Shown: positions 1 through 64,000 of the stretch, one piece after another
How positions within the stretch are numbered: position 1 is the first letter of the stretch
Layout of the letters: every line of letters begins with the position of its first letter
Origin: Escherichia coli
Lineage (GTDB): Bacteria > Pseudomonadota > Gammaproteobacteria > Enterobacterales > Enterobacteriaceae
Assembly (NCBI RefSeq): GCF_003334405.1
Contig: NZ_QOWM01000018.1
Direction: 5' to 3' (one strand)
Length of the DNA stretch: 64,000 nt
Position numbers and translations under genes: made by a program
Notes under the pieces: generated by a model
Databases searched by the model: none
What the model was told of the DNA's origin: nothing
What the model saw: only the letters and a program-made list of their open reading frames with translations

Positions 1-15
1 GTACCGGATTGGCAC
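1..15 (-). repeat. shufflon sfx site, partial (cut by window edge), inverted orientation
   Basis: gtaccggattggcac is the reverse complement of the conserved arm GTGCCAATCCGG plus 3 bp of core seen in the other five sites. Confidence 0.6.
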
Positions 16-23
16 TGGCCTAC

Positions 24-42
24 GTGCCAATCCGGTACCTGG
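24..42 (+). repeat. shufflon sfx 19-bp site (arm GTGCCAATCCGG + core TACCTGG)
   Basis: exact 19-mer gtgccaatccggtacctgg; encodes CQSGTW in the frame that continues into the segment to its right. Confidence 0.75.
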
Positions 43-282
43 AAATCATCATCAGCGTCGATATGGACGAATATAAAAACATTTACGTTATATCCCAAAA
101 ACACACAGGTCTTAGGGAGGTTTAAACTGTGTATTAACACCTATCGTATTGACGGGCGTGAAATGGCAGAAACAGAAGTCGTTCCTATTGACATGCCTGA
201 CTCTAACGGCGAGATGACTTGGCAAGCCAAAAACTACACACAGTATTCGTCCTACTTTATGAAGATTACTTGCTTGAAATAG
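25..282 (+). CDS. pilV: PilV thin-pilus adhesin, alternative C-terminal exon (no own start codon; joined to pilV constant region by inversion)
   Basis: open frame runs from repeat-encoded CQSGTW (24-42) to TAG at 280-282; converges on the opposite-strand exon in the same segment. Confidence 0.5.
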   Translation, partial: CQSGTWKSSSASIWTNIKTFTLYPKNTQVLGRFKLCINTYRIDGREMAETEVVPIDMPDSNGEMTWQAKNYTQYSSYFMKITCLK

Positions 283-283
283 C

Positions 284-547
284 TTATTGGCAAAGGGCAT
301 ATACAGTTATTGAACCATTCTGATCTTCGGTTGTATCGCACGCAGCCGACCATGAGTTATTGGCTGATGGGAATGACCTGGTAAGCCATATGTAACCAGT
401 TCGTGAGGTGCATATTCCGCCGCCACCTGTAACACGTTTTCCAGTTGGACAGGTAGCTGTTGCTCCAGGAAAGCGCCAACCTGTGGCCTGTGCTGTAGCA
501 ATTTGAAGCTCACCAGATCCTACCTTTCTCCAGGTACCGGATTGGCA
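284..547 (-). CDS. pilV: PilV alternative C-terminal exon
   Basis: minus-strand frame from sfx 530-548 (CQSGTW) to stop at 284; Gly/Thr/Cys-rich tail. Confidence 0.5.
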   Translation of the reverse strand, partial: CQSGTWRKVGSGELQIATAQATGWRFPGATATCPTGKRVTGGGGICTSRTGYIWLTRSFPSANNSWSAACDTTEDQNGSITVYALCQ

Positions 548-548
548 C
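530..548 (-). repeat. shufflon sfx 19-bp site (core TACCTGG), inverted orientation
   Basis: ccaggtaccggattggcac = reverse complement of gtgccaatccggtacctgg. Confidence 0.75.
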
Positions 549-576
549 GTAGGCCAGCAGCGCCAGCAATTTAATC

Positions 577-876
577 TCAGTTCTGACACGCGACGACATA
601 ACTACATTTTCCGGTTAAATCAGCTCTAAATGTCCCTTTATGGAAATTGTATTCATCATAAAAACCACATTTAACAATTCGATTTGCATCATAAGTTGCA
701 ACTGATCCTGCAAAGTAATTCGGCTTCCAACCTTGAGGGTTTTCTGCATTGCTCACACTCCATGAGCACTGACTGGCAGAAAATCCTGTTGGCAGCGGTA
801 TTTGCTGACCATTTGCTATACGACCAGTTATCACCGTACTACCAGAATTGCTTTTACGCCAAGTACCGGATTGGCA
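577..876 (-). CDS. pilV: PilV alternative C-terminal exon (single exon in this segment)
   Basis: minus-strand frame from sfx 859-877 (CQSGTW) to stop at 577. Confidence 0.5.
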
Positions 877-877
877 C
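859..877 (-). repeat. shufflon sfx 19-bp site (core TACTTGG), inverted orientation
   Basis: ccaagtaccggattggcac; head-to-head with the site at 886-904, 8-bp spacer gtaggcca. Confidence 0.75.
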
Positions 878-885
878 GTAGGCCA

Positions 886-904
886 GTGCCAATCCGGTAC
901 CTGG
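886..904 (+). repeat. shufflon sfx 19-bp site (core TACCTGG)
   Basis: exact 19-mer gtgccaatccggtacctgg. Confidence 0.75.
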
Positions 905-1150
905 GGCGCACCTAAAATTCAATTCACAACGCAGACCTACAACATAGCTAAAAACACTCGTAATTTAAGGCTCGGGGTCCATGCATATTGCTCATGGACT
1001 TACCTGAATGGCTCACCCTTTGGTGGTTTTCAACAGGTATATTCCGACCAAAACAACGTTTGGTATGTGAGTAATTATGCTTGGGGAAATTATGAGTCTG
1101 GTGGGACCATATCAGTCACATGCCTCAATCTTCCTGGTGCTGGAGCTTAA
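887..1150 (+). CDS. pilV: PilV alternative C-terminal exon
   Basis: plus-strand frame from sfx 886-904 (CQSGTW) to stop at 1148-1150. Confidence 0.5.
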
Positions 1151-1377
1151 TTAAAGGGGCAACAGTAGGCATCGACATGTTCCTCATCAACACCATCACC
1201 AATACCGTACATGCGTGTTCCAGTCATAATGTATCCAGTCGGACATTGAATCGGCTTGTAATAGATCGAACCACCACTCTTACCGCCGATAAAGTGATTC
1301 ATTGCTACGGATGATTTGTACCAATTACATGCTGAGTAATTAATTTTATTACCCCCTGACCACCGACCGGATTGGCA
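1147..1377 (-). CDS. pilV: PilV alternative C-terminal exon
   Basis: minus-strand frame from sfx 1360-1378 (CQSGRW) to stop at 1147; converges on the 887-1150 exon. Confidence 0.5.
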
Positions 1378-1378
1378 C
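1360..1378 (-). repeat. shufflon sfx 19-bp site (core TCGGTGG), inverted orientation, adjacent to rci
   Basis: ccaccgaccggattggcac = reverse complement of gtgccaatccggtcggtgg. Confidence 0.7.
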
Positions 1379-1429
1379 GCTTGCAGAGAATGGTTGTTGG
1401 CATTATTTTTTGCCTCTTTTGAGGTTAGC

Positions 1430-2584
1430 ATGCCGTCTCCACGCATCCGTAAAATGTCCCTGTCGCGCGCACTGGATAAGTACCTGAAAACAGTTTCTGT
1501 TCACAAGAAAGGGCATCAACAGGAGTTTTACCGGAGCAATGTTATCAAGCGATATCCCATTGCCCTTCGGAATATGGACGAAATAACAACCGTTGATATT
1601 GCTACATACAGAGACGTTCGTTTAGCAGAAATCAACCCCCGAACGGGTAAAGCCATTACAGGTAATACTGTACGTCTTGAACTCGCCCTTCTGTCATCTC
1701 TGTTCAATATTGCTCGTGTTGAATGGGGAACCTGTCGTACTAACCCGGTTGAACTGGTTCGCAAGCCGAAAGTATCCTCCGGACGAGATCGCCGGCTAAC
1801 GTCTTCAGAAGAACGTCGCCTTTCTCGCTATTTCCGCGAAAAAAATCTGATGTTGTATGTCATTTTCCATCTTGCCCTTGAAACAGCCATGCGGCAGGGC
1901 GAAATACTGGCTTTACGTTGGGAGCACATTGATTTGCGTCACGGTGTGGCTCATTTACCTGAAACCAAAAACGGTCACTCACGGGATGTTCCTCTGTCCA
2001 GACGTGCCCGTAACTTTCTTCAGATGATGCCCGTTAATCTCCACGGCAATGTTTTTGATTACACCGCATCCGGCTTTAAAAATGCCTGGAGAATAGCCAC
2101 ACAACGACTTCGCATCGAGGACCTGCATTTTCACGATCTACGGCATGAAGCAATAAGCCGCTTCTTCGAACTGGGTAGCCTGAATGTAATGGAGATTGCT
2201 GCAATATCAGGACATCGTTCCATGAATATGCTGAAACGGTATACTCATCTTCGTGCATGGCAACTGGTCAGTAAGCTTGATGCCCGCCGGCGGCAGACAC
2301 AAAAAGTGGCAGCATGGTTTGTGCCGTATCCTGCCCATATCACGACCATCGATGAAGAAAATGGGCAGAAAGCGCATCGTATTGAGATCGGTGATTTTGA
2401 TAACCTTCACGTCACTGCCACAACGAAAGAGGAAGCAGTTCACCGCGCCAGTGAGGTTTTGTTGCGTACACTGGCCATTGCAGCACAGAAAGGCGAACGT
2501 GTCCCATCTCCCGGAGCGTTACCTGTTAACGACCCTGACTACATTATGATTTGCCCTCTGAACCCGGGCAGCGCCCCGCTGTAA
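1430..2584 (+). CDS. rci: shufflon-specific tyrosine recombinase Rci
   Basis: N-terminus [13 protein letters not shown], tyrosine-recombinase motifs ([17 protein letters not shown]), starts 52 bp after last sfx site; ATG 1430 (384 aa) preferred over upstream ATG 1394. Confidence 0.85.
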
Positions 2585-2734
2585 ACATCATTCAAAACAC
2601 ATACAGAAAGGCGAGTTGCAACAACTCGCCAAACACATTCGATCTGCATGATCGAAATTATTCGTTTCACCAGAAAAAACACCGAAGATACAATAACCAC
2701 ATGAGCTGAAAAGACTTTTTCAGTCGGAGGAACA

Positions 2735-3559
2735 ATGAGACTGAATACGACCGGTATTGCGGCCCGAATGATGCTCTCGCTGGACAAAAAAGCAATCGGC
2801 GAAAAACTCATCAACGGTCGTCAGATAAACCCGACACCACTGCAGGTCCGTTACCCACAAGGGGTAAGAGAAGTTCTGGGGATAATGAGCGAACAATTAG
2901 CCATATCCACCGCTGATTTAACCCGAATCCTGCTTGAGGATGCTCTTCATAATATGTTTATGCCTGCGGATAACACCACAGGAAACATAATAAGCAGAAT
3001 TGAATACATCATGCTGTCGCATGATATAAATGCGCCATTACTGGCAACATTGCTGTCGCCATGGAATATCCGCTCCACGGTTATACAGGACCCGGCCAGA
3101 CTTGCAGACTATCTTTCAGCTGACGCTCTCGAACATCTTGCTGAATGTTTTAATCTCAATCCGGACTGGCTGAATGGCCATGAAAACTATCCGATAGCGT
3201 TGTCCGGTGAATGGCCAGATACTGCTGATAATTTCAGAATGCTTATTAATGATAGCAGCAACACTGAAGTTATTTTCTGGCATAGTTTCCCCTTCGCAGG
3301 AAACACGAAAAGAGAATATTGCGGGGTAATATTGAGACAGAAAAAAGAAATAAATGGCTCTGTAATATATCCAGCACTATCATTATCACCAACACTTCTG
3401 AACGATGAAAAAAGAAAATGGTTAACTGAATATACAACCAGGCAGAATACAACAATGTCTTTGCGACGTGTTACGTTGAGACCTGGCCTTGCCGGGAACC
3501 TTATTACAGGGCAAATACTACCTGTTAGCTTATTTAATACGTCTTTATTACCCTGGTAA
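2735..3559 (+). CDS. traE: conjugal transfer protein (first gene of tra operon)
   Basis: 274-aa ORF, GGAGG RBS 5 nt upstream; name from position relative to rci/sog (synteny inference). Confidence 0.6.
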   Translation: MRLNTTGIAARMMLSLDKKAIGEKLINGRQINPTPLQVRYPQGVREVLGIMSEQLAISTADLTRILLEDALHNMFMPADNTTGNIISRIEYIMLSHDINAPLLATLLSPWNIRSTVIQDPARLADYLSADALEHLAECFNLNPDWLNGHENYPIALSGEWPDTADNFRMLINDSSNTEVIFWHSFPFAGNTKREYCGVILRQKKEINGSVIYPALSLSPTLLNDEKRKWLTEYTTRQNTTMSLRRVTLRPGLAGNLITGQILPVSLFNTSLLPW

Positions 3560-3644
3560 ATACCAGATAGTACCAAAGTAAAAATTTACGGCACATCCGT
3601 GTCATAGCGTTGTTTTGTCTAAATTCTGATTAACAGGAAATTAA

Positions 3645-4847
3645 ATGATGAAGAAAAATCATATTACCCGCACCATCATTGCATCTGCTGTATTATTTTC
3701 CTTTAACGCTGCAGCAGCGACGTCATATTTTGAAGCACGTAACGATGCAATGGGTGGCACCGGAGTAGCATCTTCCCATTATGGTGTGGCACCTCTGGCA
3801 AACCCGGCTTTACTGACAAAGCACAACAGCAATGATGATTTCAGCCTTCTTCTGCCGTCTGTTGGGGCACAAGTTGCTGATCCTGATGATGTATCAAATA
3901 AAGCTGATGATGTTAAAGATGACTGGGATTTGTTTGATAGTGCTGTAGATAACCAGCATGGCGTACAACAGGCAGCAGCAAATCTTAAACATCGTCTGCA
4001 GGAATTCCGCAATATCAATGCAGATGCTCAGGTAGGTGTATCAGCTGTAGCAGCCATGGCAAATGACACTCTGCCGTTTGCCCTTATGGTCAAGTCTTAC
4101 GGAACTGTCAGCGTAAACGGAAAAGTAAACGATGCAGACCTGGATTATCTGGACAAAGTTGCCAATGGAACAATTACCGACGTCGATAAGAATGCCCTGA
4201 CCTCACGCGCATTCGGGCGTGCAGCTGTAATTACCGACGTCGGAATTTCATTTGCCAAAGAACTGGAAACGGCCGGACAAAAATGGTCTCTTGGCGTCAC
4301 ACCAAAATATCAGCGTGTGGACCTGTTTAACTACAACGTAACGGTTCGTGATTACGACAAAGACGATTTTGACGGTGACAAGTACCACAACACGAAAAAC
4401 GGATTCAACGCCGATATTGGTGCTTATACAGACCTGAATGACAACTGGACTGTCGGTCTTGTTGCCCAGAACATCATTCCACGCAGTATTGATACAAAAG
4501 TCGTCAATGGCTTTAAAGAAACCTTCAAAGTTCGTCCACAGGCAACCGCCGGTGTATCCTGGCATAATGACCTGTTTACCACTGCTCTTGACGTTGATCT
4601 GACTCCTGCCAGTGGCTTCACTTCTGACAGCAAACGTCAGTTTGCAAGTGTTGGTGCTGAATTTAACGCATGGAAATGGGCGCAATTGCGTGCCGGTTAT
4701 CGTCAGAACATGGCATCAAACTCCGGAAGCGCCTTCACCGCTGGCGTTGGTATCTCTCCATTTGACGTCGTACATATCGATGTTTCCGGCCTGGTAGGAA
4801 CTGACCACGATTACGGTGCAATGGCACAACTTCAGTTCACTTTCTGA
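3645..4847 (+). CDS. traF: conjugal transfer outer-membrane protein
   Basis: signal peptide, C-terminal aromatic terminus QLQFTF typical of beta-barrel OMPs; name by position. Confidence 0.6.
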   Translation: MMKKNHITRTIIASAVLFSFNAAAATSYFEARNDAMGGTGVASSHYGVAPLANPALLTKHNSNDDFSLLLPSVGAQVADPDDVSNKADDVKDDWDLFDSAVDNQHGVQQAAANLKHRLQEFRNINADAQVGVSAVAAMANDTLPFALMVKSYGTVSVNGKVNDADLDYLDKVANGTITDVDKNALTSRAFGRAAVITDVGISFAKELETAGQKWSLGVTPKYQRVDLFNYNVTVRDYDKDDFDGDKYHNTKNGFNADIGAYTDLNDNWTVGLVAQNIIPRSIDTKVVNGFKETFKVRPQATAGVSWHNDLFTTALDVDLTPASGFTSDSKRQFASVGAEFNAWKWAQLRAGYRQNMASNSGSAFTAGVGISPFDVVHIDVSGLVGTDHDYGAMAQLQFTF

Positions 4848-4854
4848 TTACTGT

Positions 4855-4889
4855 CCCCGCCCCCGGCACTAAACCCGGGGGTATTTTTA
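4855..4889 (+). terminator. rho-independent terminator-like hairpin after traF
   Basis: CCCCCGG-loop-CCGGGGG stem followed by TATTTTTA. Confidence 0.5.
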
Positions 4890-4906
4890 TATTCAGTTTA
4901 AATAAC

Positions 4907-5491
4907 ATGATGAAACCACGTTCCTCTTATTCAAAGACAGCATTCATTCTTTTATTTTCTGTTTTCCTGGTAGCTGCAGTGACAAAAGCAAAAAGCTCGC
5001 TTCCCGATATCACCCTGGAACAGGCAAAAGAAATTAATGCTGATAACACCGTTATTTTCCTTTTCCGCCATGGAGAACGTTGCGACCGTTCAGATATGCC
5101 CTGCTATTCGGATAAGAGCGGAATCACTATTACCGGTACAGAGAAAGCACAGCAGGAAGGTATTAAGTTCGCAACAATCTTCAGTAAATATGATATTTAC
5201 TCCAGCAATGCAGTAAGAACCATACAAACTGCAAAATTCTTCTCCGGTAAAGAACCCGTCGTTATGGACAGTTTATCAGACTGCAATAATGATCTTTATA
5301 AGACGCTTGAATCAATCGCAAGAGAATCTCATAAAAGGAACATAGTAATAATGACACATAATCATTGTTTATCATTTCTGGCCAGAGACAGGCTCGGCAA
5401 GAAATTCAAACCGGCGTACCTTGATGCCCTGATCATGCATTACGATGGTACCCGGCTCATACTTGACGGAAAATACAACAAAGAGGCATAG
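4907..5491 (+). CDS. traG: secreted histidine-phosphatase-superfamily protein in tra operon
   Basis: signal peptide; RHG catalytic motif FLFRHGER; name by position. Confidence 0.55.
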   Translation: MMKPRSSYSKTAFILLFSVFLVAAVTKAKSSLPDITLEQAKEINADNTVIFLFRHGERCDRSDMPCYSDKSGITITGTEKAQQEGIKFATIFSKYDIYSSNAVRTIQTAKFFSGKEPVVMDSLSDCNNDLYKTLESIARESHKRNIVIMTHNHCLSFLARDRLGKKFKPAYLDALIMHYDGTRLILDGKYNKEA

Positions 5492-5885
5492 AGGATATTT
5501 GAATTTACATAAATTCTGATATACTCAGTAAGATACAAGAGTGTACGGGCACATGTGCCTGTCTGAATTGCAGGTTATCCGGACGAGGGCCGGGAACTGT
5601 TTCAGGGACAAGCGCCGGTACATTCGATTCATAAATCGTCGAGTCATCCATCATGGATCGATTCGGCGCGGAGCGTTAAAGATTACGCTCATATTCGTTT
5701 TATGTCTGACGACACATCAACCAGCCAGTATCAGGAATAATCACCTTCAGTAAACTATGAGGCTATTTACCTGGCCACACTGGCATTTATTTCCGGTAAC
5801 GCAAGTATAGCCGGAAACAAACATCATCCTGTCTGTACCGGAGCACCGGTATATCCCATTCTGATTTAACTGCTCAGGAATTATT

Positions 5886-6344
5886 ATGAACCGTATTATA
5901 CCTGCGGGGTGTCTTGCCGCCCTTTTTCTGGCTGGCTGCAACTCCCCTTCTCAGCATACTCCTGTTCCGCGTAACTACGGTGCTGCCTCTGATGTGGCGG
6001 TTACCCGGCACACTCAGTACACATTATGGGACAAAGGTGTGTTTTCCGGTCAACTTCCGGTTTCAACGGGGTCTCATCTTCTGACAGCTAACAGCGATCG
6101 CCTTTCCTTTGACTGGGAAGGTGATGCGATTGAATTACTGAACGAACTGGCCAGAGTCAGGGGGATGCAGTTTAACTACAATGGTGTCCGCCTGCCGTTA
6201 CCAGTCAACCTTCACGTCCGGGATATGACGTTTTCCAATACGTTGAGACTTATTGAAGCCCAGACAGCCTGGAGAGCAACAATCCATCAATATCCGGGCC
6301 TGTTACAGGTCAGCTTCATGCAGCCGGAGAACCGGAAAAAATGA
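5886..6344 (+). CDS. traH: conjugal transfer lipoprotein
   Basis: lipobox LAGC after signal peptide; name by position. Confidence 0.6.
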   Translation: MNRIIPAGCLAALFLAGCNSPSQHTPVPRNYGAASDVAVTRHTQYTLWDKGVFSGQLPVSTGSHLLTANSDRLSFDWEGDAIELLNELARVRGMQFNYNGVRLPLPVNLHVRDMTFSNTLRLIEAQTAWRATIHQYPGLLQVSFMQPENRKK

Positions 6345-7159
6345 AAGCACTCACCTCTCTCATTTTGCCAGTAATACTGCTTACTGGTTGTTCTTCTTCC
6401 CCCACCATCTCGCCAGGTGGTGTCAATACGCCACCACCTGACATTAATGCATGGCTTAAACCACGAAGTGAAAAGCCGGATAGTCTGTCAGAAACCCGCT
6501 GGAAAATGCTGACCGACGCGGGTAAAACGCTTGGATTTCGTGGTGGCAAGGCTCAGCGTTCATGGGAGCTGATTCAGGCACTCAACGCCCGGGAAAGCAC
6601 ACTTAATGCCTTATACGATTTCCGGCCACTGATTAGCCCGGAAGGCTGGCTACCACCGGTTATTGATGAAGCACAGGACGTTGCTCATATCACGCCAGAT
6701 CAAATCCGGACCTCTTCCCGGGTCTGGACCATCATTCGCCCTGAACGCTTTGTCAGCAATCCACCGGGCTGGCGTGACTGGCTTCTCCGGGGGCTTTCAA
6801 CAACAGCCACTCCGGGTACAGAAGGCAGCGTCGTTCCAGAAGACAGCGTGCAACGAAAAGTGTGGGAAACCGCATTACGGCAGGGATGGCAGGAAGGAAG
6901 ACAAAACGCCGACCTGACGCTTGAAGCCAACCAGAAAACCCTCACCCGTGATTACCGGGGCATGATGCTGTACTCACTTCTCTGGCGTCAGGGCATGATC
7001 ACCCGTCCGGATGTTTCTGATCAAATGCAAACCGTTACAGGTGACGGGAAAAAACTGGTCACTGGAGATCGTGTTCGTCGCCTTAAAAATCATGCGGAAT
7101 TCAATCTTCAGAAATCTCACTGGCGTCCGCTTATAGGCACTGAAGGAGGCTCCCGATGA
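6341..7159 (+). CDS. traI: conjugal transfer lipoprotein (DotC-like position)
   Basis: lipobox LTGC; overlaps traH stop; name by position. Confidence 0.6.
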   Translation: MKALTSLILPVILLTGCSSSPTISPGGVNTPPPDINAWLKPRSEKPDSLSETRWKMLTDAGKTLGFRGGKAQRSWELIQALNARESTLNALYDFRPLISPEGWLPPVIDEAQDVAHITPDQIRTSSRVWTIIRPERFVSNPPGWRDWLLRGLSTTATPGTEGSVVPEDSVQRKVWETALRQGWQEGRQNADLTLEANQKTLTRDYRGMMLYSLLWRQGMITRPDVSDQMQTVTGDGKKLVTGDRVRRLKNHAEFNLQKSHWRPLIGTEGGSR

Positions 7160-8304
7160 ATACTCCTGATGAGTTTGGTCTTTTTCCGTTTCAGCGTTTC
7201 ACTGCAGATGAACTACGGCATTTCTTTGTCTGGTGTGCCGCACATAAAGTCAGTGATGTGGATCTGACCGGTGGGTCGCCCGTATCTGTCAGTCGCTTTG
7301 GCCGACGGGTGCGTTGTTCCAGTGCAACGTTACCAACCACACTCATGTCCTCCCTGATTGATGAACTGTTCGGTCGGGAAGTCATTCCCCGCGTTCTGGC
7401 AGGCAATCCGGTTGACAGGACGATACAGATTAACGGGGATGCATCCGGGCGCTATGGTCTTAAACGCGGAGAACGCATCCGGTTACGCTCTCACCTCATT
7501 CAGGGCACATCTGGTGCGGAGGAGAAAGCAATCTCAATAACCATGCGTGTCATCCCGACAGAAATACCGGACATTCTCTCCATGAATATTGAACCAGACC
7601 TGCTTGAAGCAATGGTCTGCAAAAGCGGTCTGGGATTTGTATGTGGTGAAACCGGGTCAGGAAAATCAACGCTGTGTTCAGCACTGTACCGTTACATTAT
7701 GGACAATTTCCCCGACGCCAAAATCGTGACATATGAAGACCCGGTGGAATATATCCTGGGAAATGAAAACGATCTGCTCCCACCGCATCAGGCAGAAATC
7801 GGGCGTGATGTGGTCAGTTTTGCTGCCGGACTGCGTTCTGCTGTACGACGTAATCCCGAAATTATCGGTGTTGGTGAGATCAGGGATAACGAAACCGCCG
7901 ACGCAGCGGTACAGGCAGGCAACACCGGGCATTACTGCCTGAGCACCATGCATACGAAATCTCCTGGTGAAACGCTGGCACGTCTTCTTGGGCTGTTTCC
8001 CCCTGTCATCAGGGATTCGATGGCCTGGGCTGTCCTGTCACTGTTGCAGTTCATTCTGGTTCAGGTTCTGGTCAGAACAAATGACGGTGGTCGTAAAGCC
8101 GTCCGGGAATATATCGTCATTAACGATGAGCTTCGCGACAATCTTTCCGGAATGCCACATGCAGAGTGGGGGCATCACATTGATGCCATAATCCGGCAGG
8201 AGAAGCGCCGTATCCGGGACCAGATTCTGGAAATGTATATCCGGAATGAAGTTGACCGAAGAGAAGCGATTCTTTTTATCCCACCAGGGGAGTTACGGTC
8301 ATGA
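7156..8304 (+). CDS. traJ: type IV secretion ATPase (PilT/DotB-like)
   Basis: Walker A GETGSGKST; overlapping start with traI. Confidence 0.7.
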   Translation: MNTPDEFGLFPFQRFTADELRHFFVWCAAHKVSDVDLTGGSPVSVSRFGRRVRCSSATLPTTLMSSLIDELFGREVIPRVLAGNPVDRTIQINGDASGRYGLKRGERIRLRSHLIQGTSGAEEKAISITMRVIPTEIPDILSMNIEPDLLEAMVCKSGLGFVCGETGSGKSTLCSALYRYIMDNFPDAKIVTYEDPVEYILGNENDLLPPHQAEIGRDVVSFAAGLRSAVRRNPEIIGVGEIRDNETADAAVQAGNTGHYCLSTMHTKSPGETLARLLGLFPPVIRDSMAWAVLSLLQFILVQVLVRTNDGGRKAVREYIVINDELRDNLSGMPHAEWGHHIDAIIRQEKRRIRDQILEMYIRNEVDRREAILFIPPGELRS

Positions 8305-8591
8305 AAAGAGAAGGTTTCTGGCGATATGCAACACCGCCAGTCAACATCCAGGGCGTACCTCTGCCGTTCACCATGATTTATCTGTTTATATGCCCCTTTC
8401 CCTCCAAAACAACCTTCTGGATTTGCACCGGCATCATTTTATTTTTCGTTATTCTCGACCGTTCAGGCTGGACTGTCAGGACTATCTGTACACGCATTTT
8501 CAGCATTCTGAGAGGGGCCATCGCCTCCGGTCGTCCATGGTGGTATCGCCACCATACGGAATCACCACGAGACTGGACTGGCCTCGATTAA
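8301..8591 (+). CDS. traK: small integral membrane transfer protein (IcmT-like size)
   Basis: 96 aa, two hydrophobic helices; name by position. Confidence 0.55.
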   Translation: MKREGFWRYATPPVNIQGVPLPFTMIYLFICPFPSKTTFWICTGIILFFVILDRSGWTVRTICTRIFSILRGAIASGRPWWYRHHTESPRDWTGLD

Positions 8592-8605
8592 ATTCTGGAG
8601 TCTTT

Positions 8606-9157
8606 ATGTCAGGTAAAAAAACTATCGTTACTCTGCTCCGGGTATCGCTACTGGCATGCCCGTTACTGTTCACGACACCATCGTTTGCAATGATCGACAC
8701 GCCATCCGTGAAGGTCGGCTTTTCTCCTGAAGGAAGCGCATCCGCTCTGGTGCTTGACACAATCAACAGTGCGGAAAGCTCCATCAGGATGATGGCATAT
8801 TCCTTCACCGACCCGGATGTAATGCATGCGCTGGCAAAAGCGAAAAAACGCGGAGTGGACGTCCGTATTGTTGTTGATGACAAGGGGAATACGAACCGGG
8901 CAAGTCAGGAAGCGATGAAATATATCAACCTGCTGGACATTCCTCTGCGGACTGTAGATGCCTTCCCCATCCATCACGACAAAGTCATCATTGTTGACGG
9001 AAACACGGTTGAAACCGGCTCCTATAACTTCTCTCGTGCTGCTGCACGCAAGAATTCAGAGAATGTCGTTGTGCTCAAGAATATGCCGGATGTAGCCGCA
9101 CAATATCTTGAACACTGGCAGGATCGCTGGAATAAGGGTACAGACTGGAGACCCTGA
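8606..9157 (+). CDS. nuc: periplasmic endonuclease, phospholipase D/Nuc family
   Basis: signal peptide plus HxK(x)4D motif HHDKVIIVDGNTVETGSYN; RBS before ATG 8606. Confidence 0.75.
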   Translation: MSGKKTIVTLLRVSLLACPLLFTTPSFAMIDTPSVKVGFSPEGSASALVLDTINSAESSIRMMAYSFTDPDVMHALAKAKKRGVDVRIVVDDKGNTNRASQEAMKYINLLDIPLRTVDAFPIHHDKVIIVDGNTVETGSYNFSRAAARKNSENVVVLKNMPDVAAQYLEHWQDRWNKGTDWRP

Positions 9158-9191
9158 CAAACATTTCTCCCCCGGTTTTCTATCCCCCCAG

Positions 9192-9221
9192 CCACCCCCG
9201 GCTTCCGGCGGTGGTTTTTTT
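9192..9221 (+). terminator. rho-independent terminator after nuc
   Basis: CCACC..CCGG..CCGG..GGTGG hairpin followed by TTTTTTT. Confidence 0.55.
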
Positions 9222-9246
9222 CCGTCTTTTTTCAGGAGAAGCACTC

Positions 9247-12200
9247 ATGCCGTCTGTATCCCGCTACCGCACCTGGCTTGCCGTGCCTGCAGATGAAATA
9301 GAAGATCTCAAAAAAGCACATCCCCCGATGAACGGGCACACGCCCGTCATCTGGGACAAGGAGCACAAACTCTGGTTCGCCCGCCCGGGGGCAGACCTGT
9401 CCAGGCTGGACCGCTGGCTGCCCCGGCCACAGGACGTCTCCATGAACGGCAGTGATCCGGTCACCGAGTTTGCCCAGGTTCTGGAGAATGCCGGACTGGT
9501 TCTGAAAGAACTGCCGGTCATGGACGGGAAAATCCACCGTGTCCCGACCGCCGATGACAAAAAAGGACAAAAAAGTGGCGCATATCGCGGCTTCCTGGAC
9601 GGCAGACCTGCCGGCTGGTACAGGGATTATCGCAGCGCGGATGATTCGCCGATCACCTGGACCTTCTCCGGCGGAGAACAGACAGATCCCCGCGCAAGAC
9701 TCCACCTGAAAGCGCATTCAATGCAACGCAGGGAGGACGCGGAGCGGGAACTGAAAGCACAGTACAACCGACAGGCCGCGTATGCCCGCCGCTATGTCAA
9801 CAAATGGCCGCAGGCCACAGCACATGAATACCTGACCCGGAAAGGCATTCAGGCTGCACCGGGGGTGCGGGTAAACAACAAAAATGAACTGGTTATTCCC
9901 TTCAGTAACCGTAACGGCGCGATACGCTCTTACCAGCGTATTCCGGTCACCGGGGGGAAAGATGCCCGCATCCTGATAGATTCGGAGAAAACCGGTAACT
10001 GGTTTGCGCTGGGCACACCGCGCAACGGTCAGCCGGTACTGTTTGCCGAGGGCTATGCCACTGCGGCCTCCCTGCACGAAGCCACGGGCCTTCCGGTACT
10101 GATGACGGTGGATGGAGGCAACATGATTGCCGTTGCCGAAAATGCCCGGCAAAAGTGGACGCAAAGCCCCTTTATCTTCTGTGCCGACAACGATCATGCA
10201 ATCCGGGTTAACAAAGGTATCGTCAGTGCAACAAAAGCCGCAGAACTGACAGGAGGAACGGTCATCTTTCCTGCGTTCACCGATGCCGAAAAAGCGCAGG
10301 GACTGACCGATTTCAATGACCTGGACGCCAGCCGGGGACGGGCCGCTTTTCAGCATGTCATCAACGCCCAGTTAGAACATATCGGGGTTTCCACCCCCAA
10401 CAGTAACACCCCGGAAATCCGGGAGGCACTGGTGATCGGCAACCTCGTTTTTACACCGGTCCACACTGAGGAAAAAACCATGACTCCGACAGAATATCCT
10501 GAAACATCACCCGATACAGGGCACAGCCATGACCAGGGACCTTCTCTGCCGTCCGCCACGCAGCAGGAACAACCAGCTGCTTCCAGCAGTAACATTGCTG
10601 ATGAAACACAGTCATTTACCAGTCACGCCACTGAAAATAACGGCAAAGATGAGCGGCACGCTGATAACGTTCAGGCGCAAACGGAAAGCTCTGTAGTTCA
10701 GGACTCCCCTGCAGAATCACCGGCGTCCCCGGAAAGTACAACGGCGTCTGCCCCTGATGAACCCGCTCATCCGGCGGAACCTCCGGAAAAAGTTGTCTCG
10801 GTGGCCACAGATAAAGACTGGCGTGAATTTGAAGCCGAACTGTCACAACCGGAAAAAAACGAGTCACAACAGGAATCCGGCACTTCACCTGAAATACCGG
10901 CCCCTGCTGCCGCCCCCGCATCCCCTGAAGACAGTCCCTCATCTGAAACCATGAATGAATCAGCCGAGCCATCACCTTCCCCTGATGCAGTCAAAGAGGA
11001 AATGACCGTGATGACGGAGCCTGATGACAAACAAAGCACCGGAATATCCCCGGATACTCCCCGGGAAGAGGCGGTCAGCCATGTAACTGAAGACATTCCC
11101 CTTCAGCCAGAACCGTTCCTTCCTGAGTCAGATGGCCCTGAAGAATACGAAGACTACAGCGCATATCAGGAGCTGATGAACAATGAAAATCCTGAGCATC
11201 TGCAGGAAAACAGTGATATGCCGTCGCAACCGGACACAGGCCACGTTCAGGCAGATGAGTCAGAACTTCAGACCACAACAGATACTGCAGAACCGGCTGT
11301 CCGGGATGAACCCACTCCGCAGCAACCTGTTCAGAGCACATCACCTTCTGATAATACTTCTTCGTTTCTCGACAAAGCGCGTGGCCTTTTTACGCGTAAA
11401 AAAACGGATTCACAGGCGCATGAGAACAGTGATCCCACGCCCTCACAGGAAACCACGACGACCACACCGACACCTGACAGTATTGTCTACGCCCCGGAAC
11501 GTTCTGATGCACAGATATCGCTCAACATAGACGAAATTCTTAAAGAGCTTGACTGGGAAAAACGAGCAGACAGAACCGTCCTGTACAAACTGGATGGCAA
11601 ACCTGCCTTCATTGACCGGGTAAACCGGCTGGAAATGGTCAACGGTGCCAGCAATGACGATCGCAGCGTTCTGGCCGCACTTGCTGTGGCCACCAAATTT
11701 TATGGGGGCGTCATAGAGCTGACGGGCAGTGATGCCTTTAAGCAAAAAGCAATGCAGTTGATTATCGAGCACAACATCGATGTCCGGATGAAATTGCCAG
11801 ATCAACGGGCTGAACTAGAAAAATTACGCAAGGAAATGGCTGTCAGTAAGGATGCTGTTGTCACCCATCAGCCAACACCGGAACTTAACCGGAATATCCC
11901 TGAACAACCGGCTGTCCCTGACCCCGTTCAGGAAAAAGAAGCCACACAATCCCCGGCGTCCCCTGCTGCCCCTGAAGCATCAACCGTCAGCACCGCTCCT
12001 GCATCATCACCGGCTGAACCAGGCAAAACGGCAGATGCAGCACCAGGTGAAGAACCTCCAGGAAAACTTCGCCCGGGAGAGAGCGTGACTGCCGTACTGC
12101 ACAATTTTGGTCGTGCTGAATATGCACCCGGCAAAGGAGAAAGTTTCTTTGTTGAGCTTAAAAACCGCAGTGGCAGCAAACTCTACTGGGGGGAACAACT

Positions 12201-13014
12201 GGAAAGTCTGGTCAAAAACCATCAGAAAGGTGACGTGGTGACACTGACACTTCAGAACCGCGAACAATTCATCCTCCCGGGAGAGCAAAAAGCACGTTTC
12301 CGGAATAAGTGGTCCATGGAGTCAGTTACCAACGGGATCTCGGTATCACATGATAATCCGGATAAAGGTCAGCGTATTCAGGCGATTCCGGTCGAAACCT
12401 TTATGAAAGTGGCTGCGCAAATCAGCCAGGGATGGCCGGAAGAGATGAAAGCGTTACGTATGCCAGAAAACGTCGGCTCACATCTGTTTATCGGTGAAGA
12501 CCGACATCCGGTCTCCGCGCCACAGAACGCGAATCAGGTAACAGAAATAACCAGTGCAGCCCCTGACAAGCTGACACCTGTTCTGGGATCAGTGGATAAG
12601 GATACGCGTGAACTCAACCTGTTACTTGTCCAGAGTGCCGATGAACATCTGCAGGGTGTGGTCCGGCTGAACGGCACATTGTATCCGGCACTGGCCACCC
12701 CATCGGCCGACAACAGTCAGCTGGTTATCAATGCGCTGACCGACAAAGGTTTACGCTTTGCAGGTTATGGTGAAGCGGTAAACCACGATGCTGACAGCAC
12801 GAATCGCCCCGCACCGGAGCTTATGCAGTTTCATCTGAAAACCCGGGAAGAACCGCTTTTTGCTGCTGTCTACACGCCGGAAAAACAACCTGATGCGTTG
12901 TACCGGAACCTGGGCTTCGAGCAGACATGGCAGCAGTGGTCCAACAGCCAAAAGCCGGAGGACAGGCAGGAAAAAACTCTGCATCAGGATCTCTCCCACA
13001 GCCCCGGCCGATGA
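9247..13014 (+). CDS. sog: Sog DNA primase (large form)
   Basis: 1255 aa, N-terminus MPSVSRYRTWLAV, primase-like N-domain, ~550-aa acidic Pro/Glu/Ser/Thr-rich linker, AGGAG RBS. Confidence 0.8.
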   Translation: MPSVSRYRTWLAVPADEIEDLKKAHPPMNGHTPVIWDKEHKLWFARPGADLSRLDRWLPRPQDVSMNGSDPVTEFAQVLENAGLVLKELPVMDGKIHRVPTADDKKGQKSGAYRGFLDGRPAGWYRDYRSADDSPITWTFSGGEQTDPRARLHLKAHSMQRREDAERELKAQYNRQAAYARRYVNKWPQATAHEYLTRKGIQAAPGVRVNNKNELVIPFSNRNGAIRSYQRIPVTGGKDARILIDSEKTGNWFALGTPRNGQPVLFAEGYATAASLHEATGLPVLMTVDGGNMIAVAENARQKWTQSPFIFCADNDHAIRVNKGIVSATKAAELTGGTVIFPAFTDAEKAQGLTDFNDLDASRGRAAFQHVINAQLEHIGVSTPNSNTPEIREALVIGNLVFTPVHTEEKTMTPTEYPETSPDTGHSHDQGPSLPSATQQEQPAASSSNIADETQSFTSHATENNGKDERHADNVQAQTESSVVQDSPAESPASPESTTASAPDEPAHPAEPPEKVVSVATDKDWREFEAELSQPEKNESQQESGTSPEIPAPAAAPASPEDSPSSETMNESAEPSPSPDAVKEEMTVMTEPDDKQSTGISPDTPREEAVSHVTEDIPLQPEPFLPESDGPEEYEDYSAYQELMNNENPEHLQENSDMPSQPDTGHVQADESELQTTTDTAEPAVRDEPTPQQPVQSTSPSDNTSSFLDKARGLFTRKKTDSQAHENSDPTPSQETTTTTPTPDSIVYAPERSDAQISLNIDEILKELDWEKRADRTVLYKLDGKPAFIDRVNRLEMVNGASNDDRSVLAALAVATKFYGGVIELTGSDAFKQKAMQLIIEHNIDVRMKLPDQRAELEKLRKEMAVSKDAVVTHQPTPELNRNIPEQPAVPDPVQEKEATQSPASPAAPEASTVSTAPASSPAEPGKTADAAPGEEPPGKLRPGESVTAVLHNFGRAEYAPGKGESFFVELKNRSGSKLYWGEQLESLVKNHQKGDVVTLTLQNREQFILPGEQKARFRNKWSMESVTNGISVSHDNPDKGQRIQAIPVETFMKVAAQISQGWPEEMKALRMPENVGSHLFIGEDRHPVSAPQNANQVTEITSAAPDKLTPVLGSVDKDTRELNLLLVQSADEHLQGVVRLNGTLYPALATPSADNSQLVINALTDKGLRFAGYGEAVNHDADSTNRPAPELMQFHLKTREEPLFAAVYTPEKQPDALYRNLGFEQTWQQWSNSQKPEDRQEKTLHQDLSHSPGR

Positions 13015-13031
13015 GCCGGTAAGGAAGCCAT

Positions 13032-13379
13032 ATGAACATGCATAAGTCTCTGGTTGCCGTGCTCGGCCTTATCCTGATTTCATCCACGGCAAGTGCTGCA
13101 ACCTGTCGTGCGGGTAGCGCGGCACAGGCCGGTAGTAATACAGGATATGAGCGAGCACGTGCAGCTGCGGATGCATGGTCACAACGTGAAAACGATGTTT
13201 CCTCATCCCTGCAGTCCTGTCTGTCACGAATCAAAAAAATCAGCATAAACCTCCCCCAGTTCCCCAGCCTTGACGACATTCTGTCGCAGCTGGAAAACCA
13301 GGTCTGCGACGCGGTCGTGGACAAGGTGAATGAAAAGCTGCCGGGGAATATTGATCCCTGGAAGGACTACAACCTATGA
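13032..13379 (+). CDS. traL: conjugal transfer protein, secreted
   Basis: signal peptide; name by position after sog. Confidence 0.55.
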   Translation: MNMHKSLVAVLGLILISSTASAATCRAGSAAQAGSNTGYERARAAADAWSQRENDVSSSLQSCLSRIKKISINLPQFPSLDDILSQLENQVCDAVVDKVNEKLPGNIDPWKDYNL

Positions 13380-14068
13380 CCGAAAATACCGAGCCATCCT
13401 CGCCATCACATCCGGCACCTGACCCGGAAATACTGAAGAGCACAATCAGGGCTATGAAGCAGTCAGAACAGCGGGCAAATAATGTCCCTGCGCTGATAAA
13501 AGCGCTTTTATGTACGGGCACATGTCTTCTTGTCAGTATTACTGGTAACGCCATTCAGTACTGGCACTCAACGAATGTGGAGCGCGAATATTTCGCTACA
13601 GACAATGGTCGTCTGGTCAGGCTGGCACCAACAAGTCAGCCAGCATGGAGTCAGAATGATGCAATGGCCTTTGGCAGCCAGGCACTGGCGACCGCATTCA
13701 ACCTGGATTTTGTGCACTATCGTTCACAGATCTCCTCCCTGTCTCCGCGTTTTTCTGACGAAGGTTTTGTCGGATATGTGAATGCATTACAGGCATCTAA
13801 CATTCTGGAGACGATCAAGAAAGAGAAGATGAATCTGACCGCCACGACAGGTGCTGGCGTTCTGGTACGACAGGGACAAATGTCCGACGGCGTATGGTTC
13901 TGGACATTCCAGTATCCTGTCCGTATGCGTCTGGTCGGCCAGACAACCAGCAAGCCAGAACAGTCTTTTGTTTTCGAAATCACCATCCAGCGTGTTGACC
14001 CCAGACTGAAACCATCCGGTATGGAAATCCGGCAGATGATCTCCCGTAACGCCGGACCGAACTCCTGA
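13376..14068 (+). CDS. traM: conjugal transfer protein
   Basis: 230 aa, overlapping start with traL; name by position. Confidence 0.55.
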   Translation: MTENTEPSSPSHPAPDPEILKSTIRAMKQSEQRANNVPALIKALLCTGTCLLVSITGNAIQYWHSTNVEREYFATDNGRLVRLAPTSQPAWSQNDAMAFGSQALATAFNLDFVHYRSQISSLSPRFSDEGFVGYVNALQASNILETIKKEKMNLTATTGAGVLVRQGQMSDGVWFWTFQYPVRMRLVGQTTSKPEQSFVFEITIQRVDPRLKPSGMEIRQMISRNAGPNS

Positions 14069-14078
14069 GATAAGTAAT

Positions 14079-15062
14079 ATGCAATCACGTTATTTACTGA
14101 GCACACTGCTCCTGGTGTGCAGCGCCGCCACGTCTGCAGATAACGCAGGATGGCAGAACGCACGCACACCACAAACGACAAATTCTGCCAGCGATCACGT
14201 TCAGAACGCCTCCCAAAACACCGGAGGTGTTCCGGCTACACTGGTAAAAGGTGAGCTGCCTGCCCCCGGGCAGGCCAGCCCGCTGGTACAGGATGCGGCA
14301 AGGCTTGATTCTGAGCTCTCCGCCGATGAGATTCGCTCACTACGCAGTCTCATGGCGGATAACGAGCGGGCCATCAATGCGCCCATCACCAGTGTTGTAC
14401 CCCGTATCAGCTCTCTGACAGTTAATCTGTCCCCCGGTGCCAGCCTTCCTCTTGTTCGCACAGCCATGAACAACCTGAGCGTGGTGACATTTACCGATAT
14501 CAACGGTTCACCATGGCCACAATCCGATCCTCCTTATAACGCGGCACCAAAACTCTTTGATGTGCAGTACAACGAGAACATGGTGACAATCACACCATTG
14601 CGGCCATGGGCATCCGGAAACATTTCTGTCTACCTGAAAGGTCTGTCGGTACCGGTCATCCTGAACGTAACCAGTGGCGAAACAGATACGCCGTCATCCA
14701 GTCAGGAAATGGACAGTCGTCTGGATCTGCGAATACCACGGCAGGGACCAACCAGCCCGGTTGTCTCCATCCCGACGGATAAGATCGCCCTGCATGATGC
14801 AACATTACAGGCATTTCTGGATGGTATTCCTCCCCGGGACCCTTCAGTTAAGAGGCTGAAATTCACAGGTAATGTCCCGGATACAACGATCTGGCAACAC
14901 GGCGATGACCTTCTGGTTCGTTCCCGGGCGATATTGCGCGATGAATTTGAACAGACCTTGTCCTCTGCCGACGGAACTCATCTCTGGAAGCTTCCCGTCA
15001 CCCCACTACTGACTTTCTCTGTGAATGGCCAGTCCGTTCACGTGACACCAGAACTGGAGTAA
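14079..15062 (+). CDS. traN: conjugal transfer protein, secreted (DotH-like position)
   Basis: signal peptide MQSRYLLSTLLLVCSAATSA; name by position. Confidence 0.55.
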   Translation: MQSRYLLSTLLLVCSAATSADNAGWQNARTPQTTNSASDHVQNASQNTGGVPATLVKGELPAPGQASPLVQDAARLDSELSADEIRSLRSLMADNERAINAPITSVVPRISSLTVNLSPGASLPLVRTAMNNLSVVTFTDINGSPWPQSDPPYNAAPKLFDVQYNENMVTITPLRPWASGNISVYLKGLSVPVILNVTSGETDTPSSSQEMDSRLDLRIPRQGPTSPVVSIPTDKIALHDATLQAFLDGIPPRDPSVKRLKFTGNVPDTTIWQHGDDLLVRSRAILRDEFEQTLSSADGTHLWKLPVTPLLTFSVNGQSVHVTPELE

Positions 15063-15064
15063 TC

Positions 15065-16354
15065 ATGAGTGCTGAACAGGATGCCGGTAAATCCGGAAAG
15101 AAACTGGCTGCCCTGCTTGGACTGGGCAGCATCATCTTATTTGGCGGCGGCTATATCGCGTTTTCCAAACTATCAGGGAGTAACAGCGATATGCAGTCAG
15201 CCGTGAACATTAACAGTGCAGCAAGCGGCGGAACGCGCAGCGTTACCGAAACGCCTCACTATCGTGAACTGTTAAGAGCGGATAATGAACGAGGGGCCGC
15301 AGCTGCAGCCCGCAATAATCAGACGTTCATTGCCAGTCTTCCACAGGGGCTTGATATTCCGGACACTCCGGAAAAGCAACAACAGCCTGCAGCAAAACCG
15401 GAAAACTATGCTCATCGCCAGGCTTCCGGCACACCCCAGGAGGATCGAGCAGCCAGTGAAAAACGTATGGAGCGGCTGCAAAAGCTGATTGTAAGAATAA
15501 AAGATCAGCATCCTGCCGGTAGTACACCAACCATAGCAACGACTATGTGGAATAAATCTCCGGCAGAAACAACAGGGCAGAATGGTACGCAGCAATTCGC
15601 ATTACAGAATGCCAGCCTGTCCACGCCTGTAGCAGAAAAAGGGATACAACTGATACCTGCTCTGACCCGTATACCGGCATATATTGATACTGCAGTGGAT
15701 TCTGATAACCCGTCATCCAAGGTTATCGCAACCATTCCCGCTGGCCCCTGGGCAGGGGCAACGCTGTTCAGTCCGGGAGTCAAACTGGTGGGTAACGGCG
15801 TGGAGATCCATTTCGACCGGATGAGCTGGAACGGCATGGACCTTAAGGTCAATGCATATGCTCAACGGGAAGACAACCTGATGTCATCCGTGGCCAGCAA
15901 TGTGAATACACGCTGGTTTAAACATATCATTCTACCGTCAGTGTTAGGAGGTGTGGGCAGTATTGGCACACTTTATAAAGATGCCAACACGCAGGTTATT
16001 CAGGGTAACTATGGCACGGTTACCGGACGCGTGGGAATGCCCAGTGGTGAAGCTGTTGCGGGCGTTATTGCCGGTGGTATGGCGGAAAGAGGAAGTCAGA
16101 TATTAACCCGCCAGGCAGAAAGTGAGCCCTATAAACAGGTAGAAGTGTATCAGCATGAAGTCGTATCAATTCTGTTTGTTGACCCGGTAATGACAAACGA
16201 CGCCAGGTCATCTTCCCTTTCCAGTGGCATTTCCCCTTCAGTTAATCGTACATCACAGGCGGAACAACGCTCGCAGGCACGAATGCAGACAGCCATGGAG
16301 CAAAGAAAAGCTGTGATGCAACGTCGGTATGATGAACAACCGGAGACACCATAA
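15065..16354 (+). CDS. traO: conjugal transfer membrane protein (DotG-like position)
   Basis: N-terminal TM helix, 429 aa; name by position. Confidence 0.55.
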   Translation: MSAEQDAGKSGKKLAALLGLGSIILFGGGYIAFSKLSGSNSDMQSAVNINSAASGGTRSVTETPHYRELLRADNERGAAAAARNNQTFIASLPQGLDIPDTPEKQQQPAAKPENYAHRQASGTPQEDRAASEKRMERLQKLIVRIKDQHPAGSTPTIATTMWNKSPAETTGQNGTQQFALQNASLSTPVAEKGIQLIPALTRIPAYIDTAVDSDNPSSKVIATIPAGPWAGATLFSPGVKLVGNGVEIHFDRMSWNGMDLKVNAYAQREDNLMSSVASNVNTRWFKHIILPSVLGGVGSIGTLYKDANTQVIQGNYGTVTGRVGMPSGEAVAGVIAGGMAERGSQILTRQAESEPYKQVEVYQHEVVSILFVDPVMTNDARSSSLSSGISPSVNRTSQAEQRSQARMQTAMEQRKAVMQRRYDEQPETP

Positions 16355-17058
16355 TGAAACCTGAAACAGAAATAGATGAAACCGGCAGCTTCGGTGAACC
16401 CGAAGAGAAACCCGCCCCCTTCTGGAAACGTTCCGTCTGGGGGATATCTGTAGCAACATGGGGGCTATGTGCAGTCGTGTTGCTCGCAGCCATATGGTAT
16501 CTGTTCCTGAGAGCGCCATCGGAAACAGGCATGCCTCCGTTTAATGATGCGGATGCTGGCGTACAGACCTGGCAAACCACACAAGAATCATCACCTTCCG
16601 TTCAGTCCACTGAGACCATGACTGTCCGGACAGGAGAAGATATGAGCCAGCTTGCCCGGGATGTAAAAACAGAGCTGGATAACCGCGATGAAAAAATTCA
16701 GGCAACACTGAATATGCTTCACGACAGCATTAACAAGCTGGGCGAAGCTATAAAAAAGGATGAAGAATACGCACAGGAAACACGCCGTCAGCTGGATGAT
16801 ATCCGGAGCCGCCTGAACGGAATAATGACACAGAAAAGCGTCACTGAATCCTCTTCCACACCGCATCCAGCAAAGAAAAAAACGTCGTCTGTACTTAACG
16901 GAATGAAAATCATGTCGATGGAAACTGGTATGGCCTGGATTCGCTGGCAGGGTAGTACCTGGGCTGTCAGAGAAGGTCAGACGCTGGGCAATGTGGTGAT
17001 CCAGCGGATTGATCCGACTACCCGGACCATCATCACCAGTGCAGGGACGTTACGCTGA
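16354..17058 (+). CDS. traP: conjugal transfer membrane protein
   Basis: single TM helix then charged coiled-coil-like region; name by position. Confidence 0.55.
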   Translation: MKPETEIDETGSFGEPEEKPAPFWKRSVWGISVATWGLCAVVLLAAIWYLFLRAPSETGMPPFNDADAGVQTWQTTQESSPSVQSTETMTVRTGEDMSQLARDVKTELDNRDEKIQATLNMLHDSINKLGEAIKKDEEYAQETRRQLDDIRSRLNGIMTQKSVTESSSTPHPAKKKTSSVLNGMKIMSMETGMAWIRWQGSTWAVREGQTLGNVVIQRIDPTTRTIITSAGTLR

Positions 17059-17585
17059 TGAACATGGATGCCCTGACCGCCATTGAGAACTTTGCCAGCA
17101 GTATTTTCAGTGCCGGAATGGATTTCCTGTTTACCTGGGGAGAATTCATCGGGGTGATCAGCATGATTACCCTGTTTGCCCGCGCCCGTTCAGCCGGTCC
17201 GGTAAAAATGTCTCCCGGAAAATTTATTGCGGGGATGTTAACCAGCTGCATGCTCGTATCACTCCCGGCAATGATTAACGCCGGAGGCGTACAAATGGGA
17301 TTCAGGGCTGACTCATTTGGCCCGATTGCATATGTACAACCTCAGACGTTTGGCGCTGCTGCTGGCGCAGCAAATGCAGTTCTGTCGCTGGCCAAGCTGG
17401 CCGGTGTTGGATTTGTAATGAACGGGATATCCATCTGGCGCAAGGCCGGACTCGATGGACATACCGCACTGAGTGCCAGTGAATCCGTCAGTAAGGGAAA
17501 CGTCAAATTTATTGCCGGCGTCCTGCTGGTCTTTATCGATCGTGTCCTCAATGCCCTGCTGGCAAGCATTGGAATCGTCTTCTGA
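17058..17585 (+). CDS. traQ: conjugal transfer polytopic membrane protein
   Basis: 175 aa, several hydrophobic helices; name by position. Confidence 0.55.
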   Translation: MNMDALTAIENFASSIFSAGMDFLFTWGEFIGVISMITLFARARSAGPVKMSPGKFIAGMLTSCMLVSLPAMINAGGVQMGFRADSFGPIAYVQPQTFGAAAGAANAVLSLAKLAGVGFVMNGISIWRKAGLDGHTALSASESVSKGNVKFIAGVLLVFIDRVLNALLASIGIVF

Positions 17586-17635
17586 TTTTTTTCACCTTCA
17601 TATAAACCACTGATATATCCATTTAAGGAGAAACT

Positions 17636-18040
17636 ATGTCACGTATTCGTGTCGTAGCGGCCCGTCTGTACGCCGCATTTATCCACGCACAACTGTTTGT
17701 AATGTCATGCCGGAGCAAACTGACTAAGTTCCTGCTGCTCATTCCCATGATGTTGCTGCCCAAAGCCGTTCTTGCCGATGGAGATCTTGCCGATATGGTT
17801 CGCAATGTCGAACAAGGTGCCAAAACAGCACAGTCATCATCACTGACTATTGCGCAGTTCATCGGCGTAATTCTGTTTCTCGGGGGCCTGATTGGCCTGA
17901 AAAAAGTTGGGAAACAAGGGGGGATGGGACTGGCTAGTTGCATTGTATCTATCGTCATTGGGGCGGTACTTGTCGCCGGACCTGAAATGATGAGTCGCAG
18001 CCAGAAACAGTTGGGGATTTCCTCAATTTCCATTGGCTAA
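17636..18040 (+). CDS. traR: conjugal transfer membrane protein
   Basis: 134 aa, hydrophobic; name by position. Confidence 0.55.
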   Translation: MSRIRVVAARLYAAFIHAQLFVMSCRSKLTKFLLLIPMMLLPKAVLADGDLADMVRNVEQGAKTAQSSSLTIAQFIGVILFLGGLIGLKKVGKQGGMGLASCIVSIVIGAVLVAGPEMMSRSQKQLGISSISIG

Positions 18041-18103
18041 TCTTGTCCAGGGCACTGGCATTTATCCGGTGCCCTTCCTATTCGGCAATACAAGGAGGCA
18101 CAT

Positions 18104-18292
18104 ATGTCTGCCTGGAGCCCGGAGCACATAACGTTACGACGAACAGAAAACGGCAATGTGATTGCCCACGACAGTCGGGACAATCAGGAATTCATTTTTG
18201 CAGAATGCTGTTCCGATGAAATCGCAAACATCATTCTGGAAGCCGTGAAACGTTACACCAGTACGGAGCCTGCTCATGCAACACAGCATTAA
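18104..18292 (+). CDS. traS: small conjugal transfer protein
   Basis: 62 aa, strong RBS AAGGAGG; name by position. Confidence 0.45.
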   Translation: MSAWSPEHITLRRTENGNVIAHDSRDNQEFIFAECCSDEIANIILEAVKRYTSTEPAHATQH

Positions 18293-19076
18293 AGACTTGT
18301 GGTTGTATCCCTTTCCAGAAATTGATGTGGTTCATACACAGGAGCCACTGTTACCGGAACCGGAATTAACAACGCCCGGTCGATGTATCTGCTGCCGGCA
18401 AAACGTCAGGCACCGTTTCAGACTGGATGACTCATGGCCACTCAGACAGCTTACCGACACAATCAGTGACACACGAGTTCGTCTTAATAAGGCCACAGAA
18501 CATCTGGATAAGTTAAAAAAGCGTGGTGAACCAGTCGCAACCGGCGAAAAGGAAAAGTACAACACGGCAGTAAAAGCCGCTGAACGGGCGCTTGAGCAGG
18601 CCCGTCTGTCTGCCAGACGTCTTTCACTCCGCCATGTACAGAAAGCTGAAATCACCAGTACAGAGCCGTTGTCAGAGAAAGAGCAGGAACTGTTTCATGA
18701 AGACGGCCCGCCTTACAGCTTATGTGCTTTCTGCCACGCCTGGCATTCACTGAATGGTTATGCCGCAGCACAGGGCGTTATGGTATGGCTACCCGACCTT
18801 CATCCATCCACGGTCGTGGCCCTTAACCGTCGTTCATTACAGGAAGTTTTCAGTAATGATAAGTTCCGGGTCCGGCGGGGACGAGAAGCGCTCTCTGCAC
18901 TGATGCAAAACAGACTGGCGGTTGAGGATAAATTCCGCAGTTTCCGCCCGGCCGATTTCGCTGACGTTTTTCGTCGCTATCCACCTTCCGGTCGTTCGCC
19001 CCTGCGTGAAAAAATGAACGGGATTGCCCTGATTCTGACACCAGATTCATTCATCAAAAAAGAATTCGTTGATTGA
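18276..19076 (+). CDS. traT: conjugal transfer protein
   Basis: 266 aa, Cys-rich; name by position. Confidence 0.55.
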   Translation: MQHSIKDLWLYPFPEIDVVHTQEPLLPEPELTTPGRCICCRQNVRHRFRLDDSWPLRQLTDTISDTRVRLNKATEHLDKLKKRGEPVATGEKEKYNTAVKAAERALEQARLSARRLSLRHVQKAEITSTEPLSEKEQELFHEDGPPYSLCAFCHAWHSLNGYAAAQGVMVWLPDLHPSTVVALNRRSLQEVFSNDKFRVRRGREALSALMQNRLAVEDKFRSFRPADFADVFRRYPPSGRSPLREKMNGIALILTPDSFIKKEFVD

Positions 19077-19165
19077 TTTTTCTTCATGCCACTCCAGCGC
19101 GGGGTGGCATTAAAAAAATCAAACTGCACAAACCTCCCTCCTGTAAGTCCGGAGTTCCCTCACCT

Positions 19166-22100
19166 ATGAACATAAACCGTTTAATCTTCACTATCGAAGA
19201 CTGTCTGAACACGCTATCCCGTTTCTCTGTCGCAAGCAGTTTTGTTGAGTATTGCGATTTGCGTACTGTAATTGGTCTGGACAGACAGGATCGTGAACGT
19301 CGCCCATGGCTGAATTCGCCCTATATTGCAGCCACAAAGCGTGGAGAATATCTCTCTGTCTTTGAAGTCAGCGGTGCTTTCAGGGAAATGGATGAAGCAT
19401 CCGACCAGGCTGGCCCAGGTTCACTGGAATCGCTGATCACCAGCATGAGTGACAGCCTGAATACGGCATATAAAAACAGCGGTCATAAAATCAGCTGCGT
19501 TTTCGAGCGTGACCCTGAAATGGGGAAAGAGGAAATCGAAGACATGGTCGCCCCACAAAAACGCTCACTGGCTAATACAGGTATCCAGTTACAGGATGTG
19601 GTCGATGAGAAAGTCACAACACTGTCCCCATGGCTGGTCCGGGAGCGTTGCTGGCTGGCGATCTGGAGTGGACCCGACCTTATCAGCAACAGCGATCGCA
19701 CCGCCCATGATGAGCTTGTCAGAAGACTGGCTGAACGGGTACCGAAAGCACGCTTTGCCCAGTCCCCCTGGCAGTGGACCTTATCTGCACTGAAAATCCG
19801 CCACGAAGCTTTTCTTGATAATGTGGAACAGGCACTGAGACATTCATCTGATGGCCTGATTCTCCGGCTTCTGGATATACACGAAGTCGGGCGTGAAATA
19901 CGTCGTCAGACAGAACGGTACAGCACACCGCGTAACTGGCAACCCCACCTGCCTGAAGATGCCCAGCCAGCAGGATATCGCTGGACTGACGATGAATCCG
20001 TACTACATGCTCCTTCATTGCATTTGCAGTTATTCAACACGCAGGTGACCACACAGGGCAACCTGGTTCAGGCGGGCGGACTCTGGCACGGAATGGTATC
20101 GATTACTTTACCTCCGCAAAATCTGCAGACGTTTAACGAACTGGTCCGTGCCGTCCCCCGCGCAGTCCCCTGGCGCATCAGAATGGATCTGATGCCCGGC
20201 GGGATGAAGGCTCTTAATCTGAAGAAAACGCTTCTGACTTACAGCAGCTTCATTTCTGCCGTTCGTCCAATGTATGAATCCGTTATGACCCTGGCGGCAA
20301 CGGATGAAAAAGAACCTGTCTGCATAATGACCATCATGGCCTCCACGTGGGGAAAAACACGTGAAATATGCGCACGAAACCAGGCCATTCTGAAATCGGC
20401 CATTGAAGGCTGGGGCGTATGTGGCACCACAACAACATTTGGCGATCCCCGACGCGCCTGGGTGAATACCATTCTCGCGGCATCCGGAGGCTCCGGCCCG
20501 GTTCCCCTGTATCCCCCGTTGTCACATGCCATCTCGCTTTTCCCGCTTAACAGGGCAGGCTCTGTCTGGCGAGGCAAAGGGAATCTGATGTTACATACAG
20601 AAGACGGTTCCGCATTTGAGGTTGGTCTGGCGTCATCCCAACAAAATAAACATACAGAACTGGCACCAGGCGATCCGGGGCTGGGTAAATCAGTTCTGAT
20701 TAATACGTTGTCGGAAATACAGATATCATCTGCTCAGAAAAACCTGCCCTTCATTGCCTATATCGATAAAGGATACAGTGCTCAGGGACTGGTTCAGCTT
20801 ATTCGCGACAGTCTTCCTCCGGAAAGAAAAGACGAAGCTGTCGGTATTATTCTGAGCAATGATCCGGAATACACCCGTAACCTTTTTGACGTGATGTACG
20901 GCGCTAAAAAGCCTATTACGCCGGAAAAGAATTTCATGTCATCGGTGCTGTGTGCTCTCTGTGTCGATACCGGTACCGGTCAACCCTGTAACCCCGGAGA
21001 CACCCGACAAATTATCAACCAGCTTATCGAGCTGGCTTTTAAAGAGTACGGTGAAAATAATCCGCGACTTTATCGCGCCTCAACGGAAGAACTGGTGGAT
21101 TCAGCACTGCAGGACTCGGGACTGTATGAAAAACATGATGCAGCCTGGTGGGCCAGATCAACCTGGTTTGAAGTCCGGGATATGCTCCACAATGCCGGGT
21201 ATATCATGGCAGCTCAGCGGGCACATTATCAGGCAATGCCCCAGCTTCCCGAAGTGTCCTCGATGCTGGGCCATACCAGTCTCAGGGATGTTTTCGGTAC
21301 TGTTCAGCGTGATGGTTCAAACGAGCTTCTGCTGGACTACATCCGCCGCGCCCTGGAGCAGGGACATAACGACTACCCCATGATATCCGGGTATACCCGG
21401 TTTATGATCAACCCGGAAACCCGGGTCATCGCTGTCGATCTGAATAATGTTGCCGGTGACAAAACGCCTGCAGGCAGGCTTAAAACCGGCATCATGTACC
21501 TGCTTGCAGGTCAGATCGCCGGTGGTGACTTCACCCTGCCACAATACAGGGATGAAGTGTTAAAGCAGCTTCCACGGGAATACCATGAAATCGCTCTTAA
21601 ACGTATTAACCAACTTGATCAGGAGGTTAAGACAAAAGTTTATGATGAACTGCATAACGCCCGGGGCATTGACTTCATCTGGGAAAATCTGGATACCCAG
21701 GAGCGTGAGCAACGCAAGTTTGCTATCCGCACGGTTCTGAGTACGCAGTATCTGAGGGACTACCCGGAAAGCGTTCTTAAGTCAGCAAATACTCTCTGGT
21801 TACTGCGCTACAAACCCGAAGATATCCCCGTACTGAGGGATAACTTCAACGTTCCTGAATTTATGCTGAAACGCTTCCTGAAAATGCCGGAAGGCCCGGC
21901 ACCAGATGGTAGTGGTGTTCCTGTTCTGGGAGTATTCAGGGTAAAAAGTGGCACACTTGCGAGAATACTCAAATTTACCGTCGGTCCACTGGAGCTATGG
22001 GCGCTGAACTCATCGCCAAAAGACAGTGCCCTGCGTAAAACACTGACAAATAAGTTAGGTTCAGTTCGGGCACGTAAGATTCTGGCCGAAAACTTCCCCA

Positions 22101-22210
22101 GAGGTTCTGCAACGTCATTAATTGAGCACCGGGCGGGCCAACATAACAGTGACAATGTTATTGAAGATCTGGCCTCGGAGCTCATCCGAAAACAGGGATA
22201 CAATCTCTGA
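19166..22210 (+). CDS. traU: type IVB secretion ATPase (DotO/IcmB-like)
   Basis: 1014 aa from ATG 19166 (track ORF starts at a TTG 19073); Walker A GDPGLGKS. Confidence 0.7.
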   Translation: MNINRLIFTIEDCLNTLSRFSVASSFVEYCDLRTVIGLDRQDRERRPWLNSPYIAATKRGEYLSVFEVSGAFREMDEASDQAGPGSLESLITSMSDSLNTAYKNSGHKISCVFERDPEMGKEEIEDMVAPQKRSLANTGIQLQDVVDEKVTTLSPWLVRERCWLAIWSGPDLISNSDRTAHDELVRRLAERVPKARFAQSPWQWTLSALKIRHEAFLDNVEQALRHSSDGLILRLLDIHEVGREIRRQTERYSTPRNWQPHLPEDAQPAGYRWTDDESVLHAPSLHLQLFNTQVTTQGNLVQAGGLWHGMVSITLPPQNLQTFNELVRAVPRAVPWRIRMDLMPGGMKALNLKKTLLTYSSFISAVRPMYESVMTLAATDEKEPVCIMTIMASTWGKTREICARNQAILKSAIEGWGVCGTTTTFGDPRRAWVNTILAASGGSGPVPLYPPLSHAISLFPLNRAGSVWRGKGNLMLHTEDGSAFEVGLASSQQNKHTELAPGDPGLGKSVLINTLSEIQISSAQKNLPFIAYIDKGYSAQGLVQLIRDSLPPERKDEAVGIILSNDPEYTRNLFDVMYGAKKPITPEKNFMSSVLCALCVDTGTGQPCNPGDTRQIINQLIELAFKEYGENNPRLYRASTEELVDSALQDSGLYEKHDAAWWARSTWFEVRDMLHNAGYIMAAQRAHYQAMPQLPEVSSMLGHTSLRDVFGTVQRDGSNELLLDYIRRALEQGHNDYPMISGYTRFMINPETRVIAVDLNNVAGDKTPAGRLKTGIMYLLAGQIAGGDFTLPQYRDEVLKQLPREYHEIALKRINQLDQEVKTKVYDELHNARGIDFIWENLDTQEREQRKFAIRTVLSTQYLRDYPESVLKSANTLWLLRYKPEDIPVLRDNFNVPEFMLKRFLKMPEGPAPDGSGVPVLGVFRVKSGTLARILKFTVGPLELWALNSSPKDSALRKTLTNKLGSVRARKILAENFPRGSATSLIEHRAGQHNSDNVIEDLASELIRKQGYNL

Positions 22211-22824
22211 TGTGTACAATTCATATCACCCCACGCTGCCGGAGACCTGCCAGAGGGCAGGTATTTCTTAAAAAACTTGAGGTAAAAGGTGACAGTTTCT
22301 CATTCACTCTGCCGTCACGTGTCTTCAGGTTACATCCGGCCCCCAATCCCAGAGTGATATACGCCTCAGATGCCAGAACACAGGGAAAGGTTACAGGCAT
22401 GCGGCTGTTGTTGCCGTCCAGCACAGATGAGCTGATAACAACGGCAATATGGCAGGTTTCTGTCCCGGATGAAGCACCATTCGACGTTCAGCATGTCATC
22501 CAGTGGATACTCCCTTCACCGCTGGCTTCGCTGATGTCCGATGATACCTGGTTATGGCCATCCGTTCCCGGAACGCCGGCACTGAGTGCCGGTGACTGGC
22601 CTGTCATGGATACTGACCCGTCCACCTTACGGCGCGTCAGACGTCGTTCTTTCAGCATCATCGATAACCGGAACAGGAAAGGTTATATCACCAGGCGATA
22701 TCAGTGTTTCCCACTGGCCCCACTACCTGAAGACAGAAAATACGACAGCCTTCCTGACCTTGTGCTCCACCCCGAGCAGGAGACAATAAAATGCAAAGAA
22801 AAACATTACTCGCAGCCCTTATAG
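22210..22824 (+). CDS. traV: conjugal transfer protein
   Basis: 204 aa, start overlaps traU stop; name by position. Confidence 0.5.
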   Translation: MCTIHITPRCRRPARGQVFLKKLEVKGDSFSFTLPSRVFRLHPAPNPRVIYASDARTQGKVTGMRLLLPSSTDELITTAIWQVSVPDEAPFDVQHVIQWILPSPLASLMSDDTWLWPSVPGTPALSAGDWPVMDTDPSTLRRVRRRSFSIIDNRNRKGYITRRYQCFPLAPLPEDRKYDSLPDLVLHPEQETIKCKEKHYSQPL

Positions 22825-23993
22825 CCATCCTGAGTGGAACGGCATGCCAGGCTCATGCTTATTCAGTCACCGTCGTCGCCAGCCGCCCCGTTGAACAGCA
22901 GGTCGTCCCCAGAATGGAGGCCATCAAAGGTGTGCTGAGTGACATACTGAGTACCCAGACAGCCACGGGTACCGCTATCAATCAGAACTCTGAAAAGCTG
23001 GCAAGTGTCATTGCCCAGAACGGACAGGCGACACGTCAGCAGATGATTTTCAGTAATGAAACTCAGCGCCTCGAGGAGGCACGGAAAAGCTTCACCGTGC
23101 CAGACTCCATCTGCAGTGAATCCGCATCAGGGATTGCAACAGAAAGCAAAAGTGCCTCAGCATCCGCAGCCTCAAAACTCAGTAAAGGTGGCGGTGTGAG
23201 CAACCGTAACATCCGCGACCGTCTGGCCAGCGCAGCAAACTCTCCCGTGCGGGAAGCTTATGATGGCGCGGCCATACACGCCAGTTACTGTACAGAAGCA
23301 GAATATGCACGTTTTGGAGGAACCGCCGTTTGTCCTTCTGTGGGCGAAATACCAGGTGGAGACAGTCAGGTACGCTCGATTTATCACGGCGCAGGTACAG
23401 CGGACACACCTGCGGCACTGACATGGGATCAGAAGCAAATAGATGCAGCGACGGCTTACATGAAAAACACTTCCCGCCCCTCTGCCGGTCGTGCTCTGGG
23501 TAAAGGAGAAGTGAATACCCAGAGTGGGCGAACCTACGTCGGACTCCAGAACGAATACAACGGCATCATTGATTCTGCGTCGAATCCCCAACTGACGCTG
23601 ATTGCTGACAGCACGCCTAATGAAACCACACGTAAAGCACTGGCTGAAACACTGCAGTCAGACTCAGCGGCCGCTTACTTCGACCAGGTGGCTTCACCAG
23701 AAGCAAAAGCACGGGGATATATGAGTACCCGTGAGTTTGAAGCTTTTGAGGCTGGCCGGCGCTACGCCAACACAGCATACCTGGTGGATTTACAGGAAAT
23801 GCAGGGAGATAACCTGCTCCGTGAACTGGTAAGAATCACTGCGCAAATGAACTGGCAGCTGAACGACCTGAAAGAACAGATCCGCCAGGGTAATGTCATC
23901 TCTGGACAGCAACTGGCTCTGACCGCCCGCCAGTATTATGAAAAACAACTCGGTAGCCTTGAGAAAACAATCAATCAGGCAAACGCACGTTGA
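22791..23993 (+). CDS. traW: conjugal transfer protein, secreted/lipoprotein-like
   Basis: signal peptide MQRKTLLAALIAILSGTAC; name by position. Confidence 0.55.
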   Translation: MQRKTLLAALIAILSGTACQAHAYSVTVVASRPVEQQVVPRMEAIKGVLSDILSTQTATGTAINQNSEKLASVIAQNGQATRQQMIFSNETQRLEEARKSFTVPDSICSESASGIATESKSASASAASKLSKGGGVSNRNIRDRLASAANSPVREAYDGAAIHASYCTEAEYARFGGTAVCPSVGEIPGGDSQVRSIYHGAGTADTPAALTWDQKQIDAATAYMKNTSRPSAGRALGKGEVNTQSGRTYVGLQNEYNGIIDSASNPQLTLIADSTPNETTRKALAETLQSDSAAAYFDQVASPEAKARGYMSTREFEAFEAGRRYANTAYLVDLQEMQGDNLLRELVRITAQMNWQLNDLKEQIRQGNVISGQQLALTARQYYEKQLGSLEKTINQANAR

Positions 23994-24021
23994 AAGCTGA
24001 CGTCAGAACAGGACTGAAGAA

Positions 24022-24606
24022 ATGAATAAGTTACCGGAAAATTCAGACCAGACGAAAAACGTCAAAAAATCACCATCCATAACCCGCATAGCCACCCGGG
24101 GAATTATTAACATTTTTGTTCCTCTGATGGAGACTCGCCTGATAACGAATTCTGTACAGCATATGCTGGAACAACAAAGACGCAGGCTGGACAGATTTCG
24201 TCAGGTAAATAATAAAAAGGCGCAACTCCACCTCACGTGGGAAGAAGCTCTGCAGGCCAGCCATATGTCAGTAGACGATCTGGATCGTCGTTTCCGCCGG
24301 CGCAGAACAGTATGGCGATTCTGTTGCTGGAGTCTGCTGGCCATCGCTTTGTTTCTCAGTGGTATGCTCTTTGCCGCCTCTTCATTACCTCTTACGACTC
24401 TGGTACGCGCCATCAGCACTCTTGTGTTGATACTGTCAGGCGTCGCTCTTTGTGCTTCCAGAGCACTGATTGTTACATACCGCCTCTGGCAGTTGCATGA
24501 ACGAAAAGTCAGCGAACCCGAGCAGGGGACTTTCCGTGATTTTCTGAACGACCGCAATGGCTGGCGCAATGCCACATTAATTGCCGTAACCAGTAAACAA
24601 TACTGA
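24022..24606 (+). CDS. traX: conjugal transfer membrane protein
   Basis: 194 aa, TM helices; name by position. Confidence 0.55.
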   Translation: MNKLPENSDQTKNVKKSPSITRIATRGIINIFVPLMETRLITNSVQHMLEQQRRRLDRFRQVNNKKAQLHLTWEEALQASHMSVDDLDRRFRRRRTVWRFCCWSLLAIALFLSGMLFAASSLPLTTLVRAISTLVLILSGVALCASRALIVTYRLWQLHERKVSEPEQGTFRDFLNDRNGWRNATLIAVTSKQY

Positions 24607-24633
24607 TCACGTCCAGATGCCAGTACCACTGGC

Positions 24634-26871
24634 ATGTCGCCATCCCCCTTAATTAAATCCTGTGTGGCCTTTGCCCATACGCAATTCTATTCCGGAGTTA
24701 CTGTGAAAATTTTACTTCGCGCACTCTGTGCAGGCCTTGCTATATCCTCACTGCCGGCAATGGCTTCAGTGACCTATCAGGATATTGTGTCTGCCGCAAC
24801 CAATCCTGACGATCTGTCCCGTCAGGCGCTGGTCACGATATTCGGTGATGTGGTCACCAATCCACTGTCAACCAGCGCCCCCACCCTAATCGGAAGCATG
24901 TTCGGGGCGTTCAACAGTATCATCGCCGTACTTGCCGTTGTCTGGTTTATGTTCATTGGTATCCGTCATGTTGTGCGTTCGGGGCATCAGGGACAGGTAT
25001 TCAGCACCGGACGCGATATCGTCGGCACACTGAGTGTCGTTGCAGGTTTTCTGATGATCGTTCCAACCGGAAATGGCTGGAGTCTCGCTCAGCTCATTAT
25101 GTTATGGGGCGCATCGATAATGGGGGTTGGGTCCGCCAATGTAATGGTGCAACTTGCCGCTGATAATATCGCAAATGGTTATTCAATGACTGTACAGCCA
25201 GTTCAGGCATCCACACGAACAGCAGCGCGTGGCATTTTTGAAATGGAACTGTGTAAGTATGCGGTTAACGCAGGACTAAATGATTTTAATCAGACGGCCA
25301 AATCCTCGACTTCACTGATGACAGAATCAGCTAAAACCGCCAGTGGTAATTACACTGTCACAGTATCCAATGGCAGCGGTATCTGTGGTACAGCCAGCCT
25401 GTCAGTAGAAGGAAACGGAACAACAGATCAATCGACGATTGGAAAATTCTTTAATCCCTTCAGTAAAAACGAATACAGCGGTGTTATCTCAGCACAACGT
25501 GCAGCCATGGATAATATGATTAGCGACATGGACAACGCTGCCAGTGAGTTTGTGACAACATTTCTGGAAAAAAGAAATTCTGGCAACGGAACATTGCCGG
25601 ATATCGAGACACGGATTCAGAGAGCAGCCGACGAGTATGAGCGTGCTGTACAAAAATCGCTACCTATTGATAACGGAGAACAATCCAGGAAAGAAGCTCT
25701 CAAGTCTTATCTCACAACCTATGGATGGGTAACGCTTGGCGCGTGGTATCAGACCTTTGCCACTGCTAACCAGCGTCTGGCAGAGCTGGCTGACAGAGCT
25801 CCAGCTGTAACTTCAATGTCATCACTTGGGGAAGTTGGCGATACTGATTTATTTAGTGCTGTTATGGGGGCATACAAGACTCAATTACAGAACTCCACAT
25901 ATACTCCAACGATAGGAACGATAACAACTCAAGATGAAAGTAATGCAGCTAATAGCACAGACCCACAAAGTGTGGTCATGAAAAGTATAGCGCCAACCAT
26001 ATTAAAATGGACAAACCAAGCTGCTACTGAATGGTCAGGAACAGGAACAACCAGCAACCAAGTTAACCCATTAATTAAGATGAAAAACATCGGCGATTAT
26101 ACATTGGGTACAACAGAAATTCTCTGGACAGGATATACAACTGTCAGAGTTCTCGCGACAATGGGTGATAATTCTATTTTCGGAAAGGCTGTTAATTTGT
26201 TCTCTGGATTACCTAAAGGATTTGTTGCTCTGCTGGATGCTGCAGCTCCCCCAATATATTTCTTGTTGTTCCTGTTGTTTTGTGCGGGTTTTTCCTTATC
26301 AATTTACCTACCATTTATACCATTCATTTTCTGGATGACAGGCATTGGGAACTGGATAGTAAGCGTATTAATAGGATGCACCGCCGGGCCTCTGTGGGCA
26401 GCAACACATCTAGGAACATCAGAGGACAGAGGAAGTCGAGCAGCTTACGGATATATATACTTAATTGACAGCATGATAAGACCACCTCTCATGGTATTCG
26501 GTTTCTTTTTTGCCTCTGTCGCCATCATTGCCGTCGGCACAATATTAAACTCACTGTTTGGCGCAGCACTAGTTAACGTACAGGTAAAATCATTAACAGG
26601 GATATTCAGCCTTGCCGGGTTCCTGCTAATTTACGCCCGTATGTGTACAACGTCTGTAGCTGCAATATTTGCTTTACAAGCATATCTTCCTGACCATGTT
26701 ATCAATTTCTTGGGTGGTAGAGATGGTGTAAATACTCTTGGCAACCTCACCTCATCAGTAAAAGATATTTTTGCAGGTTCTAATAGAAATATTAGGCACA
26801 GCCCAGGAGTTAGAGAGGACAGACTAAAAAATGTCACAAAGGATGATAATAAAGATGGAATAAAAGGATAA
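24634..26871 (+). CDS. traY: large polytopic inner-membrane transfer protein (DotA-like position)
   Basis: 745-aa ORF with many TM helices; alternative GTG start at 24703 has a GGAG RBS and is followed directly by a signal peptide. Confidence 0.65.
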   Translation: MSPSPLIKSCVAFAHTQFYSGVTVKILLRALCAGLAISSLPAMASVTYQDIVSAATNPDDLSRQALVTIFGDVVTNPLSTSAPTLIGSMFGAFNSIIAVLAVVWFMFIGIRHVVRSGHQGQVFSTGRDIVGTLSVVAGFLMIVPTGNGWSLAQLIMLWGASIMGVGSANVMVQLAADNIANGYSMTVQPVQASTRTAARGIFEMELCKYAVNAGLNDFNQTAKSSTSLMTESAKTASGNYTVTVSNGSGICGTASLSVEGNGTTDQSTIGKFFNPFSKNEYSGVISAQRAAMDNMISDMDNAASEFVTTFLEKRNSGNGTLPDIETRIQRAADEYERAVQKSLPIDNGEQSRKEALKSYLTTYGWVTLGAWYQTFATANQRLAELADRAPAVTSMSSLGEVGDTDLFSAVMGAYKTQLQNSTYTPTIGTITTQDESNAANSTDPQSVVMKSIAPTILKWTNQAATEWSGTGTTSNQVNPLIKMKNIGDYTLGTTEILWTGYTTVRVLATMGDNSIFGKAVNLFSGLPKGFVALLDAAAPPIYFLLFLLFCAGFSLSIYLPFIPFIFWMTGIGNWIVSVLIGCTAGPLWAATHLGTSEDRGSRAAYGYIYLIDSMIRPPLMVFGFFFASVAIIAVGTILNSLFGAALVNVQVKSLTGIFSLAGFLLIYARMCTTSVAAIFALQAYLPDHVINFLGGRDGVNTLGNLTSSVKDIFAGSNRNIRHSPGVREDRLKNVTKDDNKDGIKG

Positions 26872-26920
26872 TTTCAATAAAACAACCTTGCCATAAACAC
26901 TCAATCGCATTAAAATATCG

Positions 26921-27595
26921 ATGAGTGTTTATGGAGGGTTTATTATGCAAATGGTAAAAACAATCAATAGATATCCTGCTTGGTGGACATTATATTACGC
27001 CCTTAGATTTATATATTTCATAAGCATACCAGTGTTATCCATTTTTATTCTTTTCGGAGTGCTCTCCATTACATCTTCAAGATATGTGACGCAAGAAGAT
27101 TATATTTATACTTGCGTCTGTCTGTTTTTACTAATTGCTCCTGCAATATTGATGTATTCCCGAGCAAGCTCAAGAAAAGACAAAATAAAAAAAATTGTCG
27201 CGGAGATAAAAAACACCGGTTTTTATTCACCTGACAAAGAATATGAGGGACTGTCTTTTACTCAGGGCGTCTATTTTGGCGTGGATACCAAAAAAGGCAC
27301 TATGCTGTATGCTCGTGCTTACCCTGGAAATATAATGGATATTATCGGCTTTGACATTGACAACTTCACACGCACTGTGACCGACGCCAAGACACTAGAT
27401 ATTTATACAAAATACATAAATATACCAATGGTCTCAATTCCGTCAGGATGCATCCATCCCAAAATGATGGCGGATACAATGCATGCAATGGCAGAAAGAG
27501 GATATGATTACCCTGTCGACTTTCCTCGCCTAATTCAGGAGAAGCGTAAGGAGTGGGAGCAGATTGCAGGCATGCCTGTAGCCGAAGTATTTTAA
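26921..27595 (+). CDS. excA: entry (surface) exclusion protein
   Basis: membrane protein directly after traY; alternative ATG at 26945 has a better RBS; name by position. Confidence 0.55.
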
Positions 27596-27614
27596 GATAA
27601 GCTCCCTCCATAAC

Positions 27615-27643
27615 AGCCGGTTCAAATGAGCCGGCTTTTGTTC
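27615..27643 (+). terminator. rho-independent terminator after excA
   Basis: AGCCGG-loop-CCGGCT hairpin followed by TTTTGTT. Confidence 0.55.
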
Positions 27644-27666
27644 ATTACAACAGATAACTTATGCCG

Positions 27667-27882
27667 TTACCGATAAATTCGACCAAGTGCTTTAATCGCA
27701 GCAATTTTTATTTCCATATCATCACTTTGACTCAATCTATGTAATTCACGCGTAATGTTCTCCGCCTGACATCGGCCTTCACCTAATGCATAGATCACAG
27801 CAAGTGTAACGTCTTTTGATTTACTCTTCATCATTTCAAACAAGAAAGTATTAGCTATCGCAGGAGGCATGCTCATAATCAA
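27667..27882 (-). CDS. hypothetical small protein
   Basis: 71-aa ORF in AT-rich spacer; no recognisable motif. Confidence 0.3.
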   Translation of the reverse strand: MIMSMPPAIANTFLFEMMKSKSKDVTLAVIYALGEGRCQAENITRELHRLSQSDDMEIKIAAIKALGRIYR

Positions 27883-28207
27883 TCCTCTTCATGAAATAAA
27901 CAATGGCACTCACTTACAAACAGGAGTCCACTATCGCAAGCGACTCAACTTAGTAATATCTCTCAATTTGAATGAAAAAACCAGATGGCATGTGACAGGG
28001 AACCGTCCGCATGATGTCCGTGACTATTTAACCCCATAAGCTGATAAAACATGAATACCGGTATCTCAATGCGAAGAAATAATCTCCGTAGAATCCCCCA
28101 TGAGAAAAATATCATATGGGAGAAAATCGCAATTATCACAGCCAGTGCATTCATTATTTTCGCTGTGCTCTGGCATTAATTATTTTCAACACAAAAAGGA
28201 AAAAACA

Positions 28208-28384
28208 ATGAATCTGGTAGACGCCTTTGTCAAAAAAGTAATATCCGGGCCGTATGAAGAATATGGAAAATGGTGGATAGATGTCGAATACATTTCATGG
28301 GGTGTTCCCGGGAAAACAAGACTGATGTTTGACTCAAAGGAGCAGGCACTGGAAGTTAAGGAAGGGTACAAATTTTTAACGTGA
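28208..28384 (+). CDS. hypothetical small protein
   Basis: 58-aa ORF from ATG 28208 with GGAAAAA RBS, followed by hairpin 28401-28430. Confidence 0.35.
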   Translation: MNLVDAFVKKVISGPYEEYGKWWIDVEYISWGVPGKTRLMFDSKEQALEVKEGYKFLT

Positions 28385-28448
28385 GATCTCTTTTTGTTAA
28401 AGGGCAGGAAGCGGTCACCTCCTGCCCTTAGTTACGTTTCCAGGCTTA

Positions 28449-28544
28449 TCAGTCGATAAGTTCCCGGATCAGTTCCAGAACAGCAATCAGCGCGTTTGCA
28501 ACGGCAACTACTGCCCTGAGAACGATGATTAACAGATTAATCAT
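28449..28544 (-). CDS. candidate small hydrophobic peptide (type I toxin-like), 31 aa MINLLIIVLRAVVAVANALIAVLELIRELID
   Basis: ATG 28544 with GGAG 6 nt upstream; single predicted helix; complementary sRNA-like element nearby (see findings). Confidence 0.3.
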   Translation of the reverse strand: MINLLIIVLRAVVAVANALIAVLELIRELID

Positions 28545-28802
28545 CCGCTTCTCCATCACTGGAGGAAATCACCGTTGCTTACTCTTACATTGCCTGTCAC
28601 AACGGCACTTTCAGTGTTAGTTGAAAAGAGACTTCCTCCTGCCAGAGCACTGAACACAGCACCACCTGTTTGTTCAGCCAGGACTTAAAATCTTGCATCC
28701 ATAGTCCCGATGGATATCACGGCAGAAGTGTCGCCAGACAGAGCTAACCTGCGGATTATAAGGATGGTTGCTATCAAATGAACAGCTCGCTATTATAAGA
28801 AC

Positions 28803-28889
28803 GTTAGTTGAAAAGAGATTACCTCCGGTCAGGGCCACCAACTCTGTAACGGAACAGTAAAAAAACCGACCTCACCAGTCGGTTTTTTT
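28803..28889 (+). ncRNA. candidate ~87-nt sRNA (promoter -35 TTGCTA 28768-28773, -10 TATTAT 28791-28796; intrinsic terminator 28859-28889)
   Basis: sigma70-like promoter with 17-bp spacing, perfect terminator hairpin CCGAC..GTCGG + T7; 5' end 16/16 identical to 28616-28631. Confidence 0.35.
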
Positions 28890-29042
28890 ACATCTGTTGT
28901 TTCTCAAAATCCGCCCGACATGCCCGTCACACCGGGGAAACTCATGCTCTGAATCAGAACCAACCATCTCAACTTTGCCGTCTCCTGAAAAAACTGGCAC
29001 ATTCAGTTCGATAACTACCCATAAATACAGAGAGAAAATCCG

Positions 29043-29294
29043 ATGTCAGAAAAGTGGAGTAAAGAATTCGACTCTTGCTTTCAGGTGGGGAGCATAGAAG
29101 AAATTGCCGATGCTCTCGAGAAACGCAGCGGAAGCGAGGAAAATGCGTTAGCCATGCTGGCAATGACAGCCTTCACACTCATGACCCGACGTGGTATCTG
29201 CGAAATGCAGAACGTGGCCCCCGATGGCAAAGGCATTCGGCTGGAGCTAATGGGCTTCAGGGAAAATGAAACAATACCGGATACGCTTCATTGA
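29043..29294 (+). CDS. hypothetical protein
   Basis: 83-aa ORF convergent with pndA. Confidence 0.35.
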   Translation: MSEKWSKEFDSCFQVGSIEEIADALEKRSGSEENALAMLAMTAFTLMTRRGICEMQNVAPDGKGIRLELMGFRENETIPDTLH

Positions 29295-29365
29295 AGAAGA
29301 AAGGGCGCAATGAGGTCAGCCTTCGCAACAAAGCGGCGGCAGAAAACCTGCCGCCGTGTTGCCCG

Positions 29366-29521
29366 TTAACGTTTAACTTCGTAGGCTAACGTTGCCACAA
29401 GCACTGTGTTTCCCTGCTGGAGCCGGAGTCCGCAAAGCGAATCCCTCACCATCCAAACAAAACACAGAATCGTCACACAGATGACGATTAACATCATTAA
29501 AAACGTTCGCTGTGGCATCAT
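29366..29521 (-). CDS. pndA: Hok/Gef-family type I toxin PndA
   Basis: translated by hand: MMPQRTFLMMLIVICVTILCFVWMVRDSLCGLRLQQGNTVLVATLAYEVKR, GGAGG RBS; not in ORF track (under 60 aa); overlapped by longer pndC/mok-like frame 29373-29657. Confidence 0.8.
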   Translation of the reverse strand: MMPQRTFLMMLIVICVTILCFVWMVRDSLCGLRLQQGNTVLVATLAYEVKR

Positions 29522-29809
29522 AGCCCCTCCATTGCCTTACGGCGGTTATCGGGCTACTATAATGTTGTCTAGGCATTACAGTAGAGCCCTTGGTTGATTG
29601 ATAAAAAAATCTCCAGGGGCTTTCTGCTGTATACCGTCCACAAAACGCTTTCGGCATACAGCCTCAAGCGCCCGCAGCTATTCTAACGACTTTCGTATCT
29701 GCAACAATCCTTTTATCGCACGGCTAATTCCTCTGGTTAGCTCTTATCGCCTGCAAATAAATTTTTAACCTTTCCGTTTGATTTAAATTCCAGAAATGGA
29801 GACTTTGTC

Positions 29810-31018
29810 ATGTCTTACAATCGACAGCCTGTCGCAGAAGATCCTATGCAGATATGGGGCGCTGTTGGTGTCCTTCTTATCCTGCTGCTATTCGTCATAT
29901 GGTTATTCTTGCCGGAAGTGGTTTACGCCAGCTGCCTGATTCTTCATACCTTATGGGGACTGGTAGACTGGGGACCATTTCATAACTATGCAGCACCACG
30001 ATACAACCTGCTTGCCATGACCGGTAACAACGCCGCCCACATAAGCTATAGCCAGTGGGTTAACGTCATGGAGCAGACCATAGGTATTCTGTGGATGTAC
30101 CTCTTACCTGTGACACTCTGGTGTTTGTGGGAGTGGTATCAACATCCGGGACAAAGCCGTTTCACCCGCAGACCAGTAGATATTACCCGACTGCCACACA
30201 TCTTTGCTTCGTTGTCCCCTGCTATCGCCCCTGTACTGGCAGATGGTGATCCGGAAAAACTCTTTCATGGTGGCAAACGACCTGAACGGCGGGTTGCTCT
30301 CACCCCGGAAGCATTTGTCGAACAGCATACTCTCATCACCAATATGCAGCTCGATGTTGCAGCTGCAAGACGATGTTTCATGGCTCAGTTGGGTAAACCT
30401 TTAACGTCCTGGAAAGACATGGCACCACATGAAAAAGCGCTCTTTGCCATATTTGGCCTTCAGTATTTCCTGGATGATCGTAAGGCAGCATTAAAGCTCA
30501 TGGATACACTGAACCTCTCATGCAGAATTAAAAGCAAACGAGACAGCGGGAAATTCTGTACCCCTGTTTATTCACTGGCCAAATCAGCTTTCCAGAGAGT
30601 GATTAAAAGCAACGGAGCACAGCAATGGCTGAAACAACATCGCTACGTCCGCAGTGGGCTGGTCTGGCTGTATGCACATGACCTGCGGCTTACGCCACCC
30701 AACTGGATTTGGCTGAAAGGCGTGGACAGAACGCTGTTTTATGCATTACACCGCGCCAATACCACGAAAGGATTTATTGAAGGCGCTGGCGTGGTGGCCG
30801 TTGCACGTGCAGAGGCCGAAGCCATGCGTTTTGGCCTTCCCTGCCCTGAACCCTGTGTTGATGAAGCGGTGGAAGGCTTACGGCGGGATATGCTCAGTCT
30901 CGGTCTTATCTGGGATGAACCACAACCAGATCGCGACCGGAAACGCCGCATCCTGACCAACTGGTCCCTCACCGACGACATCCTGCCCCGTACACCTGCT
31001 ACAGACAACGAATTCTGA
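29810..31018 (+). CDS. trbA: conjugal transfer membrane protein (DotM-like position)
   Basis: 402 aa with N-terminal TM helices; first gene of trbABC; name by position. Confidence 0.6.
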   Translation: MSYNRQPVAEDPMQIWGAVGVLLILLLFVIWLFLPEVVYASCLILHTLWGLVDWGPFHNYAAPRYNLLAMTGNNAAHISYSQWVNVMEQTIGILWMYLLPVTLWCLWEWYQHPGQSRFTRRPVDITRLPHIFASLSPAIAPVLADGDPEKLFHGGKRPERRVALTPEAFVEQHTLITNMQLDVAAARRCFMAQLGKPLTSWKDMAPHEKALFAIFGLQYFLDDRKAALKLMDTLNLSCRIKSKRDSGKFCTPVYSLAKSAFQRVIKSNGAQQWLKQHRYVRSGLVWLYAHDLRLTPPNWIWLKGVDRTLFYALHRANTTKGFIEGAGVVAVARAEAEAMRFGLPCPEPCVDEAVEGLRRDMLSLGLIWDEPQPDRDRKRRILTNWSLTDDILPRTPATDNEF

Positions 31019-31036
31019 TTATCCGGAGAACTGAAA

Positions 31037-32107
31037 ATGACAATCGAGTACTTTGCAACACGCATTGCAAAACATATTTCCGTGCAGGCAATCTGGCCGG
31101 ATGGCAGGACAGAAATTATTGCCGTCCTTCCACGGGATGCCCTGTCAGGGCTGGTAACACGAAATAATCAACTGATTCATATAGCCTTTGACGCCATGGG
31201 CACCCGTAACAGAGAAACCGTCCTGATTGATAAACAGGAGCATAACGCTGACCAGATACTTACAGCTATTGATTCCTGCCTGCGTCTTGAATACCTGATG
31301 GAACGCCGCTTCAGCAGAACACCTTTGTTCCGTGGCATAATCGCCAGCGTTGTGCTGTTCGTAATGGCAACGATTGGCTTCTCTCTGTTCCGCTATGTTG
31401 ATCGTGTATTCTGGGATGATACAACGCCTGAAGCAGTACAGACAGCAGCTGAGCCACGACTGCTTCCCCCTCACCTGAATCACACTGTGCCATTAAATGA
31501 AGGCATTCAACTCCCGGTTCCCCCGAAAAAAGACGTCCAGGTACCGGAGAAAACAATCACAAGCAAAAATCCGGAAGCCGCAGCTGCGCGACATAATCTG
31601 GCTACTGTTCTGAAGCGGAACGCCGATCGGGGCATGTTTACCATCAACCTGTCATCCGGTCATGAACGAACCCTGTACGCATTTCTCGATCCTGCCTGTC
31701 CTAACTGCAGACTTCTGGAGCCGGCCTTAAAACGCCTGGCCAGCGACTTCAATGTCGTTATCTACCCGGTTTCAGTTATTGGTGGAGAGGAATCCACCGA
31801 CCGTGTGGCACCACTGCTGTGTGAAAAAGATGCTCAGAAACGTGCTGCCGGCTGGCACCGACTGTATTCCGCAGATAACGGAATGATGACGCCATCAGAA
31901 GAAACAACGCCTGCAGATGAAACATGCCTGAAAGCGGCCAGAGCTGCAATTGATGTAAACAATGTCGCCTTCCGTAAGTTCGGATTTGCCGGTACCCCAT
32001 GGGTGCTGTCCGACACCGGCTGGCATCTGCCTACAGGAATTCTGCAGGAAACTGGCACGCTTAATTTATTCCTGAAAACCACCGACAGCGAGTCTGGCCA
32101 TGAGTGA
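31037..32107 (+). CDS. trbB: thioredoxin-fold protein (disulfide isomerase-like) of transfer system
   Basis: TM anchor plus CxxC motif DPACPNCRLL. Confidence 0.65.
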   Translation: MTIEYFATRIAKHISVQAIWPDGRTEIIAVLPRDALSGLVTRNNQLIHIAFDAMGTRNRETVLIDKQEHNADQILTAIDSCLRLEYLMERRFSRTPLFRGIIASVVLFVMATIGFSLFRYVDRVFWDDTTPEAVQTAAEPRLLPPHLNHTVPLNEGIQLPVPPKKDVQVPEKTITSKNPEAAAARHNLATVLKRNADRGMFTINLSSGHERTLYAFLDPACPNCRLLEPALKRLASDFNVVIYPVSVIGGEESTDRVAPLLCEKDAQKRAAGWHRLYSADNGMMTPSEETTPADETCLKAARAAIDVNNVAFRKFGFAGTPWVLSDTGWHLPTGILQETGTLNLFLKTTDSESGHE

Positions 32108-34391
32108 ACATCGCGTTAACCCCGAGCTTTTACACCGTACAGCCTGGGGAAATCCTGTCTGGAATGCACTCCAGAGTCTCAATATCTATGGCTTTTGCCT
32201 GGTGGCAAGTCTTGTGGCCAGTTTTATCTGGCCACTTGCATTACCGGCATGTCTGTTGTTCACACTGATAACAATGCTGGTATTTAGTCTGCAGCGATGG
32301 CGCTGCCCTCTTCGTATGCCCATGACGCTGGAATGTGCTGATCCGTCACAGGACAGAATGATTAAAAGAAGTCTTTTCAGCTTCTGGCCAACCCTGTTCC
32401 AGTATGAGGTCATTCTGGAATCACCGGCCAGCGGCATATTCTATGTTGGTTATCAACGCGTCAGGGATATTGGCAGGGAGTTATGGCTGAGTATGGACGA
32501 TCTGACCCGCCATATAATGTTTTTCGCCACCACCGGTGGCGGTAAAACGGAAACCATCTTTGCCTGGGCGATTAACCCACTTTGCTGGGCAAGAGGATTC
32601 ACCCTTGTCGATGGCAAGGCACAGAATGATACGGCAAGAACGATCTGGTATCTGGCCAGACGCTTTGGACGTGAAGACGATGTGGAAGTCATTAACTTCA
32701 TGAACGGAGGAAAATCCCGCAGTGAAATCATTCTGAGTGGTGAAAAAACGCGTCCTCAGTCAAATACCTGGAATCCCTTCTGTTACAGCACTGAGGCATT
32801 CACAGCGGAGACAATGCAGTCAATGCTGCCCCAGAACGTCCAGGGGGGCGAGTGGCAGTCCCGGGCCATTGCCATGAACAAGGCACTGGTATTTGGTACT
32901 AAATTCTGGTGTGTGCGCGAAGGCAAAACAATGTCGCTGCAGATGCTCCGTGAACATATGACTCTCGAAGGAATGGCCAAACTTTACTGTCGTGGCCTCG
33001 ATGATCAGTGGCCGGAAGAAGCTATCGCACCGTTACGTAACTACCTTCAGGACGTTCCCGGCTTCGACCTGTCGCTGGTCAGGACACCATCAGCCTGGAC
33101 GGAAGAACCCAGAAAACAACATGCTTATCTCTCCGGGCAGTTTTCTGAAACTTTCAGCACATTCACGGAAGCATTCGGAGATATTTTTGCTGAAGATTCC
33201 GGTGATATCGATATCCGTGACAGCATTCACAGCGACAGGATTCTGATGGTAATGATCCCCGCTCTGGATACATCAGCGCATACAACGTCTGCTCTTGGAC
33301 GAATGTTTATCACCCAGAAAAGTATGATTCTCGCCCGTGATTTGGGCTATCGCCTCGAAGGAACTGATTCCGATGCACTGGAAGTCAAAAAATATAAGGG
33401 GCGTTTCCCTTATCTGTGTTTCCTTGATGAAGTGGGGGCATACTATACGGACCGTATTGCTGTGGAAGCCACTCAGGTGCGTTCACTGGATTTTGCTCTG
33501 ATTTTGATGGCACAGGACCAGGAACGTATAGAAGGACAGACAACAGCCACGAATACGGCAACACTGATGCAGAACACGGGGACAAAATTTGCCGGCAGGA
33601 TTGTCAGCGAGGGCAGTACGGCCAGAACGCTGAAAAGCGCCGCCGGTGAAGAAGCCAGGGCGAGGATGAACAACCTGCAGCGTCAGGACGGCATATTTGG
33701 TGAATCATGGATTGACAGCCCACAAATCAGCATCCTGATGGAAAGTAAGATAGATGTTCAGGAGTTGATTGAACTTCATCCTGGCGAGTTCTTTTCTATT
33801 TTCCGGGGAGAAACCGTACCATCAGCATCATTCTTCATCCCTGACAATGAGAAAAGCTGCAGTAGCGATCCCGTTGTTATAAACAGGTATATCAGCGTGG
33901 ATGTACCTCGCCTGGACCGTCTCCGCCGTCTGGTTCCCCGTACAGCTCAACGTCGAATCCCGTCACCGGAAAATGTCAGTGCCATCATTGGCGTCCTGAC
34001 TGCAAAACCCTCCAGAAAAAGACGAAAAATTCGCACAGAGCCGCACACGATCGTGGATACATTCCAGCAACGCATTGCAGGACGTCAGGCGGCTATGGCA
34101 ATGCTGGAAGAGTACGACACGGATATCAACGCACGTGAAAGTGCCTTGTGGGAAACAGCGGTGAATACGCTTAAAACGACCACACGGGAAGAGCGACGAA
34201 TTCGCTATATCACGCTGAACAGGCCAGAACTACCTGAAACAAAAGAGGAAAATCAGATATCAGTGAGAGCAGAAAGAGCAGGTATAAACCTGTTAACGCT
34301 TCCACAGGACAATACCCCCCCGACAGGGCGTCCTGTAAACGGGTTTCATCATAAAAAAACCAACCGTCCGGACTGGGACGGAATGTACTGA
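32100..34391 (+). CDS. trbC: type IV coupling-protein-like ATPase (DotL-like)
   Basis: N-terminal TM helices, Walker A FFATTGGGKTE. Confidence 0.7.
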   Translation: MSEHRVNPELLHRTAWGNPVWNALQSLNIYGFCLVASLVASFIWPLALPACLLFTLITMLVFSLQRWRCPLRMPMTLECADPSQDRMIKRSLFSFWPTLFQYEVILESPASGIFYVGYQRVRDIGRELWLSMDDLTRHIMFFATTGGGKTETIFAWAINPLCWARGFTLVDGKAQNDTARTIWYLARRFGREDDVEVINFMNGGKSRSEIILSGEKTRPQSNTWNPFCYSTEAFTAETMQSMLPQNVQGGEWQSRAIAMNKALVFGTKFWCVREGKTMSLQMLREHMTLEGMAKLYCRGLDDQWPEEAIAPLRNYLQDVPGFDLSLVRTPSAWTEEPRKQHAYLSGQFSETFSTFTEAFGDIFAEDSGDIDIRDSIHSDRILMVMIPALDTSAHTTSALGRMFITQKSMILARDLGYRLEGTDSDALEVKKYKGRFPYLCFLDEVGAYYTDRIAVEATQVRSLDFALILMAQDQERIEGQTTATNTATLMQNTGTKFAGRIVSEGSTARTLKSAAGEEARARMNNLQRQDGIFGESWIDSPQISILMESKIDVQELIELHPGEFFSIFRGETVPSASFFIPDNEKSCSSDPVVINRYISVDVPRLDRLRRLVPRTAQRRIPSPENVSAIIGVLTAKPSRKRRKIRTEPHTIVDTFQQRIAGRQAAMAMLEEYDTDINARESALWETAVNTLKTTTREERRIRYITLNRPELPETKEENQISVRAERAGINLLTLPQDNTPPTGRPVNGFHHKKTNRPDWDGMY

Positions 34392-34396
34392 ACATA

Positions 34397-34429
34397 GGCC
34401 GCGCCGGATTCTGGCGCGGCCTTTTTTTT
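34397..34429. terminator. bidirectional terminator between convergent trbC and nikB
   Basis: AGGCCGCGCC-loop-GGCGCGGCCT hairpin followed by T8. Confidence 0.6.
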
Positions 34430-37127
34430 AACCTGGAGAAGGCGGTTCCCAGCGTTTATCCTGCTCCGGCGGAGGCAGTGATGCGTCATCGTTGCTGTTC
34501 GCCGCGATATAATCGCGGTAGTAGCGTTCACTTCCTTCACGGTGATGATCCACGTCCGGTCGCGTAATCCTGTAGTCTTCGTGACCGGTACGGCCTGTCA
34601 CATTATGCCAGGCAACCATTTCAGCAAAGACCTGGTTAAATTGTTTGTCGTTTCCTTCTGGTTCAAAACCCATGCGTGGATCACGCCCGAATAATACCGG
34701 TGCAATCAAATCCAGTTTATCTGCCAGCGCATTGCGGTCATGGTGATTACGGAAAACAACCCTGTCACCATAATCCGTACAGACAAACTCTCCCGTCCGA
34801 CGGTCACGGAAACGAACACTCCCGTTCTTCTGCAGACGGGCCTCGAGATCACCGGTATTACCGTATACCGGCGTTCCGCCCGGTTCACAAAGCACGACAC
34901 AGCGGTCTGTCGTCGTTGTGCGTGACTTGTCTTTACGGCGATCGCGATAATCCCAGCCTCTCAGCTGCGATACAGCAGCCCTGTCTCCCTGAGCAGCCTG
35001 AATTTCGACCCACTGACGGTAAGAGGGTGGATACCACTTCCCGTCAGCAATAAGTTTCTGTCGCTCATCCCTGATGTCTTCTTTCAGTCTGATCAATGCC
35101 TGCATTCGCTGAACTTCTGCAATGTGATAATGCAGCTTACGTAATGCCGGATCATCGTACTGCGCACGAATGTGTGACTTCCGCAGACGGCATGCCTGAT
35201 GAATTTCCCGACAACGTTCCCCATAACGCAGATCCGGTTTACGCCATTGTTCACGCCATGCCAGATAGCGGGCACGCAGGTCAGCACGGGCCTCAGCCCT
35301 GGCTTCACGTCGCTGCCGGCGCAGCATTGGATCACGTTTACTGCTGACCCCGTACCTGTCACTGACAGCCAGCTCCGGGTTATAGCGATTTTCAGGTTGC
35401 ACCCTGTCAAACAAATCTGCTGGGGCACTCACAAAAGGTCCGGCCTGTGGCTCCGCACGCCCCAGTGTCAGATCAGGATGAATGCTGCTGGCTTTCACCG
35501 GCGTTTGCTCATGATTAAAGGCATCAACGACAACAAGCCCGTGATGTTGTTTCTGTAGCATCAGTCCCTGTTGTGCAAACAGCTCATGACAACGCTGCCA
35601 GGTAAACTCACCCTGTGTGATCATTTCTTCAATCTGAGGGCTACAATGGCTGATGCTGTATCCCCACAGACTTTCTTTGTCAGAAAACAGTTCGCGTTTG
35701 ATAGCCCCCTGCGGCCCCGTACCTGTACGCATACGGTGCCATTCTTTATCGGTCGCAGGACAGCTCTCCATACGACGACCACGGAAGCGTTCTGTTGGCG
35801 TAACCTGGCGAAAAATATCTGTTGGTACAGGCTGCCAGCCACCATCGAGTTGATTCACATTGTCGAGCGTCAGCAGTGACCATACGCTGTCAGCACGAAC
35901 GGGAGTCTGGTTATGATCATAACCGTCACAGATAACCAGGTGACCATGCTGAACACGCATCCATAATCCCGCTTCAGCCAGTGTGCGGTGAATAGCCTGG
36001 CAGTTTTCCAGCCGTCCTTCCCGTGCCATTTCCGGCAGACGTTCTCCAAGATGACGACAGGCATACTGCTGCAGACTTTCTGTTTCAGCGATTTTTTCCG
36101 GGCGAACATCAGCTGCAATGAAGTCCGGATTATAGCGTCCTGGTGCTTCCACCTGGCTGAAAATGTCTTTTGGTACTGGCGTGTAGTCACCCATTTTTTT
36201 CATGAGTTTTTCTGCACACCAGGAAGGGCCAAACGAGTCAAGCTGTACACCTTCCCTGTTGCGATCCCAGCCATCCATCACCAGAAATTTTCCGTCCATC
36301 TGAGACAGGTACAGACCATCTTCAGCAAGACGACGATGCAGGGATAACCAGTCATGTACAGGTTCACTGCGTAAACCAGCTACCGCTGTCTGCGCAACAT
36401 ACTCGCGAAAAGTTTGTTTTCTCCCGCGTGTCCACGCGTTCTGGCGATCACGTTCAACGGCGGTTTTGCGAACGATACGATTTCCCGGTGCATGGACCCA
36501 GCAACCGTTATCCGGAGCAAAACCATGCTTCAGTTCAAGCTCACGGCAGGCACGACTGAGTTTTTCCTGACTCCAGGATAACCGGTTCAGATAACCCGTT
36601 TCAGGGTGTACCCGGTTAACAGCCACATGGGCGTGCAGATTATCTGTATCAGTATGCACGGCAGAGACATACTGATGGTCGGCAAGGCCGAGTGATTTCA
36701 GCGTATGACGTACACTGTCATAAATCTGTTCCGGACGCGGGCTTTCATGTGACTGCCAGGAAAGGATGTAGTGAAAAACAGGATCAGTGTCATCTTTTGC
36801 ATAGTGTGCCTGCCGGGCAATGTACTCCATATCTGCAGCGGCAGTTTCAAGAGAAGTACAGTTATGAAAGCAGGTGACACCATAAAAGTTGACCCATTCG
36901 CAGCCGTCCTTCATGACATCAACCAGCGCCACGAATGACTCATTTCGAAGACGTGTCGCATAATCAACAAGGCGACTGAAACGGCTTCGGTGCGGTTGTT
37001 CAGCCTGCGAAGAAGAAGATAAATCCAGTTCCTCATCGGTCATGTCATCCCGGACAGAGACGTAGGATACCAGGTCTTCGAACGAAGACTTGCCGTCCCT
37101 TCTCTTTTTCGGAATGACTGCATTCAC
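34428..37127 (-). CDS. nikB: oriT relaxase NikB (MOBP family)
   Basis: 899 aa; histidine motif HTDTDNLHAHVAVNRVHPETG; adjacent to nikA and oriT. Confidence 0.85.
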   Translation of the reverse strand: MNAVIPKKRRDGKSSFEDLVSYVSVRDDMTDEELDLSSSSQAEQPHRSRFSRLVDYATRLRNESFVALVDVMKDGCEWVNFYGVTCFHNCTSLETAAADMEYIARQAHYAKDDTDPVFHYILSWQSHESPRPEQIYDSVRHTLKSLGLADHQYVSAVHTDTDNLHAHVAVNRVHPETGYLNRLSWSQEKLSRACRELELKHGFAPDNGCWVHAPGNRIVRKTAVERDRQNAWTRGRKQTFREYVAQTAVAGLRSEPVHDWLSLHRRLAEDGLYLSQMDGKFLVMDGWDRNREGVQLDSFGPSWCAEKLMKKMGDYTPVPKDIFSQVEAPGRYNPDFIAADVRPEKIAETESLQQYACRHLGERLPEMAREGRLENCQAIHRTLAEAGLWMRVQHGHLVICDGYDHNQTPVRADSVWSLLTLDNVNQLDGGWQPVPTDIFRQVTPTERFRGRRMESCPATDKEWHRMRTGTGPQGAIKRELFSDKESLWGYSISHCSPQIEEMITQGEFTWQRCHELFAQQGLMLQKQHHGLVVVDAFNHEQTPVKASSIHPDLTLGRAEPQAGPFVSAPADLFDRVQPENRYNPELAVSDRYGVSSKRDPMLRRQRREARAEARADLRARYLAWREQWRKPDLRYGERCREIHQACRLRKSHIRAQYDDPALRKLHYHIAEVQRMQALIRLKEDIRDERQKLIADGKWYPPSYRQWVEIQAAQGDRAAVSQLRGWDYRDRRKDKSRTTTTDRCVVLCEPGGTPVYGNTGDLEARLQKNGSVRFRDRRTGEFVCTDYGDRVVFRNHHDRNALADKLDLIAPVLFGRDPRMGFEPEGNDKQFNQVFAEMVAWHNVTGRTGHEDYRITRPDVDHHREGSERYYRDYIAANSNDDASLPPPEQDKRWEPPSPG

Positions 37128-37137
37128 CGGAGAATCC

Positions 37138-37470
37138 TCAACCTTCCATTAACTGTTTACGCAATGTATTTGTAAGTTCGGTTATGGCAACAAGCACTTC
37201 TGCGTATTCCTTGTCACCGGTTCTTTTTCCCTGAACAAACAGATGCTTCTGCATCCTTCCCAGTCTCATTAACTCCTTCAGAAAAGCATCATCTGTACGG
37301 GAGTTAATTCGCTTATTCAGTGCTGCATTTCGGATGTAAGCAGATACAGTAAGTCCGGAATCTTCAGCTTTTTTCCTGATGGTTTCATCCTCAACAGGAG
37401 AGAATCTGAGTGTCCTGACAACTGTCTTTTGCCGTACCTCACTTTTCTTTCTTACCGCACTATCACTCAC
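37138..37470 (-). CDS. nikA: relaxosome accessory protein NikA (ribbon-helix-helix)
   Basis: 110 aa from GTG 37470 with AAGGAG RBS; sequence VSDSAVRKKSEVRQKTVVRTLRFSPVEDE. Confidence 0.8.
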   Translation of the reverse strand: MSDSAVRKKSEVRQKTVVRTLRFSPVEDETIRKKAEDSGLTVSAYIRNAALNKRINSRTDDAFLKELMRLGRMQKHLFVQGKRTGDKEYAEVLVAITELTNTLRKQLMEG

Positions 37471-37509
37471 TTCAGGCTCCTTACGGGGTGTCGGGGCGAA
37501 GCCCTGACC

Positions 37510-37570
37510 AGATGGCAATTGTAATAGCGTCGCGTGTGACGGTATTACAATTGCACATCCTGTCCCGTTT
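37510..37570 (+). promoter_or_regulatory. oriT: origin of transfer oriT: inverted repeat 37516-37526/37543-37553 and nick-region motif CACATCCTGT at 37554-37563
   Basis: CAATTGTAATA-N16-TATTACAATTG followed by ATCCTG, directly upstream of nikA. Confidence 0.7.
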
Positions 37571-37703
37571 TTCAGGCCATTATAGCCTGTTATTTTTGTG
37601 CATCATAGTCTTATGCAGACGGCAGAGGCAGGGCGCAGCCCTGCCAGGAGGCAGTTTTTGATGATAAAATCAGACTTCAACATGAAACGGAGAGAAAGTG
37701 CCA

Positions 37704-38039
37704 ATGGCTTCTAAAAAATTTTACTCAGATGATGACATCCAGCTGGCAAAAGCTGCCTTATCGGAATTGCCGGACCTCACCGCTCAACGGAAAACATTGC
37801 GTGATTTTCTTGATGCCATTCGTGATGACATCATTGTCCTGGTAAGGACAAAGGGTTATACACTGGCAGATGTTCGTGACACGCTCAAAAATGCAGGGTA
37901 TGAAGTAGGAGAGAAGGCACTTCGTGACATTATTCGGGAAGCAGAATCGAAAAAACCATCCCGCCGTTCTTCCTCTAAAACAGCACCTAAAAAGACAGAT
38001 TCAGCCAGGAAAGATGGCATCGATATGAACAACAATTGA
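37704..38039 (+). CDS. hypothetical protein with Lys/Arg-rich C-terminus
   Basis: 111 aa from ATG 37704, GGAGAG RBS; palindrome TGTGACAATGTCACA right after stop. Confidence 0.45.
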   Translation: MASKKFYSDDDIQLAKAALSELPDLTAQRKTLRDFLDAIRDDIIVLVRTKGYTLADVRDTLKNAGYEVGEKALRDIIREAESKKPSRRSSSKTAPKKTDSARKDGIDMNNN

Positions 38040-38082
38040 TGTGACAATGTCACATCATGTTCTGAGATTATGATGATTACAG

Positions 38083-38122
38083 AAAAAAAAGCCCCGGTAT
38101 AAATACCAGGGCTTTTCTGTTT
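38083..38122. terminator. bidirectional terminator-like hairpin
   Basis: A8-GCCCCGGTAT-loop-ATACCAGGGC-TTTTCTGTTT. Confidence 0.5.
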
Positions 38123-38124
38123 AA

Positions 38125-38973
38125 TCAGACTCGTGGCGGCAATGAACCAGGATAATGCCGTGCAATAATATCATTCAGTTTTTCAACAAGGTCAGGACGC
38201 TTAAAGACAATGTGTACGGTCCCTTTCTGGTAGCCACGCACCGTAAAATATTCCCCTTCTAACAGCTTACCGACATTGTCGCCGTTCCCGAGAAATTCAC
38301 CATACTGCGCCCCGATGCTGCTCCGGAAGTCAGGAACGTTGCGCCCCTCCAGCAGATAAAACGGACGTACCAGGTCATCCAGTGCCTCTCGTCCGCTGCA
38401 GTCCAGCGTCACACGCCCGTTACTCCAGCGGTACAGCAGGTTTTCAATAATGATTTTCTTGCCCAGACGGCATGGATTGTTGGTTCTGTAATCCCATGAC
38501 AGTTTCCTGTAGACATCAATCAGTCCCTGTTCAAATGTCTGCATCTTACTGGCATTCAGATGGCGAAAAGTTGCCAGCACATTGTCCAGGGTGATTTCAG
38601 GACAGGTGTCGCTCATCAGCTGGCTGTTCCACTCATCACGCTGGCATGAACTCATGAAGGTGTACATCCCCGTATCCGTCATCAGGCGGTCCCAGATTTT
38701 ACGGTCGGCAAGACGGGTGATATTCCTTTTCACTTCTTCCGGTTTATCCATGCACCGAATGGAGTCGGTCACGCAGTCTTCAAAACCGTAAAGAAAAATA
38801 TCACCTGACGCATCAAGCAGAATCCTGCGCGCTGTCGCCAGGCATTCCATCGCCTGCATGAACAGTGCAATACCTTCGTTACGCTGCGCGATGATGCGGT
38901 CGATGGCCACAGACGGAATAACATCTGTCGTGCCGGCAGTATTCAGGTCAGCAGTGGGTAAAGTCTGATTCAT
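38125..38973 (-). CDS. hypothetical leading-region protein (oriT-proximal, first minus-strand gene to enter the recipient)
   Basis: 282 aa from ATG 38973 with GAGGAGA RBS; no motif recognised. Confidence 0.6.
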   Translation of the reverse strand: MNQTLPTADLNTAGTTDVIPSVAIDRIIAQRNEGIALFMQAMECLATARRILLDASGDIFLYGFEDCVTDSIRCMDKPEEVKRNITRLADRKIWDRLMTDTGMYTFMSSCQRDEWNSQLMSDTCPEITLDNVLATFRHLNASKMQTFEQGLIDVYRKLSWDYRTNNPCRLGKKIIIENLLYRWSNGRVTLDCSGREALDDLVRPFYLLEGRNVPDFRSSIGAQYGEFLGNGDNVGKLLEGEYFTVRGYQKGTVHIVFKRPDLVEKLNDIIARHYPGSLPPRV

Positions 38974-39014
38974 CACATTGTCTCCTCATCGTCACGACTG
39001 CCGGGTCAGCCAGG

Positions 39015-39330
39015 TCATCTCCCGGAGGAGCGAAGCTCCTTCTGCCGTCCGGGTCTTCGGGGATTTCCCCGCAGTGGACCTTTCCGACGGGGGACGCTCA
39101 CCACGTCACGGGGCAGTTGTCCGGGGGCAGACGCAAAAGTTTTTGACGCCTGCGGCAAAAAGTTTTGTGGCTGGTACATCTCTCCCCTGGATGACTGAAA
39201 CGGGATGTGGTCGTGTATGTACCCCCGGAAAGTCCGTCTGCGGAGAACGGGCCGCAGGGCGGCGGCAGGCAGGCAGAGAGAACTGCGCCATCAGGCGCAG
39301 TGGCCTTACACACCGTAAGGTGTGCAGGGA
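39015..39330. promoter_or_regulatory. structured repeat family 1, copy A (Frpo/ssi-like single-strand promoter candidate), truncated
   Basis: aligns with 41880-42375 and 48225-48728; lies 5' of the minus-strand gene 38125-38973. Confidence 0.55.
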
Positions 39331-39450
39331 GCGCCGCATCCGGCGCGACCGGAGAAAACCGACGGCACAACAACGGCATGCGGTGGTCACTGGTACACCA
39401 CTCCCGCACAGGTGAAAACAGAGAAAACCGCACGACATCTACAACTAAAA

Positions 39451-39552
39451 AAAGTGAAATTTCTTCACTTTTTTACACTTATTTATTGCGTTGATTTGGT
39501 GATTGTGATGATAAAATAAAGTGAAGTTTTTTCACTTTTTCAAAGGTGTTTT
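39451..39552 (+). promoter_or_regulatory. promoter flanked by two palindromic operators AAAGTGAA-N6-TTCACTTT
   Basis: palindromes at 39451-39471 and 39518-39540; -35 TTGATT 39491-39496. Confidence 0.5.
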
Positions 39553-39804
39553 ATGACCGGCTGGGAACTGCGAATCTGGCGAAAAAGCATGCTCTGGTCA
39601 CGCGAAAAAGCGGCCAGAGAATTTGGCGTGACACAGAGAACATGGCACGCCTGGGAAAATGCGGATCAGGTGGATGTCACCGTCTGGAGGACCACCCAGG
39701 CACTTTCAGTCCGTGACCTGCTGCCTCACATGCAGGGGATGCGCAAGGCAGATATCATCAGGCGTCTGGAAAATGAACTGGGGGAAACGGCAGAGGATGT
39801 GTGA
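39553..39804 (+). CDS. small helix-turn-helix (XRE/Cro-like) DNA-binding protein
   Basis: 83 aa; HTH-like segment WSREKAAREFGVTQRTWHAWENA; only plus-strand gene in the leading region. Confidence 0.55.
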   Translation: MTGWELRIWRKSMLWSREKAAREFGVTQRTWHAWENADQVDVTVWRTTQALSVRDLLPHMQGMRKADIIRRLENELGETAEDV

Positions 39805-39834
39805 GCGTGATTCACAGCCTGGCTGAATGCCAGG

Positions 39835-39993
39835 CTACTGCTCATCAGGAAACAGTTTTTTCAGTTCTTCACCGGAAAGTCCGGTCGCCTCCTGAATCCG
39901 TTCCGGCGGCCAGCCCATATCCCGCAGCCGGCAGGCTATTTCCCGCGCCACTTCAAGAGCGCCTTTTTGAATAAGACGTTCTGCAATCGTCAT
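39835..39993 (-). CDS. free-standing RpnS-like small protein (homolog of Rpn C-terminal tail)
   Basis: 52 aa from ATG 39993: MTIAERLIQKGALEVAREIACRLRDMGWPPERIQEATGLSGEELKKLFPDEQ, parallels the last 61 aa of adjacent Rpn. Confidence 0.45.
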   Translation of the reverse strand: MTIAERLIQKGALEVAREIACRLRDMGWPPERIQEATGLSGEELKKLFPDEQ

Positions 39994-40055
39994 GCTGTTT
40001 GCTCTGCTCCTGCTGGCAAAAAAGCCCGGGATTTTGCCGGGCTTTGCGGTTCTCA

Positions 40056-40970
40056 TTAGTGAGTTATTTTCTTCAGTTCGTCATCGGAAAGTCCGGTAGC
40101 CTGCTTAATCTGCTCCGGCGTCATCCCCATTTTCTGAAGCTGGCACGCAATAGCCAGGGCTTTTTCAAGCGCTCCTTCCATGCGTCCTTCCATCCTGCCT
40201 TCCTGGCGACCTTTTTGCTCAAGACGTTCTGCGATAGTCATCAGTTTATCCTCATGCTGCGGCAGACGCTCAGCCAGCGCCCGCATAAATTCCGGTGATA
40301 CAGAGTCCCCTGCGTTAACGATGTAATGAATCAGAACACGCACCTGCTCGTCTGAAATTTCCACCATGACCTGCGGGAGTTTGTCCAGCAGCTCCATCAT
40401 GTCACGATGGCGGATATGCTTCATCAGCAGCGTCAGTGCGGCCATCCGGCGATGGTTCATGATTTCATTGTCATCAACGACAGTGATATCAACCAGCGGA
40501 AACGGCTTTGTGTATATTTTAGCCGCAAGTGCCGGATTCTCAAAACAGTCCAGCCAGTTCATGCTGTACGGATACGGGCTGCGCTCACCATGATAGAACA
40601 GCACCGGAATCACCAGTGGCAACGTTTTGTGCTGCTCCAGATGTCTCTGCATCGCCGCCACACTGTAACGTAACATGCGGAAAGGCATGTACAGATTTTC
40701 GGTGCTCTGGTGCTCGATGAGCGTATAAACATAGCCATCTTCACCCCCGGTGGTTTTCACGCTCCAGAGGATATCGCTGGCGTACTGATGCAGGTCCGGC
40801 TCAACAAAGGTGGCGGGTTCCAGCTTCAGCGTGGACAGGTCGCACAACTGCCGGTACTCCGCCGGAAGATGCAGTTCCAGAAAATCTCTGGCGACGTCGG
40901 GATTCGCCAGGAACGACCGGAACGCGGCATCGTGCGGCGTGGGCGTTGTGGTGTTTTTCTTCTTACTCAC
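40056..40970 (-). CDS. Rpn-family (YhgA-like, PD-(D/E)xK) recombination-promoting nuclease
   Basis: 304 aa from GTG 40970 with AGGAGG RBS; motifs DGYVYTLIEHQSTEN, in-frame internal Met MTIAERLEQKG 61 aa from the end. Confidence 0.65.
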   Translation of the reverse strand: MSKKKNTTTPTPHDAAFRSFLANPDVARDFLELHLPAEYRQLCDLSTLKLEPATFVEPDLHQYASDILWSVKTTGGEDGYVYTLIEHQSTENLYMPFRMLRYSVAAMQRHLEQHKTLPLVIPVLFYHGERSPYPYSMNWLDCFENPALAAKIYTKPFPLVDITVVDDNEIMNHRRMAALTLLMKHIRHRDMMELLDKLPQVMVEISDEQVRVLIHYIVNAGDSVSPEFMRALAERLPQHEDKLMTIAERLEQKGRQEGRMEGRMEGALEKALAIACQLQKMGMTPEQIKQATGLSDDELKKITH

Positions 40971-41034
40971 GGTTCCTCCTGGTGAGATGTCTGAACGTAT
41001 CCTGCCGCCTGCACAGGCAGACGGCAAGGGTTAA

Positions 41035-41301
41035 TCAGTGGCAGACCCGCTCAATTTCAAGCGCGCGGAGCAGGTGGCCCCATTCGCTGACTTTCATGGC
41101 GGGGATACGCACCCGCTTCTGCTCACTGCAGCGTCTGGCGATATGGCCGCTCATCGCCAGGACGTCCGGGTTAATCTCATCCTGTGCCAGCTCCTGACGT
41201 CTGAAGCGGGTATGGCGGTGCAGGGGTTTATTCTCCCGCAGGCACTCTTCACGCAGACGCTTTACATACTCGGCGGTTGCGAAGATAATTGATGGTCTCA
41301 T
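41035..41301 (-). CDS. hypothetical leading-region protein
   Basis: 88 aa, GGAGA RBS. Confidence 0.5.
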   Translation of the reverse strand: MRPSIIFATAEYVKRLREECLRENKPLHRHTRFRRQELAQDEINPDVLAMSGHIARRCSEQKRVRIPAMKVSEWGHLLRALEIERVCH

Positions 41302-41394
41302 GGCATAATCTCCATAGATAGTGATTGAGATGCCGGACTTCCTGGCGGGGAAGCGCCGGCGGAGAGAGGCAGGGTTTATCGCCCTGCCTCTTTT

Positions 41395-41829
41395 TCATTT
41401 CGGACAGCGACGCAGTGCCAGCGCGAGCGCTTTCATCTTCCAGCCTTCCGGCGTGCGGTACATCACCTTCCAGTAGCCGTCGATGAACACATAATGGAAG
41501 CGCACCTCTTCAGTGCTTTCAGTGGCAATAGCTTCCCTGAAAGAACGGTACTCACGCGCCTCACTGTCCATCCGGAAACCACTGTCACGTCCGTAATAAG
41601 CCGTCACACCGTCCACCGGGTTCTGAAGCGTATGCCCGGCGGGTTTGTCGCAACGGGGACCGAGGCAACGGATATCACCGTGTTCAACCAGGGCTTCGGC
41701 CTGCTGACCGGTGGCATAGTGGGTATGCAGGATGCGACCGTTCCAGGTCGGCTCACCGTGCAGGTGGCAGTAAACGGTACGGAACACCCCGTCGCGGCAA
41801 AAAACGGAAATCGTGCTGCTGACAGTCAT
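41395..41829 (-). CDS. hypothetical leading-region protein
   Basis: 144 aa, AAGGAGA RBS, immediately 3' of repeat copy B. Confidence 0.55.
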   Translation of the reverse strand: MTVSSTISVFCRDGVFRTVYCHLHGEPTWNGRILHTHYATGQQAEALVEHGDIRCLGPRCDKPAGHTLQNPVDGVTAYYGRDSGFRMDSEAREYRSFREAIATESTEEVRFHYVFIDGYWKVMYRTPEGWKMKALALALRRCPK

Positions 41830-41879
41830 GAAAACGTCTCCTTCTGCTGAATCAGGTCGCCGGGCCGACCGGTTGCTCC

Positions 41880-42375
41880 CCGGAGGGGCGAAAGCCCCTT
41901 CTGCCGTCCACTTCTTCGGGGTTTCTCCCCGCAGTGGACCTTTCCGATGGGGCGTCCGTCACCACGTCACGGGGCAGCTGTCCGGGGGCGGACGCAAAAT
42001 TTTTTGCCGGGTTTATGGCTAAAAATTTTGTGGACGGTATATCTTCCCCTGGACTGCTGAAACGGGATGTGGTTACTCCAGCCCCCGGAAAGTCCACAGC
42101 GGGAAACAGGCCGCAGGGGTGGCGGCGGAAGGGTTGACTGCGCCATCAGGCGCAGTTGCCTTACACACCGTCAGGTGTGCAGGGAGCGCCGTTTCCGGCG
42201 CGACAGGGGCGGCGCGACCGGAACGGTCGCTGCAAGCCTGGTTTTTCAGACATCGGACCGTAGCGGCAGCCCGAAACCGCGCCAGCGGGTTCGGCGGAGA
42301 CTGGCGGGTGCGCCAGCAGCTGCCTGTCGGAGTCGGGCCTGACGACCGGATGCCGCCAGGCAGCCGGGAGCCGAA
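41880..42375. promoter_or_regulatory. structured repeat family 1, copy B (Frpo/ssi-like single-strand promoter candidate)
   Basis: ~500 bp, near-identical to 48225-48728; many internal hairpins (CTGCGCCATCAGGCGCAG, CACACCGTCAGGTGTG). Confidence 0.6.
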
Positions 42376-42557
42376 GGTGTCCCCGCCTCCGGAAATCAGA
42401 ACAACAGAAACGACATAACAGAAAAATGCCTCACACCATGACGGGCAGGAAGGGCAGCGCCGCAGGCGCGGCCCTCCTGCATTTCAGGCAGGCGTAAGCC
42501 TGCCAGGGTTTTCCGGCGGCCTGGCAGGCCATACCCCCGCCGGAGCGGGGGAGTAAA

Positions 42558-43058
42558 TCACCGACGGAACACATGACCGTCAATAAAGGTGAAGGAGTCC
42601 AGGAATAAATCCCGCGCATACGCCTCATAGTCAAAATAGAGCGCCACCGTCTCCGGCACGTCAGCCAGCAGGCCGGTATCACTGGCGAACTCAACCGCAA
42701 AAGCCTCCTCACTGTCAGCCTCGCCCCACCAGGCATCGCGGAAGGTGTCAAAATCCGTCTCACCGGTATCATCCACCCAGAGACGATAAGCCTCTTCGCA
42801 GCCTTCATCCCGCGCCTGGCGGAAGCCTTCAACCCAGGCCCAGTTGATATGACATTCAGAGGCCATATTCCCCGGGAATCCCTCATAATCCTGAAACATC
42901 AGTTCAGGATCGGCTTCATCCTGGTGAAGAGCACGGCAGGCGGCGAAAAAGTCGCGCTCATCATCAAACGTGGTCAGGTCAAACCAGCGGCCAGCGATGC
43001 TTCCACAGTTGTATTTGTGCCAGGTTCCAACGTATACAGCAGGGGCAACAACAGACAT
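42558..43058 (-). CDS. ardA: antirestriction protein ArdA (DNA mimic)
   Basis: 166 aa from ATG 43058: [34 protein letters not shown], very acidic. Confidence 0.8.
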
Positions 43059-43085
43059 TCCCGAATCCTCCATAGTCACATGTTC

Positions 43086-43396
43086 TGCGACACCGGGCGG
43101 TGCCGTGCCTCCATAAAAGCCGGGCGATAAGGCGGGGATGCACAGGGCGCAAGGGAAGCCGCAGCCTGACGCACACGGCTGGCGGGAGTTGGAGGGTGAG
43201 ACCGCGAAATCTGAGCGGGTGAACGACCGGAAAATCACGGCAGACGGGAAGGAGGGACCGGGTGACCGCAGCGGCGAAGCGTACCCTTGCATCCCTGCCA
43301 GCCCGGCTAAGATGGAGGCACGGCACAGCCCGCACACGATACGGCGGCCACAGAGCTGAAAACCCACAAGGCCATGCCCCGCATGGCCGGGTAAAA
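43086..43396. repeat. structured repeat family 2, copy 1 (~310 bp, identical to 50040-50349)
   Basis: direct comparison of the two stretches; immediately 5' of ardA. Confidence 0.7.
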
Positions 43397-43520
43397 GCGG
43401 AGCCGCCGGCGACTTCCTTATTCCGGCGAGTGCAGAGGACACGCCGCATGACCTCCAGACCACCCCTGATATGAAACGATCATGATCGGCGTGTCCCTGC
43501 GTAAAATATACATGCCTGGT

Positions 43521-44117
43521 TCACCGGAGAATATCTGTGATATCCACAAGTTTTCTGTCGCGCAGCCAGTCCTGCGCTTCACGCACCACACAACTGTCCG
43601 GTTTCACCGCTTTCAGCGATGATGCCAGTCGCTTGATCAACATCACCAGTTCCCGTGTCTGTATGTCCGGCATTGTCTCCGGCGGAGCAGGGGGACTCTC
43701 ATTTCCGACGCTCATCCCATGCGCTTCCAGTGTGGCACGGACAAACCAGGCGGCATCGACCAGTTGCTGGCGAATCCAGGCCAGATCGGTATTTCTGTCA
43801 CGGGCTGCCATTCGCTCGCCCGACAGCGCCTTGCTGATATGGCTGCGCACCAGATTATCCAGGAGTGCCTGCGCTTCTTCCGGTGAAAAGCCACCTGGTA
43901 TCTCTGTGCGCAACAGCCCTTTCCTGTACAGAAGCTGCAGCAGATCAACCTGCGACCGCACAGCAACTATCAGTACATAACGGACAACATTCGCACTGGC
44001 AGTGGTTTCTGTATCATTCAGCAGTTCTTCCGAATCGTTCCCCCCGGTGTTGCAGAGCAACGGCAACAGAGGTCGCATCCACGCGGGAACCTGGTATTTT
44101 TCGTCTGATTTCATCAT
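43521..44117 (-). CDS. hypothetical leading-region protein
   Basis: 198 aa from ATG 44117, ATGA overlap with psiA stop. Confidence 0.55.
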   Translation of the reverse strand: MMKSDEKYQVPAWMRPLLPLLCNTGGNDSEELLNDTETTASANVVRYVLIVAVRSQVDLLQLLYRKGLLRTEIPGGFSPEEAQALLDNLVRSHISKALSGERMAARDRNTDLAWIRQQLVDAAWFVRATLEAHGMSVGNESPPAPPETMPDIQTRELVMLIKRLASSLKAVKPDSCVVREAQDWLRDRKLVDITDILR

Positions 44118-44833
44118 ATTACGTTCTCCAGCTTGTTCGGGATCATCCACTGCTCAAGTGCACGTACCTGTACCGGTGCACCACGACCGGCCTCACCGGC
44201 TTCAAAAATCAGCCGCCAGAGTGGTTCCTCCTGCCAGAAAAACCGGTCAAATGATGACAGTGATGGAAAACGCCCGCACCACCCCCAGAAAATCGTTTCC
44301 AGATCATGCTCCTCAACAACACCAGACCAGCGGGACAACCAGCTTCCGACCGTGGCGGGAGTATGAAACGCAAGGTCAATCTGCGCCTGAGCAAAACATG
44401 TCTGGTATTCCAGTTCCCGTCGTTCTGCCTCACGTTCCCGCTGGCGGCTGTATTTCTGCTCTGTCAGCGTGGTTTTCTGACGACGACGCTCACCTTCACG
44501 AAAAGGCACGGACGGGAACAGACGGTGCCCCGCATCGGATGGCAGGGGAAGAACACAGACTTCACCAAAACTTTCAATCAGTTTATCCACGGCAGCCAGC
44601 CACAGGAGACGGTTGCCATGAAATTCCTCCTTCGTCAGCGCAGGGGCAAAAAAGCGGAGATCGGTCAGCGAAATCCGGCGACTGCCATTCAGGCAGCGAA
44701 AGAAAGCGGTGGCATAAGGCCATGCTGAAAGTGTGCGTCCCTGACGACGACGTTGTTCTGTGACAGCCACCGCCTGCATGGCGGCCTGTTGTTCTGCGCT
44801 GAGGGGGATCAGTGCCCGTGAACGTGCGCTCAT
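44114..44833 (-). CDS. psiA: plasmid SOS-inhibition protein PsiA
   Basis: 239 aa, [18 protein letters not shown], overlaps psiB stop. Confidence 0.8.
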
Positions 44834-45267
44834 GCCTGACCTCCTTCTGCCATCAGGATATGAATGATGTCGTTAACACTGTATCCCTGCGCATCCAGTG
44901 TCGCGGCAAGCGCCAGCGTGTGACTGATAGCGACAGGCGTGAAGATATGTTGCACCTGAACGACGGCGAAAGGCTGTCCACCACCATTCACCAGAACCAG
45001 CATCCAGAGCTGAGAGACCTCTCCCGGCGAACATAATGCCAGGTGGAAACGTTCGTGGGCTGGCGTGAAACGAACCTGGACGGGGAAAAAGCCCCCGAAC
45101 TCGCTGCCATACTCCCCGTTCATCATCCAGTTAGCCGGTGCGTCCACTTCACGCATCACCTCGTGAGTGAGATTACGGCGCATATCGCTTCCCGCAGCAC
45201 GGATATCTTCATATTCCTGTGCGTTCATGGACTGCAGGGCATTCAGGGTCAGTTCAGTTTTCATCAC
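44830..45267 (-). CDS. psiB: plasmid SOS-inhibition protein PsiB
   Basis: 145 aa, [28 protein letters not shown]. Confidence 0.85.
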
Positions 45268-45318
45268 GGTATCTCCCTTGCTGCCGCCCCGTCTCCGGCG
45301 GGGCGGTGTGGTTGTTCA

Positions 45319-47277
45319 TCAGGCGGCATCAGCCAGGTTAGCGGTGTGTTCAGTGGCATCCGTCTGTGGACGTGGCGCACACATCCAGCCAGGCACCCAG
45401 CGGTTGTCTTTCATATGGAACTCTGCATGTTCAGCCGCATCGCCTTTCTTCATTTTCTCCGCGTCCCGTGCGGCACCGGACAGTCCGGCCTCATTCAGGG
45501 CTGCGATAATCTGCGGCTTTTTCAGGTGTCCGAAGAAGTTTGCTTTTGTCGGCTGCCACCAGTCGCGCATGTGAAAACCGATGGCGCTCTCCAGCGTGTC
45601 CAGCGGGCTGCGTGACGTGTGACCACACTCACGGGTCTGGACACCGTTAAGGCTGCACGCGGTGCAGAAACTGAGCAGGGATAACAGCACCTCCTGACTG
45701 AGTGACAGGAACGTCGTCATGTCCCGTGACCATCCCTCCGGTAACAGGGCCGCAAGACGGGCTTTTTCTGCCATCATCGACAGGAATGCGGCACCTTCCT
45801 TCCCTGACGGCGCATCGCTGGTCAGCGAATAATGTTTACATTCCAGGCTGATTTGTGCTGGTTTACTGTACGCTCCGCTGCCAAACACATTCAGGCAGAG
45901 CGTCCACGCCAGCAGTGCCAGAGATTTGTCCGGTTGCTGCATCAGTGCCGCCTGGACTGCCAGCGTGCGTTCGGAAGACATTTTCGTCAGCAGTGGCAGA
46001 CTGATTTCCTCCACTGATGCTTTCTCCTGCACCTGTTCCGTGCGGTCAGCGTCGTCAGCAGCGTCATCTTCACTGCGCAACTGCACACCACGCTGGACAC
46101 ACACATTACCGTAACGCCAGGACACCACCACACCGCTTCCGGCACGCATCTCCGGCGTCCACGCCCTGACCTTCGCCATGCAGCGCATCAGCTTCATTTC
46201 TGCTTCCAGCAGGTCGGATTCCTCACACTGGTTTTCCAGCGCGTCGTAACGCGTCATCAGTTCGTTCAGGCGTTCTTCTTCCGCCTCCGTCAGCACCGCT
46301 TCCGGCTCCGGCAGACAGCGGTATGTTCCGGCATCCTCACGGCACTCACCGACAGGCTCCATGCGCCCGGCGCACCATTCCCAGCCTTCGGCTTCCCGAA
46401 GGTGTTCAGCGACAGCCTGGAGTTTTTCCAGCAGGGCAGCATCGAGTGCCACGCAGTCCACATAGCCACCCTCGTCGTCGCTGAACAAATCGGTGCGCAG
46501 TTCATCTGGCGAGAAGGCATCAGCCCCCACGAAGCGGAATTTACTGTTCCCTGCCACCGCCACTTCACTTTCGGTCACCAGACGACGAATGGTCTGCACT
46601 TCCGGTTTACCGCCCCATCCCGACTGACAGGCGGCTTCAAACACCTGCACCTGACGCGCGGTGTCGTTCTCCAGCGCCAGCGCTTGACAGTGTTCGGTGG
46701 TGATGCGGTCTTCTGCCAGCGCATCGAGGATGACAGGCGCAAGGTCTGCCAGTTTCAGCATTCGCTGAACGTGGCGGGGTGAATAGCCCAGCAGGTCGCC
46801 AATCTGCGCAGATGTTTTGCCTTCCTGCGCCAATGCGCGGAATCCGGCAATCTGTTCGGCAGGGTGCATATCCCGACGATGACCGTTCTCGGTCATCGAT
46901 GCGGCAGTCGCCAGTTCCTGCGGGATGACCTTCACACGGACAGGCCAGTCAGCCGGAAGGATGTTGCGCTCTGCCAGCATGTTGAGTGCAGCCAGTCGGC
47001 GACCACCTGCGGCGACACCGTAACGGTCACCAGGCAGGGTATGCACGACCAGATTCTGCAACAGGCCAACGCCCTTAATGGACTCAGCCAGTTCGCTGAC
47101 GGACTCCACAGAATACGGCACCGTGCGCACATTCAGCGGTGATTTAATCAGTGAGGCCAGCGGCACGCTCACTTCCTCCGTCTGCGCCAGCAGGGCAGAC
47201 AGGGCAGTTTCCTGCGTTTTTGCAGATTTACGGCTTGCTTTGCGGGTGGTTTCTGGTTCACACTTCGTTACAGGCAT
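45319..47277 (-). CDS. ParB-like nuclease-domain protein of leading region
   Basis: 652 aa from ATG 47277; ParB N-domain motif VAAGGRRLAALNMLAE. Confidence 0.65.
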   Translation of the reverse strand: MPVTKCEPETTRKASRKSAKTQETALSALLAQTEEVSVPLASLIKSPLNVRTVPYSVESVSELAESIKGVGLLQNLVVHTLPGDRYGVAAGGRRLAALNMLAERNILPADWPVRVKVIPQELATAASMTENGHRRDMHPAEQIAGFRALAQEGKTSAQIGDLLGYSPRHVQRMLKLADLAPVILDALAEDRITTEHCQALALENDTARQVQVFEAACQSGWGGKPEVQTIRRLVTESEVAVAGNSKFRFVGADAFSPDELRTDLFSDDEGGYVDCVALDAALLEKLQAVAEHLREAEGWEWCAGRMEPVGECREDAGTYRCLPEPEAVLTEAEEERLNELMTRYDALENQCEESDLLEAEMKLMRCMAKVRAWTPEMRAGSGVVVSWRYGNVCVQRGVQLRSEDDAADDADRTEQVQEKASVEEISLPLLTKMSSERTLAVQAALMQQPDKSLALLAWTLCLNVFGSGAYSKPAQISLECKHYSLTSDAPSGKEGAAFLSMMAEKARLAALLPEGWSRDMTTFLSLSQEVLLSLLSFCTACSLNGVQTRECGHTSRSPLDTLESAIGFHMRDWWQPTKANFFGHLKKPQIIAALNEAGLSGAARDAEKMKKGDAAEHAEFHMKDNRWVPGWMCAPRPQTDATEHTANLADAA

Positions 47278-47335
47278 AATCATCCCCTTATAATTGCTTA
47301 TGTCCTGCCGGACGTTCGCGCGTCCGGCACCTCTC

Positions 47336-47608
<273 letters not shown>

Positions 47609-47626
47609 TTATCACAGTCAGGCCAG

Positions 47627-48157
47627 TCAGAACGGGATATCGTCTGAAAACCCGTAATCGTCACCCTCCGGCGGTTGCGGCTGAGGCTCCGGCTGCGCGG
47701 CCTTTCGTCCACGGCCTTTCGTTTTCGCGCCACCTTTTTTCGTGGCAGCCTCCGGCTGAGGCTGACCGCTGAACTGTGGTGTGCCGTCCGGCTGAGTCTG
47801 AGTTCCTGCGGCACGTCCCAGCATCTGCATGGTGCCCGTGGTTTTAACAAGGATTTCGGTGACGTAGCGGGTGACACCGTTGTTGTCCTCCCAGCTACGG
47901 GTGCGAAGCTGGCCTTCGATGTAGACCTGCGCGCCCTTGCGCAGATATTCACCGGCCACTTCCGCGAGCTTGTCGAACAGCACCACGCGGTGCCATTCCG
48001 TCAGTTCCTTAATTTCTCCCGTCTGTTTGTCGCGCCAGCTTTCTGACGTGGCCACCTGCAGGTTTGCCACTGCGCCCCCGTTGGGGATGTAACGGACTTC
48101 CGGATCATTGCCCAGACGCCCGACGAGGATGACCTTGTTGATACCACGTGCACTCAT
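47627..48157 (-). CDS. ssb: plasmid single-stranded DNA-binding protein
   Basis: 176 aa; OB-fold N-terminus [23 protein letters not shown], Gly/Pro/Gln-rich linker, acidic tail DDIPF. Confidence 0.9.
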
Positions 48158-48224
48158 AAGAACCTCCTGACTGAAAGATGTGAGATAAACCGGATACCGG
48201 CGACGGGACGTTCATGTGCCCCTT

Positions 48225-48728
48225 CAGAGGAGCGAAAGCTCCTCCTGCCGTCCACTTCACAGGGGTTTCTCCCCGCAGTGGACCTTTCCGATGGGGGCCC
48301 GTTTACCGCCTCACGGGACAGCTGTCCGGGGGCGGACGCAAAATTTTTTGCCGGGTTCATGGCTAAAAATTTTGTGGCCGGTGCATCTCACCCTGGACAG
48401 ATGGAACGGGAGGGGGTTACGTCTGCCCCCCGGAAAGGTCCACAGCGGGGAAACAGGCCGCAGAGGTGGCGGCAGGAGGGAAGACTGCTGCGCCATCAGG
48501 CGCAGTTTCCTCACACACCGTCAGGTGTGCAGGGAGCGCAGGTTACGGCGCGACAGAGGCGGCGCGACCGGAACGGTCGCTGCAAGCCCGGGTTTTCACG
48601 CATCGGACCGTAGCGACAGCCCGAAACCGCGCCAGCGGGTTCGGCGGAGACTGGCGGGTGCGCAAGCAGCTGCCTGTCGGAGTCGGGCCTGACGACCGGA
48701 TGCCGCCAGGCAGCCGGGAGCCGAAGTG
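48225..48728. promoter_or_regulatory. structured repeat family 1, copy C (Frpo/ssi-like single-strand promoter candidate) 5' of ssb
   Basis: ~500 bp near-identical to copy B. Confidence 0.6.
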
Positions 48729-48928
48729 GGCGCAATAAAAGACAGCCAGAAACGGTGACAGTGTCACGGAATATCACACCTGTTCCTGGCATACAGTCAT
48801 ACACTACCTTCTGACCGGAAAGCCGGGCCGGCAGCGCCGCAGGCGCTGCACCCCGCGTTTCCGGCAGGCGTCAGCCTGCCAGGGGTTTTCGCGCGGGCTG
48901 ACAGGCGGCCTCCACCGCCTGCCCTGTA

Positions 48929-49120
48929 TCACCTGTTTCTGCTGCCCTGAAGGATATAGTGACCACCGAGGAAAACCGCCTGCTGATTCACCACAAAATC
49001 GCAGATTTCATCAACAATCTGCGCAGTGGTGAGCGGTTTCTGCCCCATTTCACGACGCCGCGCATTAATCACGGCTTTGTAATTGCGCAGAATTTCGCGG
49101 GTTTCTGTGCTGATATTCAT
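48929..49120 (-). CDS. hypothetical small protein
   Basis: 63-aa ORF overlapping stop of upstream gene. Confidence 0.4.
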   Translation of the reverse strand: MNISTETREILRNYKAVINARRREMGQKPLTTAQIVDEICDFVVNQQAVFLGGHYILQGSRNR

Positions 49121-49539
49121 GACATGTGCTCCCCGTCCAGCGCCTGTAACACAACGTCCATCGCTTCGCGTTCTTCCCTGACGAATGCGTCACCGTCGCC
49201 CCCGTTCTCACTCCCGACGGCATACAGGCGCTTCATTTCACTGCCTGCCAGCGCCACCACTTTTTCCAGCATCACCGCCGGGACTGTCACCTGACGGCTG
49301 ACGCGCTTTTCTTCCATCAGTTCACGAACAACGTCGTGAACAACGCTGACATCCGCACCATGCTCAAAGGCATCGTCCAGCCGCTGCATGACGGTTTCCA
49401 GCTCATCGTCTGACAGGTTCCAGTCCTGGGCTATGTGACGCACATCCCCACGGGTCAGCACCACGGCAAAAACGCATTCACTGTCCGGCACGTCTGTATC
49501 CAGCACTTCGCGGATAATTTCTTTAACAGTACAGTACAT
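49117..49539 (-). CDS. hypothetical leading-region protein (paralog of 51256-51705)
   Basis: 140 aa; shares MY.T.EI..E...LSD.E..TV..RL.D and RQV.VP pattern with the 149-aa ORF. Confidence 0.6.
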   Translation of the reverse strand: MYCTVKEIIREVLDTDVPDSECVFAVVLTRGDVRHIAQDWNLSDDELETVMQRLDDAFEHGADVSVVHDVVRELMEEKRVSRQVTVPAVMLEKVVALAGSEMKRLYAVGSENGGDGDAFVREEREAMDVVLQALDGEHMS

Positions 49540-49585
49540 TTTCTCGTCTCCTTTACAGGGGCGGCATTGCCGCCCCGTCCGTTAA

Positions 49586-50011
49586 TCAGTCCAGAGCCGC
49601 GTAAATCGCGTTGCATTCAGGGTGAAATTCGATGTGACGCCACAACTGCGCATCGCGCATCCGGTAAAGCTGGGTCAGTCCTGCATCACCGCTGTCGTGG
49701 TACAGCCACAACTGGCGGTTAATCACAAGGGAAGTCAGAATGATGCCGCAGGCATCAGCACTCACGGTACGGTCAAACCAGTTTGCACCGTTCACTATGT
49801 GGAAACGGTCGCCATCTGGCATCATGTAGCCGCCACCGTCCGGCAGGCGGATGAAGTGCCAGAATCCGCCTTCATATTCCGGCATCATTTGTTTCGCCAG
49901 CGCGTATACAGACGCTTCGGCATACAGAAAATCCTGGCCAAACAGGTAAGGCAGAAAAGACAAACGGTCGCACTCTTCAACGTTCAGAGTGACAGGTTTC
50001 GCATATTGCAT
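49586..50011 (-). CDS. KlcA/ArdB-family antirestriction protein
   Basis: 141 aa; family-like motifs [43 protein letters not shown]. Confidence 0.65.
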
Positions 50012-50039
50012 GATGTTTTCCTCCGTTGTTCACATATTC

Positions 50040-50349
50040 CGCGACACCGGGCGGTGCCGTGCCTCCATAAAAGCCGGGCGATAAGGCGGGGATGCACAGG
50101 GCGCAAGGGAAGCCGCAGCCTGACGCACACGGCTGGCGGGAGTTGGAGGGTGAGACCGCGAAATCTGAGCGGGTGAACGACCGGAAAATCACGGCAGACG
50201 GGAAGGAGGGACCGGGTGACCGCAGCGGCGAAGCGTACCCTTGCATCCCTGCCAGCCCGGCTAAGATGGAGGCACGGCACAGCCCGCACACGATACGGCG
50301 GCCACAGAGCTGAAAACCCACAAGGCCATGCCCCGCATGGCCGGGTAAA
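50040..50349. repeat. structured repeat family 2, copy 2 (~310 bp, identical to 43086-43396)
   Basis: immediately 5' of the KlcA-like gene. Confidence 0.7.
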
Positions 50350-50428
50350 GCGGAGCCGGCGGCGACTTCCTTTGTGCTCTGTCCGGGGACCGGCAGGAAA
50401 AAGGCGGGAATTTACCCCGCCAGTGTCA

Positions 50429-51256
50429 TCATTTCCGGATTTTTGCCAGGGCATCCGCCATGCTGCGGATTTCGGTCCGGGCTTCCCGGACCACCTCCCG
50501 CAGAACACCACGGTCAAACCAGCGGCGGGGCGGTTCATCGGGTATACGCAGCACATCGCAGGCCAGCCCACTGGACAGGATATGCTCAATACAATCGCTG
50601 ACCAGGTACATTTCCACCGACGAAAAACGTGCTCCCCGGTTCACTATGGCATCGAGCACCACGGGCAGGTTTTCGTCATCTTCATCGAGCCAGCAGGGGT
50701 GATCGCTTTCCTTCACGACCAGGCGAAAGCGGCGCGTCTGGCGGGTCAGCAACGTCTGACCGGTGGTGGTCAGCGCCGCACGGATACGCCGCGCATCTTC
50801 TGCCACCTGGTAACAGATGCTTCGTACCGCATCGTGCACCGCATCAAGAACAGCCCTGATTTCGTCTTCGGTCAGCCATTCTCCGGCATACGGGAAAGAC
50901 ACCTGCGTTCCGTCTGCCGGAAGTACCGGCAGCGATTGCCACTGACTGCCGGACAGTACCAGTTCCGCCCCGGTTCCGGTCAGTCTCTGAATGGCGGAGG
51001 CCAGGAGCGGCGGCAGCACGCCGCCGTGACGGTTGATAAGTAAGGTCGCCAGCCGGGGCGCATCCAGCAGAACATAAATGCTGATCCAGCCCGGATACTT
51101 CGGGTTACGCTGGTCAACATCCGTCTCTTCCGGCCAGCCCTGCGCCAGCAGCAGGTTGCGGGCGTGACGACAAATCAGTGCGTTCAGCGTGCTGTTTTCG
51201 TTCATGATTAAGCGTTCTCCCTGTATCGCCGCCCGCAGGGCAGGCGGCGATAACAT
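50429..51256 (-). CDS. hypothetical leading-region protein
   Basis: 275 aa; start overlaps upstream stop (TGATG); alternative ATG 51205 has GGGAGAA RBS. Confidence 0.55.
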
Positions 51257-51705
51257 CAGTTGTTTTCGTGTGTGTTGTTTTTCAGCAGGCTGCGGGCCTG
51301 ATTAACCACCGCCTGACGACGGGTGACGCATTCCGGGACGGTGAGTCCGTTATCACGGGCGGCCCATTCACGCTTCCACAATGCCTGTTCAGCGGTCTGA
51401 ATCAGGGACGCCAGCAGTTCAACAGGGACGGACACCTGGCGGTTTTCGCTCACGTTGCTGATAATCTCCATCGCAGCGGCGGAAGAAATACCGGACTCAA
51501 TCCGCTGGTCTTCCGGGATGTCCTCCAGGCGCGCCAGGACAGTCCTGATTTCATGATCGGACAGGGAAATATCCATTCCGTCAGCGAGGGCCTGAATCTC
51601 TTCCGGGGACCAGACAACCAGCATCAGTGGCGTGTCTGCCGGATACTTTGCTGCCAGCTCCCGGCAGAGTATTTCGCATGTTCCGTACATACTCTCTCCC
51701 CTCAA
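51256..51705 (-). CDS. hypothetical leading-region protein (paralog of 49117-49539)
   Basis: 149 aa, ATGA overlap with upstream gene. Confidence 0.6.
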
Positions 51706-51923
51706 TCTTTGAAGCAGGAATCCAGTTCCAGAATTTCGGTATATGCCTCCATCAGGAGGCGGTTTGCGCGAAACAACGTCTGACGCACCAGACGTTCCGG
51801 CAGGGTGTCAGCATTAAAGCTGTACCGCCGCTCCATCTCATTCATGGTTGTACGCAGGTCGCACATGGCATTGGCCACCTCCGCCACTTCGGCGCGAAGT
51901 TTTTCATGTCCGGCATAGTTCAT
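51702..51923 (-). CDS. hypothetical small protein
   Basis: 73 aa, adjacent to methyltransferase stop. Confidence 0.45.
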   Translation of the reverse strand: MNYAGHEKLRAEVAEVANAMCDLRTTMNEMERRYSFNADTLPERLVRQTLFRANRLLMEAYTEILELDSCFKD

Positions 51924-52607
51924 TTACGCAGCCTCCGGCATAAACCAGTCATCATTTGCGGCCCCCTGCTGCATGGCCCGCTGTACGGCAGCCAGACGTT
52001 GCTGTCCGGCACGGTGATACTGCTCAAGCAGCTCGATACCGATATACCGGCGTCCGGACTGAAGGGCGGCCACGCAGGTTGAGCCGCTGCCTGCAAACGG
52101 GTCCAGCACAATCGCGTTCGGATGTGTGAAGCTCTCAATCAGTGGTTGCAGGCTGGTAACAGGCTTTTCCGTCGGGTGATGACGATTGCCTGAATATTTC
52201 CAGCCCAGCACGTCGGGTAATGGCTTCTGAGGCAGCGCCGGACGGCCTTTTGCCAGAACGTAGGCGCATTCGTGGCGATAACCCACATATGCGGCCTTCG
52301 ATGTGTAGTTTTTGGTGAAGACCAGGTGCCCAACCACACTGAATCCCGCATTTTTCCAGGCGGCCATAAAGCGATCGACGCGGTTCCAGCCGTAGAAGCT
52401 GACCATCAGCGCATCTTTTTTGAGTACGCGATACATTTCATTACAGGCTGGTTGCAGCCATTCATCGGTTTTATCGCCGGCGATGGTACGCCCCTGTCGG
52501 TCACGAAAACCGACGAGGTATGGCGGGTCAGTCAGTATGAAATCAATGCCGTTATCAGGAATACGCGCCATAACATCAATGCAGTTACCGAGGACAAAAC
52601 GGGACAT
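51924..52607 (-). CDS. orphan DNA methyltransferase (N6-adenine/N4-cytosine class, beta-type motif order)
   Basis: motif IV DPPY followed by motif I LDPFAGSGST; AAGGAG RBS; no adjacent restriction gene. Confidence 0.8.
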   Translation of the reverse strand: MSRFVLGNCIDVMARIPDNGIDFILTDPPYLVGFRDRQGRTIAGDKTDEWLQPACNEMYRVLKKDALMVSFYGWNRVDRFMAAWKNAGFSVVGHLVFTKNYTSKAAYVGYRHECAYVLAKGRPALPQKPLPDVLGWKYSGNRHHPTEKPVTSLQPLIESFTHPNAIVLDPFAGSGSTCVAALQSGRRYIGIELLEQYHRAGQQRLAAVQRAMQQGAANDDWFMPEAA

Positions 52608-52991
52608 AACAACACTCCTTCTTTCTCAGAGGGCACCGGGAGGGCACCCCTGTGGTGCCCGTTCCCCGCTGCCTGTGGGCTGTTCACCGCGTCCGGTAAC
52701 GGGTCAGGCCGACCGTGGAATATCGCAGCCGTCGTCTTTTTGACGGCGAGAATATGCCGCGAAAGCGGCTTGAAGGGCGTTCATCAGAAAAGGGCGACAG
52801 GCTGGCGTACACTGTCACCGACGCCAGCCGGGAGCGGTAAAAGCGCCCGTCCCGTGCCCGCCGGACGCGGGACACTGACCACAGGCAGCGTTTATGCCGC
52901 GCCGCATCAGCCGGCGCAGTAAACAGAGGAGCACGGCGACATCCTTTGTCGGAAAAGAAACGGGCGGTTGCCCGCCCGTCTCCGTCATACT

Positions 52992-53918
52992 TCATCCACC
53001 GTAATGCGCCACCTTGTCGACTATCCACGCAGGTCCGGTGACTTCCGGCAGCTCATCGTCATCTGTCGGGGAAGACCATTCCAGTTCCCCCCAGAGCACA
53101 TCAACGAGCTCTCCGCGCTCATACAACTGCCAGCCACAGAAATTGCAGCCCTGTTCGGCGTACCAGTGCTCCAGCGTGCAGCCGAAACGGCGGCTTAATG
53201 CTGCAACAACGTCGCTTTCCGGCTGACACCACGGCGTGTCGAAATCCACCTGAATGCAGTTGTCTCCCTGACTACTGATATTCAGGTCATACCCACAAGG
53301 CCACTTCACGCCATACCGTTCTGTATACCAGTGATATGCAGAAGGAACACCGTTCAGAACACCACCATTAAAGCCATTCACTTCAACATCCAGGCGGGTC
53401 GGCAGAACCGTCAGCAGGTCAAACGGCATGGTTTTTTCCGGCACTACGTTGTCACACAGACGGTTCCACCACACCGATACATCCTCGCTACCCCAGATGT
53501 CACACCAGTCACCTCTTTTTGCGGTGAAATGCACAGTGATGGTTTCCCTGACATCATCCGGTAATCCTTCCCAGCGACGCTGTCCAGTACCGCTCTGCAG
53601 CCAGAGCTCATGCAGCATCAGGCAGTTTTGCTCATCCAGCAGTACACCGTTCTGCAGGTGTGTCAGCCAGCGGGTGAACGCGATATTTTCCGTCGATACA
53701 GCACCACGTCCGGCAGCCGTCACTCCGGGGCACTGTTCAGAGCGGATATTTTCAGTGATCTGCAGAAGTCCGGCACTTCCGGCCAGAAACAGCTGAATAC
53801 CTTCATTTGTGGCGCGGCGATAAAGCGGTGTAACTGCACCGCTGGCCAGTCGTTTAATCTCAGCGATCTGTGCCGGTTCACCAGAAAAATACATACGATT
53901 CGAGCACCAGTTTGGCAT
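52992..53918 (-). CDS. hypothetical Cys/Trp-rich leading-region protein
   Basis: 308 aa from ATG 53918 (MPNWCSNRMYFSG), AGGAGA RBS. Confidence 0.55.
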   Translation of the reverse strand: MPNWCSNRMYFSGEPAQIAEIKRLASGAVTPLYRRATNEGIQLFLAGSAGLLQITENIRSEQCPGVTAAGRGAVSTENIAFTRWLTHLQNGVLLDEQNCLMLHELWLQSGTGQRRWEGLPDDVRETITVHFTAKRGDWCDIWGSEDVSVWWNRLCDNVVPEKTMPFDLLTVLPTRLDVEVNGFNGGVLNGVPSAYHWYTERYGVKWPCGYDLNISSQGDNCIQVDFDTPWCQPESDVVAALSRRFGCTLEHWYAEQGCNFCGWQLYERGELVDVLWGELEWSSPTDDDELPEVTGPAWIVDKVAHYGG

Positions 53919-54242
53919 GGGAATTCTCCTCTCACATGCGGCCTCCATCAGGCCGTGCCGCACCTGTTACCGGGCGACCGCATACGAATGCAGGTGCGGC
54001 CCCGAAGCCGCAGCGCGTGGAGGAGGAACGACGAAACGTGACCGGGTGAGGAGGCCGGCGACAGCGACACACTTGCATCGGATGCAGCCCGGTTAACGTG
54101 CCGGCACGGCCTGGGTAACCAGGTATTTTGTCCACAGAACCGTGCACAAAATGCTGTGGATAAGCTGGACACAGCAGCCCACAGCAGGCATACAGCCACA
54201 CACTCAGAGAATTGAGCGTTTTTTAGTCACAACAATGACATT

Positions 54243-54290
54243 TGACTGTGTGCGGATTCAGTTATTAGAATACTGTATATACATACAGCA
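54243..54290 (+). promoter_or_regulatory. imp promoter (-35 TTGACT, -10 TAGAAT) with LexA/SOS box TACTGTATATACATACAGCA at 54271-54290
   Basis: CTGT-N8-ACAG palindrome 22 bp upstream of impC start. Confidence 0.75.
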
Positions 54291-54311
54291 AAAGAAAAGG
54301 GAGATGAGAAC

Positions 54312-54560
54312 ATGATCCGCATTGAAATTCTTTTCGACCGCCAGAGCACAAAAAACCTCAAATCAGGCACACTTCAGGCGCTACAGAATGAAATCGAACA
54401 ACGTCTGAAACCACACTACCCGGAAATCTGGCTGCGTATAGACCAGGGCAGCGCCCCGTCTGTATCTGTCACAGGAGCCCGCAACGACAAGGATAAAGAA
54501 CGTATCCTGTCTCTGCTGGAAGAAATCTGGCAGGACGACAGCTGGCTGCCTGCAGCATGA
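54312..54560 (+). CDS. impC: DinI-family SOS regulator ImpC
   Basis: 82 aa, MIRIEILFDRQ ... DDSWLP, DinI-like pattern. Confidence 0.75.
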   Translation: MIRIEILFDRQSTKNLKSGTLQALQNEIEQRLKPHYPEIWLRIDQGSAPSVSVTGARNDKDKERILSLLEEIWQDDSWLPAA

Positions 54561-54994
54561 GTACCGTTTATCACCGTCCGGCTGACCCTTCAGGCGATGA
54601 CAGTTACGTGCGACCGTTGTTTGCCGATCGTTGCCAGGCCGGTTTTCCTTCGCCTGCCACTGATTATGCTGAGCAGGAACTGGATCTGAACAGCTATTGC
54701 ATCAGCAGACCTGCAGCCACCTTCTTTCTGCGCGCCAGCGGTGAATCGATGAACCAGGCTGGCGTGCAGAATGGTGATCTGCTGGTAGTGGACAGGGCCG
54801 AAAAACCACAACACGGGGACATCGTTATCGCTGAGATCGACGGTGAGTTCACCGTCAAACGACTGCTGTTGCGCCCACGCCCGGCACTGGAGCCGGTTTC
54901 AGACAGCCCGGAGTTCCGCACACTGTATCCGGAAAACATCTGTATTTTTGGTGTTGTCACTCACGTGATACACAGGACGCGGGAGTTACGCTGA
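54557..54994 (+). CDS. impA: UmuD-like translesion synthesis subunit ImpA
   Basis: 145 aa, LexA/UmuD-type S24 peptidase motifs (ASGESM, GDLLVVDRA). Confidence 0.8.
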   Translation: MSTVYHRPADPSGDDSYVRPLFADRCQAGFPSPATDYAEQELDLNSYCISRPAATFFLRASGESMNQAGVQNGDLLVVDRAEKPQHGDIVIAEIDGEFTVKRLLLRPRPALEPVSDSPEFRTLYPENICIFGVVTHVIHRTRELR

Positions 54995-56268
54995 TGTTTG
55001 CACTGGCTGATATCAACAGTTTCTACGCCTCATGTGAAAAAGTTTTCCGCCCGGACCTTCGCAACGAACCGGTCATCGTACTCAGCAATAACGATGGCTG
55101 TGTGATCGCGCGCAGCCCGGAGGCAAAAGCCCTTGGCATCAGAATGGGGCAGCCCTGGTTTCAGGTGAGACAAATGCGCCTGGAGAAGAAAATACATGTA
55201 TTTTCCAGCAATTATGCGCTGTACCACAGCATGAGCCAACGGGTTATGGCTGTTCTGGAGTCGCTTTCTCCCGCAGTTGAGCCCTACTCAATTGATGAAA
55301 TGTTCATTGATTTGCGGGGGATAAATCATTGCATCTCTCCGGAGTTTTTTGGTCATCAGCTCAGGGAACAGGTAAAGAGCTGGACAGGACTCACCATGGG
55401 GGTGGGCATTGCGCCTACAAAAACGCTGGCTAAAAGTGCACAGTGGGCAACAAAGCAATGGCCACAGTTTTCCGGAGTGGTCGCGCTGACGGCAGAAAAC
55501 CGTAATCGGATCTTGAAGCTACTGGGGCTGCAGCCAGTTGGTGAGGTCTGGGGAGTAGGACGCAGACTGACGGAAAAGCTGAATGCGCTGGGTATTAACA
55601 CAGCACTGCAGCTGGCGCAGGCTAACACGGCATTCATCCGGAAAAACTTCAGCGTCATTCTTGAGCGTACGGTACGCGAACTCAACGGCGAGTCCTGCAT
55701 ATCCCTGGAAGAAGCACCACCGGCAAAACAGCAGATTGTCTGTAGTCGCAGTTTTGGTGAACGAATCACAGACAAAGATGCCATGCACCAGGCTGTTGTT
55801 CAGTATGCAGAGCGGGCCGCAGAGAAACTACGTGGGGAGCGTCAGTATTGCCGGCAGGTGACGACATTTGTACGGACATCACCCTTTGCAGTAAAAGAAC
55901 CCTGTTACAGCAATGCCGCTGTGGAAAAGCTTCCATTGCCCACACAGGACAGCCGGGACATTATTGCCGCCGCATGCAGAGCCTTAAACCATGTCTGGCG
56001 TGAAGGGTACCGCTATATGAAGGCAGGTGTCATGCTGGCTGATTTCACACCATCGGGTATAGCGCAGCCGGGATTATTTGATGAAATCCAGCCCCGTAAA
56101 AACAGTGAAAAGTTAATGAAAACACTCGATGAACTGAACCAGTCGGGAAAAGGGAAAGTGTGGTTTGCGGGGCGAGGAACCGCCCCTGAATGGCAAATGA
56201 AACGGGAAATGTTGAGTCAGTGTTATACAACTAAATGGCGAGATATTCCCCTGGCCAGGCTGGGTTAG
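54994..56268 (+). CDS. impB: UmuC-like Y-family DNA polymerase ImpB
   Basis: 424 aa, MFALADINSFYASCE N-terminus typical of UmuC/DinB. Confidence 0.85.
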   Translation: MFALADINSFYASCEKVFRPDLRNEPVIVLSNNDGCVIARSPEAKALGIRMGQPWFQVRQMRLEKKIHVFSSNYALYHSMSQRVMAVLESLSPAVEPYSIDEMFIDLRGINHCISPEFFGHQLREQVKSWTGLTMGVGIAPTKTLAKSAQWATKQWPQFSGVVALTAENRNRILKLLGLQPVGEVWGVGRRLTEKLNALGINTALQLAQANTAFIRKNFSVILERTVRELNGESCISLEEAPPAKQQIVCSRSFGERITDKDAMHQAVVQYAERAAEKLRGERQYCRQVTTFVRTSPFAVKEPCYSNAAVEKLPLPTQDSRDIIAAACRALNHVWREGYRYMKAGVMLADFTPSGIAQPGLFDEIQPRKNSEKLMKTLDELNQSGKGKVWFAGRGTAPEWQMKREMLSQCYTTKWRDIPLARLG

Positions 56269-56269
56269 T

Positions 56270-56686
56270 TCAGTCATCTCCGAACATATTTTCAGCGTTT
56301 CTTCTGGTCTGGTCTTCACCGTCATTTCTCGACAGACTCTGCTCTGTAAGAGGAGTACTGCAATCCACAGACGTATGGAGACCAGATTGTTTTTCCAGTA
56401 ATTCAAGCAATTTCTTTTCAACCGAAAAAGCACCTGGTATTACGCTGGAAATCACCTTATTAATATCATCCAGAGTCGTATTTTCTGTCAGTAACTCCGA
56501 TATCAGCAAAGGAAGACGTTTATCTATAGCTGCAAACGCCGCACCAGTAACTAACATCGCGCGCATGAAACGTCCCCGCTCCTTCAGTTTTTCATTTGCA
56601 ATGAGCTCATCTGCTATCTTATCTCCTGTCCGTTCATCCGGGAAAAGTTCAAATGAGCAGCGTCTGGATTTATTTTCATCACTCAT
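56270..56686 (-). CDS. partition adaptor (ParR/StbB-like) downstream of actin-like ATPase
   Basis: 138 aa, operon partner of ParM-like gene. Confidence 0.5.
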   Translation of the reverse strand: MSDENKSRRCSFELFPDERTGDKIADELIANEKLKERGRFMRAMLVTGAAFAAIDKRLPLLISELLTENTTLDDINKVISSVIPGAFSVEKKLLELLEKQSGLHTSVDCSTPLTEQSLSRNDGEDQTRRNAENMFGDD

Positions 56687-57659
56687 TAGTCACACCACCT
56701 TTCATTTTTATCATTCCCATGACTAAATCAAACTGCGGGGATGAGCTCAGATAAAAGCGCTCATCAGGAACCTTAGTCAGGTTCTTCACAGCCTCGGCCA
56801 CAATTTCAGCCCCACCACCAACACACATTACATGTGTATAGTCGGTGAAACGGCTGATGACATCATTAACTCGTTTAATAAGCAACTTCTGCCGTTCATT
56901 GATAACATTAATGATAGACTCACGCTGTTCAGCATTATAAATGCGACGGGAAAGGTAGTCAGGTTCATTACGGTGCACAATGATATTGTCAGCCTGGAAT
57001 GAGCTCACTCTTGTATTAGCATGTACAGCCATCTGTTCCTTAACCCCGGATGTAATCAGGGACACGCCGATATTCGGATCACACCAGGTTTTTGTAATCC
57101 CTGTCATTTTGCTACGAACATGCGACACATCAAGAGTTGTACCACCGAGATCTACGATCAAAAGGGATTCATCATCCTCAAGCCCCGCAAGAACACTGAA
57201 ACCAGCGGGAATACTTTCAGGAAGAACGGAAACACTGCGAATAACAAATGCATCACTCCCCTGCACCCGTACTTCACGCATCACATTTTTTTTCTTTCTT
57301 TCAATGTTTTGCTTATTTTTCTGATTGTTGGCGTCAAGGTATTCAGAGATCGGCAATGTGACGATGACATCAACAGGCTGCGCTTTCAGGCCGGTCTGCT
57401 GTAGCGCATGCTGAATGGCCACAACATTCACATCACTGTACTGATAGCGTGTTTCAGTCGTTACGACAGCATCAGCACTTAATGGATCAAATGAAAACTT
57501 CTCGCCGTCGATCTCGTAATTAGCCGGAGCAGCATCATCCAGTAAACTAAAAGACCATTCCGGTTTAAAGCTGTTAGGGCTGATTAACGTTTTCACGTCA
57601 CCATCCTCCAACCAGGCAAGTTTAATGTTGGTAGAACCATCATCAATAAAGATTTTCAT
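56679..57659 (-). CDS. actin-like partition ATPase (ParM/StbA family)
   Basis: 326 aa from ATG 57659 (MKIFIDDGSTNIKLAW), actin-fold phosphate motifs IDLGGTTLD. Confidence 0.75.
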   Translation of the reverse strand: MKIFIDDGSTNIKLAWLEDGDVKTLISPNSFKPEWSFSLLDDAAPANYEIDGEKFSFDPLSADAVVTTETRYQYSDVNVVAIQHALQQTGLKAQPVDVIVTLPISEYLDANNQKNKQNIERKKKNVMREVRVQGSDAFVIRSVSVLPESIPAGFSVLAGLEDDESLLIVDLGGTTLDVSHVRSKMTGITKTWCDPNIGVSLITSGVKEQMAVHANTRVSSFQADNIIVHRNEPDYLSRRIYNAEQRESIINVINERQKLLIKRVNDVISRFTDYTHVMCVGGGAEIVAEAVKNLTKVPDERFYLSSSPQFDLVMGMIKMKGGVTNE

Positions 57660-57754
57660 AACCAGTCTCCGTTGCTCATAAACAAATAGAAAAAACAAAC
57701 ATACTTCATACATGCAATGTATATTCAATTATAATGAAAAAACGGTCTTTCTGA

Positions 57755-57895
57755 AAGGACAAATGCAACATAAAAACACGATAAATTGCATGTACATTGT
57801 ACACACAACTTTAAGACCAGAGGAAATCATAGATACAAAAACATTATGAAGGTTATATGTGATACATAAATGCAATATAAAAACATCGTGAACAT
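57755..57895. promoter_or_regulatory. candidate centromere/operator upstream of parM-like gene (direct repeats AAATGCAAYATAAAAACA)
   Basis: repeats at 57761-57780 and 57868-57888 plus inverted TTGCAT copy at 57786-57791. Confidence 0.45.
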
Positions 57896-58072
57896 CATGG
57901 TTCAGGTTAAGGGAAAAGGAATGAAATGGTGAAACTGAGAGGAAAGGAAAGCGGTGACGAATCATGTCACCATAAACAGAAAGATGTCTAATGGGGACTC
58001 TTTAGGTACGTGAAGAATCCCCATAACGCATTTAAAAGACACACATCAGATACCCTTAAGGTATCCGATAGT

Positions 58073-58381
58073 TTATTGACCTATTGCACCATCACGTTCA
58101 AGCTTCTCTCTTATAGCCTCAATAATATATGAGCTAAAATCCAGAGATGTTTTACTGGTCGCTTTAAGTTCCGCATGAGCTTCAAAATACGACAGCGGTA
58201 TGGCCTTAAGATTCTTAGCCTTCGTCCTGGCAGCCACGGGACGACCTGAAACTTCCTCTGCACCTTCATTTGGCTGAGACGGGGCTGTTGCTGTTACGGC
58301 AGAAGAAGAAGTTTGTAATCTGGCAGAATCCACCAGGTTTTTCAGTTTTTCAGCCTGTGCACTAAATTTCGCTTTGCTCAT
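58073..58381 (-). CDS. small partition/centromere-binding protein (ParG-like)
   Basis: 102 aa, downstream partner of ParA-type ATPase. Confidence 0.5.
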   Translation of the reverse strand: MSKAKFSAQAEKLKNLVDSARLQTSSSAVTATAPSQPNEGAEEVSGRPVAARTKAKNLKAIPLSYFEAHAELKATSKTSLDFSSYIIEAIREKLERDGAIGQ

Positions 58382-58467
58382 GAGATAACCCAGGATGTTT
58401 GTTAGATACTTAAAAGATATCCATTAAAAGCCCAAAGGATACTATATGGATACCCAATAGACACACC

Positions 58468-59112
58468 TTACTGTTTGTTATTTTCAATCAGATGATTGAT
58501 TTCTTCGATCAGGGCAATAACTTCCTTACCTCCTGCCGAATAGCGCCCATGAACAGACTCAGTGATTCCCATCCCAGTCTCAATGACATCCTCAAATTCT
58601 GCACGAGCAGAAATGCGGCTCTTCATCAGCTTCAGATGTTTGAACGATGGCAGGATTGCATCAAGCTTAGGGAATTTCTTCTTGTTAGGATTAACTTTAC
58701 AGAGATACAGGTGAGCAGTTATATCGGTCCCCATGATAGAGCTGATTTCGTCCAGTACTCCATCAAAATGCATCAAACCAATACGTTCAGTCAGGGAGTC
58801 TTTTGAAGGAACAATAACGCAGTCTGCAAAGGCAATCGCAGTACGGGTAAGATCTGAGTCAAATCCCCCACAGTCAATAAGTAACGTCTTATCGCTGTTC
58901 TTGTAGGGAGTCATAATTTCGATTAACTCATCCACTGTTTTGGGTACTTTCACGGAAATTTCTTTTCCTTCAGGTCTCAGCCCCAGAATGATAGAAAGCC
59001 CGGTATGAGTATCCAGATCAACTGTATCAGACTTCATTTCACCAACAATGTTTACGGATGAAGTTGTCTTACCCACACCACCTTTGGGATGCGTATTAGC
59101 AATAACAGGCAT
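58468..59112 (-). CDS. parA: ParA/ParF-type partition ATPase
   Basis: 215 aa from ATG 59112; deviant Walker A KGGVGKTT. Confidence 0.75.
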   Translation of the reverse strand: MPVIANTHPKGGVGKTTSSVNIVGEMKSDTVDLDTHTGLSIILGLRPEGKEISVKVPKTVDELIEIMTPYKNSDKTLLIDCGGFDSDLTRTAIAFADCVIVPSKDSLTERIGLMHFDGVLDEISSIMGTDITAHLYLCKVNPNKKKFPKLDAILPSFKHLKLMKSRISARAEFEDVIETGMGITESVHGRYSAGGKEVIALIEEINHLIENNKQ

Positions 59113-59291
59113 AGTGTATCTCCAGAATCCACATGTAATACCCATAAAGACCCCATAAGACACCTTTCGGATATCCAAGAGGTACTCAATAGATGTTTTT
59201 TTACTCTATACCGGTCCTGCATGTCAACAGAATATGAAATACCGATAATATATCCATGAGATATCCGAAAGGGATTTAAAAAAGTCAGAGC

Positions 59292-60071
59292 TTATGGAAT
59301 TCTTTTGAGCATAGACACCGCATCGGACTCAGGCATCGAAAACTGCACCCGGTGCCGTGCAGCCACATCCAGTGCAAACACCTTCGTGTAGACCTCCGTT
59401 GAGCTGATGGACTTATGCCCCATCAGGCTCTGCAGGACCTTCAGCGGTATACCGGCATACAGCATGTGCATCGCATAGGAATGGCGAAACGTATGTGGCG
59501 TGACCGGAACAGAGAATGTCACACCATCAGCGGCAGCGGCGGCAACCGCTTCCCCAATCCAGGTCCTGACCGTTCTGTCCGTCACTTCCCAGATCCGCGC
59601 TTTCTCTGTCCTGCCTGTTCGTTTATTACGCCGTTCCATGGGGATTTTCAGTGTGGCCACCATCGTCTGCAGCTGGCTGACGTACCAGGCGTCGGAGAGC
59701 GGAACCAGCCGGTGAGTCTGCTGACCGGCGGGCATCCTTCCTGCCGTCCTGGCGGCTTTTTCGGTCCGCTGCTTCAGAGTGGCCAGCTGCACAAACGGAT
59801 ACGGAGGCGTGAGCGAAAAATCCCCCCGCGTCAGCGCCAGTGCTTCATTAATGCGTGCACCGGTGTTCCACAGTGTGGCCAGCAGCATCTTGCGGCGCAG
59901 ATCCGGGACGTAATGGAGCAGGGCGCTCACTTCAGGGGCCAGCAGGTATTTTGGCAGTTCATCATGAACCATCGACATCTGGCGGAGTGCCAGCGCTGCC
60001 GGATAATCGATGGCAACAGGAAGCTGAGCGGCATCCCGGGCATGGTGTATCGGTGCCGGCAGGTGCTGCAT
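59292..60071 (-). CDS. tyrosine site-specific recombinase (multimer resolvase, XerD/ResD-like)
   Basis: 259 aa from ATG 60071; R..HxxR..Y motifs (HTFRHSYAMH, STEVYT). Confidence 0.75.
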   Translation of the reverse strand: MQHLPAPIHHARDAAQLPVAIDYPAALALRQMSMVHDELPKYLLAPEVSALLHYVPDLRRKMLLATLWNTGARINEALALTRGDFSLTPPYPFVQLATLKQRTEKAARTAGRMPAGQQTHRLVPLSDAWYVSQLQTMVATLKIPMERRNKRTGRTEKARIWEVTDRTVRTWIGEAVAAAAADGVTFSVPVTPHTFRHSYAMHMLYAGIPLKVLQSLMGHKSISSTEVYTKVFALDVAARHRVQFSMPESDAVSMLKRIP

Positions 60072-60072
60072 A

Positions 60073-60486
60073 TCAGTGTTCACTCCACGGGGAAACGTCG
60101 GGCAGGTTTTCCACAACACGGTACTTTCCCGGATAACGGAGCTGGTTACCGCCACGCGTCCAGACGGTGACAACAAAACCCCCTCCCTGGTTGTTTTCGG
60201 GGAGCAGGCGATCGCACTGCTCACTCAGCATGTGGATCACGAACGGCGCATCGCTGCCGTCTTCAAATACCAGTTCCAGCGCATCGCGGCCGTGCAGCGT
60301 TCCCTTACTGATGATGACGTACTCAGCTCCCCGCATCTCCCTGAGTAAATGTTTTGCCGCATCCGGGACAAGCAGCCTGGCTGCGCCGGCATTCCAGCTG
60401 AGGTAGACATATCCGGCCTGCGCCTGTACAGACTGCCAGTAATCCGTTCTGGCGACAGCCTGACCTTCATTCTCAATAAAAAACAT
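60073..60486 (-). CDS. hypothetical protein co-transcribed with recombinase
   Basis: 137 aa from ATG 60486 with AAGGAG RBS; stop abuts recombinase start. Confidence 0.5.
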   Translation of the reverse strand: MFFIENEGQAVARTDYWQSVQAQAGYVYLSWNAGAARLLVPDAAKHLLREMRGAEYVIISKGTLHGRDALELVFEDGSDAPFVIHMLSEQCDRLLPENNQGGGFVVTVWTRGGNQLRYPGKYRVVENLPDVSPWSEH

Positions 60487-60569
60487 GGGTGACTCCTTTT
60501 TTCTTTTCCGGGCAGGGACGGTCATGCGATAACGTCATCCATCATCACTGCCCTTACCGTCACGCCGTC

Positions 60570-60591
60570 TGATAACATCATGCCGTTATCA
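60570..60591. promoter_or_regulatory. candidate recombinase core site (TGATAAC-N8-GTTATCA)
   Basis: perfect 7-bp inverted repeat with 8-bp spacer ~45 bp upstream of the recombinase operon. Confidence 0.35.
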
Positions 60592-61053
60592 TCATCACCA
60601 TGATAACAAGCATCCATATAACCACGCCGTTAAATTACCGGAGAACCGTTTCCGTCAGATCCGACTTTCCGGAATATCACAACTTTCCGGAAGTGTACCA
60701 CGCTGAGGAAATAATCATATCGCTGTTTTCCGCCCCTGCGCGGCGCATCACAGGTCAGGGAAACAACACAACATATAGTGTCATAAGCAGCTGAATGTGG
60801 CACTACATGTTGTATTTACAGGAGGTAGCGTTGTGCGGAGATAGAGGAAGATCCGTGACCGCCGGAAACCGGATCTGCGCGGAAGAAAAGACGCAAATGA
60901 TATGATAATAAAAAACACACATAAAATCATATCAGATATGATTTTCATCATTGATGATGAAACCATATCTGATATTATCAGAAATCAGGAGCACACAAAT
61001 CATGCAGGATATTATTTTTACCTGTCAGAACATTATCAGATGGAGCGTGCAGG

Positions 61054-61311
61054 ATGGATGAAGAAAGGGGGTTTTCACTCAGTTATGAACAACTGACCCG
61101 GTTTGCGGAAAAACGCATCCGGGAATGCAATCTGGACAGCCAGGGCGCGATTTATCTCTGCGAGTCAGCCAAAGCCGGAGCCGTGCTGATCTTCTGGCAT
61201 GAACTGGCCATAAATGGCTATGCCTCAATGAATGCCATAAAGAGACAAGAGATCATTGACGCCGACTTTCAGCGCCTCAGAAACCTCATCTGGCCGGAGG
61301 ATGACAGGTAA
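61054..61311 (+). CDS. hypothetical protein
   Basis: 85 aa, preceded by overlapping 19-codon uORF 61002-61061. Confidence 0.45.
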   Translation: MDEERGFSLSYEQLTRFAEKRIRECNLDSQGAIYLCESAKAGAVLIFWHELAINGYASMNAIKRQEIIDADFQRLRNLIWPEDDR

Positions 61312-61901
61312 TGACCCAGAGCCGCCGACCGTCGCCACTGCAGCGGAGAGTGCTGATTGTGCTGGCTGCCCTTGATGAAAAACGGCCGGGCCCCGTGCTG
61401 ACGCGGGACCTGGAACGGGTGCTGGAGCGAAGCGGGGAAGCCCCGGTCTACGGGCCAAACCTGCGCGCCTCCTGCCGTCGTCTGGAGGATGCCGGCTGGC
61501 TGCGTACCCTGCGCGCCCCGAACCTGCAGCTGGCAGTGGAGCTGACGGACGCCGGCCGGGCCGTGGCACAGCCTCTGCTGCTGGCAGAACAGGACCGCAT
61601 CCGGGCAGAACAGCGTGCGGCAGAAGTCGTCGTACTGCCGCTGGTCCCGGCAGCAGGTCTGCCCGCAGGCGGCACTTCTGCCACTGATCTGGCGGTGGAG
61701 CTGAACGGCATGACGTATCAGGCCTGCCGTGGGGATTTTGTGGTGCGTCTCGACGGCAGCACCTGTCTGCAGTTATGGAATAAAGAAGGCAGAGTGGTAC
61801 GCCTGGAGGGCGATCCGCTGGAAGTGGCGCAGTGGCTGCAGGCCTGTCACGATGCCGGAATGGAGGTTCGTGTACAGGTTAATGAAAGCGTCACCCCGTA
61901 A
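61311..61901 (+). CDS. hypothetical winged-helix-like protein in GC-rich island
   Basis: 196 aa, TAATG overlap with upstream ORF; much higher GC than flanks. Confidence 0.5.
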   Translation: MTQSRRPSPLQRRVLIVLAALDEKRPGPVLTRDLERVLERSGEAPVYGPNLRASCRRLEDAGWLRTLRAPNLQLAVELTDAGRAVAQPLLLAEQDRIRAEQRAAEVVVLPLVPAAGLPAGGTSATDLAVELNGMTYQACRGDFVVRLDGSTCLQLWNKEGRVVRLEGDPLEVAQWLQACHDAGMEVRVQVNESVTP

Positions 61902-61966
61902 AAACATGCCAGCACGGTTTACACGTTATCCCATGGTGGCAGCCGGTTAACTTTCCTGCGCCACCA

Positions 61967-62284
61967 GTGGAAAGAGGCCATGCACAGTTAAGTCTTGATG
62001 TTAATCTGCGGCTGTTTTTTGCAATGGCAATCATTGTCTGTGGTTACGGCTATGTAATTATTTATATTTTTATAAAAAATACGCTCGTCTATATTTTAAC
62101 GTTGCCTGGGCTTACATGTCTCAGTTCTTTATTTTCTTTCATGGCATTTAAAGATAACAATATGTGGGTTGATTCTCCTGATTTGACGTTATCAGTAATA
62201 ACAGGCTCTTTTGCGGCTACAGTTATCTTTTATATGTTCTATTTTTTGAGTTATTCCTTTTATCGGATGGGGACGGATGAATAG
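61967..62284 (+). CDS. hypothetical small membrane protein
   Basis: 105 aa, hydrophobic, AT-rich. Confidence 0.35.
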   Translation: MERGHAQLSLDVNLRLFFAMAIIVCGYGYVIIYIFIKNTLVYILTLPGLTCLSSLFSFMAFKDNNMWVDSPDLTLSVITGSFAATVIFYMFYFLSYSFYRMGTDE

Positions 62285-62505
62285 AAAGGCCGATGACCTG
62301 CATTTAAGTAAGCGGCTAACCGTATTGATATTTACTGAGAGCTCAGTTCAACTCTCCAGCGATAACAGATCGCGTTCCCTTCCATGCCGCGCCAGCAGCA
62401 TGGAAGGCGGCATATTATCAACCATGAAAAATCACCTGGCGGAAAATTTACTAATTTATGGATTGTGATATTATTAAAGAGTAGAACAAGCCAGCTGAGG
62501 TATTT

Positions 62506-63099
62506 ATGGGAAAAAATCAGGAAGAAAGGAAGCCCCCCATCATTGTGGTGAAAAAACGTCGTACTTTTTCGCCACCTTCCTTATCCGAAAAAACAGATAT
62601 TATCGCACCTGCATTTACTGAACAGGCGGCAGAATTCCCCCCCGTCGGAATAAATTCATCTGCCGTCGAAAAACATATCCCCGAAGCACCAGCCCGGAAG
62701 AAGAAAAAGAAAAGACATCGTTTCCCACGTCCCGCCCACTGGACCCGTGAGTATACTCACGAGTGCGTGGAAAAAATAAAGACCCTGTTTCCTCATCTTC
62801 GTGCTGAAGGCGGTGGATTTATTCCCCTGAAAATTGGCATCAGCAATGATATTTCGGCATTTCTGGCAGAAAACCCGGATACAGAACTGTCCATGGACGA
62901 ATGGTTCTGTGCAGTGTCCTGCATCACCTCCCGCCGCGTATATCTGCAGCGGACCTCTGTCGCCGGCGTCCCTCGTTATGGGCTGGATGGTCATCCCGAT
63001 GGGCAGGTCTCAGAAACTGAAGCACAGAGTGCTGTTCAAAGACTGGCGATAATAGAACAACGGTGGCTCAGGATGAAGGAACGGCAGACTGAGCAATAA
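62506..63099 (+). CDS. ProQ/FinO-domain RNA-binding protein (FopA/FinO-like)
   Basis: 197 aa; Lys/Arg-rich N-terminus then FinO-like pattern (TLFPHLRAEGGGFIPLKIGISNDISAFLAEN, RRVYLQRTSVAGVPRYGLDGHPDG). Confidence 0.55.
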   Translation: MGKNQEERKPPIIVVKKRRTFSPPSLSEKTDIIAPAFTEQAAEFPPVGINSSAVEKHIPEAPARKKKKKRHRFPRPAHWTREYTHECVEKIKTLFPHLRAEGGGFIPLKIGISNDISAFLAENPDTELSMDEWFCAVSCITSRRVYLQRTSVAGVPRYGLDGHPDGQVSETEAQSAVQRLAIIEQRWLRMKERQTEQ

Positions 63100-63380
63100 A
63101 CATTTCAGATAACATCATGACATTGTGTATCAGAGTCTGCTTACAGACTCATGGATGCCACCAAAGGCTCATCAGATGTAAGGCAGAAGCGACGTAACTG
63201 CCTTTTGAAAGGAAAAAAGCGACCGCAAGGATGCAATGGATATCTGCCGCATACTGAAATAAAGTAACAAAAAAATCACCACAATCACGGGGGCTTCCTT
63301 CCTGTACTCAGGCCATACCCCCCGCCCGGATAAATTTCTCAATCAACAATACAATAAAACTGTGGATAATATCATCATGA

Positions 63381-63989
63381 TTAACGCATAATTACCCGTG
63401 ATTCTTTCCTGGTAACGTAAGTACAGTTATCCGGAACCTCCTCCATAATAAAAGACATGGCTCCAATTTTTACATTACTGCCTATTTTTACGTTAAGCCC
63501 GATAATACACGTATGGGCACCTACATCGACATTATCACCAATAACGATATAATTCTCTCTGCTGTCAGATTCCTTTTCGCCAATGGTCGTATTCTGCCGT
63601 ATAATCACATTCTCACCGATCTTTACATTACCGTGAATGACGACACCTGAATGGTGGGGCAGCACGAGTCCTTTACCAATCTGCGCCCCCAGGCCAATAT
63701 CACATCCATACTTTGCCATAAGCGCATTTTTTATCTTGATCGCACATTTTCGTTGTTTTTTATTCCCCGATATATACATTTCATTAGCCAGACGCCACCA
63801 CAGAAGAAAACCTCTCTGCCTCTGCATACCGTTCCTGATAAGCCGGTGAAAAACAAACTTATCCCGCATGATAACTTCTGCTTTCCAGTATTCCAGAAGA
63901 TGACGTTTTTTTCCTGATAATAAAAATGTACCAATATGGATATAAGAAATAGGATTTTTTATCAGCATACGCAAATTTTCAGAAAACAA
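63381..63989 (-). CDS. hexapeptide-repeat acyl/acetyltransferase (left-handed beta-helix)
   Basis: repeated [LIV]G.N..IG hexapeptides (VVIHGNVKIGENVII, IVIGDNVDVGAHTCIIGLNVKIGSNVKIG); AT-rich; possible internal start at 63869. Confidence 0.6.
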   Translation of the reverse strand: MFSENLRMLIKNPISYIHIGTFLLSGKKRHLLEYWKAEVIMRDKFVFHRLIRNGMQRQRGFLLWWRLANEMYISGNKKQRKCAIKIKNALMAKYGCDIGLGAQIGKGLVLPHHSGVVIHGNVKIGENVIIRQNTTIGEKESDSRENYIVIGDNVDVGAHTCIIGLNVKIGSNVKIGAMSFIMEEVPDNCTYVTRKESRVIMR

Positions 63990-64000
63990 TGAATACAGAT

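Follow-up and report, generated by a model that had tools for sequence, protein, structure and literature searches.

A ResD/rfsF-type resolution locus on an IncI1 plasmid and a nearby GATAAC palindrome that is very unlikely to be its core site

Features of the locus

The 64-kb stretch of DNA analysed here as a whole (the window) can be assigned to an IncI1 plasmid of the R64/ColIb-P9 type. Its top matches are IncI1/B/O plasmids at 97–98% identity. It carries a gene for a tyrosine recombinase, resD, preceded on the minus strand by a second gene, yedA, and by a leader that separates both from a 28-bp rfsF-type site. The neighbours of this module are impB/umuC, stbAB/parM, parA and colicin-region genes. 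The features referred to below are as follows.

59292–60071, minus strand: resD, a 259-aa tyrosine recombinase and multimer resolvase, last gene of the operon (open reading frame, identity to F ResD and Pfam match)
60073–60486, minus strand: yedA (ORF137), a conserved hypothetical ‘cargo’ gene of 137 aa, one base upstream of resD (open reading frame)
60528–60607: four GATAAC half-sites, at 60528–60533 (plus), 60571–60576 (plus), 60585–60590 (minus) and 60602–60607 (plus)
60570–60591: perfect palindrome TGATAAC-ATCATGCC-GTTATCA
60585–60592 and 60600–60607: second palindrome, overlapping the first, GTTATCAT / ATGATAAC, with 8-bp arms and a 7-bp spacer
60601–60848, minus strand: conserved leader or accessory region, from the rfsF core to the cargo-specific leader (alignments including 27 leaders)
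About 60603–60642: conserved leader block TCCGGTAATTTA...GTGGTTATATGG..GCTTGTTATCA
60657–60663, plus strand: extra half-site resembling an rfsF arm, AGATCCG (CGGATCT on the resD strand), possibly an operator or accessory site used by ResD
60658–60668: conserved leader block AAAGTCGGATC
60684–60701: conserved leader block GTGGTACACTTCCGGAAA
60692–60700, minus strand: candidate extended -10 element TGGTACACT, directed toward yedA–resD (consensus match)
60766–60778: conserved leader block CTATATGTTGTGT
60849–60876: rfsF-type core (crossover) site, on the resD strand AGATCCGGTT-TCCGGCGG-TCACGGATCT

RefSeq versions of AP001918 and AP005147 were used as comparison records.

The recombinase and its operon

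The tyrosine recombinase gene that a first-pass annotation had called at 59292–60071 is confirmed on the minus strand. Over 251 aa its product is 94% identical to ResD (the D protein) of plasmid F; the Pfam Phage_integrase domain spans residues 42–231, and the R..HxxR..H..Y set of tyrosine recombinases is present in the translation as R73, H193-x-x-R196, H219 and Y228. Matches to XerC-, XerD- and XerA-type NCBIfam models and to PDB entries fall under the family cut-offs. By its sequence the enzyme is the orthologue of F ResD in IncI1; records of IncI1 plasmids label the gene ‘site-specific integrase’ or ‘resolvase’. An rfsF–resD system has already been named for IncI1 plasmids, where rfsF is placed upstream of resD and gene sets are switched at that point (PMC8004404; PMC9412624). 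The description of the region as a resolution module is thus borne out, and the ResD/rfsF dimer-resolution system of an IncI1 plasmid is an already known, ordinary finding.

The 137-aa reading frame at 60073–60486 likewise stands, also on the minus strand. On the coding strand its junction with resD reads ...CAC TGA T ATG CAG..., and a GGAG lies 11 nt ahead of the resD ATG. Since stop and start are one base apart, the translational coupling claimed earlier is plausible, and resD is probably coupled to yedA in this way. It would be the final gene of a two-gene operon with yedA, as resD is after ccdAB in F. According to references cited in PMC7157771, ccd and resD form a single operon in F, and the title of one work cited there describes the D protein as a repressor as well as a resolvase. 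The predicted fold of YedA is mostly beta, and DNA-binding relatives were not found. Standard scans of the interval between yedA and rfsF returned no sigma-70 promoter on the resD strand (60490–60900) and no terminator.

The rfsF-type core site

Experiments on plasmid F define its rfsF site as a pair of 10-bp inverted repeats separated by 8 bp, AGATCCGNAA-N8-TTNCGGATCT, at which both fusion and resolution have been demonstrated (PMC8299605). An exact AGATCCG-N14-CGGATCT motif occurs once within the 64 kb, at 60849–60876, about 360 bp upstream of the start of yedA. Every related resD operon examined, those of F, R64 and ColIb-P9 among them, has this motif upstream at a nearly fixed distance. 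The core and the conserved TCCGGTAATTTA block are 233–245 bp apart (235 in most cases) in 14 of 15 loci retrieved independently, and the window conforms as well.

Against the published search pattern, AGATCCGNAANNNNNNNNTTNCGGATCT (two 10-bp inverted repeats with an 8-bp spacer, 28 bp in all), the outer 7 bp of both arms of the window site are exact. Three inner-arm positions depart from it, the window having GTT where the pattern has NAA and TCA where it has TTN; variation of this kind is also present among 27 related leaders. As the inner arms lie off the published pattern, that the 28-mer is active is an assumption, based on the conservation of its outer 7 bp and on the comparative evidence. 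The central 8 bp of the core are hypervariable between lineages.

The comparative evidence comes from the points at which plasmid backbones diverge. Homology between the window and R64 or ColIb-P9 breaks inside the 28-mer, and of 60 plasmid alignments, taken as a spread sample, 38 start or end within it or at most one base away (query 550–577, corresponding to window 60850–60877). Each flank of the 28-mer is found joined to other partners in other plasmids. On this comparative evidence, recombination appears to occur at 60849–60876.

The leader between core and operon

The leader at 60601–60848 is common to F, Klebsiella, Enterobacter and Cronobacter plasmids, and the genes between it and resD vary from plasmid to plasmid. 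Within the extra half-site at 60657–60663, the bases TCGGATC are invariant in eight of eight leaders and at least 95% conserved across the 27-leader alignment; ResD may bind this half-site. A position-conserved TGnTAYACT, the candidate extended -10 element, is found in six of eight leaders and lies inside a block that is almost invariant in the 27-leader alignment. An Rfam scan of 60300–61200 gave a chance miRNA match (E = 0.55) and no other.

Comparison with known resolution systems

The closest parallel is the ResD/rfsF system of plasmid F. Apart from the near-identical recombinase, the two loci share the outer arms AGATCCG/CGGATCT in a 28-bp site, the placement of that site upstream of an operon ending in a resD gene that abuts the gene before it, and about 200 bp of homologous core-proximal leader, the extra CGGATC half-site included. 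They differ in their cargo (ccdAB in F, yedA in the window), in the inner arms and spacer (GTT-TCCGGCGG-TCA in the window, AAA-ACCCCAAG-TTA in F) and in the promoter-proximal leader, whose GATAAC palindromes have no counterpart in F. Upstream of the yedA–resD operon, the window core adjoins a conserved leader segment resembling F oriV1. Reportedly, Krause and Guiney in 1991 described crs as containing, besides direct repeats, a segment with homology to F oriV1. The Rsd/crs system of the Salmonella virulence plasmid and rfsF–RsdB of pSLT share with the window a ResD-like recombinase family and rfsF-type sites (PMC9412624).

With R64 and ColIb-P9 the window shares the gene order yedA–resD–parA–...–stbAB–impB and a leader that, with its palindrome, is identical between yedA and the proximal arm of rfsF. 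It differs from them in one base of the proximal arm (TCA in the window, TTA in these plasmids) and in having another distal half-site, spacer and distal flank. These distal elements are common to E. coli EcPF40 p2 and many other IncI plasmids, and in the window genes of the ydfA/ydeA type directly abut rfsF on the distal side. XerCD recombination at cer and psi resembles the present locus in that the core is flanked on one side by a conserved region of fixed length, about 200–250 bp, which could impose resolution selectivity. It differs in that the window recombinase is plasmid-encoded and is neither XerC nor XerD, its NCBIfam scores being far below the cut-offs, and in that the window lacks a dif/cer-like core at 60481–60900.

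The GATAAC palindrome and its possible roles

The perfect TGATAAC-N8-GTTATCA palindrome noted previously is present at 60570–60591 as the sole copy in the window. The yedA ATG follows 84–105 bp downstream, and this promoter-proximal stretch of the leader is poorly conserved. The further copy placed at 60600–60607 needs a small correction: the interval holds ATGATAAC, whereas TGATAACA would occupy 60601–60608, one base further on. The leader had also been called AT-rich, which holds only marginally: GC content is 45% at 60530–60640 and 51% over the window as a whole.

The window contains 47 perfect 7-bp inverted repeats whose spacers measure 6–8 bp (8 bp in 13 cases), and block shuffles gave a mean inverted-repeat count of 12.4; the geometry of the palindrome alone is not more than expected by chance. 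GATAAC is over-represented throughout the window (60 copies against 22 expected). Its local cluster is nevertheless not random: with four copies in 80 bp it is denser than any other in the window, and none of 200 random placements gave more than three. The segment carrying the palindrome is specific to the yedA-type leader. It is identical in all IncI-type leaders seen, but these are so closely related (97% or more) that selection on the palindrome could not show. The leaders of F, Klebsiella, Enterobacter and Cronobacter lack the palindrome, and its arms are not conserved in the 27 related leaders.

The first-pass annotation had proposed the palindrome as a candidate core site, which would make it the point of cleavage and strand exchange by the neighbouring recombinase. 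In its favour are the perfect 7-bp arms, the 8-bp spacer, the short distance to the recombinase operon and the additional half-sites close by; several observations speak against it. The arms TGATAAC are unlike AGATCCG/CGGATCT, the arms of rfsF on which ResD acts (PMC8299605); a proper rfsF-type site lies about 270 bases further upstream, outside the proposed interval; one of the 60 sampled alignments ends inside the palindrome, as against the 38 at the 28-mer; and the arms are not kept in leaders whose resD genes are closely related. The argument from arm length and spacer, on which the proposal drew, is weak because the window holds 47 similar repeats. That the palindrome is the core is very unlikely, and the fragment 60530–60640, suggested earlier as a resolution substrate, excludes the true core and should fail as one. 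Hardly more probable is a cer/dif-like site for XerC/XerD, or an accessory site at which a host factor would act in the resolution synapse. The ATAA...TTAT of the palindrome recalls the inner arms of dif and cer, and the palindrome and the conserved accessory region share one side of rfsF; the palindrome is, however, beyond the conserved part of the leader, at least about 260 bp from the core. A search of 60481–60900 for a Xer site (11-bp XerC/XerD arms with a 6–8-bp spacer) led to its rejection, the best alignment to dif, cer or psi arms having mismatches at 8 of 22 positions, no better than the window background, in which the best random matches have 6–7.

Most likely the palindrome is either a lineage-specific regulatory element, whether an operator or a 5′-UTR hairpin, or without function. 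As an operator, the palindrome and the GATAAC half-sites would overlie a weak yedA–resD promoter (-35 TTATCA, 18 nt, -10 CATGAT) at which a dimeric repressor of plasmid or host origin sets the level of YedA and ResD. The position upstream of yedA is consistent with this, as are the candidate -10 in the palindrome loop, the four half-sites, which alternate in orientation at intervals of about 15 bp within the densest GATAAC cluster, and the restriction of the segment to the yedA-type leader. The promoter match is nonetheless poor (8 of 12, below the scan threshold), homologous leaders carry direct GAAAATnAT repeats in place of the palindrome, and a repressor candidate is not apparent, YedA being mostly beta and the arms recognised by ResD being different. 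The operator is a tentative possibility, on a par with the view that the palindrome does nothing and arose by chance in a leader rich in self-complementary words of the ATGAT/ATCAT type. The window-wide abundance of inverted repeats and of GATAAC, and the lack of conservation of the arms beyond the IncI complex, agree with a functionless palindrome; the GATAAC density, which beat all 200 random placements, and the identity of the region in all IncI-type leaders, closely related as these are, do not.

Somewhat less probable than either is an effect on the RNA. Three segments of the ATGATAAC type, if transcribed from farther upstream, would form mutually exclusive 5′-UTR hairpins (60585–60592 with 60600–60607, or 60570–60576 with 60585–60591) that affect the stability or translation of the yedA–resD mRNA. 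The predicted fold of the minus-strand leader at 60487–60600 has a free energy of -36.8 kcal/mol (z = -3.07), a stability reached by none of 200 shuffles, and its first hairpin is the palindrome. In addition, the middle arm is common to the two overlapping palindromes, and about 100 nt upstream there is the conserved candidate for an extended -10. On the other side, the leaders of Klebsiella, Cronobacter and Enterobacter fold no better than shuffles (z from -0.9 to +0.3), the Rfam scan gave no credible match, and the IncI-type leaders are so nearly identical that they offer no covariation. A conserved RNA element was rejected because homologous leaders outside the IncI type fold no better than shuffles.

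Two related proposals were also rejected. A plasmid-wide regulon sharing the operator is contradicted by the lack of other copies of the palindrome, or of ATGATAAC pairs, at other promoters of the window, which also weighs against the operator itself. An operator for YedA that travels with the gene does not agree with the upstream regions of yedA homologues in Cronobacter, Pantoea, Shinella and Thiocystis, which are unrelated and do not contain GATAAC, nor with the structural model of YedA, which has no DNA-binding fold.

A model for the locus

The locus is very probably the IncI1 version of the multimer resolution system of plasmid F, in which ResD acts at 60849–60876 and not at the palindrome. 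ResD would recognise the 28-mer by its outer arms AGATCCG/CGGATCT around a lineage-specific centre, and would cut and exchange strands where the central 8 bp meet the arms. Strand exchange of this kind would resolve plasmid dimers and, between plasmids, form and resolve cointegrates; the latter would account for backbones switching partners exactly at the 28-mer. The roughly 250 bp at 60601–60848 would serve as a conserved accessory and leader region of fixed length, in which ResD bound to the half-site at 60657–60663 could shape the synapse and repress the operon. The identity of ResD, the presence and conservation of the rfsF-type site and the clustering of breakpoints are observed here; the roles of the accessory region, half-site and promoter, like any role of the palindrome, are ones that we infer.

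More speculatively, the GATAAC array at 60528–60607 may be a previously undescribed switch, either an operator for an unnamed repressor or a 5′ UTR with alternative hairpins, whose two mutually exclusive palindromes set the dose of YedA and ResD in plasmids of the IncI complex, while the leader and the third ResD half-site act as the accessory region for resolution selectivity and autorepression. This extended scheme is doubtful.

The survey adds modest detail to a known system, namely the near-fixed distance between core and leader, the invariant third half-site, the hypervariable centre and the variable cargo genes. These leave the picture of that system unchanged, and the palindrome is a minor unexplained feature within it. 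The practical value lies in correct annotation, the ResD crossover of IncI1 and related resistance plasmids being the AGATCCG-N14-CGGATCT 28-mer. Because this site would be the point at which backbones and accessory segments are exchanged between plasmids, locating it explains mosaic junctions, and the hypervariability of its central 8 bp between lineages should limit which plasmids can fuse.

The recombinase and its operon

The two genes of the module, from ORF reading, are:

59292-60071, minus strand: resD, tyrosine recombinase, 259 aa
60073-60486, minus strand: ORF137 (yedA), 137 aa

The resolution module proposed here by the first-pass annotation is borne out: it is the already known ResD/rfsF resolution system of IncI1 plasmids, and its recombinase is the orthologue of the ResD (D protein) of plasmid F, with 94% identity over 251 residues. 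A Pfam Phage_integrase domain spans residues 42-231 of ResD, and the catalytic residues R73, H193, R196, H219 and Y228 are all present in the translation; against the XerC, XerD and integron integrase family profiles it scores far under the cut-offs. The rfsF-resD system has been named in papers on IncI1 and IncR plasmids, where rfsF is the exchange point of the 'Delta' (R64-type) and 'Col' (ColIb-type) gene sets (PMC8004404, PMC9412624). Thousands of enterobacterial plasmids match the resD region, the best being IncI1/B/O plasmids (97-98% over 1.7 kb). The gene order of the window (umuC/impB, stbB, parM/stbA, a 102-aa ORF, parA, the recombinase, ORF137, ydfA/ydeA-like genes, the colicin region) is that of R64 and ColIb-P9 from umuC/impB through the colicin region.

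In plasmid F, resD comes last in the ccdAB operon, immediately adjoining ccdB (F sequence; PMC7157771). The IncI1 operon has the same layout, with ORF137 replacing ccdAB. On the coding strand the ORF137-resD junction reads CAC-TGA-T-ATG; both ORFs of the proposed translationally coupled pair are confirmed, and the single base between stop and start makes the coupling itself plausible.

The probable crossover site

The rfsF site, at which ResD acts in plasmid F, is 28 bp long, with two 10-bp inverted repeats and a variable 8-bp spacer; its published search pattern is AGATCCGNAANNNNNNNNTTNCGGATCT, and both fusion and resolution have been observed there (PMC8299605, on plasmid fusion at the F site). 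The motif AGATCCG-N14-CGGATCT occurs exactly once in the 64 kb:

60849-60876: rfsF-type core by motif match, read on the resD strand as AGATCCGGTT-TCCGGCGG-TCACGGATCT

The outer 7 bp of both arms are those of F, whereas the inner arm bases and spacer differ from those of F and R64 (AGATCCGAAA-ACCCCAAG-TTACGGATCT); because of its inner arm bases, the site misses three positions of the published pattern. All related loci examined carry the same motif upstream of their resD operon (F, R64, ColIb-P9, two other IncI plasmids, and Cronobacter, Klebsiella and Enterobacter plasmids). An independent retrieval from species-representative genomes, using a pattern from another part of the leader (the DNA between core and yedA), gave 15 loci; 14 have the motif, 233-245 bp (mostly 235) upstream of the block that supplied the pattern. 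Across related loci the outer arms are invariant; much variation is seen in the inner arm bases and the central 8 bp. The central 8 bp (60859-60866) differs in almost every lineage (compared loci L001-L036), and G is invariably its final base. If full exchange needs spacer identity, spacers would partition plasmids into fusing and non-fusing groups.

Aligned with R64 and ColIb-P9, the window is near-identical from yedA to the proximal arm, and all similarity is lost inside the 28-mer. A BLAST search with window 60301-61300 was run against 72,556 plasmids and 60 rows were sampled across the ranking. Alignments ended at query 556-577 in 22 of these and started at query 550-565 in 16, so that 38 of the 60 had an end in the 28-mer (query 549-576) or at most one base from it; only one had an end inside the palindrome discussed below (query 270-291). 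Either flank of the site is found alone beside other partners, and in an IncR Klebsiella plasmid, for example, the ydfA-side flank has a degenerate version of the site at its junction. As judged from these alignments, the breakpoint pattern at the 28-mer is that expected for a site-specific crossover point, and 60849-60876 is very probably the ResD core. It lies outside the interval first proposed, and the test fragment suggested there, 60530-60640, does not contain it.

The conserved leader

Leaders of F, IncI, Klebsiella, Enterobacter and Cronobacter plasmids can be aligned over ~250 bp beside the core. A 27-sequence leader alignment shows several almost invariant blocks:

60766-60778: CTATATGTTGTGT
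60684-60701: GTGGTACACTTCCGGAAA
60658-60668: AAAGTCGGATC
about 60603-60642: TCCGGTAATTTA...GTGGTTATATGG..GCTTGTTATCA, partly fixed by the retrieval pattern in 15 of the 27 sequences

In the AAAGTCGGATC block the ResD arm recurs for a third time, as AGATCCG (60657-60663, plus strand). A candidate extended -10 element, GTGGTACACT (TGnTAYACT), is position-conserved in 6 of 8 leaders, with this ResD-arm-like half-site ~30 nt downstream; a standard promoter scan of the resD strand of the leader found no promoter. The D protein is described as both repressor and resolvase in a title cited in PMC7157771. Taken together, the blocks, half-site, -10 candidate and this title suggest that the conserved leader may be an accessory region of the resolution site, and that ResD bound to the half-site at 60657-60663 may also repress yedA-resD.

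The GATAAC palindrome

The core site had originally been placed on an inverted repeat nearer yedA:

60570-60591: palindrome TGATAAC-ATCATGCC-GTTATCA, sole copy in the window
60600-60607: ATGATAAC, the 'further copy'
60528: a fourth GATAAC

The palindrome is perfect, as described, and a second one, formed by GTTATCAT (60585-60592) and ATGATAAC with 8-bp arms and a 7-bp spacer, overlaps it. As a shape it is not special: the window holds 47 inverted repeats with perfect 7-bp arms 6-8 bp apart, including 13 whose spacer is 8 bp (12.4 in block shuffles), and arm length and spacer are therefore a weak argument for a core site. The AT-richness ascribed to the leader is marginal (GC 45% in 60530-60640 vs 51% in the window). 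The GATAAC cluster is special as a cluster, four copies in 80 bp being the densest in the window and never reached in 200 random placements. Window-wide, the hexamer occurs 60 times on both strands vs 22.5 expected from dinucleotide-preserving shuffles, an excess that codon-pair usage or composition may explain.

With an rfsF-type core elsewhere, breakpoints at that core and no conservation of the palindrome arms in the 27-leader alignment, the palindrome is very probably not the core site. Seen from the core, it falls just past the final conserved block, where the leader varies with cargo type; alignments to F-type and Klebsiella ccd-type leaders end around 60603-60633. Most other leaders have at the homologous position a direct repeat, GAAAATnAT, ~20 bp apart, and an inverted repeat of 5-6 bp at best. 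GATAAC is absent upstream of yedA homologues in Cronobacter and Pantoea plasmids (70-77% identity) and in the more distant Shinella and Thiocystis, where the upstream DNA is unrelated. As a Xer site the palindrome has 8/22 arm mismatches, no better than background. The IncI leader RNA folds with z = -3.07, the palindrome forming the first hairpin; homologous leaders do not fold well, and an Rfam scan of the leader region returned nothing. These results, with its single occurrence in the window, indicate that the palindrome is confined to the IncI-complex yedA-type leader.

There it may be an operator overlapping a weak promoter candidate (TTATCA, 18 nt, CATGAT); it may be a 5'-UTR hairpin, for which alternative pairing with the second palindrome is possible, or functionless, and the IncI-type leader sequences are mutually too similar to choose among the three.

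ORF137 and cargo exchange

ORF137 has no match in Pfam, NCBIfam, PHROG or PADLOC. Its homologues of ~140 aa (n = 276) are spread across Proteobacteria, with ~60% identity even in Thiocystis, and frequently have no adjoining recombinase; AlphaFold2 predicts a mostly beta fold with high confidence (pLDDT 90.6). ORF137 is best regarded as cargo carried by the resD operon rather than as a recombinase partner. A 398-aa E. coli protein labelled 'Tyrosine recombinase XerD' (AFDB A0A6D1P2I1) has a YedA-like start (76% identity) and appears to be a YedA-ResD fusion, the expected outcome of a one-base indel in the one-base gap.

The cargo between the conserved rfsF leader and conserved resD varies by plasmid (loci L003, L008 and L016-L020 compared with the window):

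ccdAB: F and one Klebsiella plasmid
yedA: IncI plasmids
other small ORFs: other Klebsiella, Enterobacter, E. coli (pAPEC-O2-R) and Cronobacter plasmids

In the Cronobacter cargo, yedA is one of four ORFs. Recombination at rfsF alone is insufficient to explain exchange of cargo between two conserved flanks.

Neighbouring repeats

Just past rfsF, a 22-nt unit, AAATCATATCAGATATGATTTT, occurs in three copies (60924-61018, spacing 36-37 bp), copy one being an 11/11 palindrome. The array lies upstream of ydfA/ydeA-like ORFs of 85 aa (61054-61311) and 196 aa (61311-61901), with a sigma-70-like match among its copies (60951-60978, plus strand), and looks like an operator array for a divergent ydfA/ydeA-like operon. 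On the other side of the module, the 180-bp gap from the resD stop to the parA start holds a perfect 13-bp inverted repeat, CCTTTCGGATATC / GATATCCGAAAGG (59163-59175 and 59260-59272), a candidate parA operator or centromere-like site. At the far end of the window, six exact copies of GTGCCAATCCGGT lie in both orientations within 3-1378. We take this 13-mer to be the conserved part of the IncI1 shufflon sfx repeats, another IncI1 hallmark; if so, an unrelated second system of the tyrosine-recombinase type (Rci) would be present in the window.

Follow-up and report, generated by a model that had tools for sequence, protein, structure and literature searches.

The question raised by this locus is which RNA chaperone it encodes and which RNA that chaperone serves. 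The window is the whole stretch of Escherichia coli DNA that was analysed, 64,000 nucleotides long, and the gene lies close to its right end. The sequence-only reading had seen here a FinO-domain protein of 197 aa on an IncI-type plasmid backbone. The ORF is real, and the listing of ATG ORFs gives exactly 62506..63099 on the plus strand. The backbone is also of the kind proposed: window positions 1-25000 and 25000-45000 are 98.6–99.3% identical to IncI plasmids (conjugative, MOBP/MPF_I), and those matched plasmids carry IncI1-type traU, traO, traW, nikB, trbA/B/C and traY. We consider it very probable that this ORF is the orthologue of FopA (YafB), a FinO-domain RNA chaperone of IncI1 (I-complex) plasmids, with the Inc/repZ mechanism proposed below. 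YafB was renamed FopA by Gerovac et al. (RNA 2020; PMC7491321). The gene and its surroundings comprise the following features:

61054-61311, upstream of fopA: conserved hypothetical ORF, 85 aa
61311-61901, upstream of fopA: conserved hypothetical ORF, 196 aa, reaching 70% GC
61967-62284, adjoining fopA upstream: small AT-rich membrane-like ORF, 105 aa, GC down to 36%
62378..62407, plus strand: inverted repeat with 13-nt arms, CCTTCCATGCCGC / GCAGCATGGAAGG, and a 4-nt loop, ~100 nt upstream of fopA (repeat search)
62447..62474, plus strand: candidate sigma-70 promoter, TTTACT-16 nt-TATTAT with an extended -10 TG (consensus scan)
62497..62500, plus strand: Shine-Dalgarno GAGG, 5 nt before the fopA ATG (read from the sequence)
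62506..63099, plus strand: fopA (yafB) orthologue, ATG ORF of 197 aa plus stop
62506..62754, plus strand: N-terminal extension, residues 1-83, predicted disordered as far as residue ~62, carrying two basic stretches
62755..63063, plus strand: FinO/ProQ RNA-binding domain, residues 84-186, including Tyr146 and Arg157 (Pfam, Foldseek)
63180..63206, plus strand: possible fopA terminator, AAGGCAG-11 nt-CTGCCTT followed by TT(G) (RNA folding)
63381-63989, minus strand: hexapeptide acetyltransferase, CysE/EpsC/WcaB-like but under all curated cut-offs, convergent with fopA

The N-terminal extension is rich in Lys and Arg, as had been noticed at the outset. Residues 1-83 hold 19 of these residues, with the runs KKRR at positions 16-19 and RKKKKKRHR at positions 64-72. 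The ProQ/FinO-like pattern that the sequence-only reading saw in the C-terminal region is borne out by the profile search it had proposed, which returns PF04352 rather than an empty result (E=1.5e-12, 47.9 bits, residues 84-186), and the fold agrees. This is the sole Pfam-A domain in the protein, and the match spans model positions 4-102 of 109. A sequence search of the PDB matches only the N-terminal domain of ProQ (5nb9, E=8e-5) and RocC (7rgs, 7rgu and 7rgt, E about 0.02). The AlphaFold2 model, for which a seven-sequence family alignment was the input, is confident over residues 81-196 (pLDDT above 90). Its pLDDT falls below 50 at residues 1-6, 13-16 and 18-62, and residues 1-62 are predicted to be disordered. 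Helices 81-94, 112-122, 130-149 and 170-196 of this model form a helical core, and strands 156-158 and 164-167 form a β-hairpin. All of the best 26 PDB matches from Foldseek belong to FinO-domain proteins, with probability 1.0 (FinO 1dvo, RocC 7rgt and 7rgu, Lpp1663 6s10 and NMB1681 3mw6), with rmsd of 2.2–3.0 Å for most FinO, RocC, Lpp1663 and NMB1681 chains. Tyr146 and Arg157, the conserved key residues of FopA (PMC7491321), are both present and are invariant in the seven-sequence alignment, whose members go down to 33% identity.

The family models of NCBIfam narrow the placement. The ProQ model NF003434 scores 28.3 bits against a curated cut-off of 127 (E about 1e-6) and is matched only at model positions 12-118 of 205, the N-terminal FinO part, and for the FinO model NF010317 the score is 27.6 bits with a cut-off of 136 (E about 1e-6). 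Both scores lie far under the cut-offs, which places the protein, judged by its sequence, within the ProQ/FinO superfamily as neither ProQ nor FinO proper. Identity with ProQ is rejected on the NF003434 score and on the missing ProQ C-terminal domain. Identity with the fertility factor FinO is rejected on the NF010317 score and on the lack of its partner elements FinP and traJ in the window.

The closest described protein is FopA of the Salmonella plasmid pCol1B9_SL1344 (WP_000517689, NC_017718), with 86% identity over 194 aa in a gapless alignment. The gene for this protein is annotated yafB on other IncI1 plasmids. Even closer is WP_080193736 on pRM10042-1 (98.5% identity), which carries only the name 'ProQ/FINO family protein'. 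The pCol1B9 and window proteins share a basic disordered N-terminal extension followed by the FinO domain, both lack the ProQ C-terminal domain, and the KKRR and RKKKKKRHR stretches are identical in the two. This agrees with the published description of FopA, which has neither the FinO N-terminal domain nor the ProQ C-terminal domain and instead has an N-terminal domain of its own with two basic stretches (PMC7491321). Also shared are Tyr146 and Arg157, the kind of plasmid backbone and, judging from the syntenic relatives, the location relative to the replicon (same side, with repZ a few kb away). The window copy differs by 28 of the 194 residues, mostly in the N-terminal linker and the C-terminal helix, and its C-terminus is 3 aa shorter. 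No second FinO-domain gene is found in the window by tblastn. On this assignment the gene encodes an already described protein with a known target RNA, and the window copy leaves the published picture unchanged. The assignment makes a correct annotation possible where the RefSeq name is merely 'ProQ/FINO family protein', and it also points to the partner RNA.

The more distant relatives can be compared in the same terms. FinO of F-like plasmids (1dvo) is the top Foldseek match (E=9e-7, 28% identity over 110 columns) and is alike in its logic, as a plasmid chaperone dedicated to one cis-antisense RNA pair. It differs in its N-terminal region and in its target, FinP/traJ for conjugation, not the replicon. 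Chromosomal ProQ of E. coli and Salmonella and RocC of Legionella also have the FinO domain (target-normalised TM-score 0.71–0.84 for RocC), and they recognize terminator-like hairpins with a 3' U tail. Unlike these, FopA is plasmid-encoded, has a narrow suite of targets and lacks the ProQ linker and the Tudor-like C-terminal domain.

The sequence-only reading expected an antisense RNA partner of the kind used in fertility or copy-number control, and for copy-number control such a partner has been published for the 86%-identical FopA, namely Inc/repZ (PMC7491321). RIP-seq of FopA in Salmonella gives reads dominated by Inc, a cis-antisense RNA of ~70 nt to the repZ leader of the same plasmid, with repZ mRNA co-enriched (PMC7491321). 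Purified FopA has an affinity of about 1 μM for Inc, for the repZ leader and for the complex of the two; it speeds Inc-repZ pairing about sevenfold and shields Inc from RNase (PMC7491321). The chromosomal RNAs STnc1590, STnc700 and mgtM are also pulled down, and no transfer RNA is among the published targets (PMC7491321). Pairing with Inc blocks the leader pseudoknot that is required for translation of repZ (review PMC9977716). By analogy with its pCol1B9 orthologue (PMC7491321), the window protein probably binds RNA and acts as a chaperone.

In the proposed mechanism, the replicon just past the right end of the window would transcribe the ~70-nt antisense Inc from the repY-repZ leader. The FinO domain of FopA would bind and protect Inc, whose long hairpin ends in a short 3' U tail. 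FopA would also speed the kissing-loop pairing of Inc with stem-loop I of the repZ leader. The pairing would prevent formation of the leader pseudoknot, less RepZ initiator would be made, and plasmid copy number would be held down. A role in copy number is stated for FopA in a review (PMC9977716). The main text of PMC7491321 gives no data on fopA deletion or plasmid copy number, and 'copy number' there refers to protein abundance only; we infer that FopA lowers copy number in vivo. FopA-type chaperones would then be part of the restraint on copy number, hence on host cost, in the widespread IncI-complex resistance plasmids.

The earlier observation that no target is evident in the window holds: the Rfam, blastn and motif/hairpin scans find no Inc-like RNA there. 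Rfam, at gathering and at permissive E-value thresholds, reports only sok and AgrB over the window. Blastn with the 7.4-kb and 2.4-kb rep regions of two relatives as queries detects neither rep nor Inc in the window, its sole match being a 29-bp repeat. The scan of the window for hairpins with a UUGGCG or CGCCAA loop gives a single trivial hairpin of 8 bp, located in a tra gene. The partner RNA is probably missing because the window ends about 3 kb before the replicon. The order of genes in the syntenic IncI plasmids pRM10042-1 and p853EC4 is fopA, acetyltransferase, small ORF, yacB-yacA and repA (repZ). The PK-repZ element (Rfam RF01087) scores 194.5 bits in pRM10042-1 and 184.1 bits in p853EC4 and lies ~4.2 kb past the fopA stop. 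If the window plasmid is colinear with these relatives, its repZ leader is at ~67.3 kb in window coordinates, beyond the end at 64000, and judging from the relatives its own replicon would be of the Inc/repZ type. The antisense strand of the repZ leader of a relative folds as a hairpin of 19 bp whose loop contains CGCCAA and whose 3' tail is the U-rich UUUUCCUUU (z=-6.6). This antisense hairpin is of the terminator-like type that FinO domains recognize.

The matched PK-repZ stretch of pRM10042-1, including stem-loop I, is identical to that of pCol1B9. In p853EC4 (13295-13460), stem-loop I, the target of Inc, has several stem differences from pCol1B9, one of them a compensatory change of T-A to A-T. 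Both pRM10042-1 and p853EC4 carry a FopA allele of about 98% identity, so one FopA allele occurs alongside at least two Inc alleles. Rfam matches three other RNA elements. In the window, the sok antitoxin RNA (29516-29673, minus strand, 134 bits in Rfam) and AgrB (28804-28891, plus strand, 58.5 bits in Rfam) are near the trb and nik genes in the oriT-proximal part. Outside the window, p853EC4 has a C4 antisense RNA (Rfam, 77.5 bits) at 14303-14390 on the plus strand, between the replicon and traA.

Two other modes of action have to be weighed for a plasmid protein of this family. The FinO domain itself and the position on a plasmid beside a conjugation system would suit a FinO-like fertility inhibitor, which keeps conjugation in check by means of an antisense RNA to a transfer activator. 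The score of 27.6 bits against the cut-off of 136 speaks against it, as does the absence of transfer RNA from the published FopA targets (PMC7491321). Rfam finds neither FinP nor the traJ 5'UTR in the window, even at the permissive threshold, while the same tool readily finds both on an F plasmid; this reading is extremely unlikely. The other mode is that of PcnR of the IncI2 plasmid pHNSHP45, in which direct binding of a stem-loop in the rep leader mRNA represses the initiator and the antisense RNA is not needed. PcnR is a member of the family (33% identical) encoded beside repA on IncI2 plasmids, and it works independently of antisense RNA (PMC8053102). It resembles the window protein in being plasmid-encoded close to the replicon and in joining a FinO domain to a basic N-terminal extension, and it represses a RepA-type initiator that is under antisense control (PMC8053102). 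The affinity of FopA for a repZ 5'UTR fragment, similar to that for Inc (PMC7491321), is in keeping with such direct binding. The differences are that PcnR binds the repR leader stem-loop and not the antisense RNA, and that its backbone is IncI2 (MPF_T) against IncI1 here. Membership in the PcnR group is rejected at 33% identity to the IncI2-encoded homologue and on the IncI1-type backbone. At 86% identity the window protein is much closer to FopA than to PcnR (33%), and for FopA it is Inc that dominates the RIP-seq, with duplex formation between Inc and repZ sevenfold faster in the presence of FopA (PMC7491321). We therefore regard the PcnR-like mode as rather unlikely here; the two modes are not mutually exclusive, and a mixed mode is possible.

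The distribution of FopA raises a different alternative, a broader clientele that includes CopA of IncFII-type replicons and host sRNAs, with the allele travelling as a small accessory module. FopA and Inc/repZ are claimed to have the same phylogenetic distribution (PMC7491321). The block made up of the two conserved hypothetical ORFs, the small membrane-like ORF, fopA and the hexapeptide acetyltransferase is found again on F-type plasmids of E. albertii, where FopA is 97% identical. For one of these plasmids, pEA24_2 (NZ_CP117622.1; IncFIA/FIC, MOBF), the check covered the full length: CopA (105 bits), FinP, the traJ leader and FinO are all present, and Rfam finds no PK-repZ anywhere on the plasmid. 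The exact FopA protein of pCol1B9 is annotated on another IncFIA/FIC plasmid, p103605_146 (NZ_CP025921.1), and more distant homologues occur on IncK2/Z, IncN/R/X1 (67% identity) and IncFIA/FII plasmids. In PLSDB, ~3,200 plasmids have a FopA-like gene. The F-type carriers are therefore exceptions to the published co-distribution, and since FopA occurs on an F-type plasmid with CopA and without a repZ leader, its linkage to Inc is not obligatory. This occurrence of a 97%-identical FopA is mildly new. In Rfam, the model for CopA gives a weak match to the Inc region (38 bits, E=0.0014), and CopA and Inc are therefore related; a clientele shared between them is conceivable for FopA on these sequence grounds. 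The chromosomal RNAs in the published pull-down would also fit a broader set of targets. Against this, the carriers are mostly I-complex (8 of the 15 checked are typed IncI-gamma/K1 and 2 of 15 IncK2/Z), the window itself has an IncI1 backbone, and the IncF occurrences could be explained as passive hitch-hiking by recombination. The broader clientele is very unlikely as an account of the window protein. A related proposal is that the fopA allele sits in a portable block and that FopA is a general helper for kissing-loop antisense RNAs of the CopA/Inc class, or a trans-acting modulator of co-resident plasmids, as opposed to a dedicated IncI1 factor; we hold this to be unlikely too.

The signals for expression of fopA are modest. 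The -10 hexamer of the candidate promoter at 62447-62474 ends 31 nt before the ATG. Because the consensus scan finds four sigma-70-like sites around fopA against a shuffle expectation of 3.1, i.e. no excess, it is only the position of this site, which is well placed, that argues for it as a candidate promoter. Downstream of the gene, the hairpin at 63180-63204 is present in both the MFE and the centroid folds of 63097-63260 and is followed by a short T run. The terminator scan does not call the hairpin at 63180-63206, whose loop exceeds 8 nt and whose T run is short, and on this weak evidence it may terminate the fopA transcript. The 29-bp core ATGCCGCGCCAGCAGCATGGAAGGCGGCAT (62384-62412) of the upstream inverted repeat recurs in pRM10042-1 (about 11415-11443) and pCol1B9 (2302-2330; extracted-region coordinates for both), where it precedes the gene for the antitoxin YacA. 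The repeat at 62378-62412 may serve as operator, processing site or terminator.

The neighbours of this fopA allele differ from those in pCol1B9, which is mildly new. In pCol1B9, fopA lies between yagA (upstream) and yafA (downstream) and is downstream of the colicin Ib genes, whereas in the window the membrane-like ORF and the acetyltransferase take the place of yagA and yafA. Such an arrangement is uncommon. With a 1.4-kb query, coverage of 80% or more is reached in 19 of 72,556 PLSDB plasmids; with a 3-kb query of the fopA neighbourhood, it is reached in 17 of 5,426 complete E. coli genomes. The top match to these queries is about 98% identical, and no identical copy is present in PLSDB or in the complete E. 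coli genomes. A reading of the neighbourhood as a defence system is rejected, PADLOC being blank for FopA and its neighbours save for an insignificant JetA match (E=0.0033). Composition changes sharply just upstream of fopA (61054-62284), a mosaic with 70% GC beside 36% GC. No NCBIfam family is matched by the 196-aa or the 105-aa ORF. The pair of 85-aa and 196-aa ORFs recurs beside fopA homologues on IncI, IncF and IncN/R/X1 plasmids. In CP057792 (IncFIA/FII; 2463-3704), an 87%-identical acetyltransferase is directly upstream of, and on the same strand as, a FopA-like ORF that is only 36% identical to the window FopA. Taken with the layout in the window, the FinO-like/acetyltransferase neighbourhood thus recurs in two arrangements.

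Follow-up and report, generated by a model that had tools for sequence, protein, structure and literature searches.

A predicted CysE-like acetyltransferase of phage family PHROG 2154 in a variable slot of an IncK/B/O/Z-type plasmid, with a possible role in surface-glycan modification

The window analysed here, a stretch of 64,000 nucleotides from an Escherichia coli contig (NZ_QOWM01000018.1), belongs to an I-complex conjugative plasmid with shufflon/rci, traY, trbC and nikB, and the plasmid is of the IncK/B/O/Z type. Its right end holds two convergent genes, encoding a ProQ/FinO-domain protein and an acetyltransferase, the region between their 3' ends, and a module that extends slightly past the window (Table 1). 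Many IncK/B/O/Z-type plasmids of this kind carry antibiotic-resistance genes.

Table 1. Features at the right end of the window, with the evidence for each.
Feature	Coordinates	Strand	Evidence
ProQ/FinO-domain protein, 197 aa; yafB/FopA-like gene of I-complex plasmids, conserved flank	62506..63099	+	NCBIfam, annotation of relatives
Convergent intergenic region, 281 bp, 3' ends of both genes	63100..63380	.	Fold z-scores, Rfam, terminator scan
Lineage-specific single-gene module, no homology to IncI1 backbone	63135..64000, continuing ~20 bp past window end	.	blastn against IncI1 plasmid
Acetyltransferase CDS, 195 aa, complete	63381..63968	-	ORF list, translation, RefSeq relatives, profile matches, family alignment, dN/dS

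The longest acetyltransferase ORF (63381..63989, minus strand) starts at a TTG and encodes 202 aa; RefSeq relatives use the in-frame ATG at 63968 instead, which gives 195 aa (MLIKNP...). The initial annotation had placed the first codons within 12 bp of the window end, which holds for the TTG start at 11 bp; the ATG lies 32 bp away, and the CDS is complete with either. The promoter region is located past the window end, and scans for consensus promoters and terminators gave nothing convincing for this gene. It was also correctly described as AT-rich, with a GC content and a GC3 of 0.40 each against 0.513 for the window; no more than 2.6% of 600-bp segments reach this AT content. It is, however, not the sole AT-rich stretch: the regions at 26-28 kb and 56-58 kb have GC contents of 0.397 and 0.426, and the final 4 kb form a GC mosaic that ranges from 0.39 to 0.67.

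The yafB/FopA-like neighbour matches the ProQ/FinO models of NCBIfam below cutoff and is labelled 'ProQ/FINO family protein' or yafB in relatives. Between the two genes a non-coding stretch of 280 bp had been noted as preceding the acetyltransferase. The stretch itself stands, one base pair longer and with a mechanical ORF of 56 aa as the only reading frame, but its position does not: since the genes are convergent, it lies downstream of both rather than ahead of the acetyltransferase. On the plus strand it contains a weak hairpin (~63179-63203), and on the minus strand a U7 run comes after a G-rich hairpin (~63265-63325). Hairpins on both strands were no better than those of shuffled sequence (fold z-scores -0.3 to -2.3), a consensus terminator scan of the region found none, and an Rfam scan of 61900-64000 at E<=1 detected no RNA family.

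Homology to an IncI1 plasmid ends 36 bp past the yafB stop (window position 63134/63135, determined by blastn of a relative against IncI1) and does not resume until a 77-bp junction shortly beyond the window end; in second-tier relatives homology stops at 63134 or 63087. The intervening module of ~885 bp fills a slot of variable content, with yafB on one side and the yacAB-repA region on the other. IncI1 plasmids of the R64/ColIb-P9 type (yafB - yafA - ... - yacAB - repZ) have a slot at the same position, between the yafB 3' end and the 77-bp junction, but fill it with yafA, which encodes a membrane protein on the other strand, and a small ORF, neither of which shows sequence similarity to the acetyltransferase module. 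Beyond the acetyltransferase, close relatives have an ORF for a 98-aa membrane protein, the toxin-antitoxin pair yacB/yacA and repA. A functional pairing of the acetyltransferase with this divergent 98-aa ORF was rejected, since CP027324 and p4809.66 have the former without the latter. A search around the module for IS elements, integron-type features or attC-like sites and flanking terminal inverted or direct repeats yielded only short matches at chance level, and the closest relatives have no transposase adjoining the acetyltransferase gene. A transposon or integron cassette was rejected, as flanking repeats are lacking and the segments on either side of the module are backbone that is conserved with IncI1. 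Recombination between these conserved flanks seems to be how the module is swapped. On this plasmid the acetyltransferase gene adjoins no glycan-synthesis, pilus-adhesin or tail-fibre gene.

The gene is found in 181 plasmid records, compared with 1457 for the yafB/FopA-like gene, and in 170 of 5426 complete E. coli genomes, where 171 of 172 places are plasmid-borne. The initial annotation had regarded it as cargo, a view to be dropped if the gene were conserved at this position in all related backbones. Such conservation was found in the closest lineage only, where the 22 nearest relatives of the left flank all have it at this position; it does not extend to the I-complex as a whole, IncI1 having yafA and another ORF there. 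Hence it is an accessory gene that is not universal to the backbone, and we have high confidence in its status as an accessory module. An IncK2/Z plasmid has a second allele, with 82.7% nucleotide identity, in the same neighbourhood close to rep. The dN/dS ratio is 0.07 in comparison with a 98% identical relative and 0.05 in comparison with the IncK2/Z allele (dS 1.2), which shows the gene is under strong purifying selection. The acetyltransferase is not a recent pick-up, because it is present in all of the closest relatives, has a divergent allele in the same neighbourhood and displays these low ratios. Most of the 181 records show an uninterrupted reading frame. Copies in three sampled plasmids are frameshifted by 1-bp deletions, at different sites and with no simple tract slippage, and may be pseudogenes or sequencing errors. 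Truncated remnants of the gene occur in IncF ColV plasmids, beside IS100.

The identification as a hexapeptide acyltransferase is well founded, with matches to Pfam Hexapep (E=3.5e-5, plus weaker repeat matches), to EpsC-, CysE- and WcaB-type models of NCBIfam and to the CysE beta-helix in the PDB. Residues 20-193 match positions 5-179 of the 185 positions of PHROG 2154 (E=3.3e-63), a phage protein family with its function listed as unknown, and two prophage homologues match this profile equally well. Members of the family occur on plasmids, both of the I-complex and of other kinds, in P2-like and P1-like prophages, and at a few chromosomal loci. A PDB search with the family profile gave 146 matches at E<=0.01; the best 60 of these 146 are all beta-helix acyltransferases, and the nearest solved relatives are CysE structures (E=4e-31). 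In the family alignment, which shows the motif RQNTTIG, His105 (encoded at 63654-63656) is nearly invariant and position 90 (63699-63701) is Asp or Glu; these predicted catalytic residues are kept across the family down to ~40% identity. An AlphaFold2 monomer model made with a 25-sequence alignment has a mean pLDDT of 69, with five confident N-terminal helices and a beta-helix at ~50. According to this model a reduced N-terminal helical domain is present. Comparison of the low-confidence model with the PDB by Foldseek gave only weak CysE matches, with TM scores of 0.3-0.4. Judged by its profile matches, the protein is a CysE-like left-handed beta-helix (hexapeptide) acetyltransferase of the uncharacterised family PHROG 2154. 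Phage homologues have been assigned an unknown role or merely 'fitness' (PMC9603915; PMC6456863). The papers that broader literature searches turned up only list them, with no function given, and the main text of the Rousset 2022 and iLund4u hotspot papers does not mention the family.

With CysE (EC 2.3.1.30) the plasmid protein shares a left-handed beta-helix catalytic domain that follows helices, and the Asp/His dyad. In HMMER alignments with 6wye and 4n69, Asp90 and His105 align with the catalytic Asp and His of CysE (Asp143/His158 in E. coli numbering). The residues of CysE that bind serine and cysteine, Asp157, Arg192 and His193 (the DRHP motif), have Pro104, Asn139 and Tyr140 as their counterparts. 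This segment is variable among family members, but D-H and K-R-H-P are retained in P0110, the EpsC-type outgroup. The plasmid protein is also ~80-100 residues shorter at its N-terminus: Pfam gives no match to the SATase_N domain, and the PDB matches begin at chain residues ~110-140, corresponding to residue ~50 of the query. At the other end it stops ~10 residues after the last beta-helix coil and so has no CysE C-terminal (CysK-binding) tail. Finally, cysE is a housekeeping gene, whereas the PHROG 2154 gene rides mobile elements.

RefSeq relatives with 97-99% identity are labelled 'serine acetyltransferase', and some records label the plasmid gene 'colanic acid biosynthesis acetyltransferase'. 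The protein misses the curated CysE cutoffs by far (TIGR01172, 76.2 against 210.65 bits; PRK11132, 59 against 397). Among NCBIfam models the WcaB/EpsC branch, which also consists of small cytoplasmic hexapeptide acetyltransferases, gives the best matches (EpsC 3e-24, WcaB 6e-16), but these too are below the cutoffs (EpsC, 85.6 against 150; WcaB, 58.3 against 194.65 and 57.9 against 196), and the plasmid gene lies outside any polysaccharide cluster, its neighbours being the ProQ/FinO gene, the small ORF, yacAB and repA. Because neither the curated thresholds nor the serine-binding residues are matched, 'serine acetyltransferase' is probably a wrong label, and both labels are probably wrong on several hundred plasmid and phage genes.

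The surroundings of homologues in other elements give hints of function. The analysis covered 80 IMG/VR loci with 43 distinct sequences, in classes of 44 to 61% identity. In 69 of the 80 loci a gene for tail-fibre assembly is found no more than 500 bp from the homologue, usually convergent and at a distance of 22-90 bp; many of these viral loci are near-identical prophages, so that 69/80 overstates the number of independent cases. Tail-fibre-adjacent homologues are also found in a P2-like prophage, the P1-like phage JL22 and a Buttiauxella prophage, and in some temperate phages a homologue follows the integrase at the att end. A homologue with 49% identity belongs to an LPS-core cluster of Pseudomonas, where it shares an overlap with a GT2 gene and is accompanied by waaG-like, Kdo-kinase, carbamoyltransferase and msbA-like genes. 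One homologue adjoins an OafA-type acyltransferase and another ugd/arn genes; several distant ones are stand-alone with uninformative neighbours. Prophage acetyltransferases have been linked to capsule type in Klebsiella, with prophage-driven sugar modification suggested (2026 study, PMC13123978).

As the likeliest of the readings considered, though at somewhat less than even odds, we tentatively propose that the acetyltransferase is a 'moron' gene with a surface glycan as its target. The enzyme, assumed to be a cytoplasmic trimer as are other members of the fold, would O-acetylate a hydroxyl acceptor, with acetyl-CoA as the donor and the conserved Asp90/His105 dyad for catalysis. Since the serine-holding residues of CysE are replaced, this acceptor would not be L-serine; the likeliest candidate would be a sugar of an envelope glycan precursor, that is of LPS core, O-antigen, capsule or ECA. 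The carrying element might thereby alter the cell-surface receptor for phage tail fibres, and possibly for IncI-type PilV adhesins, with lysogenic-conversion or exclusion-type behaviour as the outcome. The recurrent tail-fibre placement and the homologue in the LPS-core operon make for a cheap and testable hypothesis, namely that plasmids as well as prophages edit the receptor; if true, this would bear on phage susceptibility, conjugation host range and the serotyping of carrier strains. Weighing against the proposal, the gene has no glycan-synthesis, pilus-adhesin or tail-fibre neighbour on this plasmid, several distant homologues stand alone, and in P2-like phages the closeness to tail-fibre genes may be nothing more than the effect of a hotspot for accessory genes in general, defence systems included. 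The initial annotation had suggested the modification of surface polysaccharides by a cassette; for the single gene we infer that such a role is plausible.

As a functional analogy we propose NeuO. This hexapeptide O-acetyltransferase, which prophage CUS-3 encodes, modifies the K1 capsule of E. coli; it is a phage-borne cytoplasmic beta-helix acetyltransferase, its gene lies next to that for the tail receptor-binding protein, and it alters a surface glycan. The two are, however, not detectably close in sequence, and no polysialic-acid acetyltransferase is among the best 60 of the 146 PDB profile matches. NeuO-like phase variation was rejected, as there are no tandem repeats in 63000-64000 and no 5' contingency repeats, and the frameshifts elsewhere are not changes in tract length. 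Phage O-antigen acetylases of the Sf6 Oac type follow the same genomic logic, as do other morons near tail genes that modify receptors or act in exclusion, for example Z/fun of P2: in temperate phages, a non-essential gene is placed at the att end or by the genes for tail fibres. Oac-type O-antigen acetylases are integral-membrane acyltransferase-3 proteins, thus different in fold from PHROG 2154, and Z/fun has no sequence relationship to the family.

PilV adhesins of I-complex plasmids bind LPS. A bolder version of the proposal, which we consider doubtful, is that PHROG 2154 could be a receptor-editing tool shared by mobile elements with LPS-binding adhesins, be these P1- and P2-like tail fibres, which are invertible or variable, or the shufflon PilV. 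O-acetylation of an LPS-core or O-antigen sugar on the carrying cell would then block re-infection or self-mating; alternatively, it would shield the host from competing LPS-dependent phages and plasmids. Were this true, it would be the plasmid equivalent of lysogenic conversion and a new layer of surface exclusion for IncK/B/O/Z plasmids.

A rival reading is anti-phage defence or superinfection exclusion, in which an intracellular phage or host component would be acetylated during infection. Homologues are placed in accessory and defence hotspots already known as such: beside P2-like tail genes, at an att end, and near toxin-antitoxin genes in the maintenance regions of plasmids. Defence systems are abundant in the hotspots of P2. 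We nevertheless regard defence as unlikely. None of the 5027 models of PADLOC-DB v2 matches the plasmid protein or two prophage homologues, no partner or sensor gene is conserved alongside, and the homologue within the LPS-core operon suggests a part in biosynthesis. Acetyltransferases are not mentioned by Rousset et al. 2022 in their main text.

Surface-glycan O-acetylation also has to be weighed against O-acetylation of small molecules. The enzyme would then be a counterpart of LacA, Maa or NodL that modifies xenobiotics, metabolites or free sugars, with detoxification or a metabolic benefit as the gain. The family profile does match galactoside and maltose O-acetyltransferases (E=1e-16 to 1e-13), and in most contexts the gene is stand-alone, without pathway partners. 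Yet CysE-type proteins match far better than LacA/Maa (4e-31 against 1e-16), no xenobiotic acetyltransferase (Vat, CatB) is among the best 60 of 146 PDB matches, and the recurrent tail-fibre placement would be left unexplained, which renders this reading improbable.

That the database label is right after all is still harder to accept. The protein would then be a short serine O-acetyltransferase that supplies O-acetylserine for more cysteine synthesis or for CysB signalling in the host, and indeed more than 150 records carry the label, the closest solved structures are all CysE and the catalytic Asp and His are retained. The shortfall in score against TIGR01172, PRK11132 and EpsC, the lack of both SATase_N and the C-terminal tail, and the Pro, Asn and Tyr at the serine-binding positions argue in the opposite direction.

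A further reading is decay, in which the gene would be an AT-rich leftover from a phage and a functionless passenger in plasmids; the three frameshifted copies, the IncF ColV remnants by IS100 and antisense promoter-like sites inside the gene would fit. It is a very improbable account given the intact frame in most records, the dN/dS of 0.05-0.07, even at a dS of 1.2, and the catalytic residues conserved to ~40% identity.

The initial annotation had envisaged that a larger cassette, for polysaccharide modification or resistance, begins with the acetyltransferase and runs past the window, as the AT-richness and edge position of the gene might suggest and as CP027324, where IS3/IS91 elements, a DMT transporter and a GNAT acetyltransferase follow further on, might seem to support; this has next to no probability and is already refuted for the sequenced relatives, since the closest of these continue with the small membrane ORF, yacAB and repA rather than any such cassette, the lineage-specific block ends ~20 bp past the window, and the extras of CP027324 start after the 77-bp junction, are IS-associated and are absent from other relatives. 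For antibiotic resistance as the role of the gene, nothing was found that points to it.

As things stand this is a routine accessory gene in a well-sequenced plasmid group, and its direct importance is small. The slot by the replication region of I-complex plasmids is recombination-prone and separates IncK/B/O/Z-type lineages from IncI1, a difference that could aid plasmid typing and evolutionary reconstruction.

The AT-rich acetyltransferase gene at the end of the window forms an accessory module by itself, is maintained by selection and belongs to an uncharacterised family that mobile elements carry, within a known enzyme superfamily. The initial annotation had placed an AT-rich hexapeptide-repeat acyltransferase at the window edge, and this was borne out: Pfam detects hexapeptide repeats alone, and GC is 0.40 (GC3 0.40), whereas the window as a whole has 0.513. 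Just 2.6% of its 600-bp segments are as AT-rich, comparable AT-richness occurs in two further stretches, and the final 4 kb form a composition mosaic (GC 0.39 to 0.67). An in-frame ATG at 63968, the start in RefSeq relatives, yields 195 aa (MLIKNPISY...); with TTG or ATG start the CDS lies entirely inside the window and just the promoter region is cut off. The reported non-coding stretch of about 280 bp exists, but since the acetyltransferase and ProQ/FinO genes are convergent it holds the 3' ends of both. In this gap no Rfam match and no consensus terminator were found, and hairpins fold no better than shuffled sequence.

The nearest public records, at 96-98% identity, are conjugative E. coli plasmids (IncI-gamma/K1 or IncK2/Z, MOBP, MPF_I), whose typing and mobility genes identify the window as an I-complex plasmid of the IncK/B/O/Z type. 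Other window genes include traY/dotA, trbC, a MobP relaxase and umuC-like genes. The window begins within a shufflon, between whose repeats lie short pilV-tail-like ORFs (six copies were reached in 0 of 100 shuffles), and the plasmid probably makes variable PilV adhesins.

Coordinates of the features in the window and in related sequences
Feature	Sequence	Position	Strand	Remarks
Shufflon	window	3-1378	both	six exact copies of the 13-mer GTGCCAATCCGGT, both orientations
Tyrosine recombinase gene	window	1394-2584		396 aa, taken as rci; after shufflon
ORF (ydeA in IncI1)	window	61311-61901	+	196 aa, GC ~0.65, between AT-rich segments (GC 0.39-0.44)
ORF	window	61967-62284	+	105 aa, AT-rich, hydrophobic stretches; just upstream of ProQ/FinO gene
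ProQ/FinO-domain gene	window	62506-63099	+	197 aa (NCBIfam)
Gap	window	63100-63380		281 bp
Acetyltransferase ORF	window	63381-63989	-	202 aa from TTG start (ORF listing)
Sigma-70-like site	window	63526-63553	+	TCGACA-16-TATAAT, 11/12 matches
Sigma-70-like site	window	63577-63605	+	TCGCCA-17-TATAAT, 10/12 matches
77-bp segment	L002, close relative plasmid	9621-9695		93.5% identical to L003
77-bp segment	L003, pS74 (IncI1-type)	8421-8497		93.5% identical to L002
Homologue, 56% identical	L005-L008, E. coli chromosomes	~7660-8573		prophage-remnant end, between glsA/ybaT and copA
Diverged allele with ProQ/FinO gene	L011, p4809.66 (IncK2/Z)	3153-4454		allele 103 bp upstream of second-type ProQ/FinO gene
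Remnant copy	L012, pAPEC-O2-ColV	5001-5324		residues 1-108, then IS100
Homologue, 49% identical	L016/L017, metagenome contigs	7001-7570		overlaps GT2 glycosyltransferase stop codon

Along its whole length the acetyltransferase fits the phage protein family PHROG 2154 (E=3.3e-63). Homologues of 44-68% identity occur between tail gene U and a tail-fibre assembly gene in P2-like prophages, at the att-proximal end after the integrase in P2-like phages, in P1-like phage-plasmids (JL22, for example) past the cin invertase gene with a tail-fibre assembly gene on either side, beside a tail-fibre gene in a Buttiauxella prophage, and in plasmid-like maintenance regions with resolvase and toxin-antitoxin genes. 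Many E. coli chromosomes carry one directly ahead of copA, where a prophage remnant ends with tail-fibre genes, a hok/gef-type toxin gene and then the homologue; this exact protein is indexed in 594 blocks of the collection, which makes this a common chromosomal locus. A tail-fibre assembly gene lies at most 500 bp away, mostly convergent and across a gap of 22-90 bp, in 69 of the 80 IMG/VR loci, which represent 43 distinct protein sequences in several identity classes and, many being near-identical prophages, fewer independent cases. A more distant relative, named Ectopseudomonas mendocina in NCBI, sits in a Pseudomonas LPS-core cluster together with GT4, four Kdo-kinase-like genes, a carbamoyltransferase and an msbA-like ABC transporter (GC 0.42 versus 0.54 for the locus). 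Among other distant chromosomal relatives one adjoins an OafA-type acyltransferase, one ugd/arn genes and one an integrase at an island end, and two have uninformative neighbours. Every family member examined has a lower GC than its surroundings (0.34-0.44 versus 0.46-0.54), so the AT-richness of the window gene is a family trait.

The reading we tentatively favour is that the enzyme would be an acetyl-CoA-dependent O-acetyltransferase with a sugar of an envelope glycan precursor as acceptor, and that acetylation would alter the receptor surface that phages, and perhaps PilV adhesins too, encounter. A testable lead comes from the association with tail-fibre genes and with LPS. In a 2026 study, putative prophage acetyltransferases ranked with the best predictors of capsule type in Klebsiella, and prophage-driven sugar modification was proposed (PMC13123978). 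[quoted passage not shown] Our literature search turned up no functional study of either the plasmid gene or its PHROG 2154 family. Intracellular defence or exclusion, to which the location of the gene in hotspots would point, seems an unlikely role; the PADLOC defence models gave no match to the protein.

From sequence comparison we conclude that the protein probably works like a beta-helix O-acetyltransferase. That it acetylates a small molecule instead of a glycan sugar is a rather improbable variant. The best NCBIfam matches of the protein, EpsC (score 85.6, cutoff 150), CysE (76.2 and 59, cutoffs 210.65 and 397) and WcaB (~58, cutoff ~195), are all well under the curated cutoffs. A true serine acetyltransferase might be suspected from the nearest solved structures: each is a CysE (E=8.5e-17 when searched with the sequence alone, 4e-31 with the profile of the family), and the matches take in the beta-helix together with the final helices of the N-terminal domain. 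The roles of Asp143, His158, Asp157, Arg192 and His193 are known from the E. coli and H. influenzae CysE structures. By HMMER alignment Asp90 and the nearly invariant His105 correspond to catalytic Asp143 and His158, but the positions of Asp157, Arg192 and His193 are taken by Pro104, Asn139 and Tyr140 and vary within the family, whose own motif is RQNTTIG. The C-terminal tail of CysE is absent, as is the greater part of its N-terminal domain. The replaced residues, the missing parts and the scores below cutoff thus make serine acetyltransferase identity very unlikely. Hundreds of public records already contain the gene, under an annotation that is probably wrong. An AlphaFold model was confident for the five N-terminal helices alone and poor for the beta-helix.

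The gene could also be a decaying passenger. Single-base deletions at different sites, two close to the GGAAAAAAAC tract of codons 19-21 and the third in the GGG stretch at codon 35, cause frameshifts in three of 40 sampled copies, from E. albertii and E. coli plasmids, and these could be either real pseudogenes or homopolymer sequencing errors. Decay is nonetheless highly improbable: comparison with a relative at 98% identity gives dN/dS 0.07, that with the IncK2/Z allele 0.05 (at dS 1.2), and catalytic-type residues are kept across a family alignment reaching ~40% identity, which argues for a functional protein.

By megablast the gene occurs in 181 plasmid records versus 1457 with the yafB-type gene, and among complete E. 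coli genomes in 170 of 5426, on plasmids in 171 of 172 places. Of the records matching the final 3.4 kb of the window, the best 22 all run on through the gene, but matches of the next tier (~90-94% identity) stop exactly at 63134 or 63087, and IncI1 has yafA. The term cargo therefore suits it in part: this accessory gene is dispensable, confined to its lineage and placed in a variable slot, yet within that lineage it is stably inherited. The p4809.66 allele (87% amino-acid, 82.7% nucleotide identity) again has the rep region on one side and a ProQ/FinO gene on the other, with non-homologous flanks, a Phd/RelE pair upstream and a co-directional ProQ/FinO paralogue, only 38% identical to that of the window, downstream; the two genes are thus neighbours in two unrelated arrangements. 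The same Phd/RelE pair precedes the remnant copies in IncF ColV/ColBM virulence plasmids, with which ~129 plasmid records at 80-90% identity were grouped; these remnants are a trace of past recombination between I-complex and IncF plasmids.

In the closest relatives ydfA/ydeA-like genes, a small ORF and the ProQ/FinO gene (FopA-type, named yafB in annotated IncI1 records) come first, and then the acetyltransferase in opposite orientation, a membrane ORF of 98 aa, the yacB/yacA toxin-antitoxin pair and repA. The suggestion that a polysaccharide-modification or resistance cassette continues beyond the window can be dismissed as scarcely credible, as nothing like one follows in these relatives. 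Homology between L002 and pS74 stops at window position 63134, 36 bp past the yafB stop, and restarts at the 77-bp junction ~20 bp outside the window end. The interval comprises ~885 bp with the acetyltransferase as sole gene in L002 and ~782 bp with yafA and a small ORF in pS74. Neither IS elements nor repeats, inverted or direct, were found at the borders of the block, and with breakpoints in conserved flanks it looks like an alternative module swapped by recombination.

The 77-bp segment, ~20-95 bp outside the window, is shared by IncK-type and IncI1-type plasmids and joins the alternative gene modules; homology to CP027324 is likewise lost at its far end. Read on the strand of the acetyltransferase, it would provide a possible -35 element (TTGCGC, 17 nt, TAAAAT), and it may be a recombination joint or a common regulatory element. 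Upstream of the ProQ/FinO gene, the GC-rich 196-aa ORF, for which NCBIfam gave nothing at E<=1e-10, is ~95% conserved with IncI1 plasmids; the 105-aa ORF is annotated in relatives as a 91-aa hypothetical protein. The two strong sigma-70-like sites inside the acetyltransferase CDS are antisense to it, the total of such sites in this region does not exceed shuffle expectation, and they may be promoters of the spurious intragenic kind that acquired AT-rich genes typically contain.
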